This document shows positions 1 to 64,000 of a stretch of 64,000 nt of DNA, piece by piece. The notes under the pieces are model-generated. The model worked only from the letters and a program-made list of their open reading frames with translations. It ran no database searches and was not told the DNA's origin. The DNA is from a bacterium. Lineage in GTDB: Bacteria > Patescibacteriota > Minisyncoccia > UBA6257 > GWB1-50-10. Numbering within the stretch: position 1 is the first letter of the stretch; each line of letters starts with the position of its first letter. The stretch is from the NCBI GenBank assembly GCA_030647415.1, contig JAUSKB010000011.1, forward strand, positions 21,858-85,857, in the 5' to 3' direction. A program made the translations under genes and the position numbers.

Positions 1-2554
1 CTAAAAACCCGTAGGATTGCGAACTCGCGCCGATATGATAATTCGCGCCGGGCGCCACATACATTTTGTAATATCCCTGGCTGTCCGTTTTCGCGTTTCC
101 GTTCCCCGGGCCTCCCTCCAGCCAGGCGTAGAGCGAAACACTCGCTAAACCGTTCCCCGCCGCGTCTTTCACATACCCCTCAATAAAATCAGACGGTGGC
201 GCGATAATTATGGTTGGCCCCTTGGGCGGATCAGTAATTTCATACGTGTCATCAACATCAACTTGCACCTCAACGGGGAAAGGCATATTTTCTCCGCCCA
301 CTCCTATTTTCCAGACCCCTTTTGAAACATTGAGCGTGAACGTACTGCTCGCCGTAACTTGCGCGCCGGTTCCTTTTCCGCCATTCGGTTGATAGGCAAA
401 CACCCATAATCTTCCGCGTTCTTCACTGCCAAATTGCCCGGATGGTTTTTGCACCGTGCCGACAATTCTATGTGTGGCCGAGGAAAACGTGAAATTTTTT
501 ACGGCGGTCAGCGTTGAAGACGATATGGTTGCTAACTGCGAATCAGGGTCGGTAAACGCGGTTGAAACCGTAATCCCGCCGGATGACGATGGCGGTATAT
601 GCGCCTCAATTCTATATGTTCCGTTTATCGGCACCCCAACGGCATAATTTGCGATACAATCGCCTCCGGTGGTAAAGAACGCCGGCTCAACTTGTTTAAA
701 GCCGGAATCCCCGGAATTAACGCTGTCGGGCATCGCGAATACAACAACTTGTTTATTTTGTCCGCCCGCCGCGCAGGACGCGCCCAACGTTACGGTGCCG
801 GAAATTTTCCGAGAAGTCGCCGGCATAAACAGATTTTGCGCCGCCGAAGTATTCACTTCTCTCCCCGCGGAATTCAAATGCGTTCCGGTTACATCATAGC
901 CCCAGGTATATCCCATTGAAGAAACACCCGTTATTGAAAATGTATCGGTGCCGGCATTGTACGTCATAAAGCCATCACCGACTGAATAGACCGTCATACC
1001 ACTCATTCCTCCGATTACAATACGAATGTTTGTGTTATCCCCGTCCGTCATCGGCGTTGACGTGCCCGACGAATAATACACCTTCGCGGTATACGCGCCC
1101 GCGATGTCGAAGAACGTGTTCGGTCCCATATCATTCATCACGCTTCCCGCAAGAACGTTGACGGGGCCTCCCTGCGCTCCCGCCGGCACTTTTACCACAA
1201 TTGAAGTATTGGACCAACTTCCGCCGGTATAATTCGCCTCAATGGGAGGAAGCGGTCCTGTTTGCTGGCTAAACCCGCCGGAAAAGAAAACCTTGTGATT
1301 GGCATCGCCAATAGTCCCCCCGCCCAGCGTACCGAAATTCGTTCCCGTAATCGTAACGGTTGAGCTTACCGCCCCCGATTGCGGACTTATGCTCGTAATA
1401 CTGGGAAGCGTAAGCGCCTGCACCGGCATACTTGAACTTGAGTAGGCGGTAAGTTTATTATTTGCCCCGCCCAGATCCGTAATCGTCGTGGAGGTGGGGA
1501 CAGAAAAGGAAGCGGTTCCAGACAATGCAAGTCCGCGAATGGTTATCTTCGTTCCGGAAAAATCTACAAACGGAAGGCCCATGCCTCCGCACGTAAGCGC
1601 CGCTCCGTTCACAATATAATTCGGCGTACAGTTCATCGCCTGCATCCCGTCAACATTTTCACTTAAGTTCAAAATAATTCTGTCGGTAAACGCCGTGGCG
1701 GAAGTTATAAACGGCGCCGCGTCCGCCGCAATCGTCACCATATTTGATACATTGCCCGCCTGGTCGTTTACTTGCACATCCACGCTTGTATAGGTGGTAG
1801 TATTAATCGCGAATGGCGCAAATTGACCGGATGGTCCCAACGTCGCTTGCCCTAACAGTGTCGTGCTGGCAGACACATACGCCTTGACTATGCTTCCATT
1901 CGTACCAATGGAAGCGCTCCCCATTGGCGCGAGTTGATTATTCCCAAGCAGAAAATATCCGGCCAAAATATTCGCCGGAGAAACCGCGTCTATGGAAATC
2001 ACCGCTGTTGACGTCGCGTTTATGGTCGGCGAAACACCGCTGGTGGCAACGCTGCTCGTCGCAACCGAAAGCACAAATTTATGCGTATCCGAATTTAATC
2101 CGCTTGCTGTTTTAAACGCGACGAGAAGCACGCTTGGCGTTGACGTTGAGAGCGCTACGGGAACTTTCAATGCAAGTGTCGTTGTAAATGGTCCTGCACC
2201 AGTCCATGAAGGAGTGGTGGACGCTTCCAAAAATCCGCTGGAAGCGCTGTATAAAGAAATACCCGAATTCGTGCTCGTTCCAAGCGCCGCAAGGTCGCTC
2301 GTTAAAAATCCGGTACTCGTCGCATCCGCGACAGAAATTGTAATCGCGGCAAGCGATTCACCTGCATTGCCGGTCAAAGAAATTTGTATGGCCGAGGTTG
2401 TCGCGCTTCCTCCCATTACCCACACTGGTCCTCCCAGTAAGTTTGTCGCGTTCCCAGAAACCGCAGCGCGAACCGTCACCAGATACGCGGAAGCGAAAGA
2501 AACGACTGCAACGACCGATACTACGAGGAACGCAATTTTATATAATTTTTTCAT
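1..2554 (-). CDS. Large secreted surface protein, partial (3' end runs off the window start). It is Ser/Thr/Gly-rich with IPT/TIG-like Ig repeats.
   Basis: On the minus strand an ATG at 2554-2552 opens MKKLYKIAFLVVSVVAVVSFASA (signal peptide), followed by repeats such as ITGTNFG. No in-frame stop occurs before position 1. The long + strand ORFs over it (1992..2627, 599..919) read as antisense shadows. The gene is absent from the ORF track because it is truncated. Confidence 0.55.
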   Translation of the reverse strand, partial: MKKLYKIAFLVVSVVAVVSFASAYLVTVRAAVSGNATNLLGGPVWVMGGSATTSAIQISLTGNAGESLAAITISVADATSTGFLTSDLAALGTSTNSGISLYSASSGFLEASTTPSWTGAGPFTTTLALKVPVALSTSTPSVLLVAFKTASGLNSDTHKFVLSVATSSVATSGVSPTINATSTAVISIDAVSPANILAGYFLLGNNQLAPMGSASIGTNGSIVKAYVSASTTLLGQATLGPSGQFAPFAINTTTYTSVDVQVNDQAGNVSNMVTIAADAAPFITSATAFTDRIILNLSENVDGMQAMNCTPNYIVNGAALTCGGMGLPFVDFSGTKITIRGLALSGTASFSVPTSTTITDLGGANNKLTAYSSSSMPVQALTLPSITSISPQSGAVSSTVTITGTNFGTLGGGTIGDANHKVFFSGGFSQQTGPLPPIEANYTGGSWSNTSIVVKVPAGAQGGPVNVLAGSVMNDMGPNTFFDIAGAYTAKVYYSSGTSTPMTDGDNTNIRIVIGGMSGMTVYSVGDGFMTYNAGTDTFSITGVSSMGYTWGYDVTGTHLNSAGREVNTSAAQNLFMPATSRKISGTVTLGASCAAGGQNKQVVVFAMPDSVNSGDSGFKQVEPAFFTTGGDCIANYAVGVPINGTYRIEAHIPPSSSGGITVSTAFTDPDSQLATISSSTLTAVKNFTFSSATHRIVGTVQKPSGQFGSEERGRLWVFAYQPNGGKGTGAQVTASSTFTLNVSKGVWKIGVGGENMPFPVEVQVDVDDTYEITDPPKGPTIIIAPPSDFIEGYVKDAAGNGLASVSLYAWLEGGPGNGNAKTDSQGYYKMYVAPGANYHIGASSQSYGFL

Positions 2555-2668
2555 CCCATTAGAAATAAACAAGCATAACCCAATTGACCAGAAAGGGCCT
2601 CGTATTCAAATGCTTTGTTGTTCATAAAAATTGATTGCATGTTTATTTCTAACGGGATGCATCCCTAC

Positions 2669-3823
2669 CTACAGAAGTCCATTTAGTTTCGCGCGGGTTT
2701 TCGGTCCCACAAAACCATAGCCGGAATCGCCCGGCTTCGCGATATTGTATTTCTCCTGGAAGGCCTTCACCGCGCTTTCAGTCAAGGCGCCGAAATATCC
2801 GGTCGCGGACACATTCAAGAGACCTTCGTTCTTCAGTATGTTCTGAAGCGCTGTCACGTCTGCTCCCTTCGAGCCTGCGCCTAATGGCCGGTTGAAAGCC
2901 GTGCGGGGAGCGGCGGCGGGAGACGATGGCGTCGTGGCGGGCGCCGGAGCAGGCACGGAGATGGGCGCGGACGGAATAATGTTTTCCGCAATCTTCGTCC
3001 GGGTAAGGGGTCCGAGATACCCGGTGGCCGGAAGTCCAATGCTCGCTTGGTATCGCGCCAGAGCCGCCCGGGTAGCATTCCCGAATAGATTTGTTTCGTG
3101 ACCTGGGGACCCCGCGCCGCCTGCCGCCACCGGAAAACCGTTGCTGTTTAAGAATGTTTGAAGTTGCCGCACATCTTCACCGTGCGAATTAAACTGTAAA
3201 TTGCGTGAAAAAGACGCTCCACCGCCCGCCGCGGTTGAAGGAGCCGCTCCTTGTTGCGTACCTGCTTTGTTTTGTAGGACCTGCAATTGAGCGAGCAACG
3301 CGCTCAATTGGTTTTGCGCCGAAGTGCTGGTACTGGCGCTGGTACTGGCGGGGGTGGCAACGGAAGTTGTGGTAGCGGCAGTCGGCGCTACATACGTACC
3401 GCCGCCTCCCCCGCCGCCGCTGACATTGACCGTAGCTGCTGATGAAACCGTGATGGTATAGGCAAAGCTTGCCACCGTCGAAGAAGCGCTATTTGCATAG
3501 CAGGCAATCGCTTTAATGGTCGCCGATGAGCCCACCGAGATTGCGCTGGAGTATGTCGTGCCGGTTGAAGGGCAGGCCGGCGCGCTGCCGTCGGTAGTGT
3601 ACCGGATGCTGGTCTCGCCGGTGGCGTCCAAGGTAACGCTCTGGGCAGAGGTGTAACTGCCCGCCGCGGGACTCGCGGTCGGCGCCGCCACTACCGTCCC
3701 CTCCACGGGACAATTCACGCCGGTGCACAGCGAACCGGTTATTTCAGACGCAAGAACAGGAAGCGCCGCAAGGAAACCAACCGCACATATGAGTAATGTT
3801 TTTGAGTTCACTATCCTATTCAT
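2669..3823 (-). CDS. Secreted peptidoglycan-binding protein. It has a signal peptide, a CHB_HEX_C/Fn3-like domain (IRYTTDGSAP), a coiled-coil (LSALLAQLQVLQ), and two PG_binding_1 domains.
   Basis: Two copies of the motif G.DV..LQ..L...G......G.FG..T..A...FQ (GEDVRQLQTFLNSNGF...ATRAALARYQ and GADVTALQNILKNEGL...TESAVKAFQ). The N-terminus is hydrophobic. Confidence 0.75.
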   Translation of the reverse strand: MNRIVNSKTLLICAVGFLAALPVLASEITGSLCTGVNCPVEGTVVAAPTASPAAGSYTSAQSVTLDATGETSIRYTTDGSAPACPSTGTTYSSAISVGSSATIKAIACYANSASSTVASFAYTITVSSAATVNVSGGGGGGGTYVAPTAATTTSVATPASTSASTSTSAQNQLSALLAQLQVLQNKAGTQQGAAPSTAAGGGASFSRNLQFNSHGEDVRQLQTFLNSNGFPVAAGGAGSPGHETNLFGNATRAALARYQASIGLPATGYLGPLTRTKIAENIIPSAPISVPAPAPATTPSSPAAAPRTAFNRPLGAGSKGADVTALQNILKNEGLLNVSATGYFGALTESAVKAFQEKYNIAKPGDSGYGFVGPKTRAKLNGLL

Positions 3824-3833
3824 TTTTAATTAC

Positions 3834-6800
3834 CTATTGCGACTGTATCCCGTAGCTCGTGGAATACGATCCGCCCGCCGAACCGGTCGGCACTTTCGCT
3901 TCCACCACTATCTGAATCTGGCGGCCGGCGGTATTCGCGTCCAAGTCAGCGTTCAATGTCATCGCGCTGGGATACGTATTTGCCGCGGTGATGGTGATTG
4001 GCGAGCTTGAGGTCGCGTTTGAGGACTGCGCCGAGTAGAAGCGGATGTTGCTTGCCGCGGCAATGGTGTTTGAACCGCTTATCCAATCCGCGAATTTCAT
4101 CGTCGTGCTCGTCTCGCCCGTCGGCACCGTCACGCTGAACACCCAGCTCCACCCGCTTGCATACGTGTCGTTGGCGGTGGCAAAGGTGCTTGAGGCGGAA
4201 ATTCCCGTTACCGCGAGCGTGACCGACTCCGCAGTCGTGGTGAATTCCTGACTGGCTTTGGTGGTGTACGCGGTTACAGTGTTACCCGCGGCATCTTTGG
4301 CTCCCGTTACCCACAAATAGTATTGCGTGCTGTTCGCCAGATTCGCTATAGGGTCAATCGTCACTATGGTGCGCGCGTCATTCATAGAGTAGGAGGCGCT
4401 AACGACACTGTCACCACTGTACAAGCGAAGCTGGACTGTGTTGGTATTCACCGTATTCGCATCCATTGCTTCACTGAAAGTTACTGTCGGTGAGGCGGTA
4501 ATCGCGGTTGTCGTCGCGCCGTCTACGGGCGACTGTGCGGAGACGGTCGGCGCGGTGGTGTCAGTTGCCGCCGTGGTAAATGCGCTGGTTGAACTCGCGC
4601 CGTAGGCAGTCGCGAGCGCATTCCCCGTAGCGTCCTGAACACTGGTTGAAGCGTAGAGATAGTACGAGGTCGTTGCGGTTAGTGAGGAAAGCGGGGCAAT
4701 AATCACTCGCTTGCCGCCGTTCCCCAGGGAAACCGTAGCGGTCACCACGGAATCATCCGAGGACTTGCGAAGCTGCGCCGTATTGGAATTGACCGAAGAA
4801 ACCTTGAGTTCTTCGGAAAATTCAATGTACGGCTGTATTGTGGCGACAACGCTGGTAGAAGCATTTGTCGGATATTGGCTAGAGACGGTCGGCGCGGTGG
4901 TATCGGACCCTATTGTCGTGAATGTCTGGTCACCAGATGTTCCTGTATTACCGGATGCGTCGCTTGAAAGTACGCGGAAGTGGTAGAGGGTGCTTGCAAT
5001 AAGCCCGGTGAGACCCCGCGAATGAGACGTGGTTGACGTAGTCGATACTGTCGAAGATCCGTAGCTTGAGGTCGTGCCATACTGGATTGTAGATGAAGCG
5101 CTCGTTTCGCTCGTCGTCCATGCTATTGACACGCTTGAGCTGGTAATAGAGCTTGCCTGGATGTTTGAGATAGTGGGGGCGGTGGTATCGGCGGAGGCGG
5201 ATACGGTTACGCTTGTTGAGCTGGTAATAGTTGCGTCCGCATAATCACGAGCAGTAATTGTTACGGTTTGCGCCGTGTTGAGTGTTACGCCACTCGTGAA
5301 TGTCTTGGTCCCGGCATCACCGGATACGAACGGATAGGACTCCGGGCTAAGATCGTACGGTGCGGTTGCGGACGCCGAGATAAATACCACACCCGTGTAC
5401 ACGGTTCCATTTACGCCACTCGCGGTATTTCCACTAGTATCTTTTGCCGTAACCGTAAGATTAAACGCTGTTCCCGCCGTCGGCGTCGCCGTTGATGGGG
5501 TGACGGTGTAGGTGGATGCGGCGGCGTGTCGTACCGTCACACTCGTGGAAGTTCCTGTCAGGGTTGCGTCATTCACCGTAATGGCGCCTAACACTTCGGC
5601 TCTCGTCAGCGTAAAGGTTGCAAGAGAAGCCACGCCGCTTGAGAATGCGGCTTGAACGGTTGAACTCGCGGGAATGGTGGGGGCGGTCCCATTCGGCGAT
5701 GTGTGCGTGCTTAACGCAGTACTGCTTGCATCCAGGAAATTATATGTCTTCCCGGTCGCGCTATATCCAGTGTCGGTAATATCACCCGCATTTGCCGCGG
5801 TAAGCGTCATGGTATCCGCCGAACCAGCCGTCGGCGTAGATGTCGCGAGCGTAACCAAGAATTTGGTGGCCACCACATTCGAGACCGTGGAACTCGCGGT
5901 GCTTGACGCGCTATTAAAGTTATTTGTTCCTGCCGCGTCATCGGTAAAGCTCAAGACGAAGGCCTGTTGGTCGGCGGTTGCGGTATACAGGATCGTGGAG
6001 AAGGTGGAGACGCCGTTCGAGGCGGTGGAGGTCGTCGTGCCAGAGAGAGTACCAGCGCCGCTATAGACCGCGGCAGTAACCACATCGGTGTTGGCCAAAG
6101 CATCAAGCGTATTCTGCGCGTCAACGAATCGTATCACCGGCTGGGTCATCGAGACGCCGGAAATGGAGGAGGTCGGATTGGTGTAGACGATAACCTTGGT
6201 GGCGACAACGTCCGAGGTGACGGCGTTTGCATTGACAGTTGCGAGATTTCCCTCCGCGCCACCCGCAACATCATCCGCAGTAAGGGTGAATGCTTCCTGG
6301 TCAGCGGAGGCGGTGTAAATCAAGTCATCGCTAGTAGCAAAATTAGCGACACCGGCGACGGCGGCCTCTGTGGCATTCGCCAGGGTGCCGGTAGACGCTT
6401 CCGTCAGAGTAATCACCTCAACGAAATCAGTGTCAGTCGCGCCAGCTGCGTTTCTGGCTGTTACCACTGGCTGGGTCACGAGGGCGATGCCGGAGGTGGC
6501 GGAGGCCGGTTGCGTGGTAAAGGCAAGCACGGTGGCAATAACGTTTGACAATGTTGAACTCGCGGTGCTTGATGCGCTATTGAAGTTATTCGTGCCTGCC
6601 GCGTCATCAGCAAAACGTAGGACAAAGGCGCTTTGGTCAGTAGTTGAGGAGTAGATGAGGCCGGAGAAGGTGGCGACGCCGTTCGAGGCAGATGAGGTGG
6701 TGTTGCCCGACACCGTTCCTCCACCGCTTAGAACTTCTGCCGTCACCACATCAGCGTTCGCGAACGTGTCAAGCGCGTCAGCCGCGTTCACAAACCTGAT

Positions 6801-8720
6801 GACGGGCTGGGTCATGGAGACGCCGGAAACCGTGGAGGTCGGATTGGTGTAGACAATGGTCTTGGTGGCGATAACGTTTGACAATGTTGAACTCGCGGTG
6901 CTTGATGCGCTATTGAAGTTGTTCGTGCCTGCCACGTCATCGGTAAAGCTCAAGACGAAGGCGCTTTGGTCAGTAGTTGAGGAGTAGATAAGGCCGGAGA
7001 AGGTGGAGACGCCGTTCGAGGCGGTAGAGGTCGTCGTGCCAGAGAGAGTACCAGCGCCGCTATAGACCGCGGCCGTAACCACGTCAGTGTTGACCGCCGC
7101 ATCCAGCGTGTTCTGCGCGTTAACGAATCGAATGACGGGCTGGGTCATGGAGACGCCGGAAACCGTGGAGGTCGGATTGGTGAAGACGATAACCTTGGTG
7201 GCGACAACGTCCGAGGTGAGGGCGTTTGCATTGACAGCCGCAAGGTCGCCTTCGGCGCCACCAGCAACATCATCCGCAGCAAGGGTAAACGCTTCCTGGT
7301 CAACCGAAGCGGTGTACGCAAGACCGGAGAAAGTGGCGACACCAGAAACCGCGCTTGTGGTCGCATTCGCCAGGGTGCCGGTAGACGCTTCCGTCAGAGT
7401 AATCACCTCAACGAAATCAGTGTCAGTCGCGCCAGCTGCGTTTCTGGCTGTTACCACTGGCTGGGTGACCAACGCGATGCCGGAGGTGGCGGAGGCCGGT
7501 TGCGTGGTAAAGGCAAGCACGGTGGCAACAACGTTTGACAATGTTGAACTCGCGTCCACCGGGGCGCCATTAAAGTTATTCGTGCCTGCCGCGTCATCGG
7601 TGAAACGCAGGACAAAGGCGCTTTGGTCGGTTGATGAGGAGTAAAGAAGACCAGAGAAGGTGGAGACGCCGTTCGAGGCGGTAGAGGTCGTCGCGCCGGA
7701 CAATGATCCACTGCCGCTCTGGACTGAAACGGTTACCACGTCAGTGTTGACCGCGGCATCCAGCGTGTTCTGGGCGTCAACGAATCGAATGACGGGCTGG
7801 GTCATAGAGATGCCGGAAACGGTGGAGGTCGGATTAGTGAAGACGATAACCTTGGTGGCGACAACGTTCGAGGTGACGGCGTTGGCGGTAGTTGTAGCAA
7901 GGTTCGTACCCACACCAGCATCATCATCAGCGGTCAAGGTGAATGCCTCTTGGTCAACCGAGGCGGTGTAAATCAAGCTAGCGCCAGTAGCAAAATTAGC
8001 AACACCGGCGACGGCGGCCTCTGTGGCATTCGCCAGCGTGCCGGTAGCGGTTTCAGTCAGAGTAATAAGTTCTGTGAAATTGGTGTCAGTGTTTCCATAT
8101 GTGTCACGCGCCGTTACGACTGGTTGAGTCACCAGTGCGATGCCGGAGGTGGCAGAGGCCGGTTGGGTGGTGAAAACAATTTGCGTAGCAGTCCCCGGCG
8201 TAAGCGTCACGCCCGCAATTCCGCTCTGGGCAGTTTCACCTGATGCGTTACTTGTAATTGTGAAAGTTCCTGTCGCTCCAGAAGTTGTCGCGTTCGTGAT
8301 ACCAGTCGTTATTCGAAAAGTCGTCCCTGTCCCCGTGCCGAGATCATAACCACTCGTTAAGGTCGCTTTAATGGTGCTACTCGCCGAACTACCGATAACA
8401 CTATCTATGCTACGGTCCACACCGTCCACGCTGATAAAGCCGGAGGTTACACACCCGCTATTACAAATGGCTGAAGCCCCAAGCGATCCATTTGTGATTG
8501 CGTAGCCAGCGGGAAACGTAACGGTAAGAGTCGTCGCGGTTGATGTTGTATTTGTATCAAACGAAACATTGTAATCAGCGTTCGCGGCGCCTACCACCAA
8601 ATCAGCCGCAGCAGTCCCAGCCACCGAACCACCGCTCACTGTCGCGTGAGCATTCGGAACCAAAACAAAACCACCGATTAAAACGAACGCGACTACTAAA
8701 AGAAAACTAGATTTTTTCAT
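3834..8720 (-). CDS. Giant (about 1628 aa) Ser/Thr/Ala-rich secreted surface protein, S-layer-like. It carries tandem Ig-like repeats, Fn3 and Big-like domains.
   Basis: The track ORF is 3834..8843. The internal ATG at 8720 gives MKKSSFLLVVAFVLIGGFVLVPNAHA, a signal peptide. Two repeat types of about 100 aa alternate (FTTQPASATSGIALVTQPVVTAR... and KVIVFTNPTSTVSGISMTQPVIRFV...). The C-terminal domains include an Fn3 (SSVSIAWTTSE...LYHFRVLSSDASGN) and a Big-like domain. Confidence 0.8.
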   Translation of the reverse strand: MKKSSFLLVVAFVLIGGFVLVPNAHATVSGGSVAGTAAADLVVGAANADYNVSFDTNTTSTATTLTVTFPAGYAITNGSLGASAICNSGCVTSGFISVDGVDRSIDSVIGSSASSTIKATLTSGYDLGTGTGTTFRITTGITNATTSGATGTFTITSNASGETAQSGIAGVTLTPGTATQIVFTTQPASATSGIALVTQPVVTARDTYGNTDTNFTELITLTETATGTLANATEAAVAGVANFATGASLIYTASVDQEAFTLTADDDAGVGTNLATTTANAVTSNVVATKVIVFTNPTSTVSGISMTQPVIRFVDAQNTLDAAVNTDVVTVSVQSGSGSLSGATTSTASNGVSTFSGLLYSSSTDQSAFVLRFTDDAAGTNNFNGAPVDASSTLSNVVATVLAFTTQPASATSGIALVTQPVVTARNAAGATDTDFVEVITLTEASTGTLANATTSAVSGVATFSGLAYTASVDQEAFTLAADDVAGGAEGDLAAVNANALTSDVVATKVIVFTNPTSTVSGVSMTQPVIRFVNAQNTLDAAVNTDVVTAAVYSGAGTLSGTTTSTASNGVSTFSGLIYSSTTDQSAFVLSFTDDVAGTNNFNSASSTASSTLSNVIATKTIVYTNPTSTVSGVSMTQPVIRFVNAADALDTFANADVVTAEVLSGGGTVSGNTTSSASNGVATFSGLIYSSTTDQSAFVLRFADDAAGTNNFNSASSTASSTLSNVIATVLAFTTQPASATSGIALVTQPVVTARNAAGATDTDFVEVITLTEASTGTLANATEAAVAGVANFATSDDLIYTASADQEAFTLTADDVAGGAEGNLATVNANAVTSDVVATKVIVYTNPTSSISGVSMTQPVIRFVDAQNTLDALANTDVVTAAVYSGAGTLSGTTTSTASNGVSTFSTILYTATADQQAFVLSFTDDAAGTNNFNSASSTASSTVSNVVATKFLVTLATSTPTAGSADTMTLTAANAGDITDTGYSATGKTYNFLDASSTALSTHTSPNGTAPTIPASSTVQAAFSSGVASLATFTLTRAEVLGAITVNDATLTGTSTSVTVRHAAASTYTVTPSTATPTAGTAFNLTVTAKDTSGNTASGVNGTVYTGVVFISASATAPYDLSPESYPFVSGDAGTKTFTSGVTLNTAQTVTITARDYADATITSSTSVTVSASADTTAPTISNIQASSITSSSVSIAWTTSETSASSTIQYGTTSSYGSSTVSTTSTTSHSRGLTGLIASTLYHFRVLSSDASGNTGTSGDQTFTTIGSDTTAPTVSSQYPTNASTSVVATIQPYIEFSEELKVSSVNSNTAQLRKSSDDSVVTATVSLGNGGKRVIIAPLSSLTATTSYYLYASTSVQDATGNALATAYGASSTSAFTTAATDTTAPTVSAQSPVDGATTTAITASPTVTFSEAMDANTVNTNTVQLRLYSGDSVVSASYSMNDARTIVTIDPIANLANSTQYYLWVTGAKDAAGNTVTAYTTKASQEFTTTAESVTLAVTGISASSTFATANDTYASGWSWVFSVTVPTGETSTTMKFADWISGSNTIAAASNIRFYSAQSSNATSSSPITITAANTYPSAMTLNADLDANTAGRQIQIVVEAKVPTGSAGGSYSTSYGIQSQ
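5850..8200. repeat. Near-identical intragenic tandem DNA repeats inside the giant surface-protein gene, with a period of about 1 kb built from alternating 660-bp and 340-bp sub-units.
   Basis: A 60-mer (aacgaatcgaatgacgggctgggtcatggagacgccggaaaccgtggaggtcggattggtg) recurs at about 6130, 6790, 7130 and 7790. The shadow ORFs 6370..6654 and 7087..7644 encode near-identical peptides. Confidence 0.6.
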
Positions 8721-9141
8721 ATTTATTACGAACTGAATTCTATCGCAGGTTCTTCCGCCAGAGGCACCGTGCCTACCGGCGGGCAGGGATCCACCTTCGC
8801 GCTTGCAAACGACCTTTTGTTTTTTTGCGCGGGAAGGTTTCAAGAACCTGCGTTTATTGTTTTAGATAGTTATGCCGAATATTTCTTGATGCCTGAATGA
8901 CCTTTTTATAAGATCTGAAATTAGGGTTAGTTATCAAATCAATATCGTACGTACATTGTAGCATACCCACTATTCTTCACCTGTGGATATGTGCAAAATA
9001 TGCACATACTGCGCGAGCCACGCGATTATCCGCTGGCGCTGCTGGAACGCTGCGTCTGAAATAATAGGTAGTAATGGCAGGTGAGAGTGGCGAGTTCGCG
9101 AAGGCGGGCCCGACTCGCATACAGGCGAGGCAGGGTGTAGG

Positions 9142-9267
9142 ATTCACCCTGTTAGAGATTTGCATACAATTTTCTGCCATATTTAAGTATGACGGTACTG
9201 AAAGCAAAAATGTACACCGAGAAAGTAGCGTGCGTGCAAATCTCTAACAGGGTAAACTTCTAACAGG
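9142..9267. promoter_or_regulatory. Inverted-repeat motif pair, (A)TTCACCCTGTTAGAGATTTGCA and TGCAAATCTCTAACAGGGTAAAC, about 70 bp apart, with an extra half-site TTCTAACAGG. It sits upstream of the initiating sugar-transferase gene.
   Basis: The 18-nt arms are perfect reverse complements (9142-9164 and 9235-9257). The same motif family recurs at 52324-52586. Confidence 0.5.
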
Positions 9268-9276
9268 TTGTTCGAC

Positions 9277-9291
9277 TCTGAGAGTCTCAGA
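9277..9291. promoter_or_regulatory. Palindrome TCTGAGAgTCTCAGA of 15 bp, 29 bp upstream of the ATG at 9320. A possible operator.
   Basis: The 7-bp arms are perfect reverse complements around a single centre base. Confidence 0.3.
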
Positions 9292-9319
9292 CTCGAAGAG
9301 GTAAATCCTGAAACCACGC

Positions 9320-10669
9320 ATGTCTCTTCCGAAGAAATTCGCATTGTTCCTCGGCGACATCCTGCTTCTCTACGTCGCGCTTGCGGGCGCCCTCCTTATC
9401 CGCTACGGCGTGGGCGAGTTCGGCGCCTCGTTTGACACCCATGTGGGACCCTTCTCGAAACTCTTCCTCCTCTGGCTCATCGTCCTCTACATCGCTGACC
9501 TGTACCGCCCCGCCGCGCTCCGGAGCCGCGCGGCCATCTGGCGGTCGCTCATCCGCGTCGTTGCGATCGCCGTCGTCGCCTCCACCGTCGTCTTCTATTT
9601 GTTCGGGAGTGAGTTCTCGCTCACGCCAAAAACGAACCTCCTCATCTTCGGCGCCCTCTTCCTCGCCCTTGACGCGCTGTGGCGAACGACGGTGCGCTCC
9701 CGCTTCGCGGCTGGCGCAGCAAACCTCATCGTCGTCGGCGCCTCGCCCTTGACTGCGGCAACCATCGCGCACCTCCGGGAGAACCCGCAGACCGGCTACC
9801 GCGTGGTCGACTGGCTCGAACGGCCGGATGCCGCGGCGCTTCAAACCCTGCCCGCGCGGATTGCCGAGCACCGGGCGGGCATGGTTGTCTTCGAACGGCA
9901 GACGCTCCTGAACCCGGATGCGCTCGCCGCCGCCTACCGCCTCCTGCCCCGCGAGGTCGCGCTCTTGACCTCGACTGATATCTACGAGACGACCTTTGAG
10001 CGCGTGCCGCTCGCAGAAATTGACGAGACCTGGTTCATCCGGAACATCACCACCCGTCGTCGCTTCTACGACGCGCTGAAGCGCGCCCTCGACCTCGCGG
10101 CATCCGCCATCCTGCTCGTCGTTCTCTCGCCCCTCTTCCTCCTCATCGCCCTCATGGTCGGCGCGACCTCGCGGGGCCCGGTCATCTTCCGGCAATCACG
10201 AATTGGGAAGCTTGGCCGGCCGTTCACACTTTATAAGTTCCGCATCATGGTCAAAAACCACGACGGCTCGCCCGTCACACTCACGAACGACCCGCGGTTC
10301 ACCGGCATCGGAAAATTCCTCAACTTTACCCACCTAAACGAGCTCCCGCAGCTCTGGAACGTCCTCCGCGGCGACCTGTCCTTGACCGGCCCCCGGCCGG
10401 AGAGCGCCGAGCTCGTCGCCCAGTACGCATCCCTCCCCTACTACGACATCCGCCACGTGGTGAAGCCGGGCGTGACCGGCTGGGCGCAGATCAACTTCAA
10501 GCCGAGCACCTCGCGCGAGGAGGCCTTCGAGAAACTCTCCTACGACATCTACTACATCGCCCACCGCTCGCTCCTCCTCGACCTCCTCATCATTTTCCGA
10601 ACCGTGAAACACCTCGTTGCCCCCGTCCGCCAGAACGCGCCCGCCGACCTTGGCGGACAAACCCGCTAA
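9320..10669 (+). CDS. Polyprenyl-phosphate sugar phosphotransferase (WbaP/WcaJ/EpsL bacterial sugar transferase family), the initiating enzyme.
   Basis: An N-terminal TM region and a C-terminal catalytic domain with ...KFRIM...DELPQLWNVLRGDLSLTGPRPE...GWAQIN. ATG at 9320. Confidence 0.9.
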   Translation: MSLPKKFALFLGDILLLYVALAGALLIRYGVGEFGASFDTHVGPFSKLFLLWLIVLYIADLYRPAALRSRAAIWRSLIRVVAIAVVASTVVFYLFGSEFSLTPKTNLLIFGALFLALDALWRTTVRSRFAAGAANLIVVGASPLTAATIAHLRENPQTGYRVVDWLERPDAAALQTLPARIAEHRAGMVVFERQTLLNPDALAAAYRLLPREVALLTSTDIYETTFERVPLAEIDETWFIRNITTRRRFYDALKRALDLAASAILLVVLSPLFLLIALMVGATSRGPVIFRQSRIGKLGRPFTLYKFRIMVKNHDGSPVTLTNDPRFTGIGKFLNFTHLNELPQLWNVLRGDLSLTGPRPESAELVAQYASLPYYDIRHVVKPGVTGWAQINFKPSTSREEAFEKLSYDIYYIAHRSLLLDLLIIFRTVKHLVAPVRQNAPADLGGQTR

Positions 10670-10673
10670 CCCC

Positions 10674-12185
10674 ATGCTCGCCCCCCTTCGCGAACGCTTC
10701 GGTCGGGGCACGGCTCGCCTCCGCCGGTTACTCTTTGAGAATCGGAGCACCCGCCAAACCATCGCGAAAAACATGTTCTGGTTGAGCTTCGGCCAAATCG
10801 CCGGCCGGCTCATCAGGGCGTCGGTCATCATCTACGCCGCACGCGTCCTTGGCGCCGCGGACTACGGGGTATTCTCCTACGCGCTGGGACTCGCCGGATT
10901 CTTCACGATATTCGCAGACGTCGGCATCAACAGCATTCTGACGCGCGAGGTCTCCCAGAAGCCGGCCGAGCGGTCGCAGTACTTTGCGACGGCGCTCTGG
11001 ATAAAGTTCGGACTCCTCCTCGCCACGACCGCACTTGTCGTTTTCGTCGCTCCGTTCTTCTCGAAGATCGAGGCCGCGAGGGCACTCATCCCCTTCGTCG
11101 CCCTCCTCACCATCTTCGACGGCATCCGCGAGTTCGTAAATTCGTTTCTCCGCGCCCTCGAACGGATGGAGCTCGAGGCGTTCGCGAACACGGTGACAAA
11201 CGTCGCCATCACCGCGGCGGGGTTCATCATCCTCTCATTCTCCGCGACCGCGTATTCGCTCACAATGGTCTACGCGCTCGCGGGAAGCGTCGGCGCGCTC
11301 TTCGCGGTGTTCCTGCTCCGGAAGGAGTTCCGTGGCGCCTTCTCGAACTTCCGCCGTTCCCTCCTCCGCCCGCTCATCACCGCCGCGCTACCTATTGCGC
11401 TCATGGGCCTCCTCGGCGCGTTTATGCTAAACACCGATATGATTATGCTGGGCTGGTTGCGAACACCGGAAGAACTCGGCTTCTACTCATCGGCACAGAA
11501 GATCGTGCAGGTGCTCTACGTCATCCCCGGCATCCTCGCCTCCGCAATCTTCCCCGTCTTGGCGCGTCTCATCGGTCAGGCGCGGCACCGCGACGTGCGC
11601 ACGCTTATGGAGCGCACGATCACCGCGGCGTTCCTCGTCGCGATACCACTCACCATCGGCGGCGCCGTTCTTGCGAAGCCCATCATGTCGTTCCTCTACG
11701 GCGCGGAGTACATCCCGGGTGCGGCCGCATTCCAGTTTCTCATCGCGACCACACTCATCGCATTCCCCGGAACACTCGTCGGAAATCTCATCCTTGCCTA
11801 CAACAAACAGAAAAGCGTCGTGTGGGGGGTCGCGCTGGGGAGTATTGGCAACATCGCGTTCAACGCCCTCCTCATCCCGATACTCGGTATTATGGGCGCG
11901 GCCATCGCCACCGTCATCGCGCAGTTTTTGAGCAACGGCTACATGTGGCACGTTATACGAAAGACGAACCAATTTGAGACATTCTCACACCTCAAAAAAA
12001 TCGTCGCGGCGGGTATCATCATGGGTGTCTGCGCCGGAATTCTAAATGTGCTCGGTATCCACGTGCTCGCGACCATTGCGGCCGCCGGCCTCATATACGC
12101 GGGGTTGCTCTGGCTCCTCAAAGAACCGGCCGTAGCCGAACTCATGGCGCTAAAACAGGCTATCCAGCCGAAACCGGAAATATGA
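10674..12185 (+). CDS. wzx: Wzx-type polysaccharide flippase (MOP superfamily), copy 1.
   Basis: A polytopic membrane protein with YAARVLGAADYGVFSYALGL. A paralog lies at 24599..26062. The track ORF starts at 10617 and overlaps the upstream gene. The ATG at 10674 lies 4 nt after the upstream stop. Confidence 0.8.
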   Translation: MLAPLRERFGRGTARLRRLLFENRSTRQTIAKNMFWLSFGQIAGRLIRASVIIYAARVLGAADYGVFSYALGLAGFFTIFADVGINSILTREVSQKPAERSQYFATALWIKFGLLLATTALVVFVAPFFSKIEAARALIPFVALLTIFDGIREFVNSFLRALERMELEAFANTVTNVAITAAGFIILSFSATAYSLTMVYALAGSVGALFAVFLLRKEFRGAFSNFRRSLLRPLITAALPIALMGLLGAFMLNTDMIMLGWLRTPEELGFYSSAQKIVQVLYVIPGILASAIFPVLARLIGQARHRDVRTLMERTITAAFLVAIPLTIGGAVLAKPIMSFLYGAEYIPGAAAFQFLIATTLIAFPGTLVGNLILAYNKQKSVVWGVALGSIGNIAFNALLIPILGIMGAAIATVIAQFLSNGYMWHVIRKTNQFETFSHLKKIVAAGIIMGVCAGILNVLGIHVLATIAAAGLIYAGLLWLLKEPAVAELMALKQAIQPKPEI

Positions 12186-12236
12186 ACAACCGCACCCAAG
12201 CGGTGCGGTATCCGCTTGCGGTATTGGCGGTTGTTC

Positions 12237-12262
12237 ACCCCGCCACGGCGGGGTTTTATTGT
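12237..12262 (+). terminator. Rho-independent terminator after wzx.
   Basis: CCCCGCC-acg-GGCGGGG followed by TTTTATT. Confidence 0.6.
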
Positions 12263-12321
12263 TTGTATCTCCATTCATCCGCGCCGCACGTGACGCGGTA
12301 TTCTGGAGACAAACAATAAAT

Positions 12322-12350
12322 TTGAAAAATCTCTTCCAGCGAATTATACT
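12322..12350 (+). promoter_or_regulatory. Sigma70-like promoter TTGAAA-N17-TATACT, with an AAGGAG RBS 8 nt before the ATG at 12396.
   Basis: The hexamers and spacing were read directly from the sequence. Confidence 0.5.
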
Positions 12351-12395
12351 AGCGCTAGTTCACTAAAACATTACATCATATAAGGAGATGCACCG

Positions 12396-12950
12396 ATGGG
12401 GAAAATCGGTATTTTTTTACGCGATTCAATCAAGGCGGGTCTCATCGCGACCCTCGTCATCCTCTTTCTCGTGTCGCTCGTCTCGGGAAAGACAATGCTA
12501 TCTCTATTCCTCGGCGTCGGCGGCTTGTTCGCCGCGACCGTCTGGGGACAGATCGCCTCGGGGCTCGGCGCGGCCGTGGCCGTCGGCATCGTGACCATGG
12601 CGGCGCGAAAACACAACGGCATGCGGGAATGGCTCATCAAGCGGATTCCCAAAAGGGTCCTTGGAGAACCAGTCGTGCGATGTCAGTTAGTCCCGGGAGG
12701 CGCAGTGCTGGTCGGGACGCTCATTAAGGTCGAGGGCAGGTTCGCGCATGTTCGACAGTTCAATGGGTGGATGCTCGCGATCACCTGGCTCAAGTGGGAA
12801 TTTCCCGTCGAGCTCATCGAGTACGTACGCGACGCAAACGGCAACCAGCGGATGGGGCTCGATCTTATTTTGGAGATCTGTGGATGGGGCGGCCAGAACG
12901 GGAACGGCGCGAACGGCTCGGTAAAAAAATCAGAGGCTCACGTGACGTGA
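12396..12950 (+). CDS. Hypothetical small membrane protein.
   Basis: N-terminal TM helices, a good RBS and promoter, and a terminator. No recognisable family. Confidence 0.55.
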   Translation: MGKIGIFLRDSIKAGLIATLVILFLVSLVSGKTMLSLFLGVGGLFAATVWGQIASGLGAAVAVGIVTMAARKHNGMREWLIKRIPKRVLGEPVVRCQLVPGGAVLVGTLIKVEGRFAHVRQFNGWMLAITWLKWEFPVELIEYVRDANGNQRMGLDLILEICGWGGQNGNGANGSVKKSEAHVT

Positions 12951-12965
12951 GCCTCTTTTAATTTT
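12933..12965. terminator. Bidirectional rho-independent terminator between convergent genes.
   Basis: A 23-bp perfect hairpin GAGGCTCACGTgACGTGAGCCTC followed by TTTTAATTTT. It overlaps the stop of 12396..12950. Confidence 0.7.
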
Positions 12966-14169
12966 GGTGGTCGCGGAGAAACCCGTGACATACGTCCGCG
13001 ATGCGATCCGCAGCGTGCCCGTCGCCGAAGAGCGTCCGTGGCACCGCCATGGCCGCATGGACTGTGGAGTCGTCCAGTATTTTCTCCGTCTCGAGGACAA
13101 TCCGCTCCGGATCGGTCCCCGCGAGTACCGCGGCACCCGCGGTGACCACCTCCGGACGCTCGGTGACGTCGCGCAGGATGACGACCGGCGTCCCCAGGAA
13201 CGACGCCTCCTCCTGCACGCCGCCGGAATCGGTGAGGATGACGACCGCCGTCCGCATGAGCCAGACGAAGAGCTCATAGTCGAGCGGCGGCACGATACAT
13301 ACCCCTGGAACCCCGTCGAGCGACGCGTGCAGGGCGCGCTCTACGTTCGGGTTCGGGTGCGCGGGAAGGACGATGCGGAGATTCGGGTACTGCGCCGAGA
13401 GTGTGCGGAGCGCCTGAAAGATGTTCGTGAGTCCCGTGCCGAAGCTTTCGCGACGGTGCGCCGTCGCGAGCACGAGGGTCGTTTGGCTAACGTCAATACC
13501 GGTCAATGACCTAAATCGTTCGGCGACGCGCACCGCCTCCCGCGGGTCCGCGAGGCGTTCAATTGTCGCACGAAGCGCATCGATGGCGGTGTTTCCTACC
13601 AGGTGGATTCGGCTTGGGTCAATTCCTTCACGTCGGAGATTCTGGGCCGCCTGCGGCGTGGGAGCAAAGTGAACGTCGGCGAGCCGGGAAACCAAGGTGC
13701 GGTTCATCTCCTCGGGGAACGGGCGGTACTTGTCGTACGTGCGGAGCCCCGCCTCCACATGCGCGATGGGAATCTTTAGGTGGAAGGCGAGGAATGCGGC
13801 GATGAAGACCGTCGAGGTGTCGCCCTGCACTACGAGAAGCTTCGGACGGCGGCGCAGGATGCGCAAAAATCGCAGTAGCCCCATACCGCTCCGAGCGAGC
13901 GACCAGAGGCGCCCCACAACACTTGCCGCCGACGAAAAGAGCGCCTGGTCGGACAGGGAGACGGGGAGGTCGTAGGTCGGCGTGAGCGAAAAGGCGCGGA
14001 GCGCCTGGTCGGCAAGCGCCGTATGTTGCCGAAAGAGGCAGGTCGCCACACGGATGCCGGCCTGCTCAAGCGCATGGACCACCGGCACGAGCTTGATAAT
14101 CTCGGGGCGCGTTCCGAACACCACGAGAACGTCGGGAGGGTCGCCGTGATGGCGCGCCGCACGGGTCAT
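12958..14169 (-). CDS. wecB: UDP-N-acetylglucosamine 2-epimerase (non-hydrolysing).
   Basis: VVFGTRPEIIKL ... HVEAGLRT motifs. The ATG at 14169 abuts the upstream gene stop. The track N-terminal extension is GC-rich read-through. Confidence 0.85.
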   Translation of the reverse strand: MTRAARHHGDPPDVLVVFGTRPEIIKLVPVVHALEQAGIRVATCLFRQHTALADQALRAFSLTPTYDLPVSLSDQALFSSAASVVGRLWSLARSGMGLLRFLRILRRRPKLLVVQGDTSTVFIAAFLAFHLKIPIAHVEAGLRTYDKYRPFPEEMNRTLVSRLADVHFAPTPQAAQNLRREGIDPSRIHLVGNTAIDALRATIERLADPREAVRVAERFRSLTGIDVSQTTLVLATAHRRESFGTGLTNIFQALRTLSAQYPNLRIVLPAHPNPNVERALHASLDGVPGVCIVPPLDYELFVWLMRTAVVILTDSGGVQEEASFLGTPVVILRDVTERPEVVTAGAAVLAGTDPERIVLETEKILDDSTVHAAMAVPRTLFGDGHAADRIADVCHGFLRDHQN

Positions 14170-15410
14170 GCGGGTTGACGCTCGCCACGCCCCTCCGCGA
14201 GCACCCGCTCCCACGCCGCGATACCGACCTTCTTCGAAAAGTGCGTCGTGAGGTACCGGTAGCCGTTCGCGCCGAGCGCGGGGAGTGTCGCACGGGCGTC
14301 GTAGGCGGCGCGAAATGCCGCGACGACTGCCGTGCGGTCATCGGACACCGCCGCGAACCCGCACTCGGCCTCACGAACGATTCGGAGCGCGTCGCTCTCC
14401 GTATGCACCGCGACGACCACCGGAACGCCCGCCGCCATGTACCCCATGAGCTTCGCCGGGACCGCCGGCGTCGTGTTCTTCGACGTGAGCGTTGCGATGC
14501 CCACGCTCATCGCCTTCACGAGCTCCGGATACTCCGCGCTGGAGACGAATGGTTTGAATATGACGTTTTCCAGTTTTCGTTCGCGAGCTACACCCTCGAG
14601 CCGCGCGCGGTCCGTACCGTCGCCCACGAAGAGGAACTTCACTCTCGGCACGGCGCGGAACGATTCCGCTGCATCGAGCACCAGGTCGAGCCCCTGCGAG
14701 GGACCCAAGACGCCCGCAAAGAGGAAGACGAAATCGTTCGCCAAACCCCATGCCGTGCGGAACCGGTTGCCGACCGGCGCCGCATCAAAGGGTACGGTGT
14801 CGATCCAGTGCGGAATGACGCGGAGCTTCGCCGCTGGAACGCTACGCCGGTCCGTGAGGTAGCGGGCGTGCAACGCAGACGGAACCACGATTGTCTCGGC
14901 GCGCCGGTACACCGTCCGCTCCATCGGGCCGAAGAAGAGCTGGATGAGCGGCTTCTGCCATGTGGCGACGAGGTCAATGCCGTTCTGGGGAAAAATGTCG
15001 TGAATGTTCGGGATAAATCGGGCGCCATAGCGGTGGGCGAGGCGCGAGGCGGCGAGCGCGAGCGGCAGGGGCGGGCTGTGGACGATGACTGCATCAAACG
15101 GGCCGCGAATCGAGCGTCGAACCGCCCGGGCGAAAACGCCGGGCAGGAGGAGCTGCGAGATGCCCCGAACGAGATACGGCACCTTGTGGTGCGGGAGCGT
15201 CGCAATGCGGACCACGCGCACGCCGCGGCGCACCTCGTCGCGCGGCACCTCCTCGGCGACCGTCCCCGGCGCGAGGTTGTAGGCGGGGACGGTCGTCGCA
15301 ACCGTCACCTCGTGGCCGTTCTCCGCGAGCCCTTCCGCTAACTCCGCCATGAGCTGGGAGGCCGAGCGGAGCTCCGGCGGGTAGGAATCAGTGACGATGA
15401 GGAGTTTCAT
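14166..15410 (-). CDS. GT4 (group 1) glycosyltransferase.
   Basis: A C-terminal GT-B motif region (EGFGLPVLEAMAAG-like: KLMGYMAAGVPVV). ATG at 15410. Confidence 0.85.
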   Translation of the reverse strand: MKLLIVTDSYPPELRSASQLMAELAEGLAENGHEVTVATTVPAYNLAPGTVAEEVPRDEVRRGVRVVRIATLPHHKVPYLVRGISQLLLPGVFARAVRRSIRGPFDAVIVHSPPLPLALAASRLAHRYGARFIPNIHDIFPQNGIDLVATWQKPLIQLFFGPMERTVYRRAETIVVPSALHARYLTDRRSVPAAKLRVIPHWIDTVPFDAAPVGNRFRTAWGLANDFVFLFAGVLGPSQGLDLVLDAAESFRAVPRVKFLFVGDGTDRARLEGVARERKLENVIFKPFVSSAEYPELVKAMSVGIATLTSKNTTPAVPAKLMGYMAAGVPVVVAVHTESDALRIVREAECGFAAVSDDRTAVVAAFRAAYDARATLPALGANGYRYLTTHFSKKVGIAAWERVLAEGRGERQPA

Positions 15411-15450
15411 GGAAATTTATTAAGAAACCGATGTGTAATGGTTTCTGTGT

Positions 15451-15906
15451 CTAGATAATTTCAGTCAATTCAGATAGTGAGTGGATGATAAAGGTTGGTG
15501 TTTTCGTTTCTTCATTTGGTAGCTCATTCTCAAATTTTCCTTTCTGTAACCATACCGTGGGATGATTGCGTAGATTGCCATATTTTATCCCACGAATAAT
15601 GCGGTCGTCGACGATGAGAATTTCTTCCCGCGGTAGATCGAGCTTCGCAACAACCTCGTCCAAAATTTTATCCTTATCTTCATCCGTAACCGCGGCTACC
15701 TCGAAGAACTTTCGTAGCGGGGAGTTCTCAATCTGCTTTGTCCGTTCCTCCAAACTCGCGTTTGCATGAATGCTCACAAGTGAAGCAACGGCCAACCGAT
15801 ACCCACGCTTCCGGCACAGTACCAAAATCTCCTCAGCTTCGGGAAATTCATTCTTCGTTTCCGAATCAAAAAGAGTTCTCCCCCAATCAAAAATAATTGC
15901 TTTCAT
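15451..15906 (-). CDS. HAD-superfamily hydrolase, a probable sugar-phosphate or nucleotide phosphatase. Low-GC gene.
   Basis: MKAIIFDWGRTLFD (DxD/HAD motif I), ...LIVDDR. The track start is TTG at 15954. An internal ATG (M17) is preferred. GC content is about 40%, against 65% in the neighbours. Confidence 0.65.
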   Translation of the reverse strand: MKAIIFDWGRTLFDSETKNEFPEAEEILVLCRKRGYRLAVASLVSIHANASLEERTKQIENSPLRKFFEVAAVTDEDKDKILDEVVAKLDLPREEILIVDDRIIRGIKYGNLRNHPTVWLQKGKFENELPNEETKTPTFIIHSLSELTEII

Positions 15907-16043
15907 ATTCCCTCCCTTGCATTCTAGACCCCAACACGGGCGACGCAAGCTCAAGACTGAATACAGAAGGCGCTACGGGGATAGTTGGCAAGATGGTATC
16001 TACAAAACCTTGTTTTGCTACATAGAGGGATTAGACTTCCTAT

Positions 16044-16523
16044 ATGGAGGATATGTCCAATTACGAGAAGTTGAGAGGGGACGCACAAAAGTTCTACAGC
16101 GAAATCGGAAGTGTCTTCTCCCCTGCTTTTAGCCAAAAAGTACAGTTCAGCTCGGAGGGATTTAACCATATTATCTTCAAAAGCCCTCGAACTGAACGGG
16201 AGAGGTCATCCCAGATTTTGCGATTAAAATTACTACCCTTAGCAATCAAACTCGTGGCAGACTCGACCACACACCAGGAATTCGAGGAGTCTTTGAAGGA
16301 ATTTGATGTTATGAGATTTAAGAAAAGGGCCAGAAAAACAATGATGGTCAGGTATTGGGGCATCATCGCAATCGTAGAGGGAAGAAAAATCAAGGTGATT
16401 ATCAGGAAGGTGGGCGATAATGGTGCCATGCATTTCTGGAGCATCGTGCCAGCCTGGGCAACCAACAAATATCGCGACCAAAAGCTATTCACCACAATGA
16501 AGGGGAACCCGGAAGAAGATTGA
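16044..16523 (+). CDS. Hypothetical protein (159 aa) with no recognised family, in a low-GC insert.
   Basis: A clean ORF followed by a strong terminator. Its composition differs from the flanking sequence. Confidence 0.45.
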   Translation: MEDMSNYEKLRGDAQKFYSEIGSVFSPAFSQKVQFSSEGFNHIIFKSPRTERERSSQILRLKLLPLAIKLVADSTTHQEFEESLKEFDVMRFKKRARKTMMVRYWGIIAIVEGRKIKVIIRKVGDNGAMHFWSIVPAWATNKYRDQKLFTTMKGNPEED

Positions 16524-16532
16524 AAACAAAAA

Positions 16533-16558
16533 GACCGCTCGCACGCGGTCCTTTTGTT
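16533..16558 (+). terminator. Rho-independent terminator.
   Basis: GACCGC-tcgcac-GCGGTC followed by CTTTTGTTGT. Confidence 0.6.
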
Positions 16559-16736
16559 GTGCCTGCCTTCAGCTTTGGTATTAGCCGAATAGGGCTGGCG
16601 CCCCACAAGCACAATCTTAGTATATACCATAGGTAATGGGAAGTTGTCCACATATCCAATATGAGTGGTTTTAATTGGGTAATTCACCCTTCTTAATCAT
16701 TCCATGGAGGATCCCAGAGTGGGAGGATACAAGTCC

Positions 16737-16801
16737 GACATTCCAATGTTCCGCGGAACATTGGAATGTCATACTGTGCCTGTTACCGTGTCTGTTACCG
16801 T
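16737..16801. promoter_or_regulatory. A 34-bp perfect palindrome (GACATTCCAATGTTCCG|CGGAACATTGGAATGTC) followed by a tandem 11-mer CTGTTACCGTG x2. It sits upstream of and overlapping the start of the oxidoreductase fusion gene.
   Basis: Perfect reverse-complement symmetry was verified base by base. The direct repeat lies at 16779-89 and 16791-801. Confidence 0.5.
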
Positions 16802-16840
16802 GCCTTTTCTGAATGGAGCGAGCGACGTATACTATATTTC

Positions 16841-18607
16841 ATGCGCATCCTGACCGGCAAGAAGTGGCGCGGGGGGTTCCTCGACTACCACCGGAACAAG
16901 AAGGAGTACCGAATCCAGGTGCTCGCATGGAAAAATCTTGAAAAACTCGAGAACGTCTACCACACCCGGCCCAAGAGCCTCCGCCTCCTCTGGAACTACC
17001 TCCCCGTCGTGGGGTTCGAAGGGCTCCTCACGAAGACCTGGTCTCGGCTCCGCGAGGACCGGCGGAACGAAAAGTACGTTGCCTGCGGCGTCGGTACCGT
17101 CATCGAGGGCGCCGGCGACGCACGATTCCCCATAGGTTCCATTGTCTGCTTCGTCGCGCCCTGGCACCCCGCGCTCGCGGAGCGCGTCGTCCTCCCCGAG
17201 GAGCTCGTCTTCGCCATCGATACGGCCGCGACGCCGAAGGTCCCCGACGGGACCATCCTCCACGCGCCGCTCGCGCGCGGAAAGAACGAGCTTCCCTGGT
17301 GGAAGCCGGTGCGCGCGTGGAGCACGTACGCCGGCATCGCGCTCTCCACGGAAACGATCTCCGAGCTTGAGCGAGGGCTCCGCATCGAGCTCTCAGCGAC
17401 CGACTGGTCACGGGCGGACCGCATGAACGCGTCCCACCCCGCGCCTGTCGCTCTCGTCCATGGCGGCGTCCCCACGTCAGGGCACTCAAACCAGCAACTG
17501 ACCCGCCTCGCCCGACGAGCGGGCGAGTCGAGGCGGGCAACCGATGGTTCTACAAGCTCACCATCTCTTCGAGAGCCTGAGGGCTCCTCAGAGCCTCGAA
17601 CGGCCCGAGCAGAGTCGAGGGACAACCGACAACCGAAGATGGGGATTCTCTACGGGTTCGGCAACTACGCGAAAACCAACATCATCCCCTACTCGAGGCC
17701 CTTCGTGAACATACGGACGGTCCACGAGATCGACCCCACGCAGATCGCCGGCGCGCACCGCGTGGAGCGATGGGAATCGTCCCCGTTCCCGGCAGAGAAC
17801 GAGCGGGCCGAGGTCTACTTCGTGGCGAGCTACAACCACACCCACGTCCCCATCACCCTCCACGCCCTTGCGCAGGGGGCCTACGTCGTCGTCGAAAAGC
17901 CCGTCGTGATGGACCACGACGAGCTCGCGGAGGTCGAGGTTGCGCTCCGGAAGGCGGGGCGGAAGCTCTTCGTCGGATTCCATAAACGGTACGGGCTTTT
18001 CAACCGGCTGGCGCTCGAGGACCTCAAGGTAGAGCCGGGCGAGCCCATCTCCTACCACTCCATCGTGTACGAGCTCATCCAGCCCGAGTTCTTCTGGTAC
18101 AACTGGCCGGTTTCGCGGAGCACCTTCCTCTCGAACGGCTGCCACCAGGTGGACCACTTCCTCCACCTGAATGGCTTCTCGAAGCCGAAAGACGCAGGAA
18201 TCAAGCTGCTCCAAGACGACGCCGTCGAGGTATGGATCGAACTTGAAAACGGGGCGTCCTTCACCACCACGTTCAGCGAGAAGGGCGTTTCGCGCGTCGG
18301 CCCGCGGGACCACGTGGAGCTGAAGGTACACGGCCGGAACGTGCGCATCACGGACGCCATCCGGTACCAGTCCGAGGATAACCACCGCATCATCCGGCGG
18401 AGGCGCATCGTGAAGACAAACAGCTACAAGGACATGTACCGGACCATCTGCGCGAAGATCGCGGCAAACGAACCGGGCGACACCATTGAGTCTGTCCTCA
18501 TCACCTCAAAAATCATGCTCGACCTCGAGGAGAAGCTCCAACACATGAAACATTGGGGTACTAGATACGATATCGCAAAGAAAGAGTTTGAAAAGCGTTT
18601 CTTCTAA
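16841..18607 (+). CDS. Fusion protein. An unknown N-terminal domain of about 250 aa is joined by a low-complexity linker to a C-terminal Gfo/Idh/MocA-family NAD(P) oxidoreductase, a putative sugar dehydrogenase.
   Basis: The C-terminal half has a Rossmann fold and the VVVEKP motif typical of Gfo/Idh/MocA. The linker is RRAGESRRATDGSTSSPSLREPEGSSEPRTARAESRD. The ATG at 16841 (MRILTGKKW) is preferred over the track start at 16766. Confidence 0.6.
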   Translation: MRILTGKKWRGGFLDYHRNKKEYRIQVLAWKNLEKLENVYHTRPKSLRLLWNYLPVVGFEGLLTKTWSRLREDRRNEKYVACGVGTVIEGAGDARFPIGSIVCFVAPWHPALAERVVLPEELVFAIDTAATPKVPDGTILHAPLARGKNELPWWKPVRAWSTYAGIALSTETISELERGLRIELSATDWSRADRMNASHPAPVALVHGGVPTSGHSNQQLTRLARRAGESRRATDGSTSSPSLREPEGSSEPRTARAESRDNRQPKMGILYGFGNYAKTNIIPYSRPFVNIRTVHEIDPTQIAGAHRVERWESSPFPAENERAEVYFVASYNHTHVPITLHALAQGAYVVVEKPVVMDHDELAEVEVALRKAGRKLFVGFHKRYGLFNRLALEDLKVEPGEPISYHSIVYELIQPEFFWYNWPVSRSTFLSNGCHQVDHFLHLNGFSKPKDAGIKLLQDDAVEVWIELENGASFTTTFSEKGVSRVGPRDHVELKVHGRNVRITDAIRYQSEDNHRIIRRRRIVKTNSYKDMYRTICAKIAANEPGDTIESVLITSKIMLDLEEKLQHMKHWGTRYDIAKKEFEKRFF

Positions 18608-18857
18608 ACTGAAAGGGTGCCCGCCCGCCGCGCCCGACACGCTTCGCGAGTCATGCGGGCGGGCATCGCTACCTGCCCGAAGCTGCTGCATCGCTGCAGG
18701 CGGGCGCGAAGCGTTGCGGGCGGGGGGCGACAAGTATGAGCGGGCGAAAGCGGAGTTCGAGCGCCGCTTCCGGTAAAGAGACTGCGCGGAGCGCACGCAA
18801 TGGCGGAGGCGGAGTTCTTTTTGCCATTTTCGCTAACTTTATATAGTTTCCTAAATA

Positions 18858-18886
18858 TTGCATAACTTTATAAAGTTTGATACTAT
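18858..18886 (+). promoter_or_regulatory. Promoter TTGCAT-N17-TACTAT for the Fic gene, with a leaderless or short-leader start.
   Basis: The hexamers were read directly. The -10 element overlaps the ATG at 18885, and the next ATG is at 18900. Confidence 0.4.
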
Positions 18887-18899
18887 GGCGATATCACGC

Positions 18900-19847
18900 A
18901 TGAAGCAAGCCAAACCCATGACCACTCGTCAAAAACTGGAAATCATCCGAAAGATGCTGGGACTGACCCAGACCAAGCTAGCCCAAAGGTTTGGGGTGTC
19001 CTTCGCGGCCTTCAACAGCTGGTGGACCGGTAAATCGAACCCGCGGCCGAAGATGCAGGCCGCCATCAACGAGCTGTTCCTGGAGGTGACCGGGCAGAAG
19101 ATAATCCCCGCCGACCAGCTCACCGCCAAGAAGCAGGCGTTGTCGCGGAAATCGGGAGAGCATGAAAACGTCGTGGCCGAAATTCTGGACAATCCGGATG
19201 TCCGCGACCAGTTCATATTGAAACTCACCTACCACAGCAACCGCATCGAAGGCAGTACGCTCACCGAGCCGGACACAGCAGCGATCCTTTTTGACAATGT
19301 CGCCTTGCCGAACAAAAGCATCATCGAACAGCTTGAAGCAAAAAACCACCAGACTGCCCTGAACTATCTTTTCGACTCTGTGGCCACGAAGGGGAAAATC
19401 AACGGGGCGCTGGTTCTCAAACTCCACGGCATTCTCATGAACGGCATAAAGTCGGATGCCGGCGCGTACCGCAACCATGGCGTGCGAATCACCGGTGTCA
19501 ATCTGCCGACCGCAAATTATGCAAGCGTACCGAAGTTGATGGCCGAAGCGATGCGCAAGACTGCCAAAAAAACGAAAGATGTCGTCGCACTCGTCGCCGC
19601 GGTGCACGGCACGTTTGAGCAGATCCATCCATTCTCCGACGGCAACGGTCGCACGGGCCGCCTGCTTATGGACGCCATGTTGCTTCAGGCAAATTTCGCC
19701 CCGCCCATCATCCGCCAAGAGCAAAAACGGCTCTACTACATGTATCTCTACAAAGCCCAGACCAAGGAGGATTACAGCCGGCTGGAGGATTTCCTCTGCG
19801 ATGCAATCGTGGACGGATTCAAAATCCTCGAGCGAGCTGATTCGTAG
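18900..19847 (+). CDS. Fic/Doc-family protein (putative AMPylase) with an N-terminal XRE-type HTH.
   Basis: The Fic core is HPFSDGNGRTGR. A class-II inhibitory motif SxxxEG (SNRIEG) precedes the core. The HTH is LGLTQTKLAQRFGVSFAAFNSWWTG. The track start at 18858 is TTG, and the true start is probably the ATG at 18885 or 18900. Confidence 0.7.
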   Translation: MKQAKPMTTRQKLEIIRKMLGLTQTKLAQRFGVSFAAFNSWWTGKSNPRPKMQAAINELFLEVTGQKIIPADQLTAKKQALSRKSGEHENVVAEILDNPDVRDQFILKLTYHSNRIEGSTLTEPDTAAILFDNVALPNKSIIEQLEAKNHQTALNYLFDSVATKGKINGALVLKLHGILMNGIKSDAGAYRNHGVRITGVNLPTANYASVPKLMAEAMRKTAKKTKDVVALVAAVHGTFEQIHPFSDGNGRTGRLLMDAMLLQANFAPPIIRQEQKRLYYMYLYKAQTKEDYSRLEDFLCDAIVDGFKILERADS

Positions 19848-20011
19848 AAAAAGGTCTCGCGTGATCTCTGTCAGCGAACAACTTGAACTGTTCATGGCAC
19901 TGTTCTTGTGGTTGTTGGGATACCCCCTAACTTCCCCTAGCCCGCAACAGTAACTCCCCCTAGCCCCCTCTTATGAATAAGAGGGGATATGCATTTCCCT
20001 CCTCCCCTTAC

Positions 20012-20407
20012 CTATAAGGGGAGGTTGGGAGGGGTTAAGTCCGCGATTGCTTCGCGGACTTTTTCATACACACCCTCCAGATTCCGCAACACGTCATTGT
20101 TCCAAAATCGAATCACCATGATGTTTTGCTCCCGAAGGTATGCGGTCCGAACCGCGTCAGAATCGCTATCAATGTGCTGGCTCCCATCAACCTCTATCGC
20201 CAATCGAAACGCCGGACAGTAAAAATCCAGAATGTACGCACCGATGCCGTACTGCCTGAAAAACTTCACTCCGTTCATACGCTTGCCACGAAGCACACCC
20301 CACAGCTTCCGTTCCGCCTCAGTCTGCGACCTGCGCAACGACCTGCGCCGTTCCTTTAGGTCCTCACTGTTATAGAGGTGGGGCATAATTCCAGTAACCC
20401 CTCTCAT
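20012..20407 (-). CDS. DUF559 / Vsr-like endonuclease-domain protein.
   Basis: FYCPAFRLAIEVDGSQH...VIRFWNNDV matches the DUF559 signature. Family A palindromic repeats flank it on both sides. Confidence 0.7.
   Translation of the reverse strand: MRGVTGIMPHLYNSEDLKERRRSLRRSQTEAERKLWGVLRGKRMNGVKFFRQYGIGAYILDFYCPAFRLAIEVDGSQHIDSDSDAVRTAYLREQNIMVIRFWNNDVLRNLEGVYEKVREAIADLTPPNLPL
20039..20064 (+). terminator. Candidate terminator for the Fic transcript. It lies inside the 3' coding end of the convergent DUF559 gene.
   Basis: GTCCGCG-attgctt-CGCGGAC followed by TTTTT. Confidence 0.35.
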
Positions 20408-20456
20408 TCTCCCCTTATGCTAAAGGGGGTACCCTCCTAACTCCCCCAACCCCCTC

Positions 20457-21599
20457 TTATTCTAAGAGGGGGGCGCCCCGGCGAAGGCGGACGATCTCCC
20501 GGTCGATGAGGAGCGGGTACCAGAGACCGTGCAGTACGTGGTACCGCCACCCCGTCGGACCGTCGAGAAACCCGCCGCGCAGAATGAACACATACCCGAA
20601 GTAGAGGACAGCGCGGAGAAAGAGCGGCAGTCGGTCGTACGCACCCCGCCTCCCCGCCCGCAGTCTCTGTTCGGTGTCCGCACCAACGGCAGCTGTAACC
20701 CCCCCTAGCCCCCCCTTATCGGTAAGGGGGGGGAGCGGACCTAACCCCACCTTATGAGCAAGGGGGGGGATTGGACCTAACCCCACCGTATCTGTAAGGG
20801 GGAGGATCGGGCCTAGCCCAACCGTATGAGCAAGAGAAGTGAGCGGAATCGACCTCCCCTTATCATAAGGGGAGGCAGGAGGGGTTACCCCTCTCCTCTG
20901 CCAATATTCTTTTGCTTTTAAGACGGCATACCGCCGGTGCTTCGCTTTCCAATCCGCGAGGCCGCGACGGTCGTCGTGCACAAGGTCGTGCTCCAGCTTT
21001 CCCGTCGCGCCGTCCACCGCGAAATGCTCGTCCATGAGTTGCCCCTCGCACCGCGCCACCGACCGCCGCATGAGCCGCAGAATCCAGACGGGATAGTACC
21101 CGCCGTGGCGGATCCACCGCCCATCCCACATGAACCGGCGTTTGAGATAGTAGCCGTTTATAGGTGATGTAGGCGCGTGCTCATCTTGTAAATTAACCTC
21201 GATACCCCTCATAACCCCTCCCAACCTCCCCTTATGATAAGGGGAGGCAGGAGGAGTTACTTCCTCGGCGTTTGTCGTTGGTTGTTTATTGTTTATTATT
21301 TGCCCAACCTCCTCCTTCAGCTCCTCCGTCGGATACTCGTCAGCGTCCACGAAGAGCACCCACTCGTTTCGGACCGGAAGCTCCCGGAGCGCCCAGTTCC
21401 GCTGCTCCACGAACCCGGCGAACGTATGCTCCACAACCGTTGCACCCGCCTCTCGTGCAATCGCCGCCGTCCGATCAATGGAGCCCGAGTCGAGAACCAC
21501 GACCTCGTCCGCCCACCCCACGACGTGCTCAAGGCACCGGGCGATGTTCGCCTCCTCGTCCCTGGTGAGCACAACAACTGCGACCGGCGCCACTTTCAT
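20457..21599 (-). CDS. GT2 glycosyltransferase (WaaE/KdtX-like) carrying in-frame palindromic-repeat insertions.
   Basis: The N-terminal GT-A fold is VVVLTRDEEANIARCL...VLDSGSIDRT...FVDADE. The C-terminal region has W.RHGGYYP..LRLMRR and GGFLDGPTGW. The repeat-encoded inserts are PPASPYHKGRLGGV and a PLTD/VGLGP tandem of about 60 aa. Confidence 0.75.
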   Translation of the reverse strand: MKVAPVAVVVLTRDEEANIARCLEHVVGWADEVVVLDSGSIDRTAAIAREAGATVVEHTFAGFVEQRNWALRELPVRNEWVLFVDADEYPTEELKEEVGQIINNKQPTTNAEEVTPPASPYHKGRLGGVMRGIEVNLQDEHAPTSPINGYYLKRRFMWDGRWIRHGGYYPVWILRLMRRSVARCEGQLMDEHFAVDGATGKLEHDLVHDDRRGLADWKAKHRRYAVLKAKEYWQRRGVTPPASPYDKGRSIPLTSLAHTVGLGPILPLTDTVGLGPIPPLAHKVGLGPLPPLTDKGGLGGVTAAVGADTEQRLRAGRRGAYDRLPLFLRAVLYFGYVFILRGGFLDGPTGWRYHVLHGLWYPLLIDREIVRLRRGAPLLE

Positions 21600-21602
21600 G
21601 CC

Positions 21603-22391
21603 TTACCTCTTGGTTCGTTTCAACTCTCGGCGGTACACGCGATCCCGCTGCGCGATGGTGTCTGTGAGCCAACTCCTCATGTGGTGACAGTTTGAAACGA
21701 CACAGTGCCCCCCGATGCCGCCGGGCATGTGTTTCAGAACCGGACGTGCGACGTACGGCTTCCCGAGCTTCCGATACCCCACGTTGTAGTCCTTGTTCGG
21801 CACGGTGTACACCTCGTCGTAGTCGAGCTCCCACTGAGCGCACAGCCGCTTCGCCTCCTTCGCGAAGACGATGTTCCATCCGTAGTACGCGGTATCAAGA
21901 AGCTTCGCGAGCTCGGTCGTTTCCGGCTTCCGGAACGTCACGGTTTTGAACCCTACCCGAGCGAACACATCCGCCGCGCGTTTCGCCTTCGGTCCGGCGA
22001 AGTACTTCGGGAAGGCGAAGAGGCTTCGGGCGAAGTGCCGGGGATTCCCGACCACGACGTGCGGCGATGCGTTCGTGACCCCAGGGTGATGCCTCTTCGT
22101 GTGCATGCCGCGAATCGGGCTGTGTACCGCACGCCTCCCTATTTTCATAGTGGTTCCGACGGGCACCGTCGAGTGCACGATGACGAGCGATGGCCGATAC
22201 AGGGCAATGTAGCGCTTCGTCGCTCTCACAAAATTCTTTGCCATCGGATACGCGATATGCATTACATCGAAACGCCCCTTCAAACCCACTTCTGCGTCTC
22301 GTAGGGAAACAGGAAAGGCACGCGACAACACTATAGCGAGCGCCTGCCCCACCTCGCCTGCGCCGATAATCAAATGCCGTTCTTTGCTCAT
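21603..22391 (-). CDS. Short protein of the UDP-glucose/GDP-mannose dehydrogenase family. It has the N-terminal NAD domain and central domain but lacks the C-terminal UDP-binding domain. Possibly truncated or decayed.
   Basis: IGAGEVG Rossmann motif, HSTVPVGTT, ETTELAKLL...LCAQWELDYDEV...PGGIGGHC (compare PG.G.GG.C). The protein ends about 25 aa later. The start was chosen at MSKERH (22391). An alternative start is MARLQ at 22412. Confidence 0.5.
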   Translation of the reverse strand: MSKERHLIIGAGEVGQALAIVLSRAFPVSLRDAEVGLKGRFDVMHIAYPMAKNFVRATKRYIALYRPSLVIVHSTVPVGTTMKIGRRAVHSPIRGMHTKRHHPGVTNASPHVVVGNPRHFARSLFAFPKYFAGPKAKRAADVFARVGFKTVTFRKPETTELAKLLDTAYYGWNIVFAKEAKRLCAQWELDYDEVYTVPNKDYNVGYRKLGKPYVARPVLKHMPGGIGGHCVVSNCHHMRSWLTDTIAQRDRVYRRELKRTKR

Positions 22392-22550
22392 ATCATTTTG
22401 TAACCTGGCCATTTTCTCGAACAGTATTATATACGGAACAGGGTTGTCCCGCCACCGCGCGCGGGGAAAATGTCTCAAGCGCGAATTTCGGGCACCGAGC
22501 GCAAGATTTTCCCGACGCGATGCGTCCGTGAGCAAACAAACGAGCGCCCC

Positions 22551-22640
22551 TCAGAGCACCCGCGCCGTCTTACGGCAACGCCGCAAAGAGTTCGCCTCCT
22601 CGTCCCTGGTGAGAATGATAACGGTGAGGGGCGTTTTCAT
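22551..22640 (-). pseudogene. A 5' stub of a GT2 gene: MKTPLTVIILTRDEEANSLRRCRKTARVL followed by a stop.
   Basis: It shares an identical 23-mer, ttcgcctcctcgtccctggtgag, and the peptide VxxLTRDEEAN with the start of GT2 20457..21599. It was translated codon by codon, and a stop follows after 29 aa. Confidence 0.45.
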
Positions 22641-23812
22641 GCCAATCGAACAAGTTCAGTGTATGCCTCCCGGAAGGCGTGGGCGACTTTCGGCGCGAGG
22701 AAAGATTTTTCAACAAGGGACTTCCCGCGAACTCCCATATCGTGCGCAACCGTACGGTTCCCCAGAACCTTGAGAATTGCCCCCGCAACCGCCGCCTCGT
22801 CCTTTTCCACCACCAATCCCGCACCCGAATCCGCGACTTCGCGGGAGAGCGCGACTCCGGGAGTCACGACAACCGGGAGTCCGGCATACATCGCCTGGAT
22901 GACAGCCATCCCGAAATTCTCCGAGTACGAGGGGAGCACAAACACATCGGCGTCCGTGAGCGCGGGGACATTCATACCTTCGAATGGCCCGGTGAATAGG
23001 ATGCTCTTTTGCAATTGGTAATTGGAAAGTAGTAATTGGACATTTTTCTTGTACCCTTCATCGCCCGAACCGCTTATGACAAGAAGCACTCTCGGGTCTT
23101 TCTTCGCAACGCGCGCAAGGGCAGGAATGAGCGTGTCGAACCCCTTCTTCCATCCGATGCGCCCCATCGCGAGCACGATACGCCGGTCGAGGGAAATCTT
23201 CCACTTCGAGCGGAAATCACCGGGGGCCGCCGGAGGCCACCCTTCGGTGTCAAGCCCGTTCGGGATAACGAATGCCCTCCGGAGCGGAAATCCGGCGCCC
23301 GCATACTCTTCGCGTTCCGTCTCGCTTGTGAAGTGAATGGCGGCGGCGTGAGCGAGGTTCCGCCGCTCGATGAGCGCGAGGTAGAGGCGCTTCTTCAGGG
23401 CACTTTTCATTCCGAGCGGCTCGCACATCAAACTGCCACGAGGAGAGATGATGTAGGGCTTTCCCGCGCGACGCGCGGCGCTGGCGGCGAGAGTCGAGGC
23501 CGCGAGGAACACTGAGGTGACGTGAACGAGGTCAAATTCACCCGTGCGCTCTTTGAGCGCGCGCCGGAGTGCGGATGAGTACATCCACCGAGCCGGAAAC
23601 GACACGGGAAAGTACCACACCTTCACGCCGTCAATGTCTATCTCCTGGTTCAACACGACGTTCAACCGGTTCGGTCCGTCAGCATTCGTCGTAAAGACCG
23701 TCACCGCAACCCCCCCGCGCACAAGCCACTTGTTCAAGGCGTGGACCGAGATGATCGGCCCCCCGTACCGATACGCGGGTAGGTAGCTCGGCACTATATG
23801 GAGAATCTTCAT
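22637..23812 (-). CDS. GT4 glycosyltransferase.
   Basis: MKILHIVPSYLP...; C-terminal ENFGMAVIQAMYAGLPVV. Confidence 0.85.
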   Translation of the reverse strand: MKILHIVPSYLPAYRYGGPIISVHALNKWLVRGGVAVTVFTTNADGPNRLNVVLNQEIDIDGVKVWYFPVSFPARWMYSSALRRALKERTGEFDLVHVTSVFLAASTLAASAARRAGKPYIISPRGSLMCEPLGMKSALKKRLYLALIERRNLAHAAAIHFTSETEREEYAGAGFPLRRAFVIPNGLDTEGWPPAAPGDFRSKWKISLDRRIVLAMGRIGWKKGFDTLIPALARVAKKDPRVLLVISGSGDEGYKKNVQLLLSNYQLQKSILFTGPFEGMNVPALTDADVFVLPSYSENFGMAVIQAMYAGLPVVVTPGVALSREVADSGAGLVVEKDEAAVAGAILKVLGNRTVAHDMGVRGKSLVEKSFLAPKVAHAFREAYTELVRLA

Positions 23813-24564
23813 CTCTTTGGCGTAGCCAGAATCTCACTCGTCTCAGCGAGCGGAAATCCATCGAGCGCTACCACGTCGTACCCGAACCCCACGAGCATCG
23901 TCTGGCACTCGGCCCGGTTCGCGTCGGTATGTATCGCGATGAAAAGTATGGGGCGACCGGTGCGAATGGTGTTCGTGGCGCCATGGAGCACGGCGGACTC
24001 CGCACCTTCGACATCGATTTTTATCACATTGGGCACCGGGCACTTCATGACGGAAATAAAATCATCGAGCGACGTCGTTTTCACTTGCACGTCGGTCGTC
24101 TTGTCTGCCATCAAACCGCTGAAAGAATCCTCTTTGGTGTCAAAATATGCAGTTCCGGAACGATCGGAAACGGCCGCTTCGATGATCTTCACGTTCCCAC
24201 AATGATTCAGCTCACAGTGCCGTTTCAGAAAAGCGAGGTTCCGTGGCAACGGCTCGAACGCGACTATCTTTCCCCGAATTCCGACTGCCCGAGAAGCGAG
24301 GAGTGTGTAGAACCCGGCGTGCGCTCCGATGTCAAAGACGATATCGGCTTCGTGTAGTGAACGAAAGAACGCTCTCTGTTTCTTCGCTTCGTATGTTCCG
24401 AGCCAATAACTCGCGTTCCCCGAGCCCTTTACCCACCATGCGCCGCGGAGCGGGCCAGAAAGCACCGGCACCACGGTCCTGTCGGGGATAACCTGAAGAA
24501 TGGTTCGTGCTACTGATCGCCACGTCATGTGATTTTCTCCCTCCGGTTCCATATACACTACCAC
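23809..24564 (-). CDS. FkbM-family SAM-dependent methyltransferase, a likely sugar O-methyltransferase.
   Basis: FDIGAHAGFYTL and IKIDVEGAE motifs. Confidence 0.75.
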   Translation of the reverse strand: MVVYMEPEGENHMTWRSVARTILQVIPDRTVVPVLSGPLRGAWWVKGSGNASYWLGTYEAKKQRAFFRSLHEADIVFDIGAHAGFYTLLASRAVGIRGKIVAFEPLPRNLAFLKRHCELNHCGNVKIIEAAVSDRSGTAYFDTKEDSFSGLMADKTTDVQVKTTSLDDFISVMKCPVPNVIKIDVEGAESAVLHGATNTIRTGRPILFIAIHTDANRAECQTMLVGFGYDVVALDGFPLAETSEILATPKR

Positions 24565-24598
24565 CCTGAAATGAAATTCTCACGTCTCTCCGAACGTT

Positions 24599-26062
24599 TT
24601 ATGCGGAGCGGACCAACGATAGAATCTCGTCCAAGGCTCGCTCCTTCAAGAGCTTGAGAATGGCGAAATACACGGCACCGGAGAGGGCGATGTTCAAGAG
24701 AACTGGCCAACCCAGCATCTGAAAAAACCAAGCGAGGACCATCATCGGAACGGCTGCCCCAAAAATTTTCGAAAACCCTCCCCAGAGCGAAAACGGTGTT
24801 ATTTTTCTGCACAGCCGGAACGTAAGATACGAGTACACGACACTCGACATGAGCGTCGCAAACGATGCCCCGATCATACCCAATCGCGGAATAAGGAGGA
24901 AATTCAATCCGATACTGACAAGGGATGTGATAATCGCAATCGCGATTGTTTTGCGTTGTTGATCGTATGCAAATATGCAATTTGTAAAAATGACCATGGG
25001 AAATGTGGCAAGAATGGAAAACAAGAGAATTGCCATGGCGCTTGCTCCCGAAATATACGCCGCGCCGAAAATGAATTCCAAAAGCGGGGCGCCAAGCACG
25101 ACACCGCCAAGCACGAGCGGCACCGCGAACAGGAACAGAACCCGGAGCACGCTCTCTATGACCTGGCGGGTACGCATCGGGTCCCCTGAATGCGCGAGTC
25201 TGGAAAACATAGGAAACATACTGGTAGCCACAAGAGCTGCCGGCACCCCCAGGATGCCAACTATTTTCTGAATGGCCGCGTAAATCCCGACATCGCCGGT
25301 GGTCTTCCAAAAACCGAGCATAATGATGTCGACATTGACCAAAAAGAGGCCGACAATCCCCCCCACCGCAATCGGCCATGCCGATTGCAAAATCGGGACA
25401 ACCAAATCTTTATTGAAGCTTTTGAAAAAGCCCTGAATGTGGCGAATGAATACGATTCCCCCCGCGAGAAAGACACCGAAAAGAGCGGCGGCGGCATATG
25501 CCATGGCCAGATATAAAGGGCTTTTCGAGACCATGAGCGCACCGAAACCGAAAACCACGAGCGCAATGTTGGACGCGAGCGTGACCACGGCCTCCCACTC
25601 CATCTTTTCGATGCCCCGGAAAAAGGCAACGAAGAGATCCCTCATGTCGTCGGCAATGAACATCACCATAAGCGCCGGAATCAGCGTAAGCGCCTCCGGG
25701 ATGTGGGTGAAAAGCGGTGCCACAAACAAGAGGAGGGCGGCGGTTATCACAAGGAGGCCTACCTCCAGCCAGAACGAAGTCGCGAACAGCTGGTTCCGCT
25801 CCGCCGGGCGATGGGCGACCTCTCGCGTCATAATCCCATCAACTCCGATATTCTTGAAAAAAAGGAAGAAGCTGGTGAGACCAACCGCATATGAAAACAC
25901 CCCATAGCCGGAGGTTCCAAGCGCCCGCGCCGCATAAATCGTGATAGCGCTCCTGATGACGCGCCCTCCCACCTGGCTCGTCATCAGCCACAGGAAGTTC
26001 TTCACGACGGTTCCCTTCTGACTGTGATCACCAAAGAATAATTTTTTAAATGTGCGTACCAT
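24599..26062 (-). CDS. wzx: Wzx-type flippase, copy 2.
   Basis: A paralog of 10674..12185 (YAARALGTSGYGVFSYAVGL) and a polytopic membrane protein. Confidence 0.8.
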   Translation of the reverse strand: MVRTFKKLFFGDHSQKGTVVKNFLWLMTSQVGGRVIRSAITIYAARALGTSGYGVFSYAVGLTSFFLFFKNIGVDGIMTREVAHRPAERNQLFATSFWLEVGLLVITAALLLFVAPLFTHIPEALTLIPALMVMFIADDMRDLFVAFFRGIEKMEWEAVVTLASNIALVVFGFGALMVSKSPLYLAMAYAAAALFGVFLAGGIVFIRHIQGFFKSFNKDLVVPILQSAWPIAVGGIVGLFLVNVDIIMLGFWKTTGDVGIYAAIQKIVGILGVPAALVATSMFPMFSRLAHSGDPMRTRQVIESVLRVLFLFAVPLVLGGVVLGAPLLEFIFGAAYISGASAMAILLFSILATFPMVIFTNCIFAYDQQRKTIAIAIITSLVSIGLNFLLIPRLGMIGASFATLMSSVVYSYLTFRLCRKITPFSLWGGFSKIFGAAVPMMVLAWFFQMLGWPVLLNIALSGAVYFAILKLLKERALDEILSLVRSA

Positions 26063-26103
26063 GAGAATAGTCGCAGTCCGGAGAATTTATTTTATCCCCG
26101 AAA

Positions 26104-27309
26104 TCATACCCCATTTTTAACCGCCAAGATACGTTCGTATTCCTTCACCATCTTATCGCCGTAATTATCCCAGGTAAAACCCGCCAACACTCTTGTTTTG
26201 GCGGACTGTCCCATTGCTCCACGAATTTCAGGATTTTCATAAAGATACAGCAGCTTTTCTTTTAATCCGGCGACGTCGCGGATGGGAATTATAAAACCGT
26301 CTTGTCCTCCCCGCACAATATCTTCCGCGCCCGTATTCGTTGTTGCGATTATGGGCAATCCGCACGCCATTGCCTGAATGATTACCATCCCAAATCCGTC
26401 CTGGATGGAATTCAATACAAAAACCGATGATTGACTATAATAGGATGCGAGCTTACGCTGCGGCACGCGGCCGATCCACCGGTAATGTCCTTTAAATGTA
26501 TCGAAAAACGGCTTTATCTCATCGCTGAAGCCACCGACAAGCAATAGTTCTGAATTAGGAAGATTAAGTTCGGTAAATGCCTGTAGCAGATAGTGCACGC
26601 CTTTTTGTAAAGACATACCGCCGGCATAAACAACCCTGAAAACATCATCGGTTTTGGGGGTTTGTCTAAACTCCGCAAGATCCACGCCATACGGAATATG
26701 GATCAATTTTTCCTCCGGGATGCCGGCATCCAGAAAAGTTCTCCTGACAAACAGCGAAGGAATGGATATGTAGTCCGCTTCTTCGTATTCATTAAGTTCC
26801 TTTTCGATGATTTTTGGATGGGGCAGCTGAAACGGCTCAAGACGAACGCCGAATTTTTCATATTCCTCTTTGAGAATTTTATCCTGATAAAGGATGTGCG
26901 CGCTCCCTCGTTCGATAATGGTGGTGGCACCCAATCGCTTGGCGACAATCAGGCTCTTCAGAGAAGCCGAAGACGCTCCCACAAAAATATCGCATGGCTT
27001 GAGGATTCGCGCCGCTAATCTATCAAAGGTTTCGAGGATAAGAAACTGCGGATTATAGTAGGTGCGCAAAATCGGAATTTTTTGCCAACCCCGCTGAACT
27101 ATTTCCTTACTAATGATCGAATCTGTCTTGTCGCGCGGAATTCCATATTTAACAACTTCAAACTTTGGATAAGAAGTGATGAGCTGTGAAAGGTAGCCAC
27201 GTTTCAAAAGCTGCTGAGCGAGATTGAACAAATGGAACCGACCCGGAACAGAAATTACGACTTTCACGTTTTTGTTATTGAAAAATTGGATTACTTCCTC
27301 ACTATCCAC
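26104..27309 (-). CDS. GT4 glycosyltransferase.
   Basis: C-terminal GFGMVIIQAMACGLPII, a GT-B fold. Lower GC content. Confidence 0.85.
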   Translation of the reverse strand: MDSEEVIQFFNNKNVKVVISVPGRFHLFNLAQQLLKRGYLSQLITSYPKFEVVKYGIPRDKTDSIISKEIVQRGWQKIPILRTYYNPQFLILETFDRLAARILKPCDIFVGASSASLKSLIVAKRLGATTIIERGSAHILYQDKILKEEYEKFGVRLEPFQLPHPKIIEKELNEYEEADYISIPSLFVRRTFLDAGIPEEKLIHIPYGVDLAEFRQTPKTDDVFRVVYAGGMSLQKGVHYLLQAFTELNLPNSELLLVGGFSDEIKPFFDTFKGHYRWIGRVPQRKLASYYSQSSVFVLNSIQDGFGMVIIQAMACGLPIIATTNTGAEDIVRGGQDGFIIPIRDVAGLKEKLLYLYENPEIRGAMGQSAKTRVLAGFTWDNYGDKMVKEYERILAVKNGV

Positions 27310-28295
27310 TCTCCGAGCCTCTGGAAAACACGTAGAGGGGAAATGATAAAAGAAAGAAATTTTTCTTTACAAGAGTAATCACTGAAGAAATCACGAAGTG
27401 CTTTCCATGGCGAACCGGATGCCCGCTTGAGCAACAAATCAAAGAACGTCCCCGCGAGCGTATTGGAGCCTATAAATATCCTCCAGCGGGAAAGGTACTG
27501 GGGTGCGTGGTTCTTATAGAAATAACTGTGTCCAACCTGGTCCATGTGATTGAATTTTATATGGTCGCCAATGGCGCCCCTCGTGAGACCAAAGAACATT
27601 TTCACGGAGTTGCCCTGATGTTCCGTGCTTTCGTAAAATACGTTATCCAGATAATACATAAACTTATAGTCCGCAAGGATAGCCAAAAATATTACGACAT
27701 CCATTATTTTTCCGCCTCTCCGATACGCATTGTCATACCCCCATGTATTGGGAATTATATCCATAAAATGCTTCAGCATATCCCCGCGCCTCACCGTACA
27801 TGCAGTACAAACAATTGCCGGTTTCCTGTAAAAATTACCGAACAAATATGAGGCATCGTAGCGGCCGGGGGGGTGCGTGGTCTCGTTCAAGACGCTGAAT
27901 GTACCATCAGGCTTCGCGAGGTACGTTCGTATCCCGGCACCCACGAACGCAACATCGGGGTACCTCTCAAAAACTCTCATTTTCTCCTCAATGAAGTCGT
28001 CGGTGAGACGGTCATCGCTTCCCAGGTGTTGGACGTACTCACCGGTGGCAAGCTCGAACGTGCGGCCCCAATTGGGGACCATGCCGAGGTTCTTTTCGTT
28101 CCGGTAATACTTGACCCGCGGGTCGCGCGTCGCGTACGCCTTAATGACATCCGGCGTCGAATCGGTGCTCGCATCGTCTACCACTACAATCTCAATATTC
28201 CGATAGGTCTGACGAAGACAAGAATCAATGGATCGTTTGATAAGCTCGGGGCGGTTGTATGCCGGTATGCAGATGGATACTAGTGGGTTTTTCAT
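27291..28295 (-). CDS. GT2 glycosyltransferase.
   Basis: PLVSICIPAYNR, VVVDDASTD and DDR motifs. The ATG at 28295 was verified. Confidence 0.85.
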   Translation of the reverse strand: MKNPLVSICIPAYNRPELIKRSIDSCLRQTYRNIEIVVVDDASTDSTPDVIKAYATRDPRVKYYRNEKNLGMVPNWGRTFELATGEYVQHLGSDDRLTDDFIEEKMRVFERYPDVAFVGAGIRTYLAKPDGTFSVLNETTHPPGRYDASYLFGNFYRKPAIVCTACTVRRGDMLKHFMDIIPNTWGYDNAYRRGGKIMDVVIFLAILADYKFMYYLDNVFYESTEHQGNSVKMFFGLTRGAIGDHIKFNHMDQVGHSYFYKNHAPQYLSRWRIFIGSNTLAGTFFDLLLKRASGSPWKALRDFFSDYSCKEKFLSFIISPLRVFQRLGEWIVRK

Positions 28296-28339
28296 GGGTA
28301 CTATTTGGTTCTTTGTTGCCACTCCGATAACTCGAACGG

Positions 28340-28972
28340 TTAATGCGCCCTTTGTATTATATAATGCCGCTTGTATTGCCTAAGGGTTCGATAGAGATGC
28401 AGGGGGTTCAGGTTGTAGGCGACGCTCCTTATGAACACCGTTCGTTTTAGTTTGCCGTGATCAATCGTACCCCTATAAGCGAGGAGGTCGTCGTAGGACT
28501 TTGGCGTGAGATCAGGGCGGAGGTGATAGTTTTTAAAGGAAAACACCAGGAACCCCATATCCTCAAACTCTTGTGGGGTAAATCCGCACCGATGCGAGAG
28601 ATATGGGTTCTCGTTATCTTCCCGCATGAACCCAGAGGGAGTCCCGATGAGTATGGACTTCGCCATAAAGAGATACTTGGTAATGAGTTTCATGGACTCG
28701 TCTTTGGGAAGATATTCGACGATCTGAAACATACTTACGAAGTCGAAGTATTTATCCGTCGTCCATGTGACAACATCTGCATGTTCAAACTCGAACCCGC
28801 AAGGAAGCATTGGATTCTCGCAGATGTCTATCCCCAACCCCTCTTTGGGGGTGAAACCGATTTGTTCTAAAAATCTCCCGTCTCCGCAGGCGACATCAAG
28901 CCAACCCCGCACGTTCTCACGTTCGAGTATCCATCTCACCACCAAACTTGTAGGAACTCCGTAAATATTCAT
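28340..28972 (-). CDS. Class I SAM-dependent methyltransferase.
   Basis: LDVACGDGRF, motif I. Confidence 0.7.
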   Translation of the reverse strand: MNIYGVPTSLVVRWILERENVRGWLDVACGDGRFLEQIGFTPKEGLGIDICENPMLPCGFEFEHADVVTWTTDKYFDFVSMFQIVEYLPKDESMKLITKYLFMAKSILIGTPSGFMREDNENPYLSHRCGFTPQEFEDMGFLVFSFKNYHLRPDLTPKSYDDLLAYRGTIDHGKLKRTVFIRSVAYNLNPLHLYRTLRQYKRHYIIQRAH

Positions 28973-29070
28973 AGTAAAAATACTTATTCAATATGTGGCC
29001 GCACAAGGGCGAGGAAAAAGAGATGGTCTTCGCCTCGTGAAAAAAGAAGGGGGGCTATCACTCATCCCGC

Positions 29071-30087
29071 TTACGCCTCGAGTGCGCCGAGATGTTCCTG
29101 CATATCCTTCGGTAGCCCCTTAAAATACGCGACTGCGTCTTCTACAACCCGCTTCCTGTCGAATTTCGGTTTCCAACCCAGCTCGTTCATGGCGCGGCTC
29201 GCATCCGGGAATTTGTCGTTCGCCTCCTCGAAGAACGAACCGTAGATCGTCTTTGGGTCAACGTAGACCTTGCCGGCCCCCTTCACACACGCAAGAACGG
29301 TTTCCGCAAGTTCGTTGATAGAACATTTGTTTGCCGGATTTCCGATGTTATACACGTTGCCGTCCTTTCCTTTATCCATGGTGAGAACGATCGAGTCCAC
29401 AATATCCTCGACGTGTGTGAACGCGCGAAGCGCGGTTCCATCCCCGAATATCGTGAGCGGTTTGCCGGAGATCGCCTGCGCGACAAAACGAGCGAGTACG
29501 AATCCCCCCTTTCCTGATTGTCGGGGCCCTGCGACATTGAATGGCCGCACGATCTTCGCATGAACCCCTTTCACGTCGGCGGTGTTCAGGAGCGCTATCT
29601 CCGCCGCCAATTTTCCTGCGGAATATTCCAAACGGGCGGAATGTTTTGCCTTCACAATCCTCGGCATCTCCTCGGAACACAGCCCTTCCTGTCCCCCTCC
29701 ATAGATCTCACTTGTTGATACATCGAGAAGTTTCGCGTCGTTCTTGAGCGCCATTTTGGTGAGTAAGAACGAATCGGAAACGATCTCATGTGCTATCTCA
29801 CCCGCTCGCGGGATGACGCCCGCCGGCCCGACGATTGACGCAAGGTGGTATATCTCCGAAAAAACGGATGTATCGACGTCCGGTTTCGTGCAAAAATCGT
29901 TCACCGAAGCAATCGTGTACGAAAGATTTTTTGGTTTTCCGAGCTCCTCCAAAAGAAATTCGAGCGGCAACGGGCTCGAAGAAAGATTATCCACGACGTG
30001 GACGTGGTTATCTTTTTCTTCAAGCAAACGCTCAATGAGATGGCTTCCAATAAAGCCGAATCCGCCGGTAACAAGGATGTTCTTCAT
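29071..30087 (-). CDS. NAD-dependent epimerase/dehydratase (extended SDR).
   Basis: TGGFGFIGSH and YSAGK, the catalytic Y..K. Confidence 0.85.
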   Translation of the reverse strand: MKNILVTGGFGFIGSHLIERLLEEKDNHVHVVDNLSSSPLPLEFLLEELGKPKNLSYTIASVNDFCTKPDVDTSVFSEIYHLASIVGPAGVIPRAGEIAHEIVSDSFLLTKMALKNDAKLLDVSTSEIYGGGQEGLCSEEMPRIVKAKHSARLEYSAGKLAAEIALLNTADVKGVHAKIVRPFNVAGPRQSGKGGFVLARFVAQAISGKPLTIFGDGTALRAFTHVEDIVDSIVLTMDKGKDGNVYNIGNPANKCSINELAETVLACVKGAGKVYVDPKTIYGSFFEEANDKFPDASRAMNELGWKPKFDRKRVVEDAVAYFKGLPKDMQEHLGALEA

Positions 30088-30137
30088 GGTTTTGAGCTTA
30101 CCTTACTATTTTAAAAAATCAAGGAAAAACGGCTGGA

Positions 30138-30878
30138 TCACTCTTCCTTTTTTAGATATTCCTCCACTTCGCGATACCGCTCCGGCGTGCCAATATCTTT
30201 GCGGAACTCGCCCGGCTGAAGCTTGTATGCAAAGTAGCTGTACCCGCGGCGTAAAAGATCGGGCACAAGCTGGTGGTCAATTTCGTAATACGTCTTGGGT
30301 GGAATGTACTGCAAGATCTTCTTTGAAAAAATATACGGCGCAGACATTCCCCAGTAATCTTTCGGGAGTTCCTTGTGCGGCCTTAAAAGAAGCCGAACCA
30401 CGTTGCCGTCGCTATCCAAGATCGCCAGGTCGGAATCATGCGGATGGTCGGTGCGTCGCGCCGTACCTATGCCAATTGCGCCTTTTTTTAAAGAATAAAA
30501 GTCAATTAAATTCTCATAATCAATCCCATAAAATGTATCTGCGTAGAGCACAAAAAAAAGTTCACCGAGCATCCCGTCGAAATCTTTAATTCCTCCCGCG
30601 GTCCCCAAAATTTCAGGGCTTTCAAGCGCATAGATAATTTTGACACCCCATTTTGATCCATCTCCGAAATAACCCTGGATCACGTCTGGTAGGTAATGTA
30701 AATTAACAAAAAATTCACTGACCCCGTATTTTTTAAGCGTCTCAATGTGCCACTCAAGAAGCGGCTTGCCCAAAAGCGGGACCATTACTTTCGGGATGTT
30801 CATGTTCTCGGTCAGAGCCCGCATTCGCGTGCCAAACCCGGCCGAAAGCAATACTGCTTGGATGATTTTATTTTGCAT
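30138..30878 (-). CDS. hddC: Sugar-1-phosphate nucleotidyltransferase, probably D-glycero-alpha-D-manno-heptose-1-phosphate guanylyltransferase.
   Basis: AVLLSAGFGTRMRALT..PKVMVPLLGKP. It is adjacent to gmhB, gmhA and hddA. ATG at 30878. Confidence 0.7.
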   Translation of the reverse strand: MQNKIIQAVLLSAGFGTRMRALTENMNIPKVMVPLLGKPLLEWHIETLKKYGVSEFFVNLHYLPDVIQGYFGDGSKWGVKIIYALESPEILGTAGGIKDFDGMLGELFFVLYADTFYGIDYENLIDFYSLKKGAIGIGTARRTDHPHDSDLAILDSDGNVVRLLLRPHKELPKDYWGMSAPYIFSKKILQYIPPKTYYEIDHQLVPDLLRRGYSYFAYKLQPGEFRKDIGTPERYREVEEYLKKEE

Positions 30879-31422
30879 GTCGTGTGATGATACGAACGGC
30901 TGCCTGCAAATTGCGGGCGACAAAATCCGGTTTTGCGCCGTAGTCGATATCCTTTCCTCCGTACCCGGTCGCGACGAGTATCGTCCTCACGCCTGCCTTC
31001 TTGCCGGCCGCGACATCACGGCCGCTATCGCCGATCACCCACGAGGCCCGCGGATCGATCCCAAACTCGCGAACCGCTTTCTGAATCATGCCGATGCCCG
31101 GCTTCCTGCAACGACATCTGATGCGGTACTTTTTAAGATTTGCATTCGGGTGATGTGGACAGTAATAGATGGCATCGATTTTTGCACCGCGCTTTGCAAG
31201 CCGGCGGATAAGGACATCATGGATATATTCAACTTCTTTCTCGGTAAGCCATCCGCGAGCAATGACCGGCTGGTTGGTAATCACAACCACTAACAACCGC
31301 AGCTGGTTTAATTTTTTTATTGCTTTTGCCGCTCCGGGCAAAAGACGAAGCTGCCGGACATCCCGCAAGACATTGACCTCACGGTTAATGGTCCCGTCGC
31401 GGTCAAGAAAAACGGCTTTCAT
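30868..31422 (-). CDS. gmhB: D,D-heptose 1,7-bisphosphate phosphatase (HAD IIIA).
   Basis: FLDRDGTIN and a Zn-binding C.H...C.C motif (CPHHPNANLKKYRIRCRCRKP). Confidence 0.8.
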   Translation of the reverse strand: MKAVFLDRDGTINREVNVLRDVRQLRLLPGAAKAIKKLNQLRLLVVVITNQPVIARGWLTEKEVEYIHDVLIRRLAKRGAKIDAIYYCPHHPNANLKKYRIRCRCRKPGIGMIQKAVREFGIDPRASWVIGDSGRDVAAGKKAGVRTILVATGYGGKDIDYGAKPDFVARNLQAAVRIITRHAK

Positions 31423-32018
31423 TAGGGATGCTCAACTAAATGGTTAAAATATTCCTTAAAGTACCTCGTCATTAGATGCATAATCGTGTCGTGCGTGCTC
31501 TCGACGATTTCATAGTCACCTTTTGGTGTCGGAACGAGAATTTTTACATCCGCAAGCTCATTCAGCTTTCCCCCGTCAAATCCGGAAAGTCCGATCACCG
31601 GCACTTTGTGCCTTTTTGCGACCTCAACGGCTTTAATGATATTCGGTGAATTCCCGGAACTTGAGATTGCAATCACCACATCCGTATCTTCAAGTACGTT
31701 CTCAAGCGGCCTCGCAAAGATCATATCGTAGCCCACGTCATTCGCCCATGCGGTGAGCTCCTCTGCGCTTGAGGGAATACGGCTCACCCGAAACCGCCTG
31801 CTGTGCTCTTCCAGGTGGTGACTGAAGATTGTCTTGTTAAAATCCGTCACCCAGTGCCCGGCAATCGCCCACGAACCGCCGTTGCCAAATACGTATACGC
31901 GGCCGTTCCGTTCATAGACAGCTTGTAAAATATTAAGCGCCTTCGCAACCTCTTTATGAGGCATGCTCTGGATCGCCTCGATGGACCTTTTCGAAAACTC
32001 GTCGATGAATTCTTTCAT
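31422..32018 (-). CDS. gmhA: Phosphoheptose isomerase (SIS domain).
   Basis: VFGNGGSWAIAGH, about 199 aa from the internal ATG at 32018. The track start is an upstream TTG. Confidence 0.8.
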   Translation of the reverse strand: MKEFIDEFSKRSIEAIQSMPHKEVAKALNILQAVYERNGRVYVFGNGGSWAIAGHWVTDFNKTIFSHHLEEHSRRFRVSRIPSSAEELTAWANDVGYDMIFARPLENVLEDTDVVIAISSSGNSPNIIKAVEVAKRHKVPVIGLSGFDGGKLNELADVKILVPTPKGDYEIVESTHDTIMHLMTRYFKEYFNHLVEHP

Positions 32019-32049
32019 TTCGTGGTCGTGATTACTATTGTGGTGCGCG

Positions 32050-33057
32050 CTACTTCGTATCCCCGTTAAACAAAATCTCTGCGCCCGACTGTACGAACCG
32101 TACCGGAATCTCTTGAAAGTCGGTAAGATTATTGGCTGCCGCAACTCTCTTGACTGCTTCCCGCACTGCCGTTTTCTTATCCTCGGGCGCAAGGAACATC
32201 ACACATCCGCCGCCGCCTGCACCTGCAATCTTCCCGCCCCATGCGCCCGCGTTCATACCGGCATCATACAACCCATCAATTACGCCGCTTGAAATGTTCG
32301 AGGCTAAGCTCTTTTTCTTAAGCCATCCCTCGTGTAGCATGGTGCCCAGCCCCCTGAAGTCGCCTTGAACCAACCGCGACCTAAACTCCGGCACCGAATC
32401 CGCCATCTGTTTCAACGTTTCGAATTTTTTATTAATATTTGCTTTCTGCTCGGTCAAAATGCTCGAGGCGTGGCGTGTGATACCCGTAAAGAAAACGAGG
32501 GTGTGACTTTCAAGACCGAGCCGTTTTTTGTAATCCAATAGCACCGGTTCAACGGTCACCGTATCGTCAGGATTAAATTTAATCACGTTAAAGCCCCCAA
32601 ACGCAGCTGCGTATTGATCCTGCCTGCCGATCGGTTCGCCCACAAGTTCAATCTCGAGCCGCGACGCGGCCTCAGCAGCTTCGCCTTTATCGATTTTCTT
32701 TCCAACATATGCATTGAGCCCCTTCATGAGCGCGACGGAAAAACTCGACGACGAGCCGAGTCCGGTTTTTGCTGGAAGATGCGCAAAAGAAGCGATCTCA
32801 ATGTTCTTTTGAATCCCCATGTCAATGAGCGCCGCCTTGATCCGCGTATGCTTCAACTCGTCCGCAAAATCAACGGTTTCAGAAACTGAATACCGTGCAG
32901 AAACCTTATGAATCAGCGGCGTGCGGTTAATTACGACGTAGACGAATTTGTCGATGGCAGTCGAAATCACGCTTCCGGGATAGCGGTGATAAAAATCGGC
33001 GAGATCGGTTCCTCCTCCCACAAAGCTGATGCGAAGCGGCGCGCGCGAAATAATCAT
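32050..33057 (-). CDS. hddA: GHMP-family kinase, D-glycero-alpha-D-manno-heptose 7-phosphate kinase.
   Basis: PAKTGLGSSSSFSVAL (GHMP motif) and the gene context. Confidence 0.75.
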   Translation of the reverse strand: MIISRAPLRISFVGGGTDLADFYHRYPGSVISTAIDKFVYVVINRTPLIHKVSARYSVSETVDFADELKHTRIKAALIDMGIQKNIEIASFAHLPAKTGLGSSSSFSVALMKGLNAYVGKKIDKGEAAEAASRLEIELVGEPIGRQDQYAAAFGGFNVIKFNPDDTVTVEPVLLDYKKRLGLESHTLVFFTGITRHASSILTEQKANINKKFETLKQMADSVPEFRSRLVQGDFRGLGTMLHEGWLKKKSLASNISSGVIDGLYDAGMNAGAWGGKIAGAGGGGCVMFLAPEDKKTAVREAVKRVAAANNLTDFQEIPVRFVQSGAEILFNGDTK

Positions 33058-33140
33058 TACAATAGCAGAGTACAAAAACCGCGGCTGGGCGTCAATGTTG
33101 GACCACTGCCGCACTGCAAACAAGTAGAATTCGCACGCTC

Positions 33141-34259
33141 TTAACCGACAACACCCAAATCCTTCAACTTTTTCGCCGTATGCCGGACAAATCCAAGATC
33201 AAACTTCTCGGTCTTTATCCATCGCATGTAATCTCGGATCGCTTTTTCGGGTCGGTAGCGAGGCCGCCAACCGAGTCCTTTGAGTTTCGAAATATCGGAA
33301 ACCGCGTGGCGCGTATCGGTCCTCCTGAATCCCCCTACAACGATCGGCGAGGGCGTTCCGGTGATGTGTTTGACCATCTTTGCAAAATCGAGGACGCGGT
33401 ACCCTTTTCCGCAACCCACGTTAAAGATCTGATAATCGGCTTTTTTGTTCTGCATGACAAGCATATTCGCGGCGACAACGTCGGCAACATTCACAAAATC
33501 CCGAAGCTGCTTCCCGTCCTCATACACCGTGATGGGAAGCCCTGCGAGCGCTTGTGTTACGAAAATGCGGAGCGCCCCGGAATACGCGTTCAGCGGAGAC
33601 TGGCGAGGGCCTTGGACGATCGAGTATCGAAGCGCTACCGTCGGGATGGTGTGTGTTTTGCCAAAACGGAATGCCAACTGCTCAAGCGCTATCTTTGAAA
33701 GGCTGTACGCGTTCGGAGGAGAGGCAAGCTGGTTTTCGCGGAACGGAAAGAACTTCGCGGGCTTTCCGTGCTCGCATAAAATCGGCCACGTCGCTTTTTC
33801 CTTTTGCGCGGCAGGACGAAGTTCCGGATAAAAAATCTTCCCCGAATGGCGGCATTGGTACTTCCCGTCCCCGTACACAAACTGGGAGCTGGCGAGCACG
33901 ATTTTTTTTACCGGAAATCTTTTCTCGGCGATCACTTCGTACATCATCGCCGTCCCAGCTGTGTTGATGTGGAAAAAAGTGCTGAAGTCCGGCAATTGAT
34001 CCTGATATGCCGCCAGGTGAAACACATAGTCAATCCCTTGTAGCGCCCTCACCCAATCTTTTTTGTTTCGAACATCGCCCTTGATCAGTTCGAACCCCTT
34101 GCCCAGCACATACTTCGGCCATCGATCCGTATGCACCGGTTTTAAGAGGCAGTCCAAAATCCGCGCCGTGTATCCTTTGGCTTTAAGCGCGTCAGCGGTG
34201 TGACTTCCGATAAACCCCGCACCACCGGTAATTAAAACCTTTTGCTTTTGGTTATTCAT
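33141..34259 (-). CDS. NAD-dependent epimerase/dehydratase (extended SDR).
   Basis: VLITGGAGFIGSH and YSLSK. Confidence 0.85.
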   Translation of the reverse strand: MNNQKQKVLITGGAGFIGSHTADALKAKGYTARILDCLLKPVHTDRWPKYVLGKGFELIKGDVRNKKDWVRALQGIDYVFHLAAYQDQLPDFSTFFHINTAGTAMMYEVIAEKRFPVKKIVLASSQFVYGDGKYQCRHSGKIFYPELRPAAQKEKATWPILCEHGKPAKFFPFRENQLASPPNAYSLSKIALEQLAFRFGKTHTIPTVALRYSIVQGPRQSPLNAYSGALRIFVTQALAGLPITVYEDGKQLRDFVNVADVVAANMLVMQNKKADYQIFNVGCGKGYRVLDFAKMVKHITGTPSPIVVGGFRRTDTRHAVSDISKLKGLGWRPRYRPEKAIRDYMRWIKTEKFDLGFVRHTAKKLKDLGVVG

Positions 34260-34299
34260 GCCAGAGAAGATGCAAACTATGCAGGTGGTGCGGGGTGAA

Positions 34300-34329
34300 T
34301 CACGCGCCGCCGGTAATTAAAACCCGCAT
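34300..34329 (-). pseudogene. A 5' stub duplicating the start of the downstream epimerase gene (MRVLITGGA, then stop).
   Basis: Decoded codon by codon. It shares gttttaattaccggYggYgcg with the gene start at 34221-34245 and lies 40 nt upstream of the real ATG. Confidence 0.4.
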
Positions 34330-34365
34330 AGTGTGTTCACAATGAGTTTACCGTTCCGCACATTT

Positions 34366-35571
34366 TTATGGAATACTGAACTCTCGACGGAGTACCCCCA
34401 ACAATCGCACAGTAAAAGCTTCTCGCGAAAGCTCCTTTTGCGCTCGCTCTGCCGCCGCCAAGCCCATCCTCTCTCGCAACCGAACGTCCGTTGTAAGACG
34501 CACGAGCGCGTTAGCGAAACCTCTCGTATCATCGCTCGGGAGAAGGATGCCCGCGTCTCCCACGACCTCCGGCAGTGAACCTTCTCCGTACGCCACCGTC
34601 GGCAATCCCGCCGCCATACCCTCTATTACCGTGTAACCGAATGTTTCCGATTCGGAAGTGCTGATGGCGATATCAGAAGCGGAGTAAAACTCGCGTACCT
34701 CATGGGATTTAACCTCGCCAATCCGTAGGCAGCGGCCACGAAACTCATCGCTCTCTGCGAGCTCGTCGAGCGGCGCTGCAGCAATACCTCGGCCCACGAA
34801 CAGAAATTTGGCATTCGCCTTCGGCAGCGAATCGTAATACTGGCGCACAATGGCTGGTACGCGGTCCGCTCTCTTTTTTGGGGCAAAATTTGAAATGTAC
34901 GTTATGAGCACCTCATCTCTATCCAACCCCAAAGCCCGCCGCCGCTGAACGCGCGCTTCTTCATCCCGACGGTACCCCGCCACATCTGTCGGCTGATAAA
35001 TCACGTAGGACTCCAACTCTTTGGGGTCTATCTTGCGTTCCGCAGCCAACTCCGTGAGGGTGTAACGAGAGTTGATAAGGGGGATACCGGTCTCCCGGCG
35101 CAGTAACCCCAGCTGCATACGACCTAAAAACGGCTTCTGCCACAAGAGTACTTCTAAACTTGAGCGTGGATGCCGTAAAAGATGACCTAGGCCAAAATGC
35201 CAACCTGCTTCGGGCCCGATAAATAAGCACGCCACTGGCGCCTTCGGCAACCACGAAAAACACGTTAGGGGCTGGTCAGATATATACAAATCCTGCGGCG
35301 GCATTTTCTTGAGTCGGCTTCTGATCTTGAGCGCCCAAGGAATTCCAGATTCAGCCAGACTTACAAAACTGCGCCAAGGCAAGTCTATATACTGCACCTT
35401 CGGAGAACCTATCGGCGGCGTGCCCGTTTCACCCTTATATCGTACCGCAAAAACAGTTAAGTTAATGGGCAACGCGTCCAGTATGTGGAAAAATTCTTTC
35501 CCGCAATGTATCGCCCCGCCTGTCGCTCTCCCTTCGTATCCAAAATCCGTGATTAAGGTTACGTTCTTCAT
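34366..35571 (-). CDS. GT4 glycosyltransferase.
   Basis: ESETFGYTVIEGMAAGLP. Confidence 0.85.
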   Translation of the reverse strand: MKNVTLITDFGYEGRATGGAIHCGKEFFHILDALPINLTVFAVRYKGETGTPPIGSPKVQYIDLPWRSFVSLAESGIPWALKIRSRLKKMPPQDLYISDQPLTCFSWLPKAPVACLFIGPEAGWHFGLGHLLRHPRSSLEVLLWQKPFLGRMQLGLLRRETGIPLINSRYTLTELAAERKIDPKELESYVIYQPTDVAGYRRDEEARVQRRRALGLDRDEVLITYISNFAPKKRADRVPAIVRQYYDSLPKANAKFLFVGRGIAAAPLDELAESDEFRGRCLRIGEVKSHEVREFYSASDIAISTSESETFGYTVIEGMAAGLPTVAYGEGSLPEVVGDAGILLPSDDTRGFANALVRLTTDVRLRERMGLAAAERAQKELSREAFTVRLLGVLRREFSIP

Positions 35572-35577
35572 GGAAGA

Positions 35578-36192
35578 TTATTTCCTTGCTATCCCGATGA
35601 TGTGTTCTCCTGTATAAAACGCCCCCTTCCAAAACCGCCACGCCTTTATCCTCCCGAGGCCCCTAAAACAGCCATGGCTTTTGACTAGTACGCTATCAAA
35701 ATCTGCCCGGCGCAACGCTCGCGCGATGCTTTGTCTTGTGTACGGATGAATGTGCGTTGGGTCATCATAAAATTCGCTCGGGTGTTTCTTCCAATCGGGA
35801 ACCATGATGAAAAGTGTACCCCCTGCACGCAAAATCCGATACGCTTCATCCAAAAGATGAAATGGGCTTGGAAGATGCTCGAGGATATGCGAACAATTAA
35901 CTATGTCAAAAGAACCATCCTGGAACGGAAATGTATCTTTGGTCGCATCGAATCTCGTAAAATCAATTCCGTTTTCTTTAAATATCGCTTCCGCAGTGTT
36001 TTCGATATCGGCAGTGAAAAGGTTTTTATACCCAAGTTCTTTCAGAACTATCAAAAAATCGCCATAACCAGACCCCACGTCCATTATTTTTGCCTCTTTT
36101 GAGGGAAAATATTCCTGGGCCTGATACGAGGTGAAAACCCGCATGAATTCACTCACCGGCACGGGAGTGCCATCTGGAAAATATTTTTGCAT
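35578..36192 (-). CDS. Class I SAM-dependent methyltransferase (Methyltransf_11-like).
   Basis: IMDVGSGYGDF ... LRAGGTLFI. Confidence 0.8.
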   Translation of the reverse strand: MQKYFPDGTPVPVSEFMRVFTSYQAQEYFPSKEAKIMDVGSGYGDFLIVLKELGYKNLFTADIENTAEAIFKENGIDFTRFDATKDTFPFQDGSFDIVNCSHILEHLPSPFHLLDEAYRILRAGGTLFIMVPDWKKHPSEFYDDPTHIHPYTRQSIARALRRADFDSVLVKSHGCFRGLGRIKAWRFWKGAFYTGEHIIGIARK

Positions 36193-36198
36193 ATTTTC

Positions 36199-37149
36199 TT
36201 ATATGACCGCACTCAATGCGGGCGGCTTGTAGGTGCGATTGAGCCGTTTTATGTAGAACCACCCCTGCCATTCACCAACACACCGAGCGAGCCGGTGCAA
36301 AAAGTATGCGTAGTAGAGCGGGAAAAAGTCGCGGCCCGGGTGGTCAAGATACTTCGCGAGCTTTCCCGTTTCCACGAGTGCCGGCACGATGAGCACAAAA
36401 TGAAAGAAGGTCAGCGTGGACTTAACAACGAACTTGACGAACAGGTAAAGCGGGGTCCGGCGGAAAAGGAAGTATGGCTGGAAAGCTGACCAGCGCCCCC
36501 GCTCTTTTTGCACCCTCCAGTACTCATTAAAATTATCGGGCGAAATGTGGCCGACAATGATGGAACGGTCGATCATTTTCTTACACCCTTGTGCCTCCAT
36601 TTTTTTCACGAGCGTCCAATCGCGGCAAATATTCACCGGGTAATCCGCGCCCGAGATGCCGCCCACCGCAAGCGCCGCATCCCGCCGTACGGAATACCCC
36701 TGGGTGGTGTAGGGGTTGTAGCCGGGCTTGTTCGCCACAATCAGGTGTTGTACCTGGACAAAGCGTGAGTAGATCGAATCAAGATTCGAGGACGACTCCA
36801 CCATCACGTAGTCATACCCCTTTTCGTAGTATGGAAGTATCTTCTCCAAGTAGTGGGGCTCAAGCTTCGTGTCCGCAGTCAAAAAAACAATGACGTCGCC
36901 CGTCGCCTTCTGCATAGCCACATTCCTCGCCTGGCAGCATCCATGCCCCGGCCCGTCGATAAGGATCACGCCCCGGTCCTTATATTCGCGGATAATATCT
37001 TTCGTGCGGTCCGTGGAGTCATCGGCAAAAATAATCTCCTTGTACGGGTAGGTTTGCTCGAGGGCGGTTTCGATGGTAACGCGAACATCCTTCTCCTCGT
37101 TCTTACTTGCGCAGAGAAGGGTGAACTTGATCGGGTGATTCGTTGGCAT
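36199..37149 (-). CDS. GT2 glycosyltransferase.
   Basis: FTLLCASKNEE..., IFADDSTD, and a C-terminal TM region. Confidence 0.8.
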   Translation of the reverse strand: MPTNHPIKFTLLCASKNEEKDVRVTIETALEQTYPYKEIIFADDSTDRTKDIIREYKDRGVILIDGPGHGCCQARNVAMQKATGDVIVFLTADTKLEPHYLEKILPYYEKGYDYVMVESSSNLDSIYSRFVQVQHLIVANKPGYNPYTTQGYSVRRDAALAVGGISGADYPVNICRDWTLVKKMEAQGCKKMIDRSIIVGHISPDNFNEYWRVQKERGRWSAFQPYFLFRRTPLYLFVKFVVKSTLTFFHFVLIVPALVETGKLAKYLDHPGRDFFPLYYAYFLHRLARCVGEWQGWFYIKRLNRTYKPPALSAVI

Positions 37150-37193
37150 ATTAAAAGGATATCAAAATCTATTTTTGGTGTCTACCGGCCGTA

Positions 37194-38186
37194 TTATTTC
37201 GGATTATTCAGGTACCAATCGTACGTTCTCTTCAGGCCCTCATCAAGCGAGATCTCTGGCTTCCACCCGACGAGTTTTTGTAATTTTGAAACATCCGCAA
37301 GCCGGCGCTTCACGCTCCCGGGTGGAGAGGATTGTATATCCAAAGACTTCGGATGCCACCCGACGATTTGAAACATCTTCTCCACAAGGTCTTTCATCGT
37401 GATCTCGGTGAAATCGCCGATATGCACGGTCTCGATCGGTTGCCCGTCGGTCTTTGAGGAATCCATGAGCATCCGCATCGCCCGGACTGCGTCGTCAATA
37501 TAACAGAACGTTCGAGTGTCGTCGGCACCATAAATAGGGAATGGATCAACGTGGGCGGCGATACGACCGCAGAAGTCAGGTATCACGTGCCCATCATAAC
37601 CGGCGCGAGGACCATAGAAGTTATGCGGTCTTACGATAAGAGCCCGGAAATTATATGCTTTCGCATAGTGGATAACGAACAGCTCCCCCACCAATTTGGT
37701 CGACCCATACGACCATCGCGGGTTGTAGGGGTTGTCTATCACAAGCGGAACCTTCTCCGGCGTGGGAATAGGCAGGACACCAAAGGCGCTCAATCCGCCT
37801 GCGTAGGCCTCGTTGGAGGATGTAAAACAGAACTTTCCGTCATGGTTCTTCTTTACGAGCCAATCCAACATGTACACAAGCGTGAGAATGTTCACCCGCA
37901 AGACCTCATGGGGAATCTCGTAGAAAAGCTTGGTGCCGTTAATCGCCGCGAGGTGATACACGTGCCCATAGCCGCTCCCAAGCTTTTCATAGGAGGAGAG
38001 GTCCGTGAGGTCCAGATTCAATAACTGTATCCTCGGGTTCTTCACGAGCTCCTCAAAGTCGTGGTCCATCTTCCCTCTCCGGAAGTTGTCTACTAAAACA
38101 ATCTCGCTATCGGTAGTTTGAACGAGGTACTTCGCGAGATGATAACCTATAAATCCAGCTCCACCGGTTATAAGAACCTTCATCAT
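37194..38186 (-). CDS. NAD-dependent epimerase/dehydratase (extended SDR).
   Basis: MMKVLITGGAGFIGYH and YGSTK. The ATG at 38186 forms an ATGA overlap with the stop of the upstream dehydrogenase. The track start is TTG at 38198. Confidence 0.85.
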   Translation of the reverse strand: MMKVLITGGAGFIGYHLAKYLVQTTDSEIVLVDNFRRGKMDHDFEELVKNPRIQLLNLDLTDLSSYEKLGSGYGHVYHLAAINGTKLFYEIPHEVLRVNILTLVYMLDWLVKKNHDGKFCFTSSNEAYAGGLSAFGVLPIPTPEKVPLVIDNPYNPRWSYGSTKLVGELFVIHYAKAYNFRALIVRPHNFYGPRAGYDGHVIPDFCGRIAAHVDPFPIYGADDTRTFCYIDDAVRAMRMLMDSSKTDGQPIETVHIGDFTEITMKDLVEKMFQIVGWHPKSLDIQSSPPGSVKRRLADVSKLQKLVGWKPEISLDEGLKRTYDWYLNNPK

Positions 38187-39391
38187 GACAACTTCCAAAA
38201 ATTCCAGACGTCGACGAACTTTTTGTTCGGATGTTTGCGCGGATCAATCTCCTGGTATTTCTTGTGTGGGGTTGCCAACACAATTATATCCGAGTCGCGA
38301 AGCGCCACATCGAGAGGAACGAACCGGGGGTCCTTAATGAACTCATCCGTGCAGAGAACCACATCACATTCCAAGAGCAGCATCTTCCGGAGCTTGTACG
38401 AGAGGGAGGAACGCGGATCGTCGAGCTCCGGCTTGAACGCCATCCCTAAAATAGCCACTGTCTTCTCCGAGAGCGAGTCCGAGAATTCGCGCTTGAGTTC
38501 GTGTACCACGTGGTTCACGAGGCCTTCATTCACGAGCATCGCGGCATTGCCGATCAAAAAATGGTTATGGGTGAACGCCGACAGCTGCATGGTGTCCTTA
38601 AAAAGACAGGGACCGGCCGCGAACCCAGCCGCCGGCAGATCGTGGTCCCGCGGGTAGTCCTTGCTCATCGCCTTCTGAATGATATGGAAATTGAGACCGT
38701 TATTTTGCGCGATCATGAAGAACTGGTTCGCAACGGCGAATTTGATGTACCGCCACGAATTGATGAAGAGCTTGGCGAGCTCCGCTTCGATCGGTTTCAT
38801 GGCGATCGGCTCCTTCGGGGAGATTTTCCTGAAGAGTTCCGTGACCTCCCGCAAGCCCTCATCGTCATATGCCGAAACAAGCTGAGGCAGGGCCCTCAAC
38901 TCTTCAACCGCGTAGCCCTCCGCGATGCGCTCCGGACAGAACGTGACCTTCGCCTGTATGTTCTTCTTCTTGAAATATTTCTGTATCTTTTCGGTGGTCC
39001 CCGGGAACACCGTGCTCCGGATAATGAGGACCTGCCCGTCCCTGAAATGCTTGATGCTCTCCTCGAAAAGCTTGGTAATGCCCCTGAAATCGGGGTTCAA
39101 GAATTCATCCACCGGGGTCCCGACGATTATGACCACGAACTTGGATTGGCTGATCACCTCCGAAGAATCGGAGGCAAACAGCATCTTCTTTGCTAGGGCG
39201 GATCGGAGCACCATGTTCCCGTTCTTTTCTATGAACGGGAACTCTCCGCCCATGATCTTCTTCAACGCCTCCTGGTTGATGTCCAGAAGAACCGTCTTCA
39301 CCCCGCTGTCGGCGAACACGACACCGAGCGGCAATCCGACGTGACCGGCTCCGCCAACGATGCAAAGGTCATATTGAAAGTTATGTTCCAT
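38183..39391 (-). CDS. Full-length nucleotide-sugar dehydrogenase of the UDP-glucose/GDP-mannose dehydrogenase family.
   Basis: IVGGAGHVGLP, RSTVFPGTT and GFAAGPCLFKD. The internal ATG at 39391 (MEHNFQYDLCIVGG) is preferred. Confidence 0.8.
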   Translation of the reverse strand: MEHNFQYDLCIVGGAGHVGLPLGVVFADSGVKTVLLDINQEALKKIMGGEFPFIEKNGNMVLRSALAKKMLFASDSSEVISQSKFVVIIVGTPVDEFLNPDFRGITKLFEESIKHFRDGQVLIIRSTVFPGTTEKIQKYFKKKNIQAKVTFCPERIAEGYAVEELRALPQLVSAYDDEGLREVTELFRKISPKEPIAMKPIEAELAKLFINSWRYIKFAVANQFFMIAQNNGLNFHIIQKAMSKDYPRDHDLPAAGFAAGPCLFKDTMQLSAFTHNHFLIGNAAMLVNEGLVNHVVHELKREFSDSLSEKTVAILGMAFKPELDDPRSSLSYKLRKMLLLECDVVLCTDEFIKDPRFVPLDVALRDSDIIVLATPHKKYQEIDPRKHPNKKFVDVWNFWKLS

Positions 39392-39456
39392 GGTGAAGAT
39401 CGCAAAAATACCTCCGTTCGATTGTTTCCTGATTATCTCGCGTTGAAACTTCCCCG

Positions 39457-40416
39457 TCAAACACGCTTCATGTCTTCCTCGACCATCATGCGCACCAGAT
39501 CGGCAAAGCCGGCCTTCGGCCGCCACCCGAGGGCGGTTCGGATCTTTGTTGAGTCTGCGCGCCACTCGTGCGCTTCGATCGGGCGGAAGAACGACTGGTC
39601 TATCACCACGTATTTTTCCCAGTCGAGGCCCGCGAACGCGAACGCGGCTTCAACGAATTCGCGAATGGTGTGCGTTTCCCCCGTTCCGACCACATAGTCG
39701 TCCGCAACAGGGGCCTGAAGCATGAGCCACATCGCCTCAACATAGTCGCCGGCAAATCCCCAGTCTCGCCGCGAATCCAGATTTCCGAGACGGAGCTCTT
39801 TTTCTGTCCCTGCTTTTATCTTTGCAATCGTCGTCGTGATCTTTCGTGTCACAAAGTTAGCCCCTCTCCTCGGAGATTCGTGACTGAACATTATGCCCGA
39901 GCACGCAAAGAGGCCGTGCGCTTCGCGATAAAGCTTCGTCAGATAGAAACTCGCGATCTTCGAAACGCCGTAGGGCGACGTCGGGTTATAGGGTGTGTTC
40001 TCGTTCTGCGGAGACGACGTGATCTTTCCGAAACAATCCGCGCTGCTGGAAAAATAAAAATGCGCTTTCGGAGCAGATTCTTTGAGCGCGGCGAGAAAGT
40101 AGTGCGTGCTTGAGATATTTGTGGTGAATGTCCCAAATTCGTCCTGAAATGACTCGGGGATGCTTGAGACCGCCGCAAGGTGATAAACCTCGTCGGGCAT
40201 TATCTCTTCCACGAGGCGCCGCACGGTTGGATGGTCCGTGACGTCGCCTGTATGCAGAACGAGGCTCTTGTTCCCGAGAAGGTGCCGGATACGCCAAAGA
40301 TCTTTTTCGTCGGGGCTCTTCCTCTCCACGCCGTGTACCTCGTATCCTTTGGAAAGCAGAAGTTCGGTGAGGTAGGAGCCGTCCTGACCCGCAACACCCG
40401 TAATAAGTGCCCTCAT
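39457..40416 (-). CDS. gmd: GDP-mannose 4,6-dehydratase.
   Basis: LITGVAGQDGSYLTELLL, YGVSK and GIMFSHESPRRG. Confidence 0.9.
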   Translation of the reverse strand: MRALITGVAGQDGSYLTELLLSKGYEVHGVERKSPDEKDLWRIRHLLGNKSLVLHTGDVTDHPTVRRLVEEIMPDEVYHLAAVSSIPESFQDEFGTFTTNISSTHYFLAALKESAPKAHFYFSSSADCFGKITSSPQNENTPYNPTSPYGVSKIASFYLTKLYREAHGLFACSGIMFSHESPRRGANFVTRKITTTIAKIKAGTEKELRLGNLDSRRDWGFAGDYVEAMWLMLQAPVADDYVVGTGETHTIREFVEAAFAFAGLDWEKYVVIDQSFFRPIEAHEWRADSTKIRTALGWRPKAGFADLVRMMVEEDMKRV

Positions 40417-40545
40417 GTGTATATAATGGCTTTATTTATTGTTTTTTTCAATTATTCAAATACTTGACTTTTTTATATTTATCTGCTATTTTACAGACAG
40501 CATCTACGAATTGATAATTTTACACAAACAAATTAGGATACCTTC
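40417..40545. promoter_or_regulatory. AT-rich divergent promoter region between gmd and the HD-domain gene.
   Basis: TTGAAA...ATTATA lies just upstream of the gmd ATG on the minus strand, consistent with a leaderless start. On the plus side there is TTGACT and an AGGA RBS. The assignments are weak. Confidence 0.3.
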
Positions 40546-41265
40546 ATGGAGAAGGATGTTTTTTTGAAGCGTTTGGATGCGTTTCTTATCCCCCATTTCA
40601 CACCGCCGAACGTCGCGGGCGGACATGACTGGGCGCACGTATGCGATGTGGTAGCCCTAGGACCAAAAATCGCTGCGTACCTCACGTTCGATTTGGATGA
40701 ATTCGCAGTGTTGGCACGCCTCCATAATGTGGATAGGTCCCCAAGTCTTTTGGGGGGAACCAGCGAAGAAGAACGCATGAAACAACTTTTAGCAGACAGT
40801 CCCTTCGATAATGCTGCGCGGGCTCGCATCATCAATGCGGCACTGCGCCACAGCCAGAAGGACATCCAGCCGGACGACTCCAACCTTTTAATCGCCCTCA
40901 TGGACGCCGATAAGCTCGTACGTTTCCAGCCCTCCTGGCTTTTGGGAGTAGGAGCGTTCGGGTTCACGCTCCATCTTCCCCTGTTTCTGCCCACAAGACC
41001 TTTCGGGTTCATGTCCACAAAACCAAAGGATCGCTTTTCGATCTGGATAGAGTTCATGAGTGTGCTCGAGTGGGTGGGGATGCTCTCATGTGATGCGGCG
41101 CGCGCGATGATCGACAAACGGTACCTCCGGTTGCGCATAGAGTTCCTTCGGTTATGGGGGGAGGAGATAGCCGCACAGACCGGCGTAGAAAACACGTCAG
41201 AGGACGACATTAAGAAATCGCTCGGCCGTTACTACGGGTGGACACTGGAGCACGCCGGACTGTGA
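40546..41265 (+). CDS. HD-domain (metal-dependent phosphohydrolase) protein, hypothetical.
   Basis: The GHDWAHV...D pattern. It is the only plus-strand gene in a minus-strand run. Confidence 0.45.
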   Translation: MEKDVFLKRLDAFLIPHFTPPNVAGGHDWAHVCDVVALGPKIAAYLTFDLDEFAVLARLHNVDRSPSLLGGTSEEERMKQLLADSPFDNAARARIINAALRHSQKDIQPDDSNLLIALMDADKLVRFQPSWLLGVGAFGFTLHLPLFLPTRPFGFMSTKPKDRFSIWIEFMSVLEWVGMLSCDAARAMIDKRYLRLRIEFLRLWGEEIAAQTGVENTSEDDIKKSLGRYYGWTLEHAGL

Positions 41266-41288
41266 GTAGTGCTGGAGATGTTCCGAAA

Positions 41289-41322
41289 AGGGTCGAGTAT
41301 ATCTCAACCCTTTTTTATTTTT
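41289..41322 (+). terminator. Rho-independent terminator.
   Basis: GGGTCGAG-tatat-CTCAACCC followed by TTTTTTATTTTT. Confidence 0.55.
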
Positions 41323-41426
41323 AAAAAACCCGACATTGTGGCGGGAACATAGAAAACTCCCATTTCTAGCGAGGCACGAACCATCAGGGCTGGGACTACC
41401 CGCGACAAGCGCGCTTTCGTACTGTT

Positions 41427-42725
41427 TTATTGGAGATCTTCTCCACCAATAATCTTAAATTCCGGCATCGGCACGATGAATTTGCCACCCGCTTTTAGGT
41501 AGTCAGCCTCCCGCTTTAAAAATTCAGGCAAGAAGTGCCACGCGAGGATGAGAACGTAATCGGGTTTTTTATTTCGAAACTCCTCCTCGGAAATAATTGG
41601 TATCATCGTCCCGACGGTCTTTGTGCCCCACTTGTCCGGATTCCTATCAGCAATAGCCGTGACAAGATCCGGTGTAAGTCCGAAGAACTGCAGTGTGGTA
41701 TTGCCTTTGGTAGAGGCGGCATAGGCAAATACCGTTTTGCCGGCAGCAACCTCCTTTTTAATCGAGGTGATGGTCATCTCTTTAAGCTCCAAAACCCGGC
41801 GGACAAACTCCTCGTATATCCTCTTATCATCGAGCCCGAGCGCTTTCTCCTCTCTACGGAACGCTTGTACCCGCTCTGATGCCCCCGGCTGTAGTCGTAG
41901 CGACTTCCCCATCCCCACCTTGCGGACGTAGACTCGAATACTTCCCTCATTTACATGCTCCCGCATTTCGGCATCAATTACCTCCAAGCCGTGCCGCTTC
42001 AGTAGGTTCTCGAGCGAGAGCAGGGAATAATACTCGAGGTGCTCGTGGCAAATGCCGTCGAACGCGTTCCGCTTCAGGAAGGAGGGTAGGTACATCATCT
42101 GCACGACAAGCAGGCCGTCGTCATCCATGCACTTCACGATGTCGCCAACGAACATGTTTGGGTCGTCCAGGTCATAAAACATTGCGATTGCGGTAACGAT
42201 TTTCGCTTTCGCGTTCCCGAACTTCGCATGTAATGCGGAGAAACTGAAAAAATCAGTAAATACGTGCGTGATACCCTCGAGTCCATATTTTTCCGCAAGA
42301 GCTCGCGCTGGCTCAAATCCTATTCGATTCAAACCTTTTCCCCCATAAGCCCGGAGCAGTGTGCCGTCATTCGAACCAATATCGATAATGAAATCGCCGG
42401 AGGAGAGCGGCACGATGGCCTCCACCTTCTTCACAATCCCGACGAGCTCGTCGGTCATGCTCTTGTTGATGCCCGAACGGTACCAGTAGTTCCGATACAT
42501 CTCTTCGGGGTCAACGGAGTGTTTGAGCTGGAGCAACCCACACCCACCGTCCTTCTCATTGCACAACACGAGCTCCAGGGGAGCTTTTACCGCATTTTTC
42601 TCCTGTGCTTTCGCGTCGGCAAAGAAGTTTGAAACGTAGAGATCTCCCAGCGAGAGGATCGGGGTCAGATTGGCGGACCTGCACACACGACATTTTGTGA
42701 TCTCCTTGTAAAGTGGATTCGACAT
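41427..42725 (-). CDS. NDP-hexose C-methyltransferase family (TylC3/NovU-like).
   Basis: An N-terminal Zn-ribbon CRVCRS...LSLGD, a SAM-MT core IIDIGSNDG, and a C-terminal C-MT domain. ATG at 42725. Confidence 0.7.
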   Translation of the reverse strand: MSNPLYKEITKCRVCRSANLTPILSLGDLYVSNFFADAKAQEKNAVKAPLELVLCNEKDGGCGLLQLKHSVDPEEMYRNYWYRSGINKSMTDELVGIVKKVEAIVPLSSGDFIIDIGSNDGTLLRAYGGKGLNRIGFEPARALAEKYGLEGITHVFTDFFSFSALHAKFGNAKAKIVTAIAMFYDLDDPNMFVGDIVKCMDDDGLLVVQMMYLPSFLKRNAFDGICHEHLEYYSLLSLENLLKRHGLEVIDAEMREHVNEGSIRVYVRKVGMGKSLRLQPGASERVQAFRREEKALGLDDKRIYEEFVRRVLELKEMTITSIKKEVAAGKTVFAYAASTKGNTTLQFFGLTPDLVTAIADRNPDKWGTKTVGTMIPIISEEEFRNKKPDYVLILAWHFLPEFLKREADYLKAGGKFIVPMPEFKIIGGEDLQ

Positions 42726-42744
42726 ATAGCTAGGGTATGCTATC

Positions 42745-43677
42745 TTATCCCGAAAAATTTGAGTACGGGTTCGGAATGGTGACCGATGGGAGCGCCCGGA
42801 GTAGCTCATCGACGCCCTGGCTCAGGGCGTATTCGGTTTCGAACCCGCGGGCCCGTATTTTCGCATACGAGACCGCATAGTCGCGCTTGTCCGGGTCCTC
42901 GCCTACGTCGGCGAAGTGAACATAGAAGCGTGGATACTGGCGCTGAATTTCCTTCACCATTTCCTCCTTTGTGTGATTCAACGATTCATGCCCAACGTTG
43001 AAGATGTTGTTCTTCAATGTGCTGAAATTCTCGACGGCGAACAAAAGCGCCCGGGCCATATCGCGCACGTGGATGAAGGTCCTCCGCACGTCTTTTTGGT
43101 ACACAATGAGGCTCCCGCTTGTCACCGCCTTGTGGCAGAAGTCATTCACGAGGAGATCAAGGCGCATACGCGGTGAAACGCCGAACCCGGTCGCGAACCG
43201 ATACACCACCACATCGCCCTTATCCAAGAAATCTTTTTCCGCATCGAGTTTCGTCTTTGCATAGAGCGAGAGGGGGTTGGTCACGGTCTCCTCGGTGCAG
43301 ACCCCATTCACCTTTCCGTAATTGCTTCCCGTCGAGGAGAATATCAGGGGCTTTTTACCGCGAAGGCGGTTCAGAAGCTTGCTCGCGTCAGAGTTTACGG
43401 TCGTCGCGAGCTGGGGATTCACGCGGCATGCCGGCTCCCCCACGATACCCGCGAGGTGCACGATGCAGTCCGCCTCATCCACGAGCGGCTTCAATACTTT
43501 TTCGTCCCGTATATCGCCGTAGGTGAATGAAAAAATCTTATTCGAAAAATACAGGAGGAGTGTCGTCTGATTGAAAAGCAGATTGTCGACGACGCGAACC
43601 GAGTGCCCCTTCTCTAAGAGCAGTGGGACCAAGAGCGACCCAATGTACCCTGCGCCACCAGTGATGAGAACTTTCAT
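42745..43677 (-). CDS. NAD-dependent epimerase/reductase (SDR), a probable GDP-4-keto-6-deoxyhexose reductase or epimerase.
   Basis: MKVLITGGAGYIGS and YAKTK. It lies next to gmd and the C-MT. Confidence 0.8.
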   Translation of the reverse strand: MKVLITGGAGYIGSLLVPLLLEKGHSVRVVDNLLFNQTTLLLYFSNKIFSFTYGDIRDEKVLKPLVDEADCIVHLAGIVGEPACRVNPQLATTVNSDASKLLNRLRGKKPLIFSSTGSNYGKVNGVCTEETVTNPLSLYAKTKLDAEKDFLDKGDVVVYRFATGFGVSPRMRLDLLVNDFCHKAVTSGSLIVYQKDVRRTFIHVRDMARALLFAVENFSTLKNNIFNVGHESLNHTKEEMVKEIQRQYPRFYVHFADVGEDPDKRDYAVSYAKIRARGFETEYALSQGVDELLRALPSVTIPNPYSNFSG

Positions 43678-43709
43678 AAGTAGATAAACAAGCCTATACT
43701 TAACTCAAC

Positions 43710-44297
43710 GTGAAAAAAGTTTACCATACAAGAAAGACGCGTGTAAAGAGGTATGGCACAGAACTACCCACGCGCTACTACGAGAACAAGCGCCACCGCA
43801 TAAAACCGCTCTTCCTTTCCCCTGGGGAGTATGCCCGTGCGATCCGATCGTTCGTGGTCGTCTGTGTTGATGCGCTCATCGTGAACCGCTCAAAAAGGAC
43901 GGTGTTCCTTGCGAAACGGCAGGCAAAACCGGCGCAAGGAATATGGTGGTACATTGGGGGGCGCGTGCTTGCGGGGGAAACATTCGAACGATCAATCGTC
44001 CGGTGCTTCGAACGAGAGACCTCTCTCTCTGTCCCGATGATCAGGTTCGAACCCGCGAACGCACAGGATTTTTTTTGGGGCATGCGGCAACAGCGCCCAC
44101 AGAACGCCGGCCTGCACAGTCTCGGTTTTGTATTCTCACTCGAACTGACCGAACCGGAACGGCGGGCGGTTGCGCGTTCTCTTGACCCGCATGAATACCA
44201 TGTGAAATCCGGCCTGCGAGAATTTTCCCGCCGCGAGCTCGTGCGGGAGAATGTCCATCCCGCGGTCATCGAGACATACGATCGCATCTTTAGCTAG
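43710..44297 (+). CDS. Putative Nudix hydrolase, GDP-sugar hydrolase-like.
   Basis: A Nudix-box-like segment GGRVLAGETFERSIVRCFERETS. The match is partial. Confidence 0.45.
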   Translation: MKKVYHTRKTRVKRYGTELPTRYYENKRHRIKPLFLSPGEYARAIRSFVVVCVDALIVNRSKRTVFLAKRQAKPAQGIWWYIGGRVLAGETFERSIVRCFERETSLSVPMIRFEPANAQDFFWGMRQQRPQNAGLHSLGFVFSLELTEPERRAVARSLDPHEYHVKSGLREFSRRELVRENVHPAVIETYDRIFS

Positions 44298-44421
44298 TAG
44301 ACCAGAGATTGGCTGCTACGGCCTTGATGCCGTTTTTTGATACTTGACAAAATATTTTATTTGGGCAATCATTAAAATAGAACAAAAACAAAACAGAATT
44401 TGCCAACAATAGGAGGCGTTA

Positions 44422-44976
44422 ATGAAACTGGTCATGATTTATGGACCACCGGCAGTCGGTAAGCTCACTGTCGCAAAAGCGCTACAGGAAGCAACTGGAT
44501 TCAGGCTTCTGCACAATCATTTGTTTACGGATATCTGTGATGCTGTTTTCGAAAAATTCGGCACGCAGGCACGTACGGAACTCAATCTTCAGCTCCGGAC
44601 CGATGTTATTAGAGCGACCGCAAAAGACGGGGCTCTCGGGATGATCTTCACGTTCTCCTACTACGCCGGCCCATTACGCGAAGCAGCAGATCACGCGGTG
44701 CGAACCTATATCCGCGTGATAAAAGAGCTGCAGGGCGAGATTTATTTCGTTAAGCTCTCGTGCGATATGCCTGAACTCGAAAAACGCGTCAAGAATTCTT
44801 CGCGTGCCGGGACGCGGAAGATCACGGACATAGAGAAACTGCGACGAGTGCTCCAGGAAGAGCGCCCCGCCGAAATACCCTTGCAGATCGCGGAAAGCTA
44901 CACGATCGACAATACCCACCTCAGTCCGAAGGTAGTTGCGACCATGATCAAAGACTATACCATTCGCCCCCAGTAA
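44422..44976 (+). CDS. P-loop NTPase, a small-molecule kinase-like protein (AAA_33-like), with a deviant Walker A motif.
   Basis: IYGPPAVGKLTV, and an AGGAGG RBS 7 nt upstream. Confidence 0.55.
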   Translation: MKLVMIYGPPAVGKLTVAKALQEATGFRLLHNHLFTDICDAVFEKFGTQARTELNLQLRTDVIRATAKDGALGMIFTFSYYAGPLREAADHAVRTYIRVIKELQGEIYFVKLSCDMPELEKRVKNSSRAGTRKITDIEKLRRVLQEERPAEIPLQIAESYTIDNTHLSPKVVATMIKDYTIRPQ

Positions 44977-45036
44977 GTGGGGGCATTTTTATTCCGAGAA
45001 AAAAGCAATACAATTAAATACAAGAGAATCGAGGAT

Positions 45037-45588
45037 ATGAAAAAAATAGTTTTGGTTGATATGGACGGACCTCTCGTCGACTTTGAAAGCGGTTTTTTGG
45101 CATCATGGCGGAAAACATTCCCGAGCGAATTCTTTCTACCGGTGGAACAAAGAACGACGCGATACGTGAATCAGGAATACCCGGCCCGCCTTAACGAGAA
45201 GATCGAGTCGGTCAAGAGCGCTGAGGGGTTTTTCGTGGGTCTTCCTCCCCTCGAAGCCGGTATCAATGCTGTACGAGAGATGGGCGCGCTCGGGTTCCGA
45301 GTATTCGTCTGCACAACGGCTATATACAACAGCAAGACGTGTTTAGTTGAAAAGAAATATTGGCTTGAAAAATACCTCGGACCCGACTTTGCAAAAAACG
45401 CGATCTTCACAAAAGATAAAACGGTGATAAAAGGACAGTACCTTATTGACGACGCACTTGAAATAACCGGCGAAGTGACCCCGGAATGGGAACATGTCCT
45501 TTATGATCAGCCCTTCAACAGGACTATAACTGATCGCCCGCGGTTAAAAATCGACTGGTCGAATTGGAAGGAGGTGATCACTTCCTAG
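45037..45588 (+). CDS. HAD-superfamily 5'(3')-deoxyribonucleotidase-like (NT5C family) phosphatase.
   Basis: MKKIVLVDMDGPLVDF. The ATG at 45037 was verified. Confidence 0.65.
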   Translation: MKKIVLVDMDGPLVDFESGFLASWRKTFPSEFFLPVEQRTTRYVNQEYPARLNEKIESVKSAEGFFVGLPPLEAGINAVREMGALGFRVFVCTTAIYNSKTCLVEKKYWLEKYLGPDFAKNAIFTKDKTVIKGQYLIDDALEITGEVTPEWEHVLYDQPFNRTITDRPRLKIDWSNWKEVITS

Positions 45589-46304
45589 CGATCCTCCTTG
45601 GCATTGATACGCTTCTCGAGTTCCGTTCTTATAAACTCAACAATAGTCCCCGGCGACAATTCAATCTTATGTTCAAATTCTTCTTCCTCGGATTCGGCGA
45701 GTTCTTTTTGAAACTCCTTCAAATTTTTTCCTCCATAGATACCCCGATATGATTCGGAATACGCTTTGAAAAAAGGTTCTTTCTCAAGTTCACGCCAGCG
45801 ATCCTTCACTTCGACATACTCGGAACCGAGTGTGATATGGTCCATAAAGTGCACAATTTTTTCATTCCGAGAACGCCCTGCGATGTATTCAGGATCGGCG
45901 CTCACGGGCATGTTAGCATGCGCGACCCGGATGAATTCTTCCGAAAAACCATACTCGCGCAATAGACGGTCATCCTCCTGTACGGTTTTGGTAACACCTT
46001 TTTCTCCGCCGTGCTCCCGGATCGCCTCGACCTCACGCCGCTTATACCAATCATGCAGAAATGTCGCGAGGACGACCGTATCACGATCTGCGTTCAGGTG
46101 CTCCGCCAAAATATCCGCGCCAACTGCGGCAACGAGACAATGTTCTGCTACGTTCCGCCACTCTTTATTATCCTCTCCCAACACGCCGCCTTTTTCCAAG
46201 ATTCTCATCGCACTCAAATGTTTCAGCGCAAATTGGGAAAAATATTCAGTCTTTTTCTTTTCCTTGTCGATTTTTTCTGCGATTAGTTTTTCCATATCGT
46301 TCAC
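45585..46304 (-). CDS. HD-domain phosphohydrolase-like protein, hypothetical.
   Basis: H...LHDWYK (an HD motif). Glu-rich C-terminus. Confidence 0.5.
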   Translation of the reverse strand: MNDMEKLIAEKIDKEKKKTEYFSQFALKHLSAMRILEKGGVLGEDNKEWRNVAEHCLVAAVGADILAEHLNADRDTVVLATFLHDWYKRREVEAIREHGGEKGVTKTVQEDDRLLREYGFSEEFIRVAHANMPVSADPEYIAGRSRNEKIVHFMDHITLGSEYVEVKDRWRELEKEPFFKAYSESYRGIYGGKNLKEFQKELAESEEEEFEHKIELSPGTIVEFIRTELEKRINAKEDR

Positions 46305-46309
46305 AAATA

Positions 46310-47179
46310 TTATATGCTGTCGCGAATATGTCGAATAAAATCGCGCGCTAATGCTTCGGTTGAAGCGATTATAATGGGTAGTTCCTCATGTTGACCGAAT
46401 TCAAAATATTTTTTATCTTGTAAACTCTCTCCATTAAGGTCCACCATAACTCCGCCCGCTTCGGCAACAAAGCCATAGCCTATCGCGGGTTCCAGATTAT
46501 TCTTTGCCGTGCACGTCAAAATCAAATCAACCTTGCCGGAAGCTAAATCGGAAAAATAAGTTGCGTAAGCACGCGGATCCGTTATTTTGAATTGCCGGAG
46601 TTTTTCTGAAAAAACCCGGTGGCACACATCAAAATGTCCGTTCATATATATTCGCGTTCTTTCGCTTAAAATATTTTGCTCGGAAGCGTGAAGAGGAATT
46701 CTGCCTCCTTGCGCATCCAAAAGAAAACTGCCAACGCCTTTTTCGGTGACAAAAAGTTTTCCGGTTGAATGTTCCATAATACCGCTTGTCACGTAATCGC
46801 CATATACGGGGTCGATATTGGAAAATATACCAAGCATCGTTCCGTAACGTTCCTTTCCTCTTCCTGCCTGGTAACGATTGGAACCGTCAAGGCCATCGAG
46901 TATGCCGAGATAGACGGGACTCGGAACGATTTCCACTTTTCCATGTTCCTCCGAAATAACTCTTATTGGGATCCCGCTTTCTTTCAGAAAATCGAGTACT
47001 GCCTCTTCGGCCTCAATATCGATACGCAAGGCTGTTTCTCCAAATTGGTTTTTCTGCACCAACTCTTCACCCCTCGAACCGAGAGCTTCGTGTATTGTAT
47101 ATGCCCGATGTAATGCGGATTGTAAAATCCGCTCAAAATCGTGAACCGTTTCAAATTGTTTTTCTTTCATCTCACTCAC
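46310..47179 (-). CDS. Inositol monophosphatase / CysQ-family phosphatase.
   Basis: ILDGLDGS ... GFVAEAGGVMVD, the IMPase motifs. Confidence 0.75.
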   Translation of the reverse strand: MSEMKEKQFETVHDFERILQSALHRAYTIHEALGSRGEELVQKNQFGETALRIDIEAEEAVLDFLKESGIPIRVISEEHGKVEIVPSPVYLGILDGLDGSNRYQAGRGKERYGTMLGIFSNIDPVYGDYVTSGIMEHSTGKLFVTEKGVGSFLLDAQGGRIPLHASEQNILSERTRIYMNGHFDVCHRVFSEKLRQFKITDPRAYATYFSDLASGKVDLILTCTAKNNLEPAIGYGFVAEAGGVMVDLNGESLQDKKYFEFGQHEELPIIIASTEALARDFIRHIRDSI

Positions 47180-48383
47180 GCAATACTACTATATCATTAA
47201 AAATCAAATCGAGTGCCTCCTTTATTCCTTCTATATCCTTTTCGTGCGAGTAGTGCGCGATGATTTCTTTTGATCTTTTCCCGAAGTTTTCCACGCGCTC
47301 GCGACTCTCTACCAACTTCCTTATGCACTCGGCGAGCTCATCAATATTACCAAGCCGGAATATAAAACCGTTCTCATTTCTATGCACTAGATCCGATCCG
47401 CACCCCACGATATCGGAAACCACGACCGGGAGTCCGAAGCACATCGCTTCATTCACGACCAGTCCCCATGTCTCGCCGATTCCCGAAGGGAGCACAAACA
47501 CATCCGCCACGGCGTAGCATTCCGGGAGTTCTGACTGGTTTTTGAAACCCGCGAACCGGACGTTCTTTAAACCATGATCTTGAGCGTATGCTTCGAGTGT
47601 TTGTCTGAGTTCTCCATCGCCAACGAAGAGTAGGGAGGGGGTAATGGGTAAAGAGTAATGAGTAATGAGTAATTCGTAGGCCTGAAGCAGATCGAGGGGG
47701 CGTTTTTTTCCAATAAGCTTTCCGACGAAGAGAACGAGCGGATGATCCGGCAAAACGCCGAGTTTCTTTTTGAGTTCCGGTTTCTTTCCCACAAACGTCT
47801 TGGCTACTTCAATGTACCGATCGTTTTCGACGGCGTATGGGACAAAGAACAGCTTCTTTTTAGGCACACCATAATACTCATAGAATTTTCTATTCTCCTC
47901 GCCAATGTAGAGAAATCCCGAAACGCGGCGGAACAGCATGCCAAGAATAATTTTTTTTACCGCCCGTTTTCGCCCGCTCTTCAGGGATTCCTGATTCATC
48001 GGATTCTCGCCATGGAGAAGAACTGGGGTCCTGCGAAGAAAGGCGGTTGCAAATGCAAGCCAGTTTGTGAGCGAATTCCACCCATAGACGATTACCGCGT
48101 CATACTTCCCCTTCCACAAAGCCGGAATGATCCCGAGGTTTATCTGGCCAAGGAAGCTCGGACCTGGTTTTAATGAAAAATTTTTCGGGAATAAGTGGCG
48201 ATACCCCTCCGTAAGAATAATGTCCCACTCGATCGCGCACCCGAACTCCGGATCGAACATCTTTTTCGCACCGAAATCCCAGCAAAAGTAGACCGTGAGA
48301 TCGATGCCGGGCATGACCGCGAACTTTCGGAAAAGCGGCGCCTGGTATTGGATCACGTGCGAAGTAAGAATCGCGATTTTCAT
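47172..48383 (-). CDS. GT4 glycosyltransferase containing a heptanucleotide repeat tract.
   Basis: GETWGLVVNEAMCFGLPVV. A tract of five heptamers, G[GA]GTAA[TA] (three perfect GAGTAAT), lies at 47638-47672. Confidence 0.85.
   Translation of the reverse strand: MKIAILTSHVIQYQAPLFRKFAVMPGIDLTVYFCWDFGAKKMFDPEFGCAIEWDIILTEGYRHLFPKNFSLKPGPSFLGQINLGIIPALWKGKYDAVIVYGWNSLTNWLAFATAFLRRTPVLLHGENPMNQESLKSGRKRAVKKIILGMLFRRVSGFLYIGEENRKFYEYYGVPKKKLFFVPYAVENDRYIEVAKTFVGKKPELKKKLGVLPDHPLVLFVGKLIGKKRPLDLLQAYELLITHYSLPITPSLLFVGDGELRQTLEAYAQDHGLKNVRFAGFKNQSELPECYAVADVFVLPSGIGETWGLVVNEAMCFGLPVVVSDIVGCGSDLVHRNENGFIFRLGNIDELAECIRKLVESRERVENFGKRSKEIIAHYSHEKDIEGIKEALDLIFNDIVVLRE
47638..47672. repeat. Heptanucleotide tandem repeat (GGGTAAT GGGTAAA GAGTAAT GAGTAAT GAGTAAT) inside the GT4 CDS.
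   Basis: Read directly. The unit is not a multiple of 3. Confidence 0.6.
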
Positions 48384-49441
48384 GATGCGTATGCGGCCTC
48401 AATGAATTCCCGGATCCGCGCCTTACTCTTCTCGAGCCCGTACACTTCGAGTGTCCTCCGGCGGAGCGCCTCACCTTTCAAAAGCTTCGGCGCCGTACCC
48501 GATACAATCGAGATGATTGCACCCGCGATCGCACCGCGGTCATCCGGATCGACGAGAATACCTAACTCCCCGTTCGCGAACGCTTCATCACCGCACTCGC
48601 GGTTTCCACCCACGATAGGCGTTCCGCACGCGAGCGCTTCGAGCAATACAATTGCGGGAAACCCCTCCCCCTTCGAGGGAAGTACAAATACATCAGCAAG
48701 ATTGTAATACTCAACGAGCGCCTGATCTGGTACCGCGCCGGTAATCGTCACATGGTTTCTCAAATGCAAACGGTTGATCAGCGCCTCAACGCGCGGGCGG
48801 TCGTCACCGTCGCCCACGATGACGTACTTGATGTCGGGGATCCGCTCCCGAACCCTCGGCAAACTTTCGATGACCCGATCATATCCCTTTCCCCCTATCT
48901 CGAGCGATGAAAGGCGCGCGACGGTACAGATCACTTTTTCGCTTCCGATGCCAAGCGTCCGCTTCAATGCCTCCGGCTTCCCTGTAATATGGAACCGTTC
49001 GCCATCGACACTGTTCGGCAAAATAAACGATCGCCGTTCTACTTCGGGAAACTGCCGAAGAATATTTCCCATCGTCCACCGGAAAGGAGCGACAACGATA
49101 CGGGCGGTCCGCACGGCCCGACGCTTCAGGGGATCCGTGATGCGGACCGCTTCAACGCCATGAAGCTCGACGGTAAAAGGGATCCGCAAGAATACATGGA
49201 GGAAGTAGGCGACAACCGCAAAATTGATGTGGATACAGACTATGAGCGTCGGACGGAACACGAGCGCATTCCATACGAACGAGAGTGTGAAGTGAAGTTT
49301 CGCAAGCAAGCCACCGCGTTTCCGCTCGACGACCTTCAGTAGAATGCCCGCTTCCTGGATAACGCCACTGATCTTTTTCGCGACATTTTGGATGCCGCCG
49401 ATTGTCTCCATATCCGGAACGGCAAATAAAATCTTTTTCAT
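48380..49441 (-). CDS. GT4 glycosyltransferase.
   Basis: KGEGFPAIVLLEALACGTPIV. Confidence 0.85.
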   Translation of the reverse strand: MKKILFAVPDMETIGGIQNVAKKISGVIQEAGILLKVVERKRGGLLAKLHFTLSFVWNALVFRPTLIVCIHINFAVVAYFLHVFLRIPFTVELHGVEAVRITDPLKRRAVRTARIVVAPFRWTMGNILRQFPEVERRSFILPNSVDGERFHITGKPEALKRTLGIGSEKVICTVARLSSLEIGGKGYDRVIESLPRVRERIPDIKYVIVGDGDDRPRVEALINRLHLRNHVTITGAVPDQALVEYYNLADVFVLPSKGEGFPAIVLLEALACGTPIVGGNRECGDEAFANGELGILVDPDDRGAIAGAIISIVSGTAPKLLKGEALRRRTLEVYGLEKSKARIREFIEAAYAS

Positions 49442-49460
49442 TGATGAAAATTCAGGGATG

Positions 49461-50381
49461 TTACCGCTTCGAGAGCGTTGACACGAGAAATACGCCCATG
49501 TGAAGCGCGCCGGTAAGGAACCGGTTCAGCGAGAGCGGGAAGTGCCGAAGCGCCACATCTTTGAGGCGGCCTCCAGGCAAAAGAATTAGGTCGGCGCATG
49601 GACCGCGCACTTCGATCTTTTTTTCGAGAAAGAGGGGGGCCATGAGCGCGCGCCATTCGGAAATGGTGTAGTACCGCGCGAGCGCGCCGTCGGTGTTCAT
49701 TTGGATTGACTTACTCAAGGAACGAAATTTGAATAACTTTCCAGAAATAATACCGCGGAGCAGTCCTGTCACGTAGTAGTTCCACCATCCACGGTGATAA
49801 ACCATCAGAACCGCGGTTCCACCGGGACGAAGTATTCGATGTATCTCATCAAGAATCCTCTTCGTGTTCGCGGAGTGATGTATGACGCCCCAACTCCAGA
49901 CGAAGTCGAAGCTTCCATCGCGAAATTCAAGCTTTTCCGCATCCATCCTCTTAATATCCGCCGTGAGCCCGAAAACACTCATCCTCTTTTTCGTCGCCTG
50001 AACCGCATAATCCGTGAGATCAATACCCGCGAAGGTTTTTGCGTGGGACGCCAAAAGTTGTGCGTGACTCCCGTTCCCCACCCCGATTTCCAGAACATCC
50101 TTCGTTCCCAGATCTGAAAAGTGAATGAACTCGTTGAATGGTAATTCGGAGTCGCGCCGCAAATACTCTCGAGCGTTCGAAAAAAAACTCTTGTCAATTT
50201 CAATAAAAAACTCTTTTGTAAACTCACGGTACTGATTCGCGCGATTCCAATCGTACCGCATAGGGTTACGCTCCCACCAGCTTCGGTTTGCGTGCTGCCA
50301 TTCAGAAGCTTGCGTAGGTGAAACCGGCAAGGATGTTGGGGCTGTAAAATCCTTTACATTCCCCTCATTAAAATTCTTCAT
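49461..50381 (-). CDS. Class I SAM-dependent methyltransferase.
   Basis: VLEIGVGNGSHA ... LRPGGTAVL. The internal ATG (MKNFNEG) is preferred. The track N-terminal extension is Arg/Ser-rich junk. Confidence 0.7.
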   Translation of the reverse strand: MKNFNEGNVKDFTAPTSLPVSPTQASEWQHANRSWWERNPMRYDWNRANQYREFTKEFFIEIDKSFFSNAREYLRRDSELPFNEFIHFSDLGTKDVLEIGVGNGSHAQLLASHAKTFAGIDLTDYAVQATKKRMSVFGLTADIKRMDAEKLEFRDGSFDFVWSWGVIHHSANTKRILDEIHRILRPGGTAVLMVYHRGWWNYYVTGLLRGIISGKLFKFRSLSKSIQMNTDGALARYYTISEWRALMAPLFLEKKIEVRGPCADLILLPGGRLKDVALRHFPLSLNRFLTGALHMGVFLVSTLSKR

Positions 50382-50439
50382 GCTCTTGATGTTATTATAC
50401 CGCAAACTGCCGAATACCCCGACTGAAACATAGGCATAA

Positions 50440-52323
50440 TCACTGCCATGTGCTTGCAATAGTAGCCGCCCACAGGCGCGACCAGTGGAGATCTCCTGCC
50501 TTGAAGCGGCGGAGGAGTTCCTTGCCATGGGCAGTCGCGAGCAACGGGCGAAACGCGTTATGCTCACCCACCACCGACGCGAGCCACTCGGCGAACGGGA
50601 AGGTGAATCCCATCTTCGGCCGCTGAAACACCTCCCGGGGCACGATATCCCTGACCGCCTCGACAAGGAGGGGCTTATTCACCCCGCCGCGCGGGAACTT
50701 GAGGTCTGCCGGGAGCGAGGCGAGGTACTCGACGAGCGGGTGGTCGAGGAAGGGCACCCGGACCTCGACCGAGTGGTGCATCGCCATGAAGTCGGTGTCT
50801 TTGAGGAGCTGGGATTCGAGATAGCTCTTCAATTCAAGATACGAGTGCGTGTCGGCTGGGTGAAGCGATTCGAGCACCTGGAGCTCGTGGCCTCCGGGAA
50901 CGAGCGATGCCGCGATATCCTCGACCACCGCCAACACCTCCGCTTCGTGCACGCCGAGAAGGGTCGCCGCTTCGCGCGGCGTGAAGAGCCCCCGGACCGT
51001 GAGATACTCGCCGATGAGGTCGCCCCGCATGAGGTACGATGCCTTAGGCGTCCGGCGGCCGAGCATCGCATGAGACGTCGCGAGCGACCGGAGCGCCGCG
51101 GGGAGGTGTGACACGAACCGGAGCGCTCTCGCCTTTCGGAAAGCAGGGTAGCCGAAGAATATCTCATCGCTCCCGAGGCCCGAGAGGACTGCCTTTAATC
51201 CTGCGGCCTTCGCTGCGCCGGCGATGAAGAAGGTGTTCACGCCGTCCACCGTCGGCTGGTCCATCGCTCCGAGCGCCTCGTCGAGCTCACCCATAAAATC
51301 GGCACGGCGGATGCGCGACTCCCGATGGTCGGTCTTCAGCCACCCCGCGACGCGGTCCTGGTAGAGCTTCTCGGAATATGCCGGCTCGTCAAAATTAACC
51401 GAAAGTGTGGTAACCGGTTTCGCGCGACCATGCGCCGCAAGTGCCGTAATCGCTGACGAATCAAGCCCGCCCGAAAGAAAGATGCCGAGCGGCGCGTCGG
51501 AGACGAGGTGGCTTCCGACCGCATCCGAGAGCAGCCGCCGCACCTCATGGGTCGCTTCGGCGAACGAGACGTCCCGTTTCCTCGTGAATGCCTCGAGCGG
51601 GTCGTAGTACCGAACGGTACGGATGGTGCCATCCACTCGCCGCTCCAGGTACGACCCCGACGGCACCGCAGAGACAGCGCGGAGCGTCGTCCAAGGCGAA
51701 GGCACCGACCCGGTGAGGAGAAACCCAATGAGCGCACGGGGGTCCCGTTCCGCCGGCACGAGACCGCTTTCGGCGAGCGCGCCGACGGTCGATGCGAACA
51801 CCACCTGATTGGGCGTTGCCGCGTAGTAGAGGGGTTTGATGCCATACCGGTCCCGAACGAGGTAGAGCATCTGATTTCGAGAATCCCACAGCGCAAATGC
51901 AAACATGCCACGGAGCTTCGAGAATGAAGCGACTCCTTCCCGCGCGAAGAGCGTGAGAATCACCTCCGTGTCGGTTTCCGTGTTGAATCGCTCACCGCGA
52001 GCCACGAGCTCCGCGCGAAGTTCGCGAAAATTGTATATCTCGCCGTTAAAGGTGATAGAAAGAATGCCCCCGGGAATCGAACGTTCCATGGGCTGATGGC
52101 CGGCGGAAGAGAGGTCGATGATGGAAAGCCGACGGTGCCCCAGCACCACTTCGCCTGTCCTGAGCGAAGCCGAAGGACCGCCGCCATTCGCAAGTGGATA
52201 GCTCGCAATCCCCTCGTCATCGGGTCCGCGCCGGACCTGCCGCGCGTTCATCGCCCGAACCGCGCGCTCAATCAATGCGCGGTCGCCCGCCCGAGTCGCT
52301 AGTATGCCGCTGATGCCGCACAT
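50440..52323 (-). CDS. asnB: Asparagine synthase (glutamine-hydrolysing) family amidotransferase.
   Basis: N-terminal MCGI (nucleophile Cys2), and SGGLDSS (PP-loop). Confidence 0.9.
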   Translation of the reverse strand: MCGISGILATRAGDRALIERAVRAMNARQVRRGPDDEGIASYPLANGGGPSASLRTGEVVLGHRRLSIIDLSSAGHQPMERSIPGGILSITFNGEIYNFRELRAELVARGERFNTETDTEVILTLFAREGVASFSKLRGMFAFALWDSRNQMLYLVRDRYGIKPLYYAATPNQVVFASTVGALAESGLVPAERDPRALIGFLLTGSVPSPWTTLRAVSAVPSGSYLERRVDGTIRTVRYYDPLEAFTRKRDVSFAEATHEVRRLLSDAVGSHLVSDAPLGIFLSGGLDSSAITALAAHGRAKPVTTLSVNFDEPAYSEKLYQDRVAGWLKTDHRESRIRRADFMGELDEALGAMDQPTVDGVNTFFIAGAAKAAGLKAVLSGLGSDEIFFGYPAFRKARALRFVSHLPAALRSLATSHAMLGRRTPKASYLMRGDLIGEYLTVRGLFTPREAATLLGVHEAEVLAVVEDIAASLVPGGHELQVLESLHPADTHSYLELKSYLESQLLKDTDFMAMHHSVEVRVPFLDHPLVEYLASLPADLKFPRGGVNKPLLVEAVRDIVPREVFQRPKMGFTFPFAEWLASVVGEHNAFRPLLATAHGKELLRRFKAGDLHWSRLWAATIASTWQ

Positions 52324-52586
52324 TTACCCTGTTAGAATTTTGCAGACATACTCGACTGATGAAAACAGATGTTTGTGTAGCAGGTCAGTGTCCAAAAATT
52401 TGAGTGTGTGCAAAATTCTAACAGGGTGAACCGCATTAGAGTTTTACACATAGACAGTTTCATAAAGATACGTCTTCTAAACCACAAACAATGTTTCATT
52501 CTTTTTCGAGTGTTTGTAAAACTCTAACAGGATAAACCACCGTTGAGTTTTGTACATCCCAGCGACATCTCTAACAGGGTGAATCC
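52324..52586. promoter_or_regulatory. Cluster of the same inverted and direct repeat motif seen at 9142-9267. It lies upstream of asnB.
   Basis: TTACCCTGTTAGAATTTTGCA (52324-44, reverse complement), TGCAAAATTCTAACAGGGTGAACC (52409-32), TGTTTGTAAAACTCTAACAGGATAAACC (52511-38), GACATCTCTAACAGGGTGAATCC (52564-86), and the reverse-complement partner TTAGAGTTTTACACA (52435-50). Confidence 0.5.
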
Positions 52587-53900
52587 CTACTGCCTTGGCG
52601 TCCCCGACGCCGATGGAGACGGGGACGTGTAATGAAACAGTGTGTAGAGTTTGGTAAACGGAATAAATTGTACGGTTGTGTCGTTAATTTTCATTTTACC
52701 CTCATCGCCAAGATGAACAACCAACGCCTTTTGGGGGGCGTATTTCCTGATAAAACTTCTCATGGAGCGCTCAACTGAAGGCGTAGTAATATTTTTATAT
52801 TTCACCTCAATCGGAATGATTTCGCCATCTAATTCGGCGATAATATCAACCTCCGCGCCATCCTTCGATCTCCAAAAACGAGTATCCCCTCCGCTTGATT
52901 GCGTACCGATATGCCTCAATTCATTCGCGATGAAGTTTTGAAATAGAAATCCTCCATCGTTGCTTGAAAGAGTTCTCCCAAAAATACCGCGCGCATAATT
53001 CCGTAACCCGATATCATTGAAATAAATGAGTGGTGATTTAGTGATCTCTTTTCGCGTGTTGCGAAAATACGGATACGCGCGGCGAATCACAAATGTTTTT
53101 TCCGCATACGCGATATAGTTTTTTATCGTGGGAAGAGATATGCCCAGCGTGGAAGAAAGCTCCGTATAATGAACCATATTCCCCGTCTGTTCCGCAAATA
53201 TCTTAATCAATCCTCGAAACGCGTCTATCCGCTCCACATGAAGCAGGTATGAAATATCTCGCTCGATATAACTTTCAAATATTTCGTTTATCACTCGTTC
53301 CTTCTCCCGCGATTCGTCTTCGGTAATAACACGGGGATATCCTCCAAATTGCATATATTCCTGCAGGAATTTTTCGGTGTGTGTTTTTTCAATTTTGAAA
53401 AATTCATCCAGGCGCCCCTCGTACCGATTTTCTGTTTTGAAATTCACAAATTCGCCGAACGAAACCGGGGTCATTTCAAATACGCGCTTTCTCCCCAGAA
53501 GCGATTCGTGTATTTTTTCTTTTAATTCCAAGCTCCCTGATCCTGAAACGATAAATTTATATGGAAGACCCATATCGTACAACCCCTTCAAAAACAATCC
53601 TGCATTTTCTTTTCTTTGAATCTCATCAATAAATACGTACCCGGTATGTTTCCCGAACTCAAGCATGAGTTTTTTTACGAGTGATTCTTGAGAGTCAAAA
53701 AATATTCTGTCGGATTCTACATCAAGATTGAGCCAAACCGTCCGTTCTCCGCGGGAGCGCAGCATATCATCAAGCATACGCATTAGTGTCGTCTTCCCAA
53801 CTTGACGGGCGCCAACAATAAGCGAAATTTCCTTTGCGGAAAGATGCTTTTTCAATAATTCAAATATAGTACGCTTGATAACCGAGTTTTTCAAAACCAT
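52587..53900 (-). CDS. AAA+ superfamily ATPase (AAA_14 with a DUF4143 C-terminal domain). Low-GC gene.
   Basis: Walker A GARQVGKTTL and Walker B VFIDEIQ. AT-rich compared with the cluster. Confidence 0.8.
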   Translation of the reverse strand: MVLKNSVIKRTIFELLKKHLSAKEISLIVGARQVGKTTLMRMLDDMLRSRGERTVWLNLDVESDRIFFDSQESLVKKLMLEFGKHTGYVFIDEIQRKENAGLFLKGLYDMGLPYKFIVSGSGSLELKEKIHESLLGRKRVFEMTPVSFGEFVNFKTENRYEGRLDEFFKIEKTHTEKFLQEYMQFGGYPRVITEDESREKERVINEIFESYIERDISYLLHVERIDAFRGLIKIFAEQTGNMVHYTELSSTLGISLPTIKNYIAYAEKTFVIRRAYPYFRNTRKEITKSPLIYFNDIGLRNYARGIFGRTLSSNDGGFLFQNFIANELRHIGTQSSGGDTRFWRSKDGAEVDIIAELDGEIIPIEVKYKNITTPSVERSMRSFIRKYAPQKALVVHLGDEGKMKINDTTVQFIPFTKLYTLFHYTSPSPSASGTPRQ

Positions 53901-53997
53901 CTCTCAATTTTAGCCCGAGATTTCTACAAGTCAACATCCATTGGTTTTAGCCCATGACTGCGACAATTTAAACATATTCGTATCATTTATACCTATT

Positions 53998-54020
53998 AAT
54001 CGTATCATATTGATACGATT
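53998..54020. promoter_or_regulatory. Palindrome AATCGTATCAtatTGATACGATT of 23 bp. It sits upstream of the ATPase gene and downstream of 54050..54682.
   Basis: The 10-bp arms are perfect. A direct repeat CGTATCAT lies nearby. Confidence 0.35.
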
Positions 54021-54049
54021 ACAAGGACATGCATTCGACGCAATCCTTC

Positions 54050-54682
54050 CTACAGCGTCGTGGTTGCCGACGAAGGGGCTTCCCGTGCCTTGAGCAGGGC
54101 GTTCCCCACGTCGGTCGCGGTCGGCCAGTACCGCACTATTTCATTACCAATCTCCTCTGCCTTCGCCGTGTCACCGTGCGCGCCGTACAGGTTCAGGAGG
54201 CCGAAGAGCACCGGCGGGAGCTTGGGACCGATGGCGTACGCGTCTCGGTAATACCGTTCTGCGGTTACATAATCCTCGTCCTTCTGAAACCGTTGCCAGA
54301 GCGTCGCGTGGAGCTGGGCGATTGCAAGAAGATGCCGAACATTATTATGAAACGCGTACTGTTCGATATACCTGACCAATTCGCGTGAGACCTCCTCCGG
54401 CTGGCGAGGATTCGATATCATGTTCAGCACATCGTATGAGGCGAACTTCGCAAGCTCCTCACCGCCGACGGGCGAAGGAATTTTGAATGCTCGGTCGTAT
54501 CCGGCGATGACCTCGGTGAGCGATTTTGCAGTCTGGAGGTTCCGGATGGCATTGATGTAGGCGCTCGACTTCCGGAACGGCAGGTAGACGCCGTAGACGA
54601 GCGAGAAAACTGCGGCGGCGATACCGAGGGCAGGGAGAAAACGACGGAGGAAAAAGGAAAAAGGAAAAAAGAAACGAGACAT
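54050..54682 (-). CDS. Hypothetical membrane-anchored protein.
   Basis: An N-terminal TM helix. No recognised family. Confidence 0.45.
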   Translation of the reverse strand: MSRFFFPFSFFLRRFLPALGIAAAVFSLVYGVYLPFRKSSAYINAIRNLQTAKSLTEVIAGYDRAFKIPSPVGGEELAKFASYDVLNMISNPRQPEEVSRELVRYIEQYAFHNNVRHLLAIAQLHATLWQRFQKDEDYVTAERYYRDAYAIGPKLPPVLFGLLNLYGAHGDTAKAEEIGNEIVRYWPTATDVGNALLKAREAPSSATTTL

Positions 54683-54728
54683 GGGGGTGGTTAGAGGATA
54701 AAAGACAAAAGATAAAAGAAAAAGTGAG

Positions 54729-56123
54729 TTACGCGGCCTGTTTCAGTGGGTTTCCTCCTTTTTCTTTTATCTCTTTTCTTTTTTCATCCTGAATCCTAGT
54801 CACGTACGCCCCGCCGAGTGCGAGGAAAAAGAAGAGGTTGTATGAGATGGGGAGCACATCAAAGAGAACAACGCCCTGCACCAAATAGGCGACGGCAAGG
54901 CCGATGAGGATACTCTCTTCCGTGAGTAATCGCCTGGTAAGCTCAATCTTCCGTGTGCGGAAAAACTGCCAAAAGAACACCACGAACATGCCGAGGTAGC
55001 TTACGAGCCCGAGCGCGCCGGTTTCAACAAGGTAGTCGAAAATGATGCTATGCGCGCGGTCGAACCAGGCGCCAAACGGATTGCCGGGCACGTAGTAGGC
55101 TGTGTCGAAGTGCCGGTCAAAGACCTGAATGTAGTTCTCTGGTCCCCAACCGAGGACCGGACGGTCAAGAAACCCGCGGTAGGCAACACCCCACATGATG
55201 CCTCGCGTCTGGAAGGTCTCGGCGCCGATCGAGATATCAAAGATGCGCGAGATGGGAAGGGATTGGATGAACTGCGTTTGGCGGAACTGCACCGCCACGA
55301 CGAGTAGCACGATAAGAAGCGCGCCACCGGCAAGCAACCGCTTCCGCCATGCCCGGTGGAACCATGCAAAGTAGGCGATGGCGACCGCCGCCGCGACGAC
55401 GAGCGCCACGAGCGCACCGCGCGTCTTTGAGAAGAAGAGAACGGCGATAAAACCCGCGCCGAGAAGCCCGACAAAAAAACTTCCGAGCGAAAGTAGCTTC
55501 CGTTCCCGGTACCGAGCGTGCAACAGGTACGCTAAATATCCCAGAAAGAATATACAGAGCGCCCCGACATACGCGGGATTGCCGATGGAACCCTGGAACC
55601 GGAAACCTGAACCTGATTCCGCAAGCGTTGCGCCCACAAATCCCTGGTACCCATACGCCGCAAAAAAACCGTACACCACCATAAGCACCCCGCCCGCGAC
55701 GACCCACCGGAGCATGCGGCGCCAGTCTTCCGTGCTCGCGAGGAGTGAAGATAAAAGAAAAAAGAAAAGGGACAGATGTAAAACTTGCAGACCGCCCTCG
55801 CCACGCTCGAAGTTGGACCAGAAGGATGCGGCGGGGTCGACCCCAAAAAGTCCTGCAAGAATAAAGAAAAATGAAAAAAGAATAACGGAAATCCCGATAG
55901 GAGAAACGAGTGTCGCCCGGAGACGGGCGAGGTATGGCTTTGCGGCTTCGTGGTTCGCGAGCACGCCGATACAAAAAAGCCCGAGCGAGATTGCCACCGA
56001 CCCCCGGAACCAGGCGTACTTCCCCACGATAAACGGGAAGAGTGTCGAGGGTACCACAATAGCGACGAAGAGCGCCGAGAGGCGGAGGAAGAAAGCGGAG
56101 AGTTTAAACCAACTCATATTCAT
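54729..56123 (-). CDS. O-antigen ligase / Wzy_C-family polytopic membrane protein, a candidate O-oligosaccharyltransferase or polymerase.
   Basis: About 10 TM helices and a Wzy_C-like loop (FSKTRGALVALVVA...). A paralog lies immediately upstream. Confidence 0.7.
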   Translation of the reverse strand: MNMSWFKLSAFFLRLSALFVAIVVPSTLFPFIVGKYAWFRGSVAISLGLFCIGVLANHEAAKPYLARLRATLVSPIGISVILFSFFFILAGLFGVDPAASFWSNFERGEGGLQVLHLSLFFFLLSSLLASTEDWRRMLRWVVAGGVLMVVYGFFAAYGYQGFVGATLAESGSGFRFQGSIGNPAYVGALCIFFLGYLAYLLHARYRERKLLSLGSFFVGLLGAGFIAVLFFSKTRGALVALVVAAAVAIAYFAWFHRAWRKRLLAGGALLIVLLVVAVQFRQTQFIQSLPISRIFDISIGAETFQTRGIMWGVAYRGFLDRPVLGWGPENYIQVFDRHFDTAYYVPGNPFGAWFDRAHSIIFDYLVETGALGLVSYLGMFVVFFWQFFRTRKIELTRRLLTEESILIGLAVAYLVQGVVLFDVLPISYNLFFFLALGGAYVTRIQDEKRKEIKEKGGNPLKQAA

Positions 56124-56302
56124 TGTTTGAGCGTCTGGGTAAGTATACCTATTTTCTTCACGGGTTACTAATTTCTAATTCCTAATTCATAATTTCCAAT
56201 GAAATTCCCAATTCCCAAAACTTTGGCTCGAAAGATGGGGATTGGAAATTAGAAATTGTCCGCCTGAGGCGGATCCGCCTTCGGCGGAGGATTTGGAAAT
56301 TA

Positions 56303-58813
56303 TTAGAGTTTTCTGATTATCTCCCAATTCCCCTTCTCGGCGAGGTCGATCAACACATCCATGTCGTCCGCGATACTCGGGAACGTGCCCTTCATGAATT
56401 TTGCGAGTGCCGCGAAATGCTCTTGGTCCTTTTGGTCAGCATAACGCTTGAGTGCCAGCGTGTAGGTCTCCTGGTCGAGCGCGACAGGCAATGCGCCGCG
56501 CATGCTCCGGTCGATGAGTAATATAAGTTGGTCGTTCTCGCCCAAGCTCGCATAGAGCATGCCGAGTGTCCGAAAATCGGTGTTCATGAGCGTGTTGAGA
56601 CGGGGATTGAGGCGTTCCACCTCGGCGAGCTCCCGCTTCGCCTCATCCTTTTGCCCGCCCGCGTCGAGCATGAGCCCGAGGTGGAAGTGGGCGCGCGCGA
56701 CACGGGTATCAAGCGCGACCCCGCGACGGGCGATGGTAATCGACTCGTCCACCCTCCCCTGTCCGGCGAGATTGAATGCAAGTAGGTAGAAAAGCTCTTG
56801 GCGGGTCGGCGAGAGCTCGAGCGCCTTCCGCAGGTACAGCTCCGCCTTCGCGTAGTACGACTCATCGTCGCGCGCCATCGCGTGGAGCATCGTCGCGTAC
56901 CGGATGTAGTAGCGCACATCGTAGACCGGCTCCCGATCAATCATCTCCTTGGCCCCGGCGAGCAGGAGGTCCCCGACCGCCTTGAACTTCGGGTTCTGCC
57001 GATACGGGTCGTACAGGAAGTACTGATCCTGGTAGATGTTGTCGATACCGACGCCTCGAATATCCTTTTGCGCATAGGTTGTCGGGTACATGCCATCCCG
57101 GAGCCGCGCCGTTACCTTCTTGATATCACCGAGGCCCGGCGACTCCTTGTACGCTCGCGCCTGCGCGTAGGGCAGGGCATTCACGAAGTAGATGCCGCCG
57201 ATGGCGGCAACAAACAACAAACAACAAACAACAAACAACGCATACCGACGGAGCGGGGATGCCGGCGCGGCAGAAACTGACGATAGCGATGCAGGCTCGC
57301 ACCCGCCTGCCCACTTCGCCGGAGCTTCAGCGAGGCGAGCTGGTGAGGTGGGGCGTGCAGCCCACGCAACAAACACCGCAAACGTCAGGTATGAGACTAC
57401 TTGGTCGAAGAGGACGAGATTTTGGACGACATACGAGACGAGGAAGCCGAGGAGAACCGCTCGGACCGCGCCGGCATTCCGCCGCCAGATCAATGCGCCG
57501 AGCGCGACGAGGAGCGAGACGTATGCCACCGTGCCAACGACCCCCTGCGTGACGAGGAGGTCAAACACCTTGCTGTGCGCGCGGTCGAGCCATGTCTCGC
57601 CGTAGTACGCGAATGCGGGGTCGTAATGGCGCTCATACGCGGTGATGTAGTGTTCTGGTCCCCACCCGAGTACCGGCTTTTCGAGGAATGCCTTCCAGCT
57701 GACTCGCCAAGTAATAAGCCGCGTCTCCGTTGAGGCGTCCGACAGGGACTCCTCCGCGGTTACCGCGAGGCGGTTCAATCCGGGAATCGACTGCCACAGC
57801 GGCGCCGTCCGCGTTGTCCAAAAGACGCCCGCGAATACGAAAAGTGCAGCAAGAAGCATGCCCGCGCGAATTCGCCGTCGCTGAACCGAAATATCACCAC
57901 GGTCGCCCCTCTGGAAAAGAGTGAGCACGAGCGCCACGACACCCCCCACCGCAAGGCCGAGCATCGCGCCGCGGGTGCCGGTGAGGAACACAGTGAGCGC
58001 GCCGAGGCCGATCGTCGCGAACGCAAACCACCGCCAGGCGCGCACCAAAAAGAAAAGGGGCAGAGGCGAGATGAGGCGAGACCTTAAAGGAATTCCAAGG
58101 TCTCGCCTCGGGACTGATCTCGCCTCTGTCTCTTTTCTTTTATCTTTTCCCCACACCGACATCCACGCGAACACCATTACAAAGAGGGCGTACGTCGCGA
58201 GGAAGGCGGGGTTCCCGATGAACGATTCGGCGCGATCCTGCGCATGGCGGGCAAATGGAACCCAGGTGATACCGAAGTGCTGGAAAAGACCGTAGAGAAA
58301 AACGACGAACCCGACAAGGACCGTGAGCTTGAGATACCGGCTCCAGTCGCGCGGTCGGAAAAGGGCAAGGAGGAGGCCGCCGAACGTAATGACGTGCATG
58401 ATGCCGATAACCCCCTCCCCTCGCTCGATGTCGCCCCAGAAGGCGCGATAGGGGTCGAGAGAAAACGCCATCGAGATGACAAGGGAAAAAAGAAAAAGGA
58501 TAAGGGAAATACCAAGGGGACTCTTAATCGCTTTCCACGCCTCGGCTCGGGACGGAAGCCCGATGAATCCCGAGGCGAGACGAGGCGAGACCTTAAGGGA
58601 ATTCCAAGGTCTCGCCTCGGGGTTGGTCTCGCCTCGCACCAACGTCCACGCGACAGAAAGCGCGACACAGGCGAGCGCGAGCTCAACGAGCGTCCGGAAG
58701 AGGGCAAGCTTCGGGAAGGCGTAGGGGAAAAAGACGCTCGAATCGATGACAAGCGGCACGAGCACGGTCGCGGTGAGAAACCATCGAGCGAGCGTGAGGA
58801 GACGGCGGGGCAT
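56303..58813 (-). CDS. O-antigen ligase / Wzy_C-family membrane protein fused to C-terminal TPR repeats. It carries two in-frame family B repeat insertions.
   Basis: ATG at 58813 (MPRRLLTLARWFLTATVLV). The Wzy_C region is LTGTRGAMLGLAVGG. The C-terminal 300 aa are TPR-like (YYAKAELYLRKALELSP...). The track ORF extends to 59074 through repeat sequence. Confidence 0.7.
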   Translation of the reverse strand: MPRRLLTLARWFLTATVLVPLVIDSSVFFPYAFPKLALFRTLVELALACVALSVAWTLVRGETNPEARPWNSLKVSPRLASGFIGLPSRAEAWKAIKSPLGISLILFLFSLVISMAFSLDPYRAFWGDIERGEGVIGIMHVITFGGLLLALFRPRDWSRYLKLTVLVGFVVFLYGLFQHFGITWVPFARHAQDRAESFIGNPAFLATYALFVMVFAWMSVWGKDKRKETEARSVPRRDLGIPLRSRLISPLPLFFLVRAWRWFAFATIGLGALTVFLTGTRGAMLGLAVGGVVALVLTLFQRGDRGDISVQRRRIRAGMLLAALFVFAGVFWTTRTAPLWQSIPGLNRLAVTAEESLSDASTETRLITWRVSWKAFLEKPVLGWGPEHYITAYERHYDPAFAYYGETWLDRAHSKVFDLLVTQGVVGTVAYVSLLVALGALIWRRNAGAVRAVLLGFLVSYVVQNLVLFDQVVSYLTFAVFVAWAARPTSPARLAEAPAKWAGGCEPASLSSVSAAPASPLRRYALFVVCCLLFVAAIGGIYFVNALPYAQARAYKESPGLGDIKKVTARLRDGMYPTTYAQKDIRGVGIDNIYQDQYFLYDPYRQNPKFKAVGDLLLAGAKEMIDREPVYDVRYYIRYATMLHAMARDDESYYAKAELYLRKALELSPTRQELFYLLAFNLAGQGRVDESITIARRGVALDTRVARAHFHLGLMLDAGGQKDEAKRELAEVERLNPRLNTLMNTDFRTLGMLYASLGENDQLILLIDRSMRGALPVALDQETYTLALKRYADQKDQEHFAALAKFMKGTFPSIADDMDVLIDLAEKGNWEIIRKL

Positions 58814-58978
58814 GGGGTCAATTATGGAGGAAAAAGGATAAAAGAAAAGAGATGGGAAAGACCAGAGGCGAGAGACCAGAGACGAGAGACGGGTAACACC
58901 GAATACGGGCCCAGAGGCGAGACGAGGCGAGACCTTAAGGGAATTCCAAGGTCTCGCCTCGGGACCGGTCTCGCCTCT
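58062..58978. repeat. Family B palindromic element of about 60 bp, (GAGACGAG)GCGAGACCTTAAGGGAATTCCAAGGTCTCGCCTCGGG..GGTCTCGCCTC, in three copies.
   Basis: Copies at 58062-58126 and 58571-58636 lie inside the CDS, encoding ...EARPWNSLKVSPRLASG... and ...RRDLGIPLRSRLISP.... The copy at 58913-58978 lies in the 5' region. Each has 14-bp inverted arms around GGAATTCC. Confidence 0.7.
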
Positions 58979-59222
58979 CCCGCGACACACCCCGAAGCAC
59001 GTTCGATATATTATTCTCCAAAATACCTGATTTATTCCTCGGCAGCGCCTTCGGCTTACGTATTCAAAACACAAACTATACCCTGAACGTGCAACGGGGT
59101 TCCCGTGGCTGAAACCTCGCCCCGCCAGCCGGCGGGGCTCGGGAAGCCACCGGAAAACTCACCCCCCTCCGACCTAGGTCGGAGGGGGGATGCCGATGCA
59201 GTCAGTACCGGAAGCAGAAGAA

Positions 59223-62200
59223 CTAGTTGTTCTTCGTCGAGAACGAGTCGGACGGCAGCGTCTTCACAAACACGCTGTTCGCCCAGTCCGAAGTCGACTC
59301 CGTGTGACCCACCGCCGAGTTGTCCGACCAGATGAAGGACGGCGCACCGTCGTTGTTCGCGCCGCCGAGGCTGGTTTCAACAGCCGCGGCAGTCGTCGCC
59401 GCAACGAGCGTCGTCTCCGTCTGGTTGAGCTTGACCGACGCGTTCGCGCCGCCCGACCCTGACGCAACAAGGTCAGAGAAGGTGAGCGCAACTTCGTAGG
59501 TCTTCGATGAACCAGCCGCGATGTCCTCCGCGGTGTTCAGGATGAGCGTCACGAACCCGGACGTAGCAGGCACGATCGCCGACGTACTTGAAGTCGTCGC
59601 CGACGTACCCGAGAAGGCCGAGGCGATGTTCAGGTTCGAAGAACCGATCGGCTTCAACGTGACGTTACCCGACGTGCCCGGAACGGCGTTCACCGCCGTC
59701 ATGGTCGCACCGCTCATCGTGACCGCGAGCTGAACCTTCTTCCACGACACCTGCTCGGCAGAATCTGCCGCAACGGTGAAGCGGATGATGGGGGTCAGGG
59801 TCGCGCCGAGGGTCGCACCAGCCGAAGCGACCGTGATGGTCGGCTTCGTCTTGTACGCGACCTTCTGGAAGCCCGTCGCCGCCGTGACGGTCGTGTCAAG
59901 CGCCGATGCGCCCTGCGCCTCGAAGTTCGCGGCCATAACGCTCGCGTAGACCGAGGCACCCGAGTCCGCACCGTTCGAGAAGGAGTTCATGACTCCCTTC
60001 ACGACGAGCGTCTTCGAGGTGTCCTTCGGGATGTTCCACCCGAGGGTTTCAATCACCGCCACACCCGAGCTGTCACCCGAGGCCTGGACGGTGTATCCCG
60101 CCGCCGAGCCGACAGCCGCGCCGTTCGTGTCGTAGAGCTTCACGACCGGCACCTCGTCCGTAGACGCGCCCGAGGTTGCAGTCGCCGAACTCGTGGGAAC
60201 CACGAGGAGCTGGAGCTTGTTCACGGTCATGTCCTCGTTCGTCGCCGTGAAGCGGAACTTCCCGATGACGTTCTCGCGACCCATGATGACGATGCCCGCT
60301 TCGGACTCGGTGTCCGACGGAGCCGTCACCACCGTCACGTCGCCCACGTTGGCGACCGAGACCAGGACCGTACCACCCGAGTTCGCCGCGGTTCCCGTGA
60401 GGGAAACGGCGTTCCCCTCCACGTCGTACGCGGAGATGTTCGCAGACGAAACTGCGGCGATGTAGAACTTGTACACATCACCCACGGTGTCCGACGCCGA
60501 GACATTCCCACGGAGCGTGAGAATTTTCGTCACGCCTGACTCGATCGTGTAGTTCAACGAGTCAAACGTCGCGTCGATGTTCGTGGTGTCGAGCGACTTG
60601 AAGGACGAAATCCGGTTCGTGCCGTCGTAGAGCGCAAGGCTCTGGACGTCACCCGAGTTGAGCGTCCCACTGGTCGCCGAACCCGTCACCTTGATGGTAT
60701 CGATGCGCACCTTGCCCGCGACAGCCCGGAAGCTGAAGCCGGCGAGCGCGACATCGCTCTTGCCTTTCACGTAGGTCTGCGACGTTGGCGTCGAAGACAA
60801 CTGCGTGTCGAGTGAGAGCGCCTTCACCGTCAACGTGTTCCCTGAAATCGTGCTGTTCGGCACGATAACCGAGGTCGCGACGTAGGTGTTGTTATCCAGG
60901 TTCCGAACATCATTCGACTGGAAGGCGAGGAGGTGTACCCGCACGGTCCCGTTCGAGCTGTTCGTGGAGTCCACGTCAGCCGTAACCTTGAACCGCTTGG
61001 ATGTCCCGGCCGAGAGGTTGATGACGTCGGTGAAGGTGACGTTCGTGGACGATGCCGTCGTGACGTTCACCGCCGAGGTAATCAGCGAGTTCCCTGCCGT
61101 GTCCCACACCTTGAAGTCGTTGTAGAGCGCGATCGTACCCGTCGAGGAGACGTTGAACCGGAGGTTCCGGATTTCAACGTTGTTCTGCGAGGCAATCGTG
61201 AAGTCGTAGAGCATCGCGTCCTGCTGGCGGAGGGTGACGTCGCCCGTCACCGGACCGTTGAAGGTGATGGTGAGCTCGCCGCCCGCGACCGTCAGCGTGT
61301 CCGCCTCGCCAGTCGTGTCGATACCCGTGATGTCAGGAAGCACGGGGTAGCCGTAGGTCTTCCCGATCGCGTAGACATCCGACGCGCTGTCGAAGTAAAA
61401 CACGATGGTGTCCGCAGACCGGGTCGTACCCGAGATGTCCGCGTATACCTCAAAGGTGCGCTGCTGACCCTTCTCGAGGAGGAACGGCGTCGTGAAGTTA
61501 AACACGGCGAGGTCCTTCGCGCCGATCGAGGCCGCCGTCGCAACGACGTTCCCGCCCTGCTTCAACATGAAGTTAGACAGGTTTTCGTTCGCGATGGAAC
61601 CACCTTCGGTAATAGCGATACGCTGGACCACGATGTCCTCCGTCGAGCTCGCCTGGAGCATAAACTCCGCGAGCTTCGCACCCTGCTGACCCACCTTAGG
61701 GTTCGAGGGCGCAGCGCCAGAGGTCACGGCAACGCCGCCAACCACCTGGCCGCCGATGGACATCTCATTCCCCATGAGCACTCCGGTCGGGTTTGGCGTC
61801 CCCGCCGCGGAAACGAGCGAGAAGTAGTTCCGGTTCGAAGCAGTCGCGGAACTTGAGATATCCGCCACGAGCGAGAGGGTCTTCACGCCTGCAACCGCAA
61901 TGTTCAGGTTCAGGAAGGTGACCTCGTGCGTCGTGGAGTTGATGCTCCGGCCGTTGGTGAGACGGGTCATACCATCGTAGAGGTAGATGCCCGCCGAGCC
62001 GAAGTCGGATGTCGAACCGATGCCGAGCCGCTTGAAGGTGAGCGAGGAGAGCGTGCCGGTCCCCGAAACGTTGAATTTGAGGAAGACGACGCCCGTCGCA
62101 CCCTTCGGAATCGACTGTGCAATCGGGTTGTCAGCCGCGAGGCTGACGCTAAAGCCGGACGGAGCCGGGCCGGGGCCTGGGCCTGGACCTGGACCGGGGC

Positions 62201-62621
62201 CTGGTGTTACCACACTATTCATTGCTGCGCGGCTTATCGGACCGAAGTATCCCACCCAGGGCGAGATGTTCGCGTCCTTCTGCCATGCGGCGACCGCAGC
62301 TTTCGTCATCGGGCCGAAGAAGCCCGTTGGCGCGCTGATCTTCAGATACCCCTTGCTGATAAGCACGTTCTGCAACGCAGTGACGTCAGCTCCCTTGCTG
62401 CCGAGTGTGAGGTTCACGGCAAACTGGTATGACGACGCGGCGGGAGTTCCGCCCTGGTTCCCGAGCTGTGCCTGCAAAGCGTTAATCTGAGCCAGCAATG
62501 CTGCAATCTGCGCCTGGAGGTCCGCATTTGTCTGTGCGAACGCGGGCGCGACACCGGAGAGGGAAATGGCCGTAACGACCGCAATCCCGACCGATGCAAT
62601 CTTCGTTGAAAGCTTACTCAT
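59223..62621 (-). CDS. Giant secreted surface protein (about 1130 aa). It has a signal peptide, a coiled-coil, a PG_binding_1 anchor, a (PG)n linker and multiple Ig-like beta-sandwich repeats.
   Basis: ATG at 62621 gives MSKLSTKIASVGIAVVTAISLSGVAPAFA. Then QAQIAALLAQINALQAQL, then GSKGADVTALQNVLISKGY...AAVAAWQ, then PGPGPGPGPGPGP. Thr/Ser/Ala-rich. Confidence 0.75.
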   Translation of the reverse strand: MSKLSTKIASVGIAVVTAISLSGVAPAFAQTNADLQAQIAALLAQINALQAQLGNQGGTPAASSYQFAVNLTLGSKGADVTALQNVLISKGYLKISAPTGFFGPMTKAAVAAWQKDANISPWVGYFGPISRAAMNSVVTPGPGPGPGPGPGPAPSGFSVSLAADNPIAQSIPKGATGVVFLKFNVSGTGTLSSLTFKRLGIGSTSDFGSAGIYLYDGMTRLTNGRSINSTTHEVTFLNLNIAVAGVKTLSLVADISSSATASNRNYFSLVSAAGTPNPTGVLMGNEMSIGGQVVGGVAVTSGAAPSNPKVGQQGAKLAEFMLQASSTEDIVVQRIAITEGGSIANENLSNFMLKQGGNVVATAASIGAKDLAVFNFTTPFLLEKGQQRTFEVYADISGTTRSADTIVFYFDSASDVYAIGKTYGYPVLPDITGIDTTGEADTLTVAGGELTITFNGPVTGDVTLRQQDAMLYDFTIASQNNVEIRNLRFNVSSTGTIALYNDFKVWDTAGNSLITSAVNVTTASSTNVTFTDVINLSAGTSKRFKVTADVDSTNSSNGTVRVHLLAFQSNDVRNLDNNTYVATSVIVPNSTISGNTLTVKALSLDTQLSSTPTSQTYVKGKSDVALAGFSFRAVAGKVRIDTIKVTGSATSGTLNSGDVQSLALYDGTNRISSFKSLDTTNIDATFDSLNYTIESGVTKILTLRGNVSASDTVGDVYKFYIAAVSSANISAYDVEGNAVSLTGTAANSGGTVLVSVANVGDVTVVTAPSDTESEAGIVIMGRENVIGKFRFTATNEDMTVNKLQLLVVPTSSATATSGASTDEVPVVKLYDTNGAAVGSAAGYTVQASGDSSGVAVIETLGWNIPKDTSKTLVVKGVMNSFSNGADSGASVYASVMAANFEAQGASALDTTVTAATGFQKVAYKTKPTITVASAGATLGATLTPIIRFTVAADSAEQVSWKKVQLAVTMSGATMTAVNAVPGTSGNVTLKPIGSSNLNIASAFSGTSATTSSTSAIVPATSGFVTLILNTAEDIAAGSSKTYEVALTFSDLVASGSGGANASVKLNQTETTLVAATTAAAVETSLGGANNDGAPSFIWSDNSAVGHTESTSDWANSVFVKTLPSDSFSTKNN

Positions 62622-63016
62622 TATGTTGTTTGTTTTAGTTATTTTTGACTCACTCCTTTTTTTCCCATCTGGCAGAGTCGTCCAGACGGAATATATCGAC
62701 CTTTTTTCAGGAATCACCGCACGCGCTCGTCGTCGCAACTTCCCTGGAGTGAGGATCGGGAGTGCTGGAGCGCACACGATGGGCAGTATCAAAAGAAAAA
62801 GCCTCGCTTCGGGTGCTCCGAACGAGGCGAACAATGCCGCATGACGGCAAAACCCTGCCCCATCTGGCATCGGGGCATCGGGTCGCCGAAAAACGAGCTT
62901 CGCCTCACACGAAGCAGATGATACCTACCGCTCAAAAGTTCAGTCGTTTACAGTATTTTCAGCGGGTATCACTAGAGAAAACGACCGAATGACCGCATTG
63001 TTACGGAGTAATCGCT

Positions 63017-63095
63017 AATAATGCGAATGTAACTCAAATAATGCGAATAAATGCGCATTTCATTCGCATTATTACTCTGCTATTCGCATTATTCG
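63017..63095. promoter_or_regulatory. AT-rich nested palindrome (AATAATGCGAATAAATGCGCATTTCATTCGCATTATT with flanking extra arm copies). It sits upstream of the surface-protein gene and downstream of 63105..63878.
   Basis: Arms AATAATGCGAA/TTCGCATTATT around a near-palindromic centre AAATGCGCATTT. Additional copies of each arm lie at 63017-30 and 63081-95. Confidence 0.4.
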
Positions 63096-63104
63096 CGATT
63101 ACTC

Positions 63105-63878
63105 CTAGATGGACCACGGAACCGTGGAGAAGAGGAGGAGCGTCCCGAGGACGCCGGCGAGGACCCCCTTCAGAACGGTCGTACGGGTAATCTCCCCGAG
63201 CGCCGCGAGGGAAATGGCCTCTCGGGCAAGCACGACGACCAATGTTGTGAAAAGCGCCTGCCCGAGCACGGTGAGCGGTAGAAGCCCGGCAATGAGGATG
63301 GTCTGGAACGAAAGGAGCGCGAGCACACCAGCGGCGAGTATGGCATGATGCCGCGTGAGGCGGGGAGACCGATGCCGAAACCGCTCATAGTACACCGCGG
63401 CGATGATTCCCACAGTCCCGAGACGGACCGCAAGTATCTGAATAAGATTCGCCGAGACGCCTACCGAGCTCGTGAGGAGCGCGGCGATGACCACGACCTC
63501 CATCGTGAACACCGTCTCGAGGAGCCCTGCCGTGAGGGAAGTGTGCCGAACGACAAGCCGGGCGATTGCCGATACTGCTCCCACCGCCGCGGCGGAGGCA
63601 ACCGCCCATACGAGGAGTGCGAGCGTGTTGAACCCGGAAACGACCGGGAGCGGCAGGAGCACGCCGAAAACTACGGCGAACCCCAAAACCGCGGCGCCGC
63701 TCCGCGGGGGTGCGGCGAGGAATACGAGTGTGAGGAGCGCCGCGGCGGCGAGGAATACGAGCCACCAGGGTGCCCCGGCAAAACCCACGAGCGCGAGTAT
63801 GAGCGCCGCGAGCGCCGCTCTACCGAACGAGTGCCACGGTTCGGTCCTTGGTAAGAATCGCCTGAATCTTTCCACCAT
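63105..63878 (-). CDS. Hypothetical polytopic membrane protein. Its start is uncertain, because the ORF overlaps the 3' end of the clpB-like gene by about 59 nt.
   Basis: The hydrophobic Ala/Leu-rich ORF could be partly a GC-rich artefact. Confidence 0.35.
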   Translation of the reverse strand: MVERFRRFLPRTEPWHSFGRAALAALILALVGFAGAPWWLVFLAAAALLTLVFLAAPPRSGAAVLGFAVVFGVLLPLPVVSGFNTLALLVWAVASAAAVGAVSAIARLVVRHTSLTAGLLETVFTMEVVVIAALLTSSVGVSANLIQILAVRLGTVGIIAAVYYERFRHRSPRLTRHHAILAAGVLALLSFQTILIAGLLPLTVLGQALFTTLVVVLAREAISLAALGEITRTTVLKGVLAGVLGTLLLFSTVPWSI

Positions 63879-64000
63879 GCGTGATTTCCCCCTTCACAAA
63901 TCGGTCCGCGAGCGCGTCGACGATGACCTTCTCGATGAGCCGTTTCACCGGTCGCGCGCCGTAATTCGGGTCGAACCCGTGCTCCACGAGGTAGGCGCGG
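63820..64000 (-). CDS. clpB: Partial Hsp100/Clp ATPase (ClpB/ClpC family). Only the C-terminal end lies in the window; the 5' end runs off the window end.
   Basis: The translated C-terminus is RAYLVEHGFDPNYGARPVKRLIEKVIVDALADRFVKGEITHGGKIQAILTKDRTVALVR, then a stop. Compare ClpB ...YDPVYGARPLKRAIQ...GKVIRLEV.... Confidence 0.7.
   Translation of the reverse strand, partial: RAYLVEHGFDPNYGARPVKRLIEKVIVDALADRFVKGEITHGGKIQAILTKDRTVALVR

What the first reader, a model, noticed from the sequence alone, without database searches (positions are those of the whole stretch)
18858..20407. Class II Fic (HTH-Fic with intramolecular SxxxEG inhibitory motif) and a repeat-flanked DUF559 endonuclease embedded in the glycan cluster
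The Fic protein has the canonical HPFSDGNGRTGR core, an upstream inhibitory helix motif SNRIEG and an N-terminal XRE-type HTH. The convergent DUF559 gene is bracketed by family A palindromes and looks like a cassette. Both are typical mobile or defence-associated genes and are unexpected inside a biosynthetic operon. They may regulate or modify the cluster, or mark an insertion hotspot.
Basis: partly seen in the sequence, partly recalled or inferred. Interest (0 to 1): 0.5.

Follow-up and report, generated by a model that had tools for sequence, protein, structure and literature searches.

The report
Fic insertion beside a repeat-bracketed DUF559 nuclease
Two unrelated selfish-looking modules sit side by side in a sugar-polymer gene cluster of a candidate-phyla-radiation bacterium: an ordinary self-regulated Fic enzyme gene that was inserted here, and a small DUF559 nuclease gene bracketed by triplex-type palindromes (the BoxC/PIT family), a pairing that recurs across bacteria, E. 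coli included, and may name the missing protein partner of these orphan repeats.

Summary
Window 18918-19847 (+) encodes a class II Fic protein: Fic motif HPFSDGNGRTGR, upstream inhibitory SNRIEG, N-terminal XRE-like HTH. Window 20012-20386 (-) encodes a DUF559 nuclease flanked by C-rich/G-rich palindromes, inside a glycan cluster.

The 1.5-kb segment is two independent units.

**Fic.** It is a solitary module that carries its own two-box palindromic operator. In five other Patescibacteria loci it lies in five unrelated contexts. It is absent from this junction in the syntenic clusters, so it was inserted here.

**DUF559.** It is not a recent cassette. It occupies the same GT2/GFO junction in five related loci. 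It belongs to a compact unit, hairpin-DUF559-hairpin, that also occurs in unrelated contexts.
- In 80 DUF559 loci from many phyla, 67.5% have such a hairpin upstream and 70% downstream. For 241 neighbouring genes the figures are 0.8% and 3.3%.
- The palindromes match the known BoxC/PIT/TM intrastrand-triplex repeats, for which no associated gene has been reported.
- E. coli ycjD lies 168 nt from TMECO #9.

Best reading: DUF559 is the protein partner of these repeats, analogous to RAYT and REP. This is inferred and untested.

The parts
18835..18848 (+). Fic operator box 1 (AACTTTATATAGTT, near-palindrome)
   Evidence: The window has 2 matches to AACTTTATAAAGTT with up to 2 mismatches, against 0.09 expected, and both lie here. 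The pair of boxes is conserved upstream of Fic homologues in L001, L003, L004, L005 and L006.
18864..18877 (+). Fic operator box 2 (AACTTTATAAAGTT, perfect palindrome), 29 bp after box 1
18858..18886 (+). Putative promoter TTGCAT-17 nt-TACTAT, with box 2 in the spacer (inferred only)
   Evidence: My reading of the alignment (TTGCAT/TTGTAT ... TAATAT/TAGCAT/TAACAT in homologues). The consensus scan did not call it, because the -35 hexamer matches only 3 of 6.
18918..19847 (+). Class II HTH-Fic gene (309 aa from the conserved start; upstream in-frame starts at 18900, 18885 and 18858 are less likely)
   Evidence: Pfam Fic 2.4e-20. More than 120 Patescibacteria homologues at 75-91% identity. Closest solved structure is FICD, 3e-20.
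18939..19055 (+). N-terminal XRE-like helix-turn-helix
   Evidence: Pfam HTH_3 E 1.5e-4, 22.2 bits against a cut-off of 23. PF01381 is recorded for several close homologues. NCBIfam RstR and MqsA HTH matches are weak.
19236..19253 (+). Inhibitory motif SNRIEG ((S/T)xxxE(G/N)), N-terminal to the Fic core
   Evidence: Aligned to FICD YHTVAIEG.
19626..19661 (+). Fic active-site motif HPFSDGNGRTGR
19928..20037 (.). Triplex-type palindromic units at the 3' end of DUF559. They comprise an extra arm (19928-43), outer arm TAACTCCCCCTAGC (19951-64), hairpin B (19965-86), hairpin A (20001-24) and outer arm GGTTGGGAGGGGTTA (20023-37). The last arm encodes the DUF559 tail TPPNLPL*.
   Evidence: DNA fold z = -4.4.
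20012..20386 (-). DUF559 (Vsr-fold, PD-(D/E)xK-type) nuclease gene, 124 aa
   Evidence: Pfam DUF559 2e-33. PDB 3HRL 2.7e-30 and I-Bth0305I 2e-3. Invariant D54, E65, D67 and H71 in 33 homologues.
20395..20472 (.). Palindromic units at the 5' end of DUF559: an imperfect A-like hairpin (20409-28) with arm (20395-20408), and hairpin B (20450-72) with arm (20438-49). The GT2 stop codon lies in the hairpin B loop.
   Evidence: Fold z = -3.1.
20457..21599 (-). GT2 glycosyltransferase gene carrying in-frame copies of the palindrome
   Evidence: Pfam Glycos_transf_2 2.2e-14. Alignment with orthologues.
20689..20890 (.). In-frame array of about 5 degenerate units (36-48 nt each) inside GT2. This site is empty in all four orthologues.
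   Evidence: The fold of the array is no better than shuffles (z = -0.8), so the units are decaying.
21212..21259 (.). Single in-frame 48-nt unit (16 aa, VTPPASPYHKGRLGGV) inside GT2. The same linker site holds 0, 1, 2 or 3 units in L006, the window, L007 and L089.
   Evidence: Fold z = -4.8.

Best explanation
Two independent, self-contained modules lie between the GFO-type oxidoreductase gene and the GT2 gene.

**(A) The Fic gene.** It is a single-chain, toxin-antitoxin-like module.
- It has an AMPylation-competent Fic core (inferred from the intact motif).
- The core is held off by its own N-terminal inhibitory glutamate (class II).
- It is fused to an XRE-type HTH that most likely binds the two palindromic boxes overlapping its own promoter and represses it (inferred).
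- The module travels as promoter/operator plus gene. It was inserted here and has no link to glycan synthesis.

**(B) The DUF559 gene.** It is the core of a compact unit of about 0.45 kb: hairpin B - G-rich arm - DUF559 - C-rich arm - hairpin A.
- The flanks are members of the BoxC/PIT/TM intrastrand-triplex repeat family.
- I propose that the Vsr-fold nuclease recognises these structured repeats and nicks them. Repair, replication slippage or gene conversion would then copy the repeats, and occasionally the whole unit. This would give local arrays, in-frame copies in the neighbouring GT2 gene, gene-less inverted pairs and solo copies.
- The relation would resemble that of RAYT to REP: a single, mostly vertically inherited nuclease gene flanked by the repeats it serves.

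**Shown:** the anatomy, the association, the synteny and the copy-number polymorphism.

**Inferred:** binding, cleavage and the copying mechanism.
For: **Fic.**
- Motifs and class.
- The boxes are conserved upstream of homologues at 53-90% identity in six different contexts, with 2 matches against 0.09 expected in the window.
- Contexts elsewhere: AbiEii/T4SS-coupling genes, clpP/RNase Y, fusA/tuf, and HigB/ParE genes.
- It is absent from the GFO/DUF559 junction in five syntenic loci.
- The syntenic relative L006 has only a 53%-identical Fic at another spot, whereas an unrelated context (L001) has a 90%-identical one.

**DUF559 and its hairpins.**
- In the window the palindromes occur only within 1.3 kb of DUF559.
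- Fic loci totalling 61 kb hold none. 27 GFO loci without DUF559 hold none. Loci with DUF559 hold 1-15.
- In 80 GTDB loci, 71 have at least one GC-rich pyrimidine-first hairpin within 150 nt. Density is 3.0 per kb there against 0.11 per kb beyond 1 kb.
- 67.5% upstream and 70% downstream, against 0.8% and 3.3% for 241 control genes.
- The upstream hairpin ends a median of 24 nt before codon 1. The downstream hairpin starts a median of 0 nt after the stop.
- Many homologues end in TPPNLPL, the translated arm.
- The stem is 10 bp with a 3-nt loop. There are two variants with fully compensated changes, B mostly upstream and A mostly downstream.
- A minimal 433-bp unit sits between housekeeping genes in an AT-rich genome, and a relative lacks it.
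- Unit number at one GT2 site is 0, 1, 2 or 3 in four orthologues.

**Link to BoxC/TM.**
- The proteobacterial flanks equal the TMECO sequences (one search compared with Table 1).
- E. coli ycjD lies next to TMECO #9.
- An E. coli inverted TM pair has the geometry of the unit without the gene.
- Holder et al. found no mobility gene near TMs.
Against: **DUF559 unit.**
- There is no biochemical evidence.
- A Vsr-fold hydrolase cannot by itself carry out strand transfer.
- No target-site duplication and no clean empty site was found. L127 lacks the gene, but the spacer holds other repeats.
- There is one DUF559 copy per locus. It has been stable at one junction over 64-77% GFO divergence, so any movement is rare.
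- In the window the repeats are not dispersed.
- In E. coli only 1 of 23 TMs is near ycjD, and the geometry there is rearranged.
- The expected arm polarity is seen in only 28 of 55 upstream and 13 of 39 downstream hairpins under a strict test.

**Fic.**
- The HTH match is just below Pfam's threshold.
- The promoter is not called by the consensus scan.
- The high identity among Patescibacteria could reflect strong constraint rather than transfer.
Confidence: 0.6

Rival explanations
1. DUF559 is a housekeeping Vsr-like mismatch-repair nuclease. The flanking hairpins are only its own cis elements: a 5' structure that sequesters the ribosome-binding site, and a 3' terminator or mRNA stabiliser.
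For: - The G-rich arms look like Shine-Dalgarno sequences and the upstream arm often overlaps the start (GGGGAGTTATG).
- The downstream hairpin abuts the stop codon.
- Caulobacter VsrA, a DUF559 protein, behaves as a Vsr-like enzyme functionally linked to a cytosine methyltransferase.
- The gene is inherited vertically at one site.
Against: - Gene-less copies exist: tandem arrays, in-frame copies in GT2 with variable number, dispersed copies in L016 and L058, and 23 copies in E. coli.
- The primary sequence of arms and stems is conserved across phyla while the protein is only about 50% identical, which is more than a terminator needs.
- Earlier work cited by Holder et al. found no promoter or terminator activity for the E. 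coli elements.
Confidence: 0.15
2. The repeats are autonomous structure-prone DNA spread by host replication or repair, or by an unknown enzyme. DUF559 is a passenger or homing-type gene that prefers to lodge between two repeats. The association would then reflect target preference, not service.
For: - The gene always sits at the junction G-arm | C-arm.
- L008 and E. coli have the same junction without a gene.
- DUF559 is distantly related to the I-Bth0305I homing endonuclease.
- DUF559 genes are enriched among predicted inversion targets (odds ratio 14). That fits a gene flanked by inverted repeats.
Against: - In the CPR loci the repeats are found only where DUF559 is present: none in 27 related loci lacking it.
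- The hairpin variant goes with the DUF559 subgroup across phylum borders.
- The repeats decay with distance from the gene.
Confidence: 0.2
3. One reading: Fic and/or DUF559 have a dedicated role in the glycan cluster, regulating or modifying it.
For: - DUF559 is conserved at the GT2/GFO junction in five related loci.
- L006 also has a Fic gene next to GFO.
Against: - Most GFO-containing clusters (27 of 34 metagenome loci) have neither gene.
- Fic homologues at 80-90% identity lie in unrelated contexts.
- A DUF559 at 68% identity sits between transporter and SecA-region genes.
- Relatives in other phyla have unrelated neighbours.
Confidence: 0.05

Closest known systems
BoxC / PIT elements / TM(ECO) intrastrand-triplex repeats (Holder et al. 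2015, PMC4666352)
   Same: Both have a pyrimidine arm, short loop, purine arm, short loop and a G-rich mirror arm. The proteobacterial DUF559 flanks (for example CCCCTCTCCC-nnn-GGGAGAGGGG-TTAGGGGTGAGGG in L058 and L074) match the TMECO types A (TTA) and B (CCG) of Table 1. Both occur as inverted A+B pairs. Both are widespread across phyla.
   Different: The window's units use CCTCCCCTTA / TAAGGGGAGG / GGAGGGGTTA instead of CCCTCTCCC / GGGAGAGGG / GGGTGAGGG. They cluster within 1.3 kb of one gene instead of being dispersed, and some lie in frame inside a coding gene, whereas TMECO is reported as always intergenic. Triplex formation was not tested for them. The link to DUF559 is not in that paper, which reports finding no mobility-type gene nearby.
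REP / REPIN - RAYT systems (background knowledge; REPIN paper PMC3116915 listed)
   Same: A single-copy, mostly vertically inherited nuclease-type gene is flanked on both sides by the short palindromic repeats that also occur as inverted pairs and solo copies elsewhere.
   Different: RAYT is a Y1 HUH transposase (IS200/IS605-like). DUF559 is a Vsr-fold PD-(D/E)xK-type hydrolase. The repeats are triplex-type homopurine/homopyrimidine palindromes. Dispersal is weak in the CPR genomes.
Vsr, Caulobacter VsrA (DUF559), Neisseria 3HRL protein, and the I-Bth0305I (EDxHD) homing endonuclease
   Same: Same fold family. PDB 3HRL matches at 2.7e-30 and 3R3P at 2e-3. Acidic and histidine residues are conserved. 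VsrA causes DNA damage in vivo.
   Different: No cytosine methyltransferase partner was seen next to the gene here. The gene is not inside an intron or intein. No repeat association has been described for any of these proteins in the papers searched.
CccR of Yersinia pseudotuberculosis, CbFic2 and SoFic (class II Fic proteins with a DNA-binding domain)
   Same: All are class II Fic proteins with (S/T)xxxEG N-terminal to the core plus an HTH in one chain. CccR represses its own promoter.
   Different: Their HTH is C-terminal and winged. Here it is an N-terminal XRE type, and the Fic core is closest to FICD and CdFic. The NCBIfam SoFic equivalog scores 36.8 bits against a cut-off of 550. The target is unknown.
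PADLOC candidate single-gene defence systems PDC-S04 and SoFic
   Same: The Fic core matches PDC-S04 models (3.6e-44) and the SoFic model (2.8e-29). Some homologues lie among TA and Abi genes.
   Different: These are profile matches to the Fic core only. No phage-defence test exists for this family, and other homologues sit among ribosomal and housekeeping genes.
Rickettsia palindromic elements (in-frame selfish repeats in coding genes; my background knowledge, Ogata et al. 2000)
   Same: A palindromic repeat whose length is a multiple of three, with an open frame, is inserted in frame in a protein gene and tolerated in a linker.
   Different: The repeat family is unrelated. Here the copies lie next to the repeat's presumed source gene.

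Membership tests
Fic family, class II (intramolecular N-terminal inhibition) | Fic motif HxFx(D/E)GNGRxxR | tested here: met
   HPFSDGNGRTGR at residues 237-248. Pfam Fic 2.4e-20.
Fic family, class II (intramolecular N-terminal inhibition) | (S/T)xxxE(G/N) inhibitory helix in the same chain, N-terminal to the core (definition quoted) | tested here: met
   SNRIEG at residues 107-112. Aligned with FICD TVAIEG.
Fic family, class II (intramolecular N-terminal inhibition) | AMP transfer, relieved by mutating the inhibitory glutamate | not testable with these tools
   Needs an enzyme assay.
Class I Fic toxin-antitoxin pair | Separate small antitoxin gene carrying the inhibitory helix | tested here: not met
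   No partner ORF is conserved next to the gene in six contexts. The inhibitory motif is in the Fic chain itself.
XRE-type HTH autorepressor | HTH_3 domain | tested here: inconclusive
   22.2 bits against a cut-off of 23. PF01381 is recorded for close homologues.
XRE-type HTH autorepressor | Palindromic operators at its own promoter | tested here: met
   Two boxes 29 bp apart are conserved in six loci. Binding was not tested.
SoFic (NCBIfam equivalog / defence system) | Score above the equivalog cut-off | tested here: not met
   36.8 bits against 550. The PADLOC SoFic match covers the core only.
DUF559 / Vsr-like PD-(D/E)xK nucleases | Pfam PF04480 match and a conserved acidic/His core | tested here: met
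   2e-33. D54, E65, D67 and H71 are invariant in 33 sequences. 3HRL matches at 2.7e-30.
DUF559 / Vsr-like PD-(D/E)xK nucleases | Nuclease activity | not testable with these tools
   Needs biochemistry.
BoxC / PIT / TM intrastrand-triplex repeats | Three consecutive blocks: Y-arm, complementary R-arm, and a G-rich arm mirroring the R-arm, with short loops | tested here: met
   Unit 21212-21259 reads CCTCCCCTTA-TGA-TAAGGGGAGG-CA-GGAGGAGTTA. The closest copy of the mirror arm is GGGAGGGGTTA at 20027-20037. Read directly from the sequence against the definition.
BoxC / PIT / TM intrastrand-triplex repeats | Actual triplex formation | not testable with these tools
   Needs CD, NMR or footprinting as in PMC4666352.
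BoxC / PIT / TM intrastrand-triplex repeats | Always intergenic and dispersed in many copies | tested here: not met
   In the window all copies lie within 1.3 kb, and about 6 units are in frame in GT2. Dispersal is seen in L016, L058 and E. coli.
REP-RAYT type nuclease/repeat pair | Gene flanked on both sides by its repeats in inverted orientation | tested here: met
REP-RAYT type nuclease/repeat pair | Y1 HUH transposase fold | tested here: not met
   The protein is DUF559/Vsr fold. The comparison is therefore an analogy, not membership.
Insertion sequence / MITE | Terminal inverted repeats | tested here: met
   The ends are about 35 bp each, a hairpin plus an arm, in inverted orientation.
Insertion sequence / MITE | Target-site duplication and a recognised transposase | tested here: not met
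   No duplication could be defined. No clean empty site was found. No transposase domain is present.
Integron gene cassette | attC site with an integron integrase and an array | tested here: not met
   The geometry is superficially similar, but the arm orientation differs from RYYYAAC...GTTRRRY, and no integrase or array lies in the flanks. The consensus is from my background knowledge.

The most novel reading that the evidence does not exclude
DUF559 (YcjD-type) nucleases are the dedicated protein partners of the BoxC/PIT/TM intrastrand-triplex repeats found across bacteria. This would be a second, mechanistically different REP-RAYT-like symbiosis. A Vsr-fold nuclease would recognise a triplex or hairpin DNA structure and drive its copying. 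The autonomous unit would be TM(B)-DUF559-TM(A), and the inverted TM pairs would be its gene-less derivatives.
Probability: 0.35. Interest if true: 0.85.

Novelty: new variant of a known kind. Interest (0 to 1): 0.66.

Why it matters
BoxC/PIT/TM repeats have been known in E. coli since the 1990s. They form triplexes in vitro and mark unstable loci. Their origin and spread are unexplained, and the 2015 survey explicitly found no mobility gene near them.

A consistent, geometry-precise association with one small nuclease family gives a concrete candidate. It holds in 71 of 80 loci across phyla, and it includes E. coli ycjD next to TMECO #9. Because E. coli has a single such gene, the idea is directly testable there.

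It would also assign a role to DUF559, a very large family of unknown function. It would explain the odd TPPNLPL-type tails and spurious low-complexity peptides that clutter annotations.

The Fic part is ordinary. It adds only a clean example of a single-chain, operator-bearing Fic module that is common in Patescibacteria.

Tried and rejected
- **Rfam.** A scan of 18500-21700 at E <= 1 gave only two chance-level hits. No described RNA family covers the palindromes.
- **Promoter scan.** The consensus scan found no promoter before Fic. The promoter I describe is my own reading.
- **Terminator.** The hairpin plus T-run at about 20040-20066 was not listed by that scan. I leave it as a side note.
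- **Empty site.** I looked for one by following the ECF/TM1506 context.
  - L127 lacks DUF559, but the spacer holds other palindromes, so no insertion boundary or duplication could be read.
  - L129 and L130 carry a degenerate DUF559 with a different hairpin variant.
- **Copy number per genome.** It could not be measured. Only 10-kb flanks are held, and each locus has one copy.
- **Hairpin orientation.** 'Pyrimidine arm first' is the same on both strands of a palindrome, so the 152-of-153 figure describes the hairpin class, not a strand polarity. I do not use it as a polarity argument.
- **Integron-cassette reading.** Considered and dropped: no integrase, and the arm orientation differs.
- **Class I FicTA reading.** Dropped: there is no partner gene.
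- **Literature.** Searches for DUF559, PF04480, YcjD and Vsr plus palindromes found no description of the association. The nearest hint is that DUF559 genes are enriched among predicted inversion targets.
Full report
**1. What is there**

The window comes from a Patescibacteria (CPR) metagenome-assembled contig of 122,445 bp. Both proteins of the finding are on record from that contig as 'MAG... [bacterium]'.

The surroundings are a polysaccharide cluster. It holds a Bac_transf sugar transferase, two Polysacc_synt flippases, a UDP-GlcNAc 2-epimerase, several GT4 and GT2 enzymes, an FkbM methyltransferase, a GFO_IDH_MocA oxidoreductase and a UDP-glucose-dehydrogenase-like protein.

The Fic ORF is on the + strand and ends at 19847. 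A convergent DUF559 ORF lies on the - strand at 20012-20407.

**2. The Fic gene**

*Classification.*
- Pfam gives Fic at 2.4e-20 and HTH_3 just under threshold.
- The active-site motif HPFSDGNGRTGR and the upstream SNRIEG are present.
- The best solved relatives are human FICD and C. difficile Fic.
- In the FICD alignment, YHSNRIEG lies on YHTVAIEG, the helix that carries the inhibitory glutamate.
- By the published definition (quoted), this is a class II Fic protein.

*Start codon.* Comparison with homologues places the real start at ATG 18918 (MTTRQKLEII, 309 aa). The TTG at 18858 and the ATG at 18885 lie inside what looks like the promoter.

*Operator boxes.*
- Two 14-bp palindromic boxes, AACTTTATATAGTT and AACTTTATAAAGTT, lie 29 bp apart just upstream.
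- The window has only these two matches, against 0.09 expected.
- The same pair precedes Fic homologues in L001, L003, L004, L005 and L006, which share 53-90% protein identity with the window's Fic.
- In L003 the first box begins at the stop codon of the preceding clpP-like reading frame, so the conserved block starts there.
- I infer an autorepressed promoter, TTGCAT-17-TAnnAT, with box 2 in the spacer. The consensus scan does not call it.

*Distribution and context.*
- The family is large and tight. More than 120 clusters share 75-91% identity, nearly all 308-310 aa, and those that are named are Kaiser-, Jorgensen- and other Parcubacteria.
- The context differs every time:
  - AbiEii and T4SS-coupling genes (L001).
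  - clpP and RNase Y (L003).
  - Between fusA and tuf (L004).
  - Among HigB/ParE-like genes (L005).
- No partner gene recurs.
- PADLOC profiles of the candidate single-gene defence families PDC-S04 and SoFic match the core. The SoFic equivalog of NCBIfam does not.

*Conclusion.* This is a solitary, self-regulated, autoinhibited AMPylase module of a known kind. It resembles CccR, which represses its own promoter, but it has an N-terminal XRE HTH.

**3. The DUF559 gene is resident, the Fic gene is the insertion**

*Synteny of DUF559.*
- Its closest relatives lie in the same place and orientation as in the window, GT2 -> DUF559 -> <-GFO. These are L006 (81%), L007 (76%), L008 (73%) and L123 (70%).
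- A metagenome scan with the GFO C-terminal half gave 34 loci. tblastn shows DUF559 at that junction in L089, L090 (the same contig as L008) and L098.
- The other 27 loci with DUF559 absent have different gene orders.
- DUF559 identity (61-81%) follows GFO identity (64-77%), as expected for vertical co-inheritance.

*Insertions in the window.*
- None of these loci has Fic between GFO and DUF559.
- The window is therefore the L089-type arrangement plus two insertions:
  - the Fic module at about 18.83-19.9 kb;
  - a low-GC island at 15.35-16.85 kb with a HAD hydrolase and an unknown ORF.
- L006 carries a 53%-identical Fic, with the same boxes, in the other GFO spacer.
The 'one 1.5-kb cassette' idea does not.

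**4. The palindromes**

*In the window.*
- They occur only at 19.92-21.26 kb of the 64 kb.
- A full unit is TAACCCCTCC-CAA-CCTCCCCTTA-TGA-TAAGGGGAGG-CA-GGAGGAGTTA (21212-21259).
- Read on the DUF559 sense strand, the gene is bracketed as: hairpin B (CCCCCTCTTA-nnn-TAAGAGGGGG), then G-rich arm (TTGGGGGAGTTA), then ATG...DUF559...stop, then C-rich arm (TAACCCCTCCCAACC), then hairpin A (CTCCCCTTA-nnn-TAAGGGGAG).
- The last seven codons of DUF559 (TPPNLPL) are the translated C-rich arm. The GT2 stop codon lies in the hairpin B loop.

*In relatives.*
- The same anatomy appears in L006-L008, L089 and L123.
- It also appears in other phyla: Doudnabacteria, Saccharibacteria, Giovannonibacteria, Deltaproteobacteria/Geobacter/Desulfuromonadaceae, Thermodesulfobacteriota, Clostridia and Nitrospirota. 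In these the protein is only 45-56% identical.
- Often the start is GTTATG, overlapping the arm, and the stop is the TAA of TAACCCC.
- Seventeen of 33 aligned homologues end in a TPPNLPL-like tail.
- In 72 distinct units the stem is 10 bp (83-100% paired at positions 8-10, beyond what the detector required) and the loop is 3 nt.
- Two variants differ by fully compensated C:G<->T:A changes at stem positions 5 and 8. B is mostly upstream and A mostly downstream.

*Evidence of turnover.*
- L124 shows a minimal 433-bp unit wedged between an ECF transporter gene and a TM1506 gene in an AT-rich genome. It shares 68% protein identity with the window's DUF559.
- A relative (L127) lacks it. L129 and L130 have a degenerate copy with another hairpin variant.
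- One linker site of GT2 holds 0, 1, 2 or 3 in-frame units in L006, the window, L007 and L089.
- A second GT2 site holds about 5 units only in the window. These are decaying.

**5. The association is general**

- In 80 DUF559 loci taken from GTDB species genomes without regard to repeats, 71 have at least one GC-rich, pyrimidine-first perfect hairpin of 8 bp or more within 150 nt of the gene, and 53 have two or more.
- Density is 3.0 per kb there, 0.37 per kb at 150-1000 nt and 0.11 per kb beyond.
- With other genes of the same loci as controls (241 ORFs), such a hairpin lies upstream of 0.8% and downstream of 3.3%. For DUF559 the figures are 67.5% and 70%.
- The upstream hairpin ends a median of 24 nt before codon 1. 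The downstream one starts a median of 0 nt after the stop.
- Fic loci (61 kb) and DUF559-less GFO loci have none.
- In Proteobacteria the flanks read CCCTCACCCCAA-CCCCTCTCCC-nnn-GGGAGAGGGG-TTAGGGGTGAGGG, with the same geometry. Some genomes (L058, L016) have many further copies nearby.

**6. These repeats are known; the link is not**

- The proteobacterial form is the E. coli BoxC / PIT element / TMECO 'intrastrand triplex motif'. It has the same sequences and the same type A (TTA) and type B (CCG) second loops. There are 23 copies in MG1655, often as inverted A+B pairs.
- The window's units fit the same three-block scheme: a Y-arm, an R-arm, and a G-rich arm that mirrors the R-arm with T opposite A. 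This is read directly from the sequence. Triplex formation was not tested.
- Holder et al. state that they never found transposase- or integrase-like genes near the motifs, and that the way they spread is open.
- E. coli K-12 has one DUF559 gene, ycjD (1,351,407-1,351,760, minus strand). TMECO #9 of their Table 1 (1,351,204-1,351,239) lies 168 nt downstream of it, after a partial duplication of the ycjD 3' end.
- By my estimate, 23 copies in 4.64 Mb make that proximity unlikely by chance, roughly 0.004.
- The 50-nt unit is present in all 5,426 complete E. coli genomes, at a median of 19 places.
- The TMECO pair 1+2 reads hairpin-CCG-GGGTGAGGGC-16 nt-ACCCTCACCC-TAA-hairpin. That is the DUF559 unit without the gene. 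L008 has a comparable gene-less junction, GGGGAGTTATGATGTAGTAACTCC.
- No paper in the library that mentions DUF559, PF04480 or YcjD describes this. The one hint is that DUF559 genes are enriched among predicted inversion targets.
- Rfam has no family here.

**7. How it most likely works**

*Fic.* The HTH represses its own promoter at the two boxes. The Fic core is held inactive by Glu111 until an unknown trigger arrives. Its target is unknown. It may act as an addiction-type or defence-type module. All of these steps are inferred from motifs and from relatives such as CccR and FICD.

*DUF559.*
- The protein has the conserved Vsr-family acidic and histidine residues and a close solved relative (3HRL).
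- Its gene and the repeats are inherited as one unit.
- The repeat sequences are better conserved than the protein.
- The repeats multiply next to the gene.
- I therefore propose that DUF559 recognises and nicks the structured repeats, and that repair or replication then copies them. This is analogous to RAYT and REP, but with a different fold and a different DNA structure.
- Against this: there is no biochemistry, no target duplication, no clean empty site, little dispersal in CPR genomes, and a rearranged arrangement in E. coli.
- Rivals are a purely cis-regulatory role for the hairpins, and a passenger or homing gene that merely prefers repeat junctions.

**8. Verdict**

- The Fic part is ordinary.
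- The DUF559 part leads to an apparently undescribed and testable link between a large family of unknown function and an orphan repeat family.

Noticed in passing
window 20689-20890 and 21212-21259 (inside GT2, 20457-21599, - strand): The palindromic units are inserted in frame in the glycosyltransferase gene. A 48-nt unit gives 16 aa, VTPPASPY[HD]KGRLGGV. Orthologues carry 0-3 units at one linker site. The second site is filled only in the window, where the units are degenerate. This recalls the Rickettsia palindromic elements.
   Followed up: yes
window 18733-18776 (and GFO 3' end at about 18480-18607): A second, GC-rich copy of the GFO C-terminus (DKYERAKAEFERRFR*) lies about 125 nt after the functional, AT-richer end (RYDIAKKEFEKRFF*). 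It matches L006's real C-terminus better. This suggests a recombination patch replaced the 3' end. GC-rich inverted repeats (18620-18725) lie between the two copies.
   Followed up: partly
window 15350-16850: A low-GC island (43-47% against 60-70% in the flanks) lies between the GT4 gene and GFO. It holds a HAD-type hydrolase (15451-15954, -) and an unknown 159-aa ORF (16044-16523, +; weak LPD3 match only). It is absent from syntenic loci. L006 has a Fic paralogue at this position.
   Followed up: partly
window 19861-19953 (+) and L001 just downstream of its Fic gene: A short ORF follows Fic: (V/M)IS(V/M)SEQ..ELFM(A/S)L. It is shared by the window and its 90%-identical relative L001, but not by L003-L005. 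It may be a remnant of an earlier neighbour, or a small gene.
   Followed up: no
window 18978-19895 (- strand): A 305-aa ORF runs antisense across the whole Fic gene. It has no support and is probably an artefact of codon composition.
   Followed up: no
window about 20040-20066: A perfect 8-10-bp hairpin (AAGTCCGCGA-ttgc-TCGCGGACTT) followed by TTTTT lies on the + strand, inside the 3' coding end of DUF559. It could terminate the convergent Fic transcript. It is partly conserved in L006. The terminator scan did not list it.
   Followed up: no
L004 8001-8933: A Fic homologue at about 81% identity sits between fusA (EF-G) and tuf (EF-Tu) in the str/ribosomal-protein operon. A 2026 preprint (10.64898/2026.07.09.737422, listed) reports EF-Tu as a SoFic target. 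This may be coincidence.
   Followed up: no
L132 (E. coli MG1655 164,547-164,631, hrpB-mrcB spacer): The inverted TMECO pair 1+2 has exactly the geometry of a DUF559 unit lacking the gene: hairpin - G-arm - 16 nt - C-arm - hairpin. It could be a gene-less derivative.
   Followed up: partly
L127 1270-1360: The ECF/TM1506 spacer that lacks DUF559 holds a different palindromic repeat family (TGTCATCCCCGCGAAAGCGGGGATGACA and CCCGCCTGCGCGGGAATGACA). The spacer is therefore a general sink for small repeats.
   Followed up: no
L003 7350-7945: The clpP-like reading frame just upstream of the Fic module contains an in-frame stop (…YSRLL*ERIVF…). It is either a pseudogene or an assembly error.
   Followed up: no

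Follow-up and report, generated by a model that had tools for sequence, protein, structure and literature searches.

The closest described systems to the locus reported here are REP/REPIN elements, which occur together with RAYT (TnpA-REP) genes (PMC3116915, PMC5581495, PMC8266576). REPs carrying a CGTC tag 'apparently lack a dedicated transposase' (Di Nocera 2013, PMC3733652). Rickettsia palindromic elements (RPEs; Ogata 2000, reviewed in PMC10969869 and in PMC3184786) are 100–150 bp long, are confined to Rickettsia and lie in frame in unrelated housekeeping genes. Finally, nucleases of the Vsr fold (EDxHD) are known as homing endonucleases, for example I-Bth0305I (PMC2677866, PMC3239194). 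In the stretch of DNA analysed here (the window, 64 kb in length), about 11 copies of a short palindromic module have accumulated within 1.3 kb around a DUF559 endonuclease gene, including in two permissive loops of a GT2 glycosyltransferase.

The module is a 38-nt unit composed of a C-rich box (TAACyCCyCC), a variable spacer of 3–4 nt and a 10-bp hairpin. The box or its complement (GGrGGrGTTA) lies at one or both feet of the stem, 3–4 nt away, and the invariant tag of the module is TAA(C) followed by a run of C (alignment A3). The polarity of the hairpin is fixed, the 5′ arm always being C-rich and the 3′ arm always G-rich; stems alternate between CCTCCCCTTA and CCCCTCTTA, and loops are 2 to 4 nt long. 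Stem pairing is kept by compensatory change, with 94% of cells paired and double changes at six of the ten pairs. Six hairpins in the window have perfect 10-bp stems (19965–86, 20001–24, 20450–72, 20709–32, 20853–75 and 21225–47). The initial annotation had given the repeat as the literal pattern CCCCTTATNNNATAAGGGG and the hairpin as its unit. That pattern is too strict (one match even with two mismatches) and was replaced by variable-loop patterns and a covariance model; the true unit is larger and includes the box. CCTTA-N2-8-TAAGG matches four times against a chance expectation of 0.10, and CTCTTA-N2-8-TAAGAG twice against 0.01. A distinction between left ends (TAACTCCCCC) and right ends (TAACCCCTCC) is a tendency only, confounded by coding constraint (9 of 14 versus 12 of 14). 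No T-run follows the hairpins. No Rfam family matches the window at gathering score; there are only sub-threshold matches, such as anti-hemB at 29.6 bits (gathering score 49.5). A search of 20 loci returned tRNAs only. The weak Rfam matches to anti-hemB and a toxic sRNA were rejected, as they rest on the hairpin together with an unrelated hairpin and T-run internal to an open reading frame (ORF).

The covariance model, R1, was trained on 45 modules from other genomes and none from the window. It identifies eight full-length modules in the 64 kb, each with E ≤ 6e-11 and with values reaching down to 1e-16, and at least three degenerate ones (19927–47, 20740–70 and 20777–807). The approximately 11 copies all lie between 19923 and 21260, in line with the earlier count of at least ten palindromic copies in 1.3 kb, which is thereby reproduced by an independent model. 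Elsewhere in the 64 kb there are none (best R1 match there, E = 0.043), and the family is clustered around the DUF559 gene without dispersal across the window. Downstream of DUF559 lie a degenerate, box-only remnant CCCCCTAACTTCCCCTAGCCC (19923–19947, plus strand; direct-repeat family D5; weak R1 match at 19927–47, E = 1.9), a full module that is second from the gene (19950–19989, plus strand; box GTAACTCCCCC, hairpin CCCCTCTTAT-GA-ATAAGAGGGG with a perfect 10-bp stem; 41.0 bits, E = 8.9e-13) and a full module at the 3′ end of the gene (19999–20038, minus strand; 47.8 bits, E = 2.8e-15). On the other side, one full module is found directly upstream of the DUF559 start (20394–20431, plus strand; 35.9 bits, E = 6.2e-11) and a second beyond it (20437–20473, plus strand; 44.2 bits, E = 5.7e-14). 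Two of the loops contain stop codons, TAG of DUF559 (20012–14) and TAA of GT2 (20457–59).

The DUF559 gene (20012–20386, minus strand) encodes a Vsr-like PD-(D/E)XK endonuclease of 124 aa (Pfam PF04480, E = 2e-33) that is identical to database protein P0121. Its closest Protein Data Bank (PDB) entry is 3HRL (E = 2.5e-30), and it matches NCBIfam PRK09767 below the cutoff (E = 1.4e-26). The listed ORF (131 aa) extends as far as 20407, inside the upstream module, and an exact look-up of this longer form returned no match because the database uses the 124-aa start. Across 32 homologues, the putative active-site residues D54, E65, D67 and H71 never vary. The gene is single-copy in the window and stands alone in the intergenic space between GT2 and a GFO/IDH/MocA gene. 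No methyltransferase was noted among the window ORFs or Pfam matches adjoining it, and PADLOC gave only a weak match to a methyl-directed restriction-enzyme model and no evidence of a defence system.

The modules do bracket this gene, as had been proposed: terminal inverted repeats of 35–70 nt abut or overlap its start and stop codons, in the canonical order hairpin, G-box, ATG, DUF559, stop, C-box, hairpin. Read in the orientation of the gene, the window's 5′ module presents its hairpin, then the G-box GAGAGGGGTTAC, then 7 nt and the ATG. The suggested likeness of one arm to a Shine–Dalgarno (SD)/anti-SD pair is a resemblance in sequence only; the SD-like G-box does stand immediately before the DUF559 start and may act as its ribosome-binding site. 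At the other end, the box of the 3′ module is translated as the C terminus of the protein (..LTPPNLPL), and across many phyla DUF559 proteins close with ..TPPxLPL(S)KGE, the translated module. RNA folding predicts, in the centroid structure, that the 5′ and 3′ modules pair with each other and enclose the entire ORF (z = −4.05).

The GT2 gene (20457–21599, minus strand; 380 aa; Pfam PF00535, E = 2.2e-14) hosts two in-frame insertions, at aa 112–132 and 237–303. Its homologues are mostly 275–320 aa long and most are without both segments. Site 2 (20691–20891, minus strand, 67 codons) has a full module at each end (20695–734, plus strand, and 20852–88, minus strand, both from R1) and three degenerate 36-nt tandem units between them (20740–70, 20777–807 and 20812–47); Tandem Repeats Finder resolves 20704–20834 into 3.6 copies of a 36-nt period. 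The segment is missing in all 14 aligned homologues (alignment A1), and the window is 180 nt longer here than a related locus without DUF559 (L086). An exhaustive search with the 67-aa array peptide gave six weak matches among 1.84 billion representatives and no family; a word-indexed search with a three-unit peptide missed even its source protein and is uninformative. Site 1 (21204–21266, minus strand) is one double-boxed palindromic unit, GTAACTCCTCCTGCC-TCCCCTTATCATAAGGGGA-GGTTGGGAGGGGTTAT, read as EEVTPPASPYHKGRLGGVMRG, in which two full R1 matches share a single hairpin (21211–49, plus strand, 51.6 bits; 21223–60, minus strand, 42.7 bits). AlphaFold assigns pLDDT below 50 exactly at aa 108–139 and 239–306 and mostly above 85 elsewhere, predicting that the insertions form disordered loops. 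The GT2 motifs flanking them are intact, as the initial annotation had noted, and its view of both segments as in-frame insertions is borne out by the homologue alignment and by the low pLDDT. It had also named native presence of the segment in homologues as grounds for the opposite view. At site 1, three Jorgensenbacteria homologues (P0003, P0005 and P0007) do carry 2–4 units at the equivalent position, and more distant homologues carry none; these are variable-number copies of the element and no native linker.

Close relatives of the locus were compared with the window. In three of them (L002, L083 and L085) the order GT2, DUF559, GFO is the same and modules lie on both sides of DUF559, with two hairpin units at GT2 site 1 in L002 and four in L085. 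The GT2 sites of L083 hold (ACAAAC)n tracts and a different palindrome. Two loci that have no DUF559 at this position (L086 and L100) are without modules and without GT2 insertions. In the GT2 tree, DUF559-bearing genes are monophyletic in 0 of 200 bootstraps, while a clade of the window gene with P0002, P0004 and P0006 is recovered in 181 of 200; this topology requires at least two gains or losses of DUF559. Contigs 96% identical to each other differ in array copy number. Nothing points to recent movement of the gene: identical DUF559 proteins share a single genomic context in every sample examined.

The pairing extends far beyond this lineage. In 80 loci from many phyla, selected by core DUF559 motifs only, a small DUF559 gene is almost always bracketed by inverted modules. 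The density of hairpins whose 5′ arm is C-rich is 9.0 and 8.1 per kb within 100 nt on either side of DUF559, against about 0.12 per kb more than 500 nt away, an enrichment of about 70-fold. Of 82 loci (the 80, the relatives' loci and the window), 69 have flanking inverted repeats whose score exceeds that of all controls. DUF559, first taken for a bystander, is the one gene recurring beside modules across phyla. Away from it, modules occur as singletons, inverted doublets or short tandem arrays, most of them just 3′ of genes and a minority in frame inside genes. In-frame copies survive only if they are open, a multiple of three in length and placed in a tolerant surface loop.

The converse search started from the repeat, with 132 metagenomic module matches. 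Among 40 ORFs that end at a module, DUF559 is the sole recurrent family (five of the 40), the rest being singletons. Where the contig continues for 3 kb or more to both sides of the match (22 cases), six have DUF559 within 3 kb. About three-quarters of metagenomic modules have no DUF559 within 1–3 kb on these short contigs. Most metagenomic copies are dispersed, and they are mainly intergenic. Some lie in frame in the genes for LeuRS, Mur ligases (including MurD), UvrC, AroA (EPSP synthase) and PrmC of other metagenomes, so that the tolerance of coding insertion suggested for GT2 extends to unrelated housekeeping genes.

Cultured organisms show the same arrangement. On plasmid pAQ6 (124 kb) of Picosynechococcus PCC 7002, all 22 boxed hairpins fall within 9.3 kb around the single DUF559 gene. 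The stop codon of Escherichia coli K-12 ycjD lies inside a hairpin loop, and a duplicate of about 70 nt of the ycjD 3′ end includes its hairpin. A 54-nt module neighbouring ycjD is present in 5426 of 5426 E. coli genomes, at a median of 16 copies per genome; between ycjD and fabI stands the GC-rich variant (CCCTCTCCC..GGGAGAGGG plus GGGTGAGGGG), with a median of 16 BLAST places per E. coli genome. This repeat may be the 'box C' intergenic repeat, which such a copy number would fit. Box C is listed in the K-12 genome paper, and Bergler is said to have placed it next to envM/fabI in 1992. To our knowledge, no link has been drawn from box C to ycjD/DUF559 or to in-frame insertions in other phyla. 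Among open-access papers searched on DUF559, COG2852, Vsr together with REP, and box C, we found none that ties the gene to repeats, and no prior description of the pairing in E. coli. The pairing across phyla is new to us.

We favour, with moderate confidence, the view that the repeats are a widespread REP-like module family with the DUF559 endonuclease of about 120 aa as its specific partner, a nuclease–repeat pair similar to REP/RAYT that also makes coding insertions similar to those of RPEs. The association of gene and module is observed directly; for the mobilisation of modules by DUF559, we infer the following scheme. The nuclease would recognise box and hairpin on extruded or single-stranded DNA and nick or cut at the module, and host repair, recombination or template switching would then duplicate or transfer modules, preferentially near the gene. 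Copying must be assigned to host functions because a PD-(D/E)XK hydrolase cannot rejoin DNA. The logic would be that of the RAYT/REPIN pair, carried out by a hydrolytic enzyme of a different superfamily. The modules adjoining the gene probably supply DUF559 with its ribosome-binding site and with 5′–3′ RNA pairing that could restrain translation. Besides this inability to rejoin DNA, several observations weigh against the scheme: no target-site duplications were found, identical DUF559 genes occupy a fixed context and about three-quarters of metagenomic modules have no DUF559 nearby. A gene-less doublet in one locus (L012) was compared with the DUF559 gene there as a possible internally deleted cassette, and its spacer does not resemble the termini of the gene significantly (score 20, shuffle mean 20.2). 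The modules could also serve a host function, for example as 3′-end hairpins, with the gene simply inserting into them.

A broader form of the same proposal can be put forward tentatively. Small DUF559 endonucleases, YcjD included, would be dedicated partners of pan-bacterial repeats of C-rich box and hairpin, among which we would count box C and the PPLxxGG-type junk peptides familiar from CPR and cyanobacterial annotations. Enzyme and repeat would then form a second nuclease–repeat symbiosis, independent of RAYT and driven by a hydrolytic PD-(D/E)XK enzyme together with host repair; it would work mainly in cis and reshape protein loops through in-frame insertions.

One alternative is that DUF559 is a homing-type selfish gene. 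Its target would be the palindromic junction of two inverted modules (G-box/C-box, for example GGGGTTA/TAACTCC, the slash marking the junction); by sitting in the junction it would destroy its own site, the modules would spread or arise by other means and the association would reflect insertion preference. The ORF is indeed fused to the boxes with 0–10 nt to spare, and in at least six loci its ATG overlaps GTTATG. A directly abutting G-box/C-box junction with hairpins on both sides exists in L002 (11531–11605), as do gene-less doublets elsewhere (hairpin, G-box, 7–60 nt, C-box, hairpin). The presence and absence of DUF559 at a conserved position and the existence of Vsr-fold homing endonucleases point the same way. 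However, identical DUF559 genes are single-copy in a fixed context, no group I intron or intein context was found at DUF559 (Rfam returned no intron), and homing leaves unexplained both the tandem arrays and the crowding of modules in the few kb around the gene, neighbouring genes included. We regard homing as unlikely.

Alternatively, the hairpins could be immobile, cis-acting functional structures of DNA or RNA, selected as mRNA 3′-end stabilisers or terminators, as protein-binding sites or as 5′–3′ pairings that silence a toxic nuclease mRNA, and spread slowly by recombination and slippage; the link with DUF559 would then reflect a need for tight regulation. Such roles are ascribed to REPs in the literature (PMC3733652). 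The positions of the metagenomic hairpins suit this, 170 of 207 lying outside long ORFs when 59% of random positions lie inside them, and many copies run across the stop codon of the gene before them; so do the predicted pairing of modules around the DUF559 ORF and the SD-like G-box abutting its ATG. Against it stand the absence of a T-run after the hairpins and of any Rfam family at gathering score, copies inside the essential coding regions of LeuRS, MurD, UvrC and AroA without obvious regulatory reason, and copy numbers that vary between close strains. Almost the same module sequences recur in contigs of Patescibacteria, Chloroflexi, Desulfobacterota and Nitrospirota type, and loci without DUF559 are without modules. 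We consider this account improbable. That the repeats are ordinary low-complexity linkers, chance palindromes or an assembly artefact, a reading to which the variability of GT2 sites 1 and 2 in relatives and the L083 tracts with their different palindrome might lend something, is refuted by 2–4 pattern matches where 0.01–0.1 are expected, by the strength of the R1 matches (E down to 1e-16) obtained with a model from other genomes, by a second assembly (L001) whose GT2 is identical and has these same hairpins, and by the same DNA module between genes and in other genes.

If the REP/RAYT-like reading is correct, it gives a function to DUF559, which is among the commonest uncharacterised nuclease families and includes E. 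coli ycjD, so far without an assigned role. It would also account for where one class of orphan palindromic repeats comes from and carry the REPIN/RAYT concept over to a second enzyme superfamily. The modules are a frequent cause of ORFs that are spurious or too long, and of odd Pro/Gly-rich insertions in the proteins of CPR, cyanobacteria and proteobacteria. Essential enzymes such as LeuRS, Mur ligases and UvrC tolerate these insertions, which matters for the evolution of protein loops and for the quality of annotation. As the arrangement is the same in E. coli K-12 and Picosynechococcus PCC 7002, the hypothesis is directly testable in tractable organisms.

Among known systems, MITEs are like the gene-less doublets, and like the double-boxed single units also found, in having terminal inverted repeats that enclose a short non-coding core. 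The initial annotation proposed a MITE/REP-like family, and a REP/MITE-like palindromic family it is; membership of the MITE class is unsupported because no classical transposase was found and no consistent target-site duplications were seen at the two GT2 insertions or the dispersed copies inspected (copies that are old and few). Vsr-like homing endonucleases have the fold superfamily of DUF559, are likewise products of small selfish nuclease genes and, where free-standing, have hairpins noted upstream. They differ in residing in group I introns or between split inteins, in carrying extra DNA-binding domains and in being without a dispersed repeat family, and their similarity to DUF559 is marginal (3R3P, E = 0.0025). 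RPEs resemble the modules as palindromic in-frame insertions that add a peptide to conserved proteins at fold-compatible positions; they are set apart as Rickettsia elements of 100–150 bp (PMC10969869) with no associated gene, whereas the modules are 38–52 nt long, occur in many phyla and are linked to DUF559. CGTC-tagged REPs, widespread in Alphaproteobacteria, are also orphan tagged palindromes, some of them inside genes, but have 8–9-bp stems starting with A/T pairs, loops of 4–5 nt and CCA tails, in contrast to the 10-bp C/T-versus-G/A stems and separate 10-nt box described here.

The closest likeness is to the REP/REPIN–RAYT pair. At 38 nt, the module falls within the definition of REPs as short (20–40 nt), multicopy, mainly extragenic palindromes. 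Both repeats are GC-rich with an unpaired conserved tag at one foot, lie mostly outside and 3′ of genes, and form singletons, inverted doublets and clusters; both partner genes are single-copy, stable in position and flanked by inverted copies of their own repeat. The tag differs, TAAC plus a C-run as against GTAG or CGTC in REPs (PMC3733652), and so does the partner, a PD-(D/E)XK (Vsr-like) hydrolase of about 120 aa instead of the HUH Y1 (IS200/IS605-like) transposase of RAYT. Because DUF559 is a hydrolase and not such a transposase, cleavage and rejoining by one enzyme are impossible for it. Unlike REP/REPIN elements, CPR and cyanobacterial module copies are concentrated within a few kb of their gene.

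The repeated unit around the DUF559 gene, hereafter the module, combines a box with a hairpin. The window is dense in short palindromes between 19923 and 21260, and a perfect-hairpin scan located six hairpins with 10-bp stems (19965-86, 20001-24, 20450-72, 20709-32, 20853-75 and 21225-47) and none comparable in the rest of the window. A repeat finder extended the unit beyond the hairpin: the C-rich box TAACyCCyCC lies 3–4 nt 5′ of the stem, its complement GGrGGrGTTA (the G-box) lies 3′ of the stem, or both are present. A tandem array with a 36-nt period occupies 20704-20834. The palindromes claimed in the initial annotation are present, as matches to variable-loop patterns (4 and 2 in the window, against 0.10 and 0.01 expected by chance) and to a covariance model of the module, R1, but the proposed fixed 3-nt-loop pattern was too strict, with 1 match. 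To avoid circularity, R1 was trained on 45 modules exclusively from non-window genomes. Searching the entire window with filters off, it found eight full modules (E ≤ 6e-11), all confined to 19950-21260, and three degenerate ones; its best match outside the module region had E = 0.043.

The DUF559 gene (20012-20386, minus strand; Pfam E = 2e-33), encoding a small Vsr-like nuclease, is flanked by modules on both sides, as had been proposed: two precede its start and one lies at its 3′ end. The upstream modules run from hairpin to G-box in gene orientation, and in the nearer one 7 nt separate the G-box from the ATG. The downstream module follows the last codons of the DUF559 core, its box being translated as ..LTPPNLPL, and the stop codon falls within the hairpin loop. 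The stop codon of the neighbouring glycosyltransferase gene, GT2 (20457-21599, minus strand), is likewise located in the loop of a hairpin. The strand opposite the DUF559 ORF carries, within the ORF's 3′ end, a hairpin with a T-run after it, AAGTCCGCGATTGCTTCGCGGACTTTTT (20037-20066, plus strand), which resembles an intrinsic terminator of plus-strand transcripts from the HTH-Fic gene (18858-19847, plus strand), which lies between the GFO/IDH/MocA gene and the DUF559 cluster. Together with the adjacent module, this hairpin gave a sub-threshold Rfam match to anti-hemB (29.6 bits, gathering score 49.5). The hairpin and T-run are not conserved in the related contig L002.

Modules also survive in frame within protein loops. 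At 380 aa, GT2 is longer than most of its 991 database relatives (275–320 aa), and alignment with them bears out the earlier reading of two inserted segments. Site 1 (aa 112-132) consists of one double-boxed unit; in site 2 (aa 237-303), three degenerate 36-nt units are enclosed by a module at either end. The insertion-free relative L086 is 114 nt shorter at site 1 and 180 nt shorter at site 2. Outside aa 108-139 and 239-306, the AlphaFold model of GT2 mostly has pLDDT above 85; precisely these two stretches fall below 50, and the insertions are therefore predicted to lie in loops between folded elements. A native domain at site 2 was ruled out: a search of 1.84 billion representative proteins with the site's peptide yielded only six matches, all weak. 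Beside the hairpin unit at site 1 lies a low-complexity (ACAAAC/TTGTTT)n tract (21262-21300) encoding NNKQPTTN-type peptides.

The window contains further repeats. A second, unrelated palindromic repeat of ~68 nt, GAGGCGAGAyGAGGCGAGACCTTAArGGAATTCCAAGGTCTCGCCTCGGG..GGTCTCGCCTC, occurs three times (58063-58130, 58571-58638 and 58914-58980), always within a 923-aa ORF (56303-59074, minus strand). In two of them the in-frame reading is ..PEARPWNSLKVSPRLASG.., in the third ..EARSVPRRDLGIPLRSRLISPL.., so that in-frame palindromic insertions in this genome extend beyond the DUF559-linked family. A perfect palindrome with a 16-bp stem, GACATTCCAATGTTCCGCGGAACATTGGAATGTC (16737-16770), overlaps the start of the GFO/IDH/MocA ORF, and L002 carries two copies of unrelated long perfect palindromes, CTATTCTCCAATTCGCGCGAATTGGAGAATAG (14268-14299 and 14873-14908); these may be operator sites. 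A perfect 13-bp-stem hairpin with a C-rich 5′ arm and no TAAC box, CCCCCCTCCGACCTAGGTCGGAGGGGGG (59162-59189), lies between the minus-strand ORFs 56303-59074 and 59223-62870 and scores weakly with R1 (E about 3–5). A 333-nt tandem duplication (2.0 copies, 83% identity) occupies 6531-7210.

The gene order GT2, DUF559 and convergent GFO/IDH/MocA is common to the window and three relatives: two Candidatus Jorgensenbacteria MAG contigs (L002 and L085) and a groundwater metagenome contig (L083). In all three, modules again surround DUF559; L002, for example, has two upstream and five downstream, and all modules in its 21 kb lie within 1.3 kb around the gene. GT2 site 1 contains two hairpin units in L002, four in L085 and three in the database protein P0003, and its left junction, GTAACyCCTCCTGCC, is common to L002, L085 and the window. 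L083, the closest relative, has (ACAAAC)n tracts at both insertion sites (1296-1320 and 1640-1700) and, at site 1, two copies of another palindrome, GGGAAGTCGGACTTCCC. DUF559 is missing from this position in L086, where GT2 and GFO overlap convergently, and in L100, where a GT4 gene follows GT2; both have zero modules and zero GT2 insertions. The in-gene GT2 modules are gained or lost jointly with the nuclease gene. In a GT2 tree built from ungapped columns only, DUF559-bearing genes were monophyletic in 0 of 200 bootstraps, the window's GT2 grouping with P0002, P0004 and P0006 (181/200) and P0003 with P0005, P0007 and P0008 (198/200). This topology therefore needs at least two gains or two clean losses. 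The Fic gene lies beyond GFO in L083 and upstream of GT2 in L086, its differing position indicating local rearrangement of the locus among relatives.

The association between gene and repeat is specific. DUF559 homologues from Patescibacteria, Chloroflexi, Deltaproteobacteria and other groups frequently have the C-terminal sequence ..ITPPxLP(L/F)(S)KGE.., and some begin ..SPLxVRGxGGV; both peptides are module translations. The variable residue matches the module's variable spacer, which argues for conservation of these ends as DNA rather than as peptide. We collected 80 loci from species-representative genomes, the sole criterion being two core motifs, FWN[NH][DE]V and F[FV]RQY..G.Y. Nearly all have hairpin, G-box and ATG on one side and C-box and hairpin on the other, with a variant in GC-rich Proteobacteria (CCCTCTCCC..GGGAGAGGG with GGGTGAGGGG). 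The upstream module as placed by R1 repeatedly ended at the start codon, with the downstream one directly after the core. Modules cluster near the gene: in the 100 nt on either side, the density of hairpins with a C-rich 5′ arm and a perfect stem of 8 bp or more is 9.0 and 8.1 per kb, compared with ~0.12 per kb beyond 500 nt. Mirror-image hairpins with a G-rich 5′ arm are almost absent (2 versus 165 C-rich near the gene, 2 versus 41 far from it). Across 82 loci (the 80, the relatives' loci and the window), flanking inverted repeats beat all of ~30 within-locus controls in 69 (median score 45 versus 16). Stems show compensatory changes, with 94% of cells paired and double changes at 6 of 10 pairs, values reached in 0 of 500 shuffles. 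In a Candidatus Portnoybacteria locus (L014, 2867-3489), tRNA genes at 2867-2938 and 3418-3489 flank the DUF559 cassette, and a double module is present separately at 2182-2258. A Desulfuromonadaceae locus (L016, 2149-3673) carries a tandem array (period ~220 bp, two alternating module types per unit) extending to and past the DUF559 gene.

Starting instead from the repeat, a metagenome scan for TAACCCCTCCCNNCCTCCCCTTA returned at least 132 matches in at least 120 stretches. Only 20 among the 132 matches listed have DUF559 within 1 kb; most metagenomic copies are thus dispersed. Among matches listed with at least 3 kb of flank per side, 6 of 22 have DUF559 within 3 kb, far above expectation for a gene at about one copy per genome. 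DUF559 is also the sole recurrent family (5, the others singletons) among 40 ORFs of at least 60 aa ending in or at a module in the matches listed. Modules in these matches are under-represented in long open frames, where 37 of 207 hairpins lie, compared with 59% of random positions. Those within ORFs occupy genuine genes: LeuRS (editing domain), two Mur ligases, EPSP synthase-cytidylate kinase, PrmC, UvrC and an N6-methylase. At a distance from the gene, modules occur singly, as gene-less doublets (hairpin, G-box, 7–60 nt, C-box, hairpin) or inside-out doublets, and in tandem arrays (period ~31–36 nt). Array copy number varies between 96%-identical contigs.

In Picosynechococcus PCC 7002, all 22 boxed C-rich hairpins of the complete 124-kb plasmid pAQ6 lie at 19.5–28.8 kb, surrounding its sole DUF559 gene (21,037-21,402); several fall within the adjoining genes annotated as DUF1156 and helicase-related. 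In its cyanobacterial form the module reads TCCCCCGATTCGGGGG plus CTAGGGGGC. In Escherichia coli K-12, the TGA stop of the DUF559 gene ycjD sits in the loop of CCCTCTCCCTGAAAGAGCGAGGGGG. Within NC_000913.3 1351040-1351410, the ycjD–fabI spacer contains a ~70-nt partial duplicate of the ycjD 3′ end and hairpin, followed by a well-formed hairpin plus GGGTTAGGGTGAGGGG; this suggests that gene end and module were copied as a single unit. The 54-nt E. coli module is probably the 'box C' repeat first noticed beside envM (fabI); in all 5426 complete E. coli genomes it was located by BLAST, at a median of 16 places in each. The DUF559–repeat link is testable in this organism.

We hypothesize that the DUF559 nuclease acts on box and hairpin, and that host repair would then copy modules, preferably in cis. 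Its candidate catalytic residues (D54, E65, D67 and H71) are invariant, and its closest PDB entry is 3HRL. DUF559 might instead be a homing-type insertion into a palindromic box–box junction, given that its ORF is fused exactly to the boxes and that an abutting junction exists in L002; we consider this unlikely. Functional 3′-end or regulatory hairpins would suit the positions at stop codons and the predicted 5′–3′ pairing around the DUF559 ORF (z = -4.05), and likewise seem to us unlikely. Three results weigh against a simple transposon: identical DUF559 genes always share one context, no target-site duplications were seen, and an internal-deletion test gave no significant result.

The modules matched zero Rfam families at gathering score, and among open-access papers mentioning DUF559 or COG2852, none connects either with repeats; as far as can be told, the broader link is undescribed so far. 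Nuclease-driven copying of modules would follow a logic analogous to that of RAYT/REPIN (PMC3116915, PMC5581495). Its chemistry has to be different, a PD-(D/E)XK enzyme being capable of hydrolysis only. The GTAG and CGTC tags of known REP superfamilies are missing from these modules. Lacking a RAYT enzyme, the family therefore stands outside the RAYT system despite the similar logic. That proteins of this fold can behave selfishly has a precedent in the Vsr-fold homing endonucleases. The coding insertions parallel those of Rickettsia palindromic elements (RPE), and the local finding is an RPE-like case in a CPR bacterium.

Follow-up and report, generated by a model that had tools for sequence, protein, structure and literature searches.

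A short dehydrogenase-like gene beside the probable relic of a displaced glycosyltransferase gene in a Patescibacteria-type glycan locus

The UDP-glucose/GDP-mannose dehydrogenase (UDPGDH) family, represented by Ugd, WecC/Cap5O and AlgD, is described by TIGR03026 and by the domain series PF03721, PF00984 and PF03720. Structures of the Streptococcus pyogenes and human UGDH enzymes define a canonical catalytic set of Cys, Lys, Thr, Glu, Asn and Asp. The gene that occupies us here, a short dehydrogenase-like gene (short DH), encodes the same fold as the first two domains of this family, and it retains the GxGxxG and STVPxGT motifs, the central-helix lysine, the GGxC cysteine and the setting among sugar-nucleotide genes. 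Proteins of similar length and with the same two-domain fold are encoded by cultured phages, such as Microbacterium phage Fireman (262 aa) and Campylobacter phage F379 (256 aa), whose BFVD models give TMt values of 0.62-0.63. These proteins are likewise uncharacterised. They lack detectable sequence similarity to the short DH, in that tblastn against GenBank phages with the present protein and a viral-type member as queries returned no matches, and they may be independent shortenings.

Dead gene pieces lying between intact genes are known from O-antigen and capsule clusters, including the wzy remnants of Salmonella and anomalies in E. coli, where they are taken as signs of recent recombination (PMC3715488, PMC7685785). 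In homology-facilitated illegitimate recombination, one end of the exchange is homologous and the other illegitimate (PMC3240628), while in the T6SS effector/immunity arrays of V. cholerae cassette genes are displaced sequentially (PMC5361080). The locus described here resembles the polysaccharide clusters in carrying a short dead transferase piece between intact polysaccharide genes and in its heterogeneous GC content (0.42-0.67 among genes). It differs from them in its Patescibacteria-type host, in a relic of just 29 codons, and in the translational overlap that the relic keeps with its upstream gene; no IS or H-repeat element was found at the stub junction. To both recombination systems it is akin in that a new cassette would have displaced a resident gene of which a fragment stays, with homologous flanks and a non-homologous junction inside the gene. 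Compared with homology-facilitated illegitimate recombination, the mechanism has to be deduced from the left junction, inside the old GT2 gene, which is the one visible junction and is seen in two lineages.

The window analysed is a stretch of 64,000 nucleotides, and all sequences compared with it are metagenome assemblies. The UDPGDH-like ORF, the GT2-like stub and the epimerase stub named in a preliminary description were all found, on the minus strand. The features are as follows.

20457..21599, minus strand: full-length "type B" GT2, 380 aa, with a WaaE/KdtX-like N-terminus (Pfam PF00535)
21546..21569, minus strand: 24-nt repeat, copy 1, encoding LTRDEEAN of the full GT2 (exact repeat)
21603..22391, minus strand: short DH gene, a two-domain UDPGDH-like oxidoreductase, read as intact (ORF, PF00984, homologs, AF2 model)
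22392..22550, minus strand: non-coding spacer of ~160 nt upstream of the short DH (comparison with relative L003)
22551..22640, minus strand: probable 29-codon 5′ relic of a "type A" GT2 gene, with its ATGA overlap with GT4 kept (intact GT2 in relatives, N-terminal match)
22590..22613, minus strand: 24-nt repeat, copy 2, encoding LTRDEEAN of the stub (exact repeat)
22637..23812, minus strand: 391-aa GT4 glycosyltransferase, the relic's upstream partner (Pfam Glycos_transf_1 and Glyco_trans_4_4)
34300..34329, minus strand: 9-codon 5′ stub of an SDR epimerase/dehydratase gene, a second relic (blastx)
38183..39565, minus strand: UDPGDH-family gene of the canonical three-domain type, 460 aa, part of the same cluster (PF03721, PF00984 and PF03720)

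Judged as a whole, the arrangement is likely to represent an intact, functional gene of a conserved short family (21603-22391) beside a real leftover of a GT2 gene, the latter left by cassette replacement in a cluster of surface-glycan genes in a Patescibacteria-type genome. Replacements of this kind in glycan loci are known and ordinary.

The short dehydrogenase and its family

The short DH ORF begins with an ATG at 22391 and ends with a stop codon at 21603-21605, encoding 262 aa, or 263 codons counting the stop. The PGGIGGHC motif closes at Cys230, and 32 aa remain from there to the protein end; the preliminary description gave 263 aa and an end about 25 aa past the active-site region. It was right about the missing C-terminal domain, as Pfam detects no PF03720 (C-terminal UDP/GDP-binding domain) in this protein, and the domain is absent across its family. 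The central helical domain PF00984 is the sole Pfam match (residues 158-238; 28.3 bits against a cut-off of 25.4). PF03721 (N-terminal NAD-binding domain) is not matched at E<=0.01; the glycines G10, G12 and G15 do not vary in the alignment, and the model has a Rossmann-like fold. The layout is a Rossmann-like domain, shortened relative to that of the Ugd/WecC/AlgD family, followed by the central helical domain, with the C-terminal nucleotide-binding domain absent. A separate gene supplying the missing domain was sought beside short DH genes, and none was found among the frequent neighbours.

The same lack of PF03720, the end 32 aa past a catalytic-type cysteine and the adjoining gene relic are what one would expect had the ORF recently been cut from a UDP-sugar dehydrogenase, leaving a pseudogene in a gene-decay hotspot, as originally proposed. 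Such a truncation is nevertheless refuted, and its probability is close to nil, because short forms of this length make up a large family that is strongly conserved and ends alike at the C-terminus, the alternative that the preliminary description had itself raised. Homologs number 2099 at E<=1e-3, of which the best 120 measure 217-298 aa, mostly with 95-99% query coverage. Clustering at 50% identity yields 644 clusters at E<=1e-30, 1156 at 1e-10 and 1862 at 1e-3, and the family alignment has 48 invariant columns and the C-terminal end ...RNKKY in common. Canonical enzymes are only remotely similar: the TIGR03026 score is 43.6 bits, the curated canonical-family cut-off being 189.8, and the family is only 24% identical to the canonical paralog at 38183-39565 over 146 columns. 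The gene is also under purifying selection, with dN 0.04 and dS 0.13 in codons 1-100 relative to L003; past codon 100, dN is 0.30 and synonymous sites are saturated.

Members of the family, which measure about 230-290 aa, occur in Patescibacteria, DPANN archaea and phage contigs, and GTDB species representatives contribute 70 loci in which most ORFs are 214-286 aa long. The genetic setting is always one of sugar-nucleotide and glycosyltransferase genes. Over 133 loci, the neighbours include SDR epimerases/4,6-dehydratases (46), GT2 (37+21), GT4 (24), DegT aminotransferases (23) and WecB-type 2-epimerases (11), with no single obligate partner among them; in phages, the gene adjoins tail-fibre and glycosyltransferase genes. 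A JGI metagenome scan with the window's protein returned no close relatives, the matches being just 35-55% identical, and PHROGs holds no corresponding family. Public names are either "hypothetical protein" or "UDP-N-acetyl-D-mannosaminuronate dehydrogenase". In one member an intein interrupts the conserved GGH|C at precisely this point, and HNH endonuclease fusions are found in several.

The AF2 model of the short DH has a pLDDT of 91.3. Foldseek places the UDP-glucose dehydrogenases 3pid, 7kws and 1dli at the top among PDB folds (TMq 0.70), at about 15% identity to these solved structures and with the family-level score far under the curated cut-off; by sequence, the nearest PDB entry is a UDP-ManNAcA dehydrogenase (E 3e-7). 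The residue map, which derives from sequence alignments rather than structural superposition, indicates that Cys230 (GGHC), Lys163, Thr75 and STVPVGT are retained. The other three canonical catalytic residues are replaced: Glu by Ile93 (HSPIRG instead of APER/CPER, that is, PER to PIR), Asn by Thr167 and Asp by Asn234. Across the family, the Glu position is Ile or Val, Asn is Thr and Asp is Asn. Fold, residues and neighbours together suggest that the protein is an oxidoreductase which depends on NAD(P), uses a cysteine and acts on an intermediate of glycan synthesis, either a sugar or a sugar nucleotide. Since it lacks the nucleotide-binding domain and three canonical catalytic residues, it would differ from canonical UDP-sugar 6-dehydrogenases in its chemistry and in how it grips the substrate. 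More speculatively, the family may be a distinct class of minimal Cys-dependent NAD(P) oxidoreductases of UDPGDH fold, stripped of the nucleotide-binding domain and of half the canonical catalytic residues, directed to a different substrate (for example a sugar attached to a lipid, a polymer or a protein, or an intermediate other than a UDP one) and shared by ultra-small bacteria, archaea and tailed phages, which selfish nucleases may move and keep mosaic. We regard this as less likely than not.

The glycosyltransferase stub and its surroundings

The stub ORF (22640..22551) translates as MKTPLTVIILTRDEEANSLRRCRKTARVL*. Its start codon and the TGA stop of the upstream GT4 gene (22637-23812) overlap in the sequence ATGA. 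The stub stops after 29 codons, and the next 160 nt are without GT2 similarity. The closest orthologs of the GT4 are found in L167 (73% identical) and L166 (68%). Behind each lies an intact GT2 that has a 4-nt overlap between its ATG and the GT4 stop, and the N-termini of these GT2s, MKIPLSAVILTKDEEVNLSRC and MKTPLSVVILVKNEELN, respectively, match the stub over its first ~22 aa (tblastn E 1e-6). A GT4+GT2 fusion protein (P0305) is also known. The start MKxPL[ST]V... typifies type A GT2s, with which the stub groups. GT2 genes lying upstream in L083 and L084 were considered as stub ancestors and rejected, as they belong to unrelated GT2 subfamilies.

The stub, its stop codon and the spacer recur in L001-L003, three independent assemblies of one relative, which forms a second lineage. 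Along the comparison with L003, identity is mosaic: 57-63% in the GT4 3′ end, 79-90% in the stub and spacer, 93-98% in codons 1-100 of the short DH and 50-72% thereafter, such that the identity breakpoint falls within the short DH gene. Selfish-nuclease mobility could also account for this sharp recombination breakpoint. In the relative, a GT4 3′ fragment comes immediately after its short DH. Intact GT2 genes with the ATGA overlap at the same position in the nearest GT4 orthologs (L166/L167), the stub in a second lineage and the mosaic identity all bear out the original suggestion, based on the window alone, that the stub is a gene remnant from cassette exchange. A degenerate DEEAN-coding pattern occurs at two places only in the window, the stub and the GT2, with 0.01 expected from shuffles.

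Metagenome assembly could in principle have produced the stub, the spacer or the mosaic by chimeric joining of strains; all data are MAGs or contigs, and the 5′ half of the short DH is 93-98% identical to another population. This is very improbable, as the order stub-spacer-short DH is found in three independent assemblies from different assemblers and samples, identity never reaches 100%, and the 24-nt repeat discussed below is shorter than the assembly k-mers (k127 and k141 in record names).

A small but real chance, well below that of a relic, attaches to the stub being a functional short upstream ORF, either a peptide with a coupling or leader role that hands ribosomes on from GT4 towards the short DH, or a regulator. 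The ATGA overlap with GT4 and the length and stop codon, alike in the two lineages, would suit such a role. Relative to L003, the stub has 14 substitutions, 6 synonymous and 8 non-synonymous, a ratio slightly more synonymous than the neutral expectation and numbers too few to exclude weak constraint. On the other side, relatives have an intact GT2 in this place, with an N-terminus to which the stub is homologous. The divergence of the stub from L003 (15.6%) equals that of the non-coding spacer (14%) and is comparable to dS (0.13), and the changes in its tail are mostly non-synonymous. It finishes 160 nt short of the dehydrogenase start, and in L004 the short DH directly follows GT4 with no stub between.

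The spacer is 86% identical to that of L003, a divergence about equal to dS of the adjoining coding DNA, and a 1-nt indel breaks a TTG-extended ORF. It contains a TATAAT box at 22431..22426, 35 nt ahead of the short DH ATG, while no sigma-70 promoter passed a consensus scan. A terminator-like hairpin (22563..22540) spans the stub stop codon in the consensus scan, and the hairpin count is within chance expectation. The RNA fold z-score of the spacer is -1.08, and Rfam gave no credible match in 19800-23000. When GT2, GT4 and methyltransferase proteins were compared with the spacer by tblastn, no similarity emerged past the first ~22 GT2 residues.

The type B GT2 begins 3 nt past the short DH stop. 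It holds two in-frame inserts built of palindromic repeats (families D4, D10, I1 and I4), homologs for comparison being 265-287 aa long, and is 71% identical to the L001 GT2, 66% to that of L167 and 58.5% to that of L166. An exact 24-mer, GTTCGCCTCCTCGTCCCTGGTGAG, is common to the stub (22590-22613) and this gene (21546-21569), within 44 nt of 82% identity; the preliminary description had noted the duplicated start and counted 23 identical nt. Elsewhere, the match is 21/24 for the L003 stub and 13/24 for the L001 GT2.

The block between stub and GT2 is flanked by exact 24-nt direct repeats, and joining them in silico gives an in-frame GT2 starting MKTPLTVIILTRDEEAN-IARCLEHV. These observations would suit a duplicative insertion, in which a short DH cassette integrated into a resident GT2 either through one crossover at the 24-nt motif or with duplication of the target; the 24-mers would be scars, and deletion between them would restore one intact GT4-coupled GT2. 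We consider this unlikely, albeit the most serious of the competing explanations. The stub is of type A and the downstream GT2 of type B, with one extra codon and 58-66% identity between the types. The GT2 homology of the stub also runs past the repeat, by about 5-10 codons. In the related lineage, stub and tail are the same, the motif has no second copy and a different gene comes after the dehydrogenase. For two of these reasons, the homology past the repeat and the absence of a second motif copy in a lineage that does carry the stub, a crossover at the 24-mer, put forward earlier as recombination at conserved gene starts, is not supported.

The epimerase stub, also reported in the preliminary description, is present as well. 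It reads (34329..34300) ATGCGGGTTTTAATTACCGGCGGCGCGTGA = MRVLITGGA* and lies 41 nt upstream of the true epimerase start, MNNQKQKVLITGGAGFIG, of an intact gene (33141-34259). Its homology passes its stop (MRVLITGGA*FTPHHL vs MKVLITGGAGFIGYHL), and blastx matches it to the epimerase paralog at 37194-38198 with E 0.002. When every intergenic stretch of the window was compared by blastx with the proteins that the window itself encodes, no further convincing 5′ stubs emerged. A candidate third stub at 43527-43709 was rejected, as a full 310-aa epimerase gene lies there (42745-43677).

Proposed history and significance

Under the favoured explanation of cassette replacement, the ancestral GT2 would have been translationally coupled to GT4. 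A block of spacer and short DH would then have come to lie there, displacing the old GT2, with the related type B GT2 next in this genome and the left junction just inside the old GT2. This would most likely have happened by one-sided homologous plus illegitimate recombination. The relic would predate the split from the second lineage and have drifted neutrally since, while the 24-mer that it shares with the present GT2 is most simply seen as a short tract of later gene conversion.

The relic and the mosaic suggest that the glycan loci of these reduced genomes are reshuffled like the O-antigen and capsule loci of well-studied bacteria, which is expected rather than surprising. For annotation, the labels truncated and partial UDP-sugar dehydrogenase should be avoided for members of the short DH family, and neither public name is justified. 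The family, comprising at least 644 clusters at 50% identity, is found in Patescibacteria and DPANN glycan loci and in phages and is without a characterised member. Its presence in glycan loci and phage contexts, together with its uncharacterised state, therefore makes it a reasonable enzymology target for the cell-surface sugars of unculturable organisms.

A displaced glycosyltransferase at the GT4 junction

The locus is a run of glycan genes, all of which, from the flippase to the DUF559 gene, lie on the minus strand:

24599-26062, minus: Wzx-type flippase, first in the 5′ to 3′ order of the stretch
23809-24564, minus: FkbM-type methyltransferase
22637-23812, minus: GT4 glycosyltransferase
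22640..22551, minus: 29-codon ORF (the stub)
159 nt: gap between the stub and the next ORF
22391..21603, minus: 262-aa UDPGDH-like ORF (the short dehydrogenase)
21599..20457, minus: 380-aa GT2 glycosyltransferase, starting 3 nt past the short dehydrogenase
20012-20407, minus: DUF559 endonuclease-like (Vsr-like) gene, after the GT2

GC content per gene spans 0.42-0.67 (mean for the window, 0.545), a spread that fits a glycan-gene patchwork built by horizontal exchange. At the cluster's edge, a 329-aa HTH and Fic/DOC-domain gene (18858-19847) lies on the other strand.

As the preliminary description had recognized, the stub (MKTPLTVIILTRDEEANSLRRCRKTARVL) resembles the start of the full GT2 (MKVAPVAVVVLTRDEEANIARC). 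Its origin is clarified by the two GT4 orthologs nearest to the window's. In each, an intact GT2 comes next, with a 4-nt overlap between its ATG and the GT4 stop: P0272 (73% identity; locus L167, GT4 268-1440, GT2 1437-2423) and P0273 (68% identity; locus L166, GT4 5001-6173, GT2 6170-7006). The stub matches the N-termini of these two GT2 proteins, MKIPLSAVILTKDEEVNLSRCLER and MKTPLSVVILVKNEELNLPHVL, over ~22 residues, and therefore occupies exactly the position where a GT4-coupled GT2 belongs. It also retains the ATGA overlap with GT4, and a GT4-GT2 fusion protein (P0305) exists as well. The resident, GT4-coupled (type A) gene was replaced and not just split, because the full GT2 of the window is of another kind (type B), only 66% and 58.5% identical to the type A genes; it groups instead with the GT2 of the related locus L001 (71% identity) and bears one extra N-terminal codon. 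Of the earlier proposal of gene decay with cassette shuffling, the stub thus survives as a true relic, of the ordinary sort that cassette replacement leaves behind, while the supposed decay of the dehydrogenase does not.

An exact 24-mer is common to the stub (22590-22613) and the full GT2 (21546-21569), and the degenerate pattern coding for DEEAN occurs in the window only at these two sites, with 0.01 expected from shuffles. The match to this 24-mer is 24/24 in the full GT2, 21/24 in the stub of the relative's assembly L003, 18/24 in the type A GT2 of L167, and 13/24 in the type B GT2 of L001; among the fetched loci, the 15-mer GACGAGGAGGCGAAC is found only at the L001-L003 stubs. The preliminary description proposed recombination at conserved gene starts, and a duplicative single-crossover insertion would leave the two 24-mers as scars. 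Nevertheless, the 24-mer is unlikely to be a junction, because the homology between stub and GT2 runs past it and because the related lineage carries the stub without the second copy; we regard the insertion scenario as quite improbable. The simplest, albeit unproven, reading is gene conversion over a short tract, between the stub and the GT2 lying 1 kb from it.

Age of the relic and probable exchange in the glycan locus

The relative, found in three independent assemblies (L001-L003) and carrying a short dehydrogenase 74% identical to that of the window, shares the 29-codon stub, its stop, the ATGA overlap with GT4, and the spacer. Identity between window and L003 is strikingly mosaic: 57-63% in the final 180 nt of GT4, 79-90% in the stub, 86% in the spacer, 93-98% in codons 1-100 of the short dehydrogenase, and 50-72% past codon 100, with synonymous divergence passing from 0.13 to saturation at ~22100. 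The divergence of the stub (15.6%) and spacer (14%) equals the synonymous rate of the neighboring coding DNA, as would be expected of unconstrained sequence, and the relic is probably old and neutral. Since a 1-nt indel in the spacer disrupts a longer TTG-started ORF, the spacer is non-coding. It gave no Rfam match, no unusual RNA stability, and no complete sigma-70 consensus. A TATAAT box, kept in L003 and partly in L004 (a third relative), lies 35 nt upstream of the short dehydrogenase start and may be the promoter of that gene. A hairpin spans the stop codon of the stub.

The relative contains another gene fragment at another cassette junction. In L001, a 200-aa ORF (1022-1624) 3 nt past the short dehydrogenase is the C-terminal half of a GT4, with 83.5% protein and 82% nucleotide identity to the 3′ half of the window's GT4, and is followed in order by a methyltransferase, a type B GT2, and DUF559. 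In L004, GT4 leads directly into the short dehydrogenase and the stub is absent. Together, the stub, the mosaic identity, and the GT4 fragment fit a model in which a glycan-diversity locus would undergo repeated homologous and illegitimate exchange. Gene remnants are a recognized sign of recent recombination in O-antigen clusters, whose remnants are of the kind seen here (PMC3715488, PMC7685785). An established mechanism of integration combines one homologous end with one illegitimate end (PMC3240628), and we infer that it acted at this locus. Small nuclease-type genes lie within or border these glycan loci: DUF559 follows the GT2 in both the window and L001, and in L166 a 94-aa GIY-YIG ORF (4720-5004) overlaps the start of the GT4 ortholog. 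Such genes could be a source of the DNA breaks driving cassette exchange.

Other relics and repeats in the window

A second reported stub, upstream of an epimerase, is also borne out: MRVLITGGA followed by a stop (34329..34300) lies 41 nt upstream of the real epimerase start, and its homology extends past the stop codon. A blastx comparison of all 32 intergenic segments with the window's own proteins returned only the GT2 and epimerase 5′ stubs, palindromic-repeat matches, and a weak possible 3′ relic at ~18708-18770 (plus strand). The latter, downstream of the gene at 16766-18607, reads EALRAGGDKYERAKAEFERRF and then a stop, resembling the C-terminus QHMKHWGTRYDIAKKEFEKRF of that adjoining GFO/IDH/MocA-type gene (blastx E 0.02, in a small database). 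Over ~20 kb of glycan genes, the window thus has two small 5′ relics. It is not a general gene-decay hotspot.

The full GT2 (20457-21599) contains two insertions that keep the reading frame, ~40 and ~75 codons long (TPPASPYHKGRLGGV... and ...LGPLPPLTDKGGLGGV). They are composed of palindromic repeats (a 36-nt unit repeated four times in tandem, a paired 37-nt unit, and a perfect inverted repeat of 24 nt) akin to the in-frame palindromic elements of Rickettsia. The sites inside the gene are 20704-20847, 20852-20888, and 21212-21260, with further repeats nearby at 19959-19994 and 20014-20037; the 24-nt inverted repeat recurs in the 3′ end of the DUF559 gene. Insert-free homologs measure 265-287 aa, and the window's GT2 keeps all family-invariant residues. 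The L167 GT2 has a similar element in its first loop, and the L001 ortholog bears different, low-complexity inserts (QTTNN...) at the identical two sites. Elsewhere, two interleaved 267-300-nt direct-repeat families (5863-8179, 72-85% identity) within the ORF at 3834-8843 (1669 aa) point to a large repeat-containing protein. A 67-nt internally palindromic element, CAGAGGCGAGA...TCTCGCCTCT, occurs in three copies at 58061-58978, and 20-26-nt inverted repeats (TTCACCCTGTTAGAGATTTGCA) are common to 9140-9256 and 52323-52586, 43 kb apart.

The short dehydrogenase family

The short dehydrogenase was previously described as truncated. Its one domain hit is indeed PF00984 (28.3 bits), the central domain of UDP-glucose/GDP-mannose dehydrogenases, and it does end soon after the active-site-type motif, 32 residues past the Cys of PGGIGGHC. 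It is, however, not a decayed gene but a member of a conserved short family, an outcome that the preliminary description had itself named as refuting its reading. Of the 2099 homologs that a search of 5.8 billion proteins returned at E<=1e-3, the 120 best are 217-298 aa long, the majority covering 95-99% of the query. An alignment of 45 homologs has 48 invariant columns and a common C-terminal end, ...W-LT-T---RN--Y; the sole difference of the window's protein and its nearest relatives is a ~25-residue loop, predicted to be disordered. Against 1.84 billion cluster representatives, the family profile matched 644 clusters at E<=1e-30 and 1156 at E<=1e-10, nearly all of the best 150 being 217-300 aa. 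The gene occurs in 70 species-representative genomes of Parcubacteria and Microgenomates lineages and a few DPANN archaea, where ORF lengths cluster at 214-286 aa.

Nor is it a recent derivative of the canonical enzyme, because it scores 43.6 bits against an NDP-sugar dehydrogenase model with a cut-off of 189.8, the family shares only 24% identity over 146 columns with the canonical three-domain member in the same window (38183-39565, 460 aa), and comparison with its closest relative shows purifying selection (dN 0.04 and dS 0.13 in codons 1-100; dN 0.30 with saturated synonymous sites beyond).

A confident AlphaFold2 model built from the family alignment (pLDDT 91.3, pTM 0.88) is most similar, among solved structures, to the UDP-glucose dehydrogenases 3pid, 7kws, and 1dli (TM 0.70, ~15% identity), with Cap5O and CalS8 next. 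In sequence, a UDP-ManNAcA dehydrogenase is the closest protein of solved structure (E 3e-7). The roles of the active-site residues in canonical enzymes come from work on S. pyogenes and human UGDH. Mapped by sequence alignment, not superposition, the family invariantly retains GxGxxG, the STVPVGT threonine, the central-helix lysine K163, and the GGHC cysteine C230, and appears to have replaced the canonical glutamate (PER to PIR), asparagine (by T167), and aspartate (by N234). On the strength of fold, residues, and genomic context, we commit to a predicted NAD(P)-dependent, cysteine-using oxidoreductase in a sugar or sugar-nucleotide route to surface glycans, whose substrate recognition and second half-reaction would be unlike those of UDP-sugar 6-dehydrogenases.

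Neighbors within ~5 kb were clustered at 133 loci (65 cellular and 68 IMG/VR).

Commonest gene families near the short dehydrogenase (loci of 133)
SDR epimerase/4,6-dehydratases: 46
GT2 transferases: 37 and 21
GT4 transferases: 24
DegT aminotransferases: 23
WecB-type 2-epimerases: 11
cytidylyltransferases: 10

No single obligate partner gene was found at these loci, nor, among the frequent neighbors, a separate gene for the missing C-terminal domain; in several Parcubacteria, the gene directly downstream is a GT2 belonging to the subfamily of the window's GT2. Relatives with 32-46% identity occur in 132 viral-contig stretches (IMG/VR, L086-L165; GC 0.26-0.72), some of which have tail fibre, major head, portal, and terminase genes, as well as glycosyltransferase, 4,6-dehydratase, and DegT genes, within 5 kb. 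GenBank phages gave no match, and there is no PHROG family for it. Some members are fused to HTH and HNH endonuclease domains at the C-terminus or NUMOD3 and HNH at the N-terminus, and one 657-aa member is interrupted precisely at the conserved GGH|C cysteine by an intein containing a LAGLIDADG domain (nuclease- or intein-bearing members, all outside the window: P0151, P0156, P0210, P0258, P0192, and P0222). Evidently, selfish nucleases target this gene family. The uncharacterized short UDPGDH-like family, which is also found in phages and is associated with HNH nucleases and an intein, is of greater interest than the stub.
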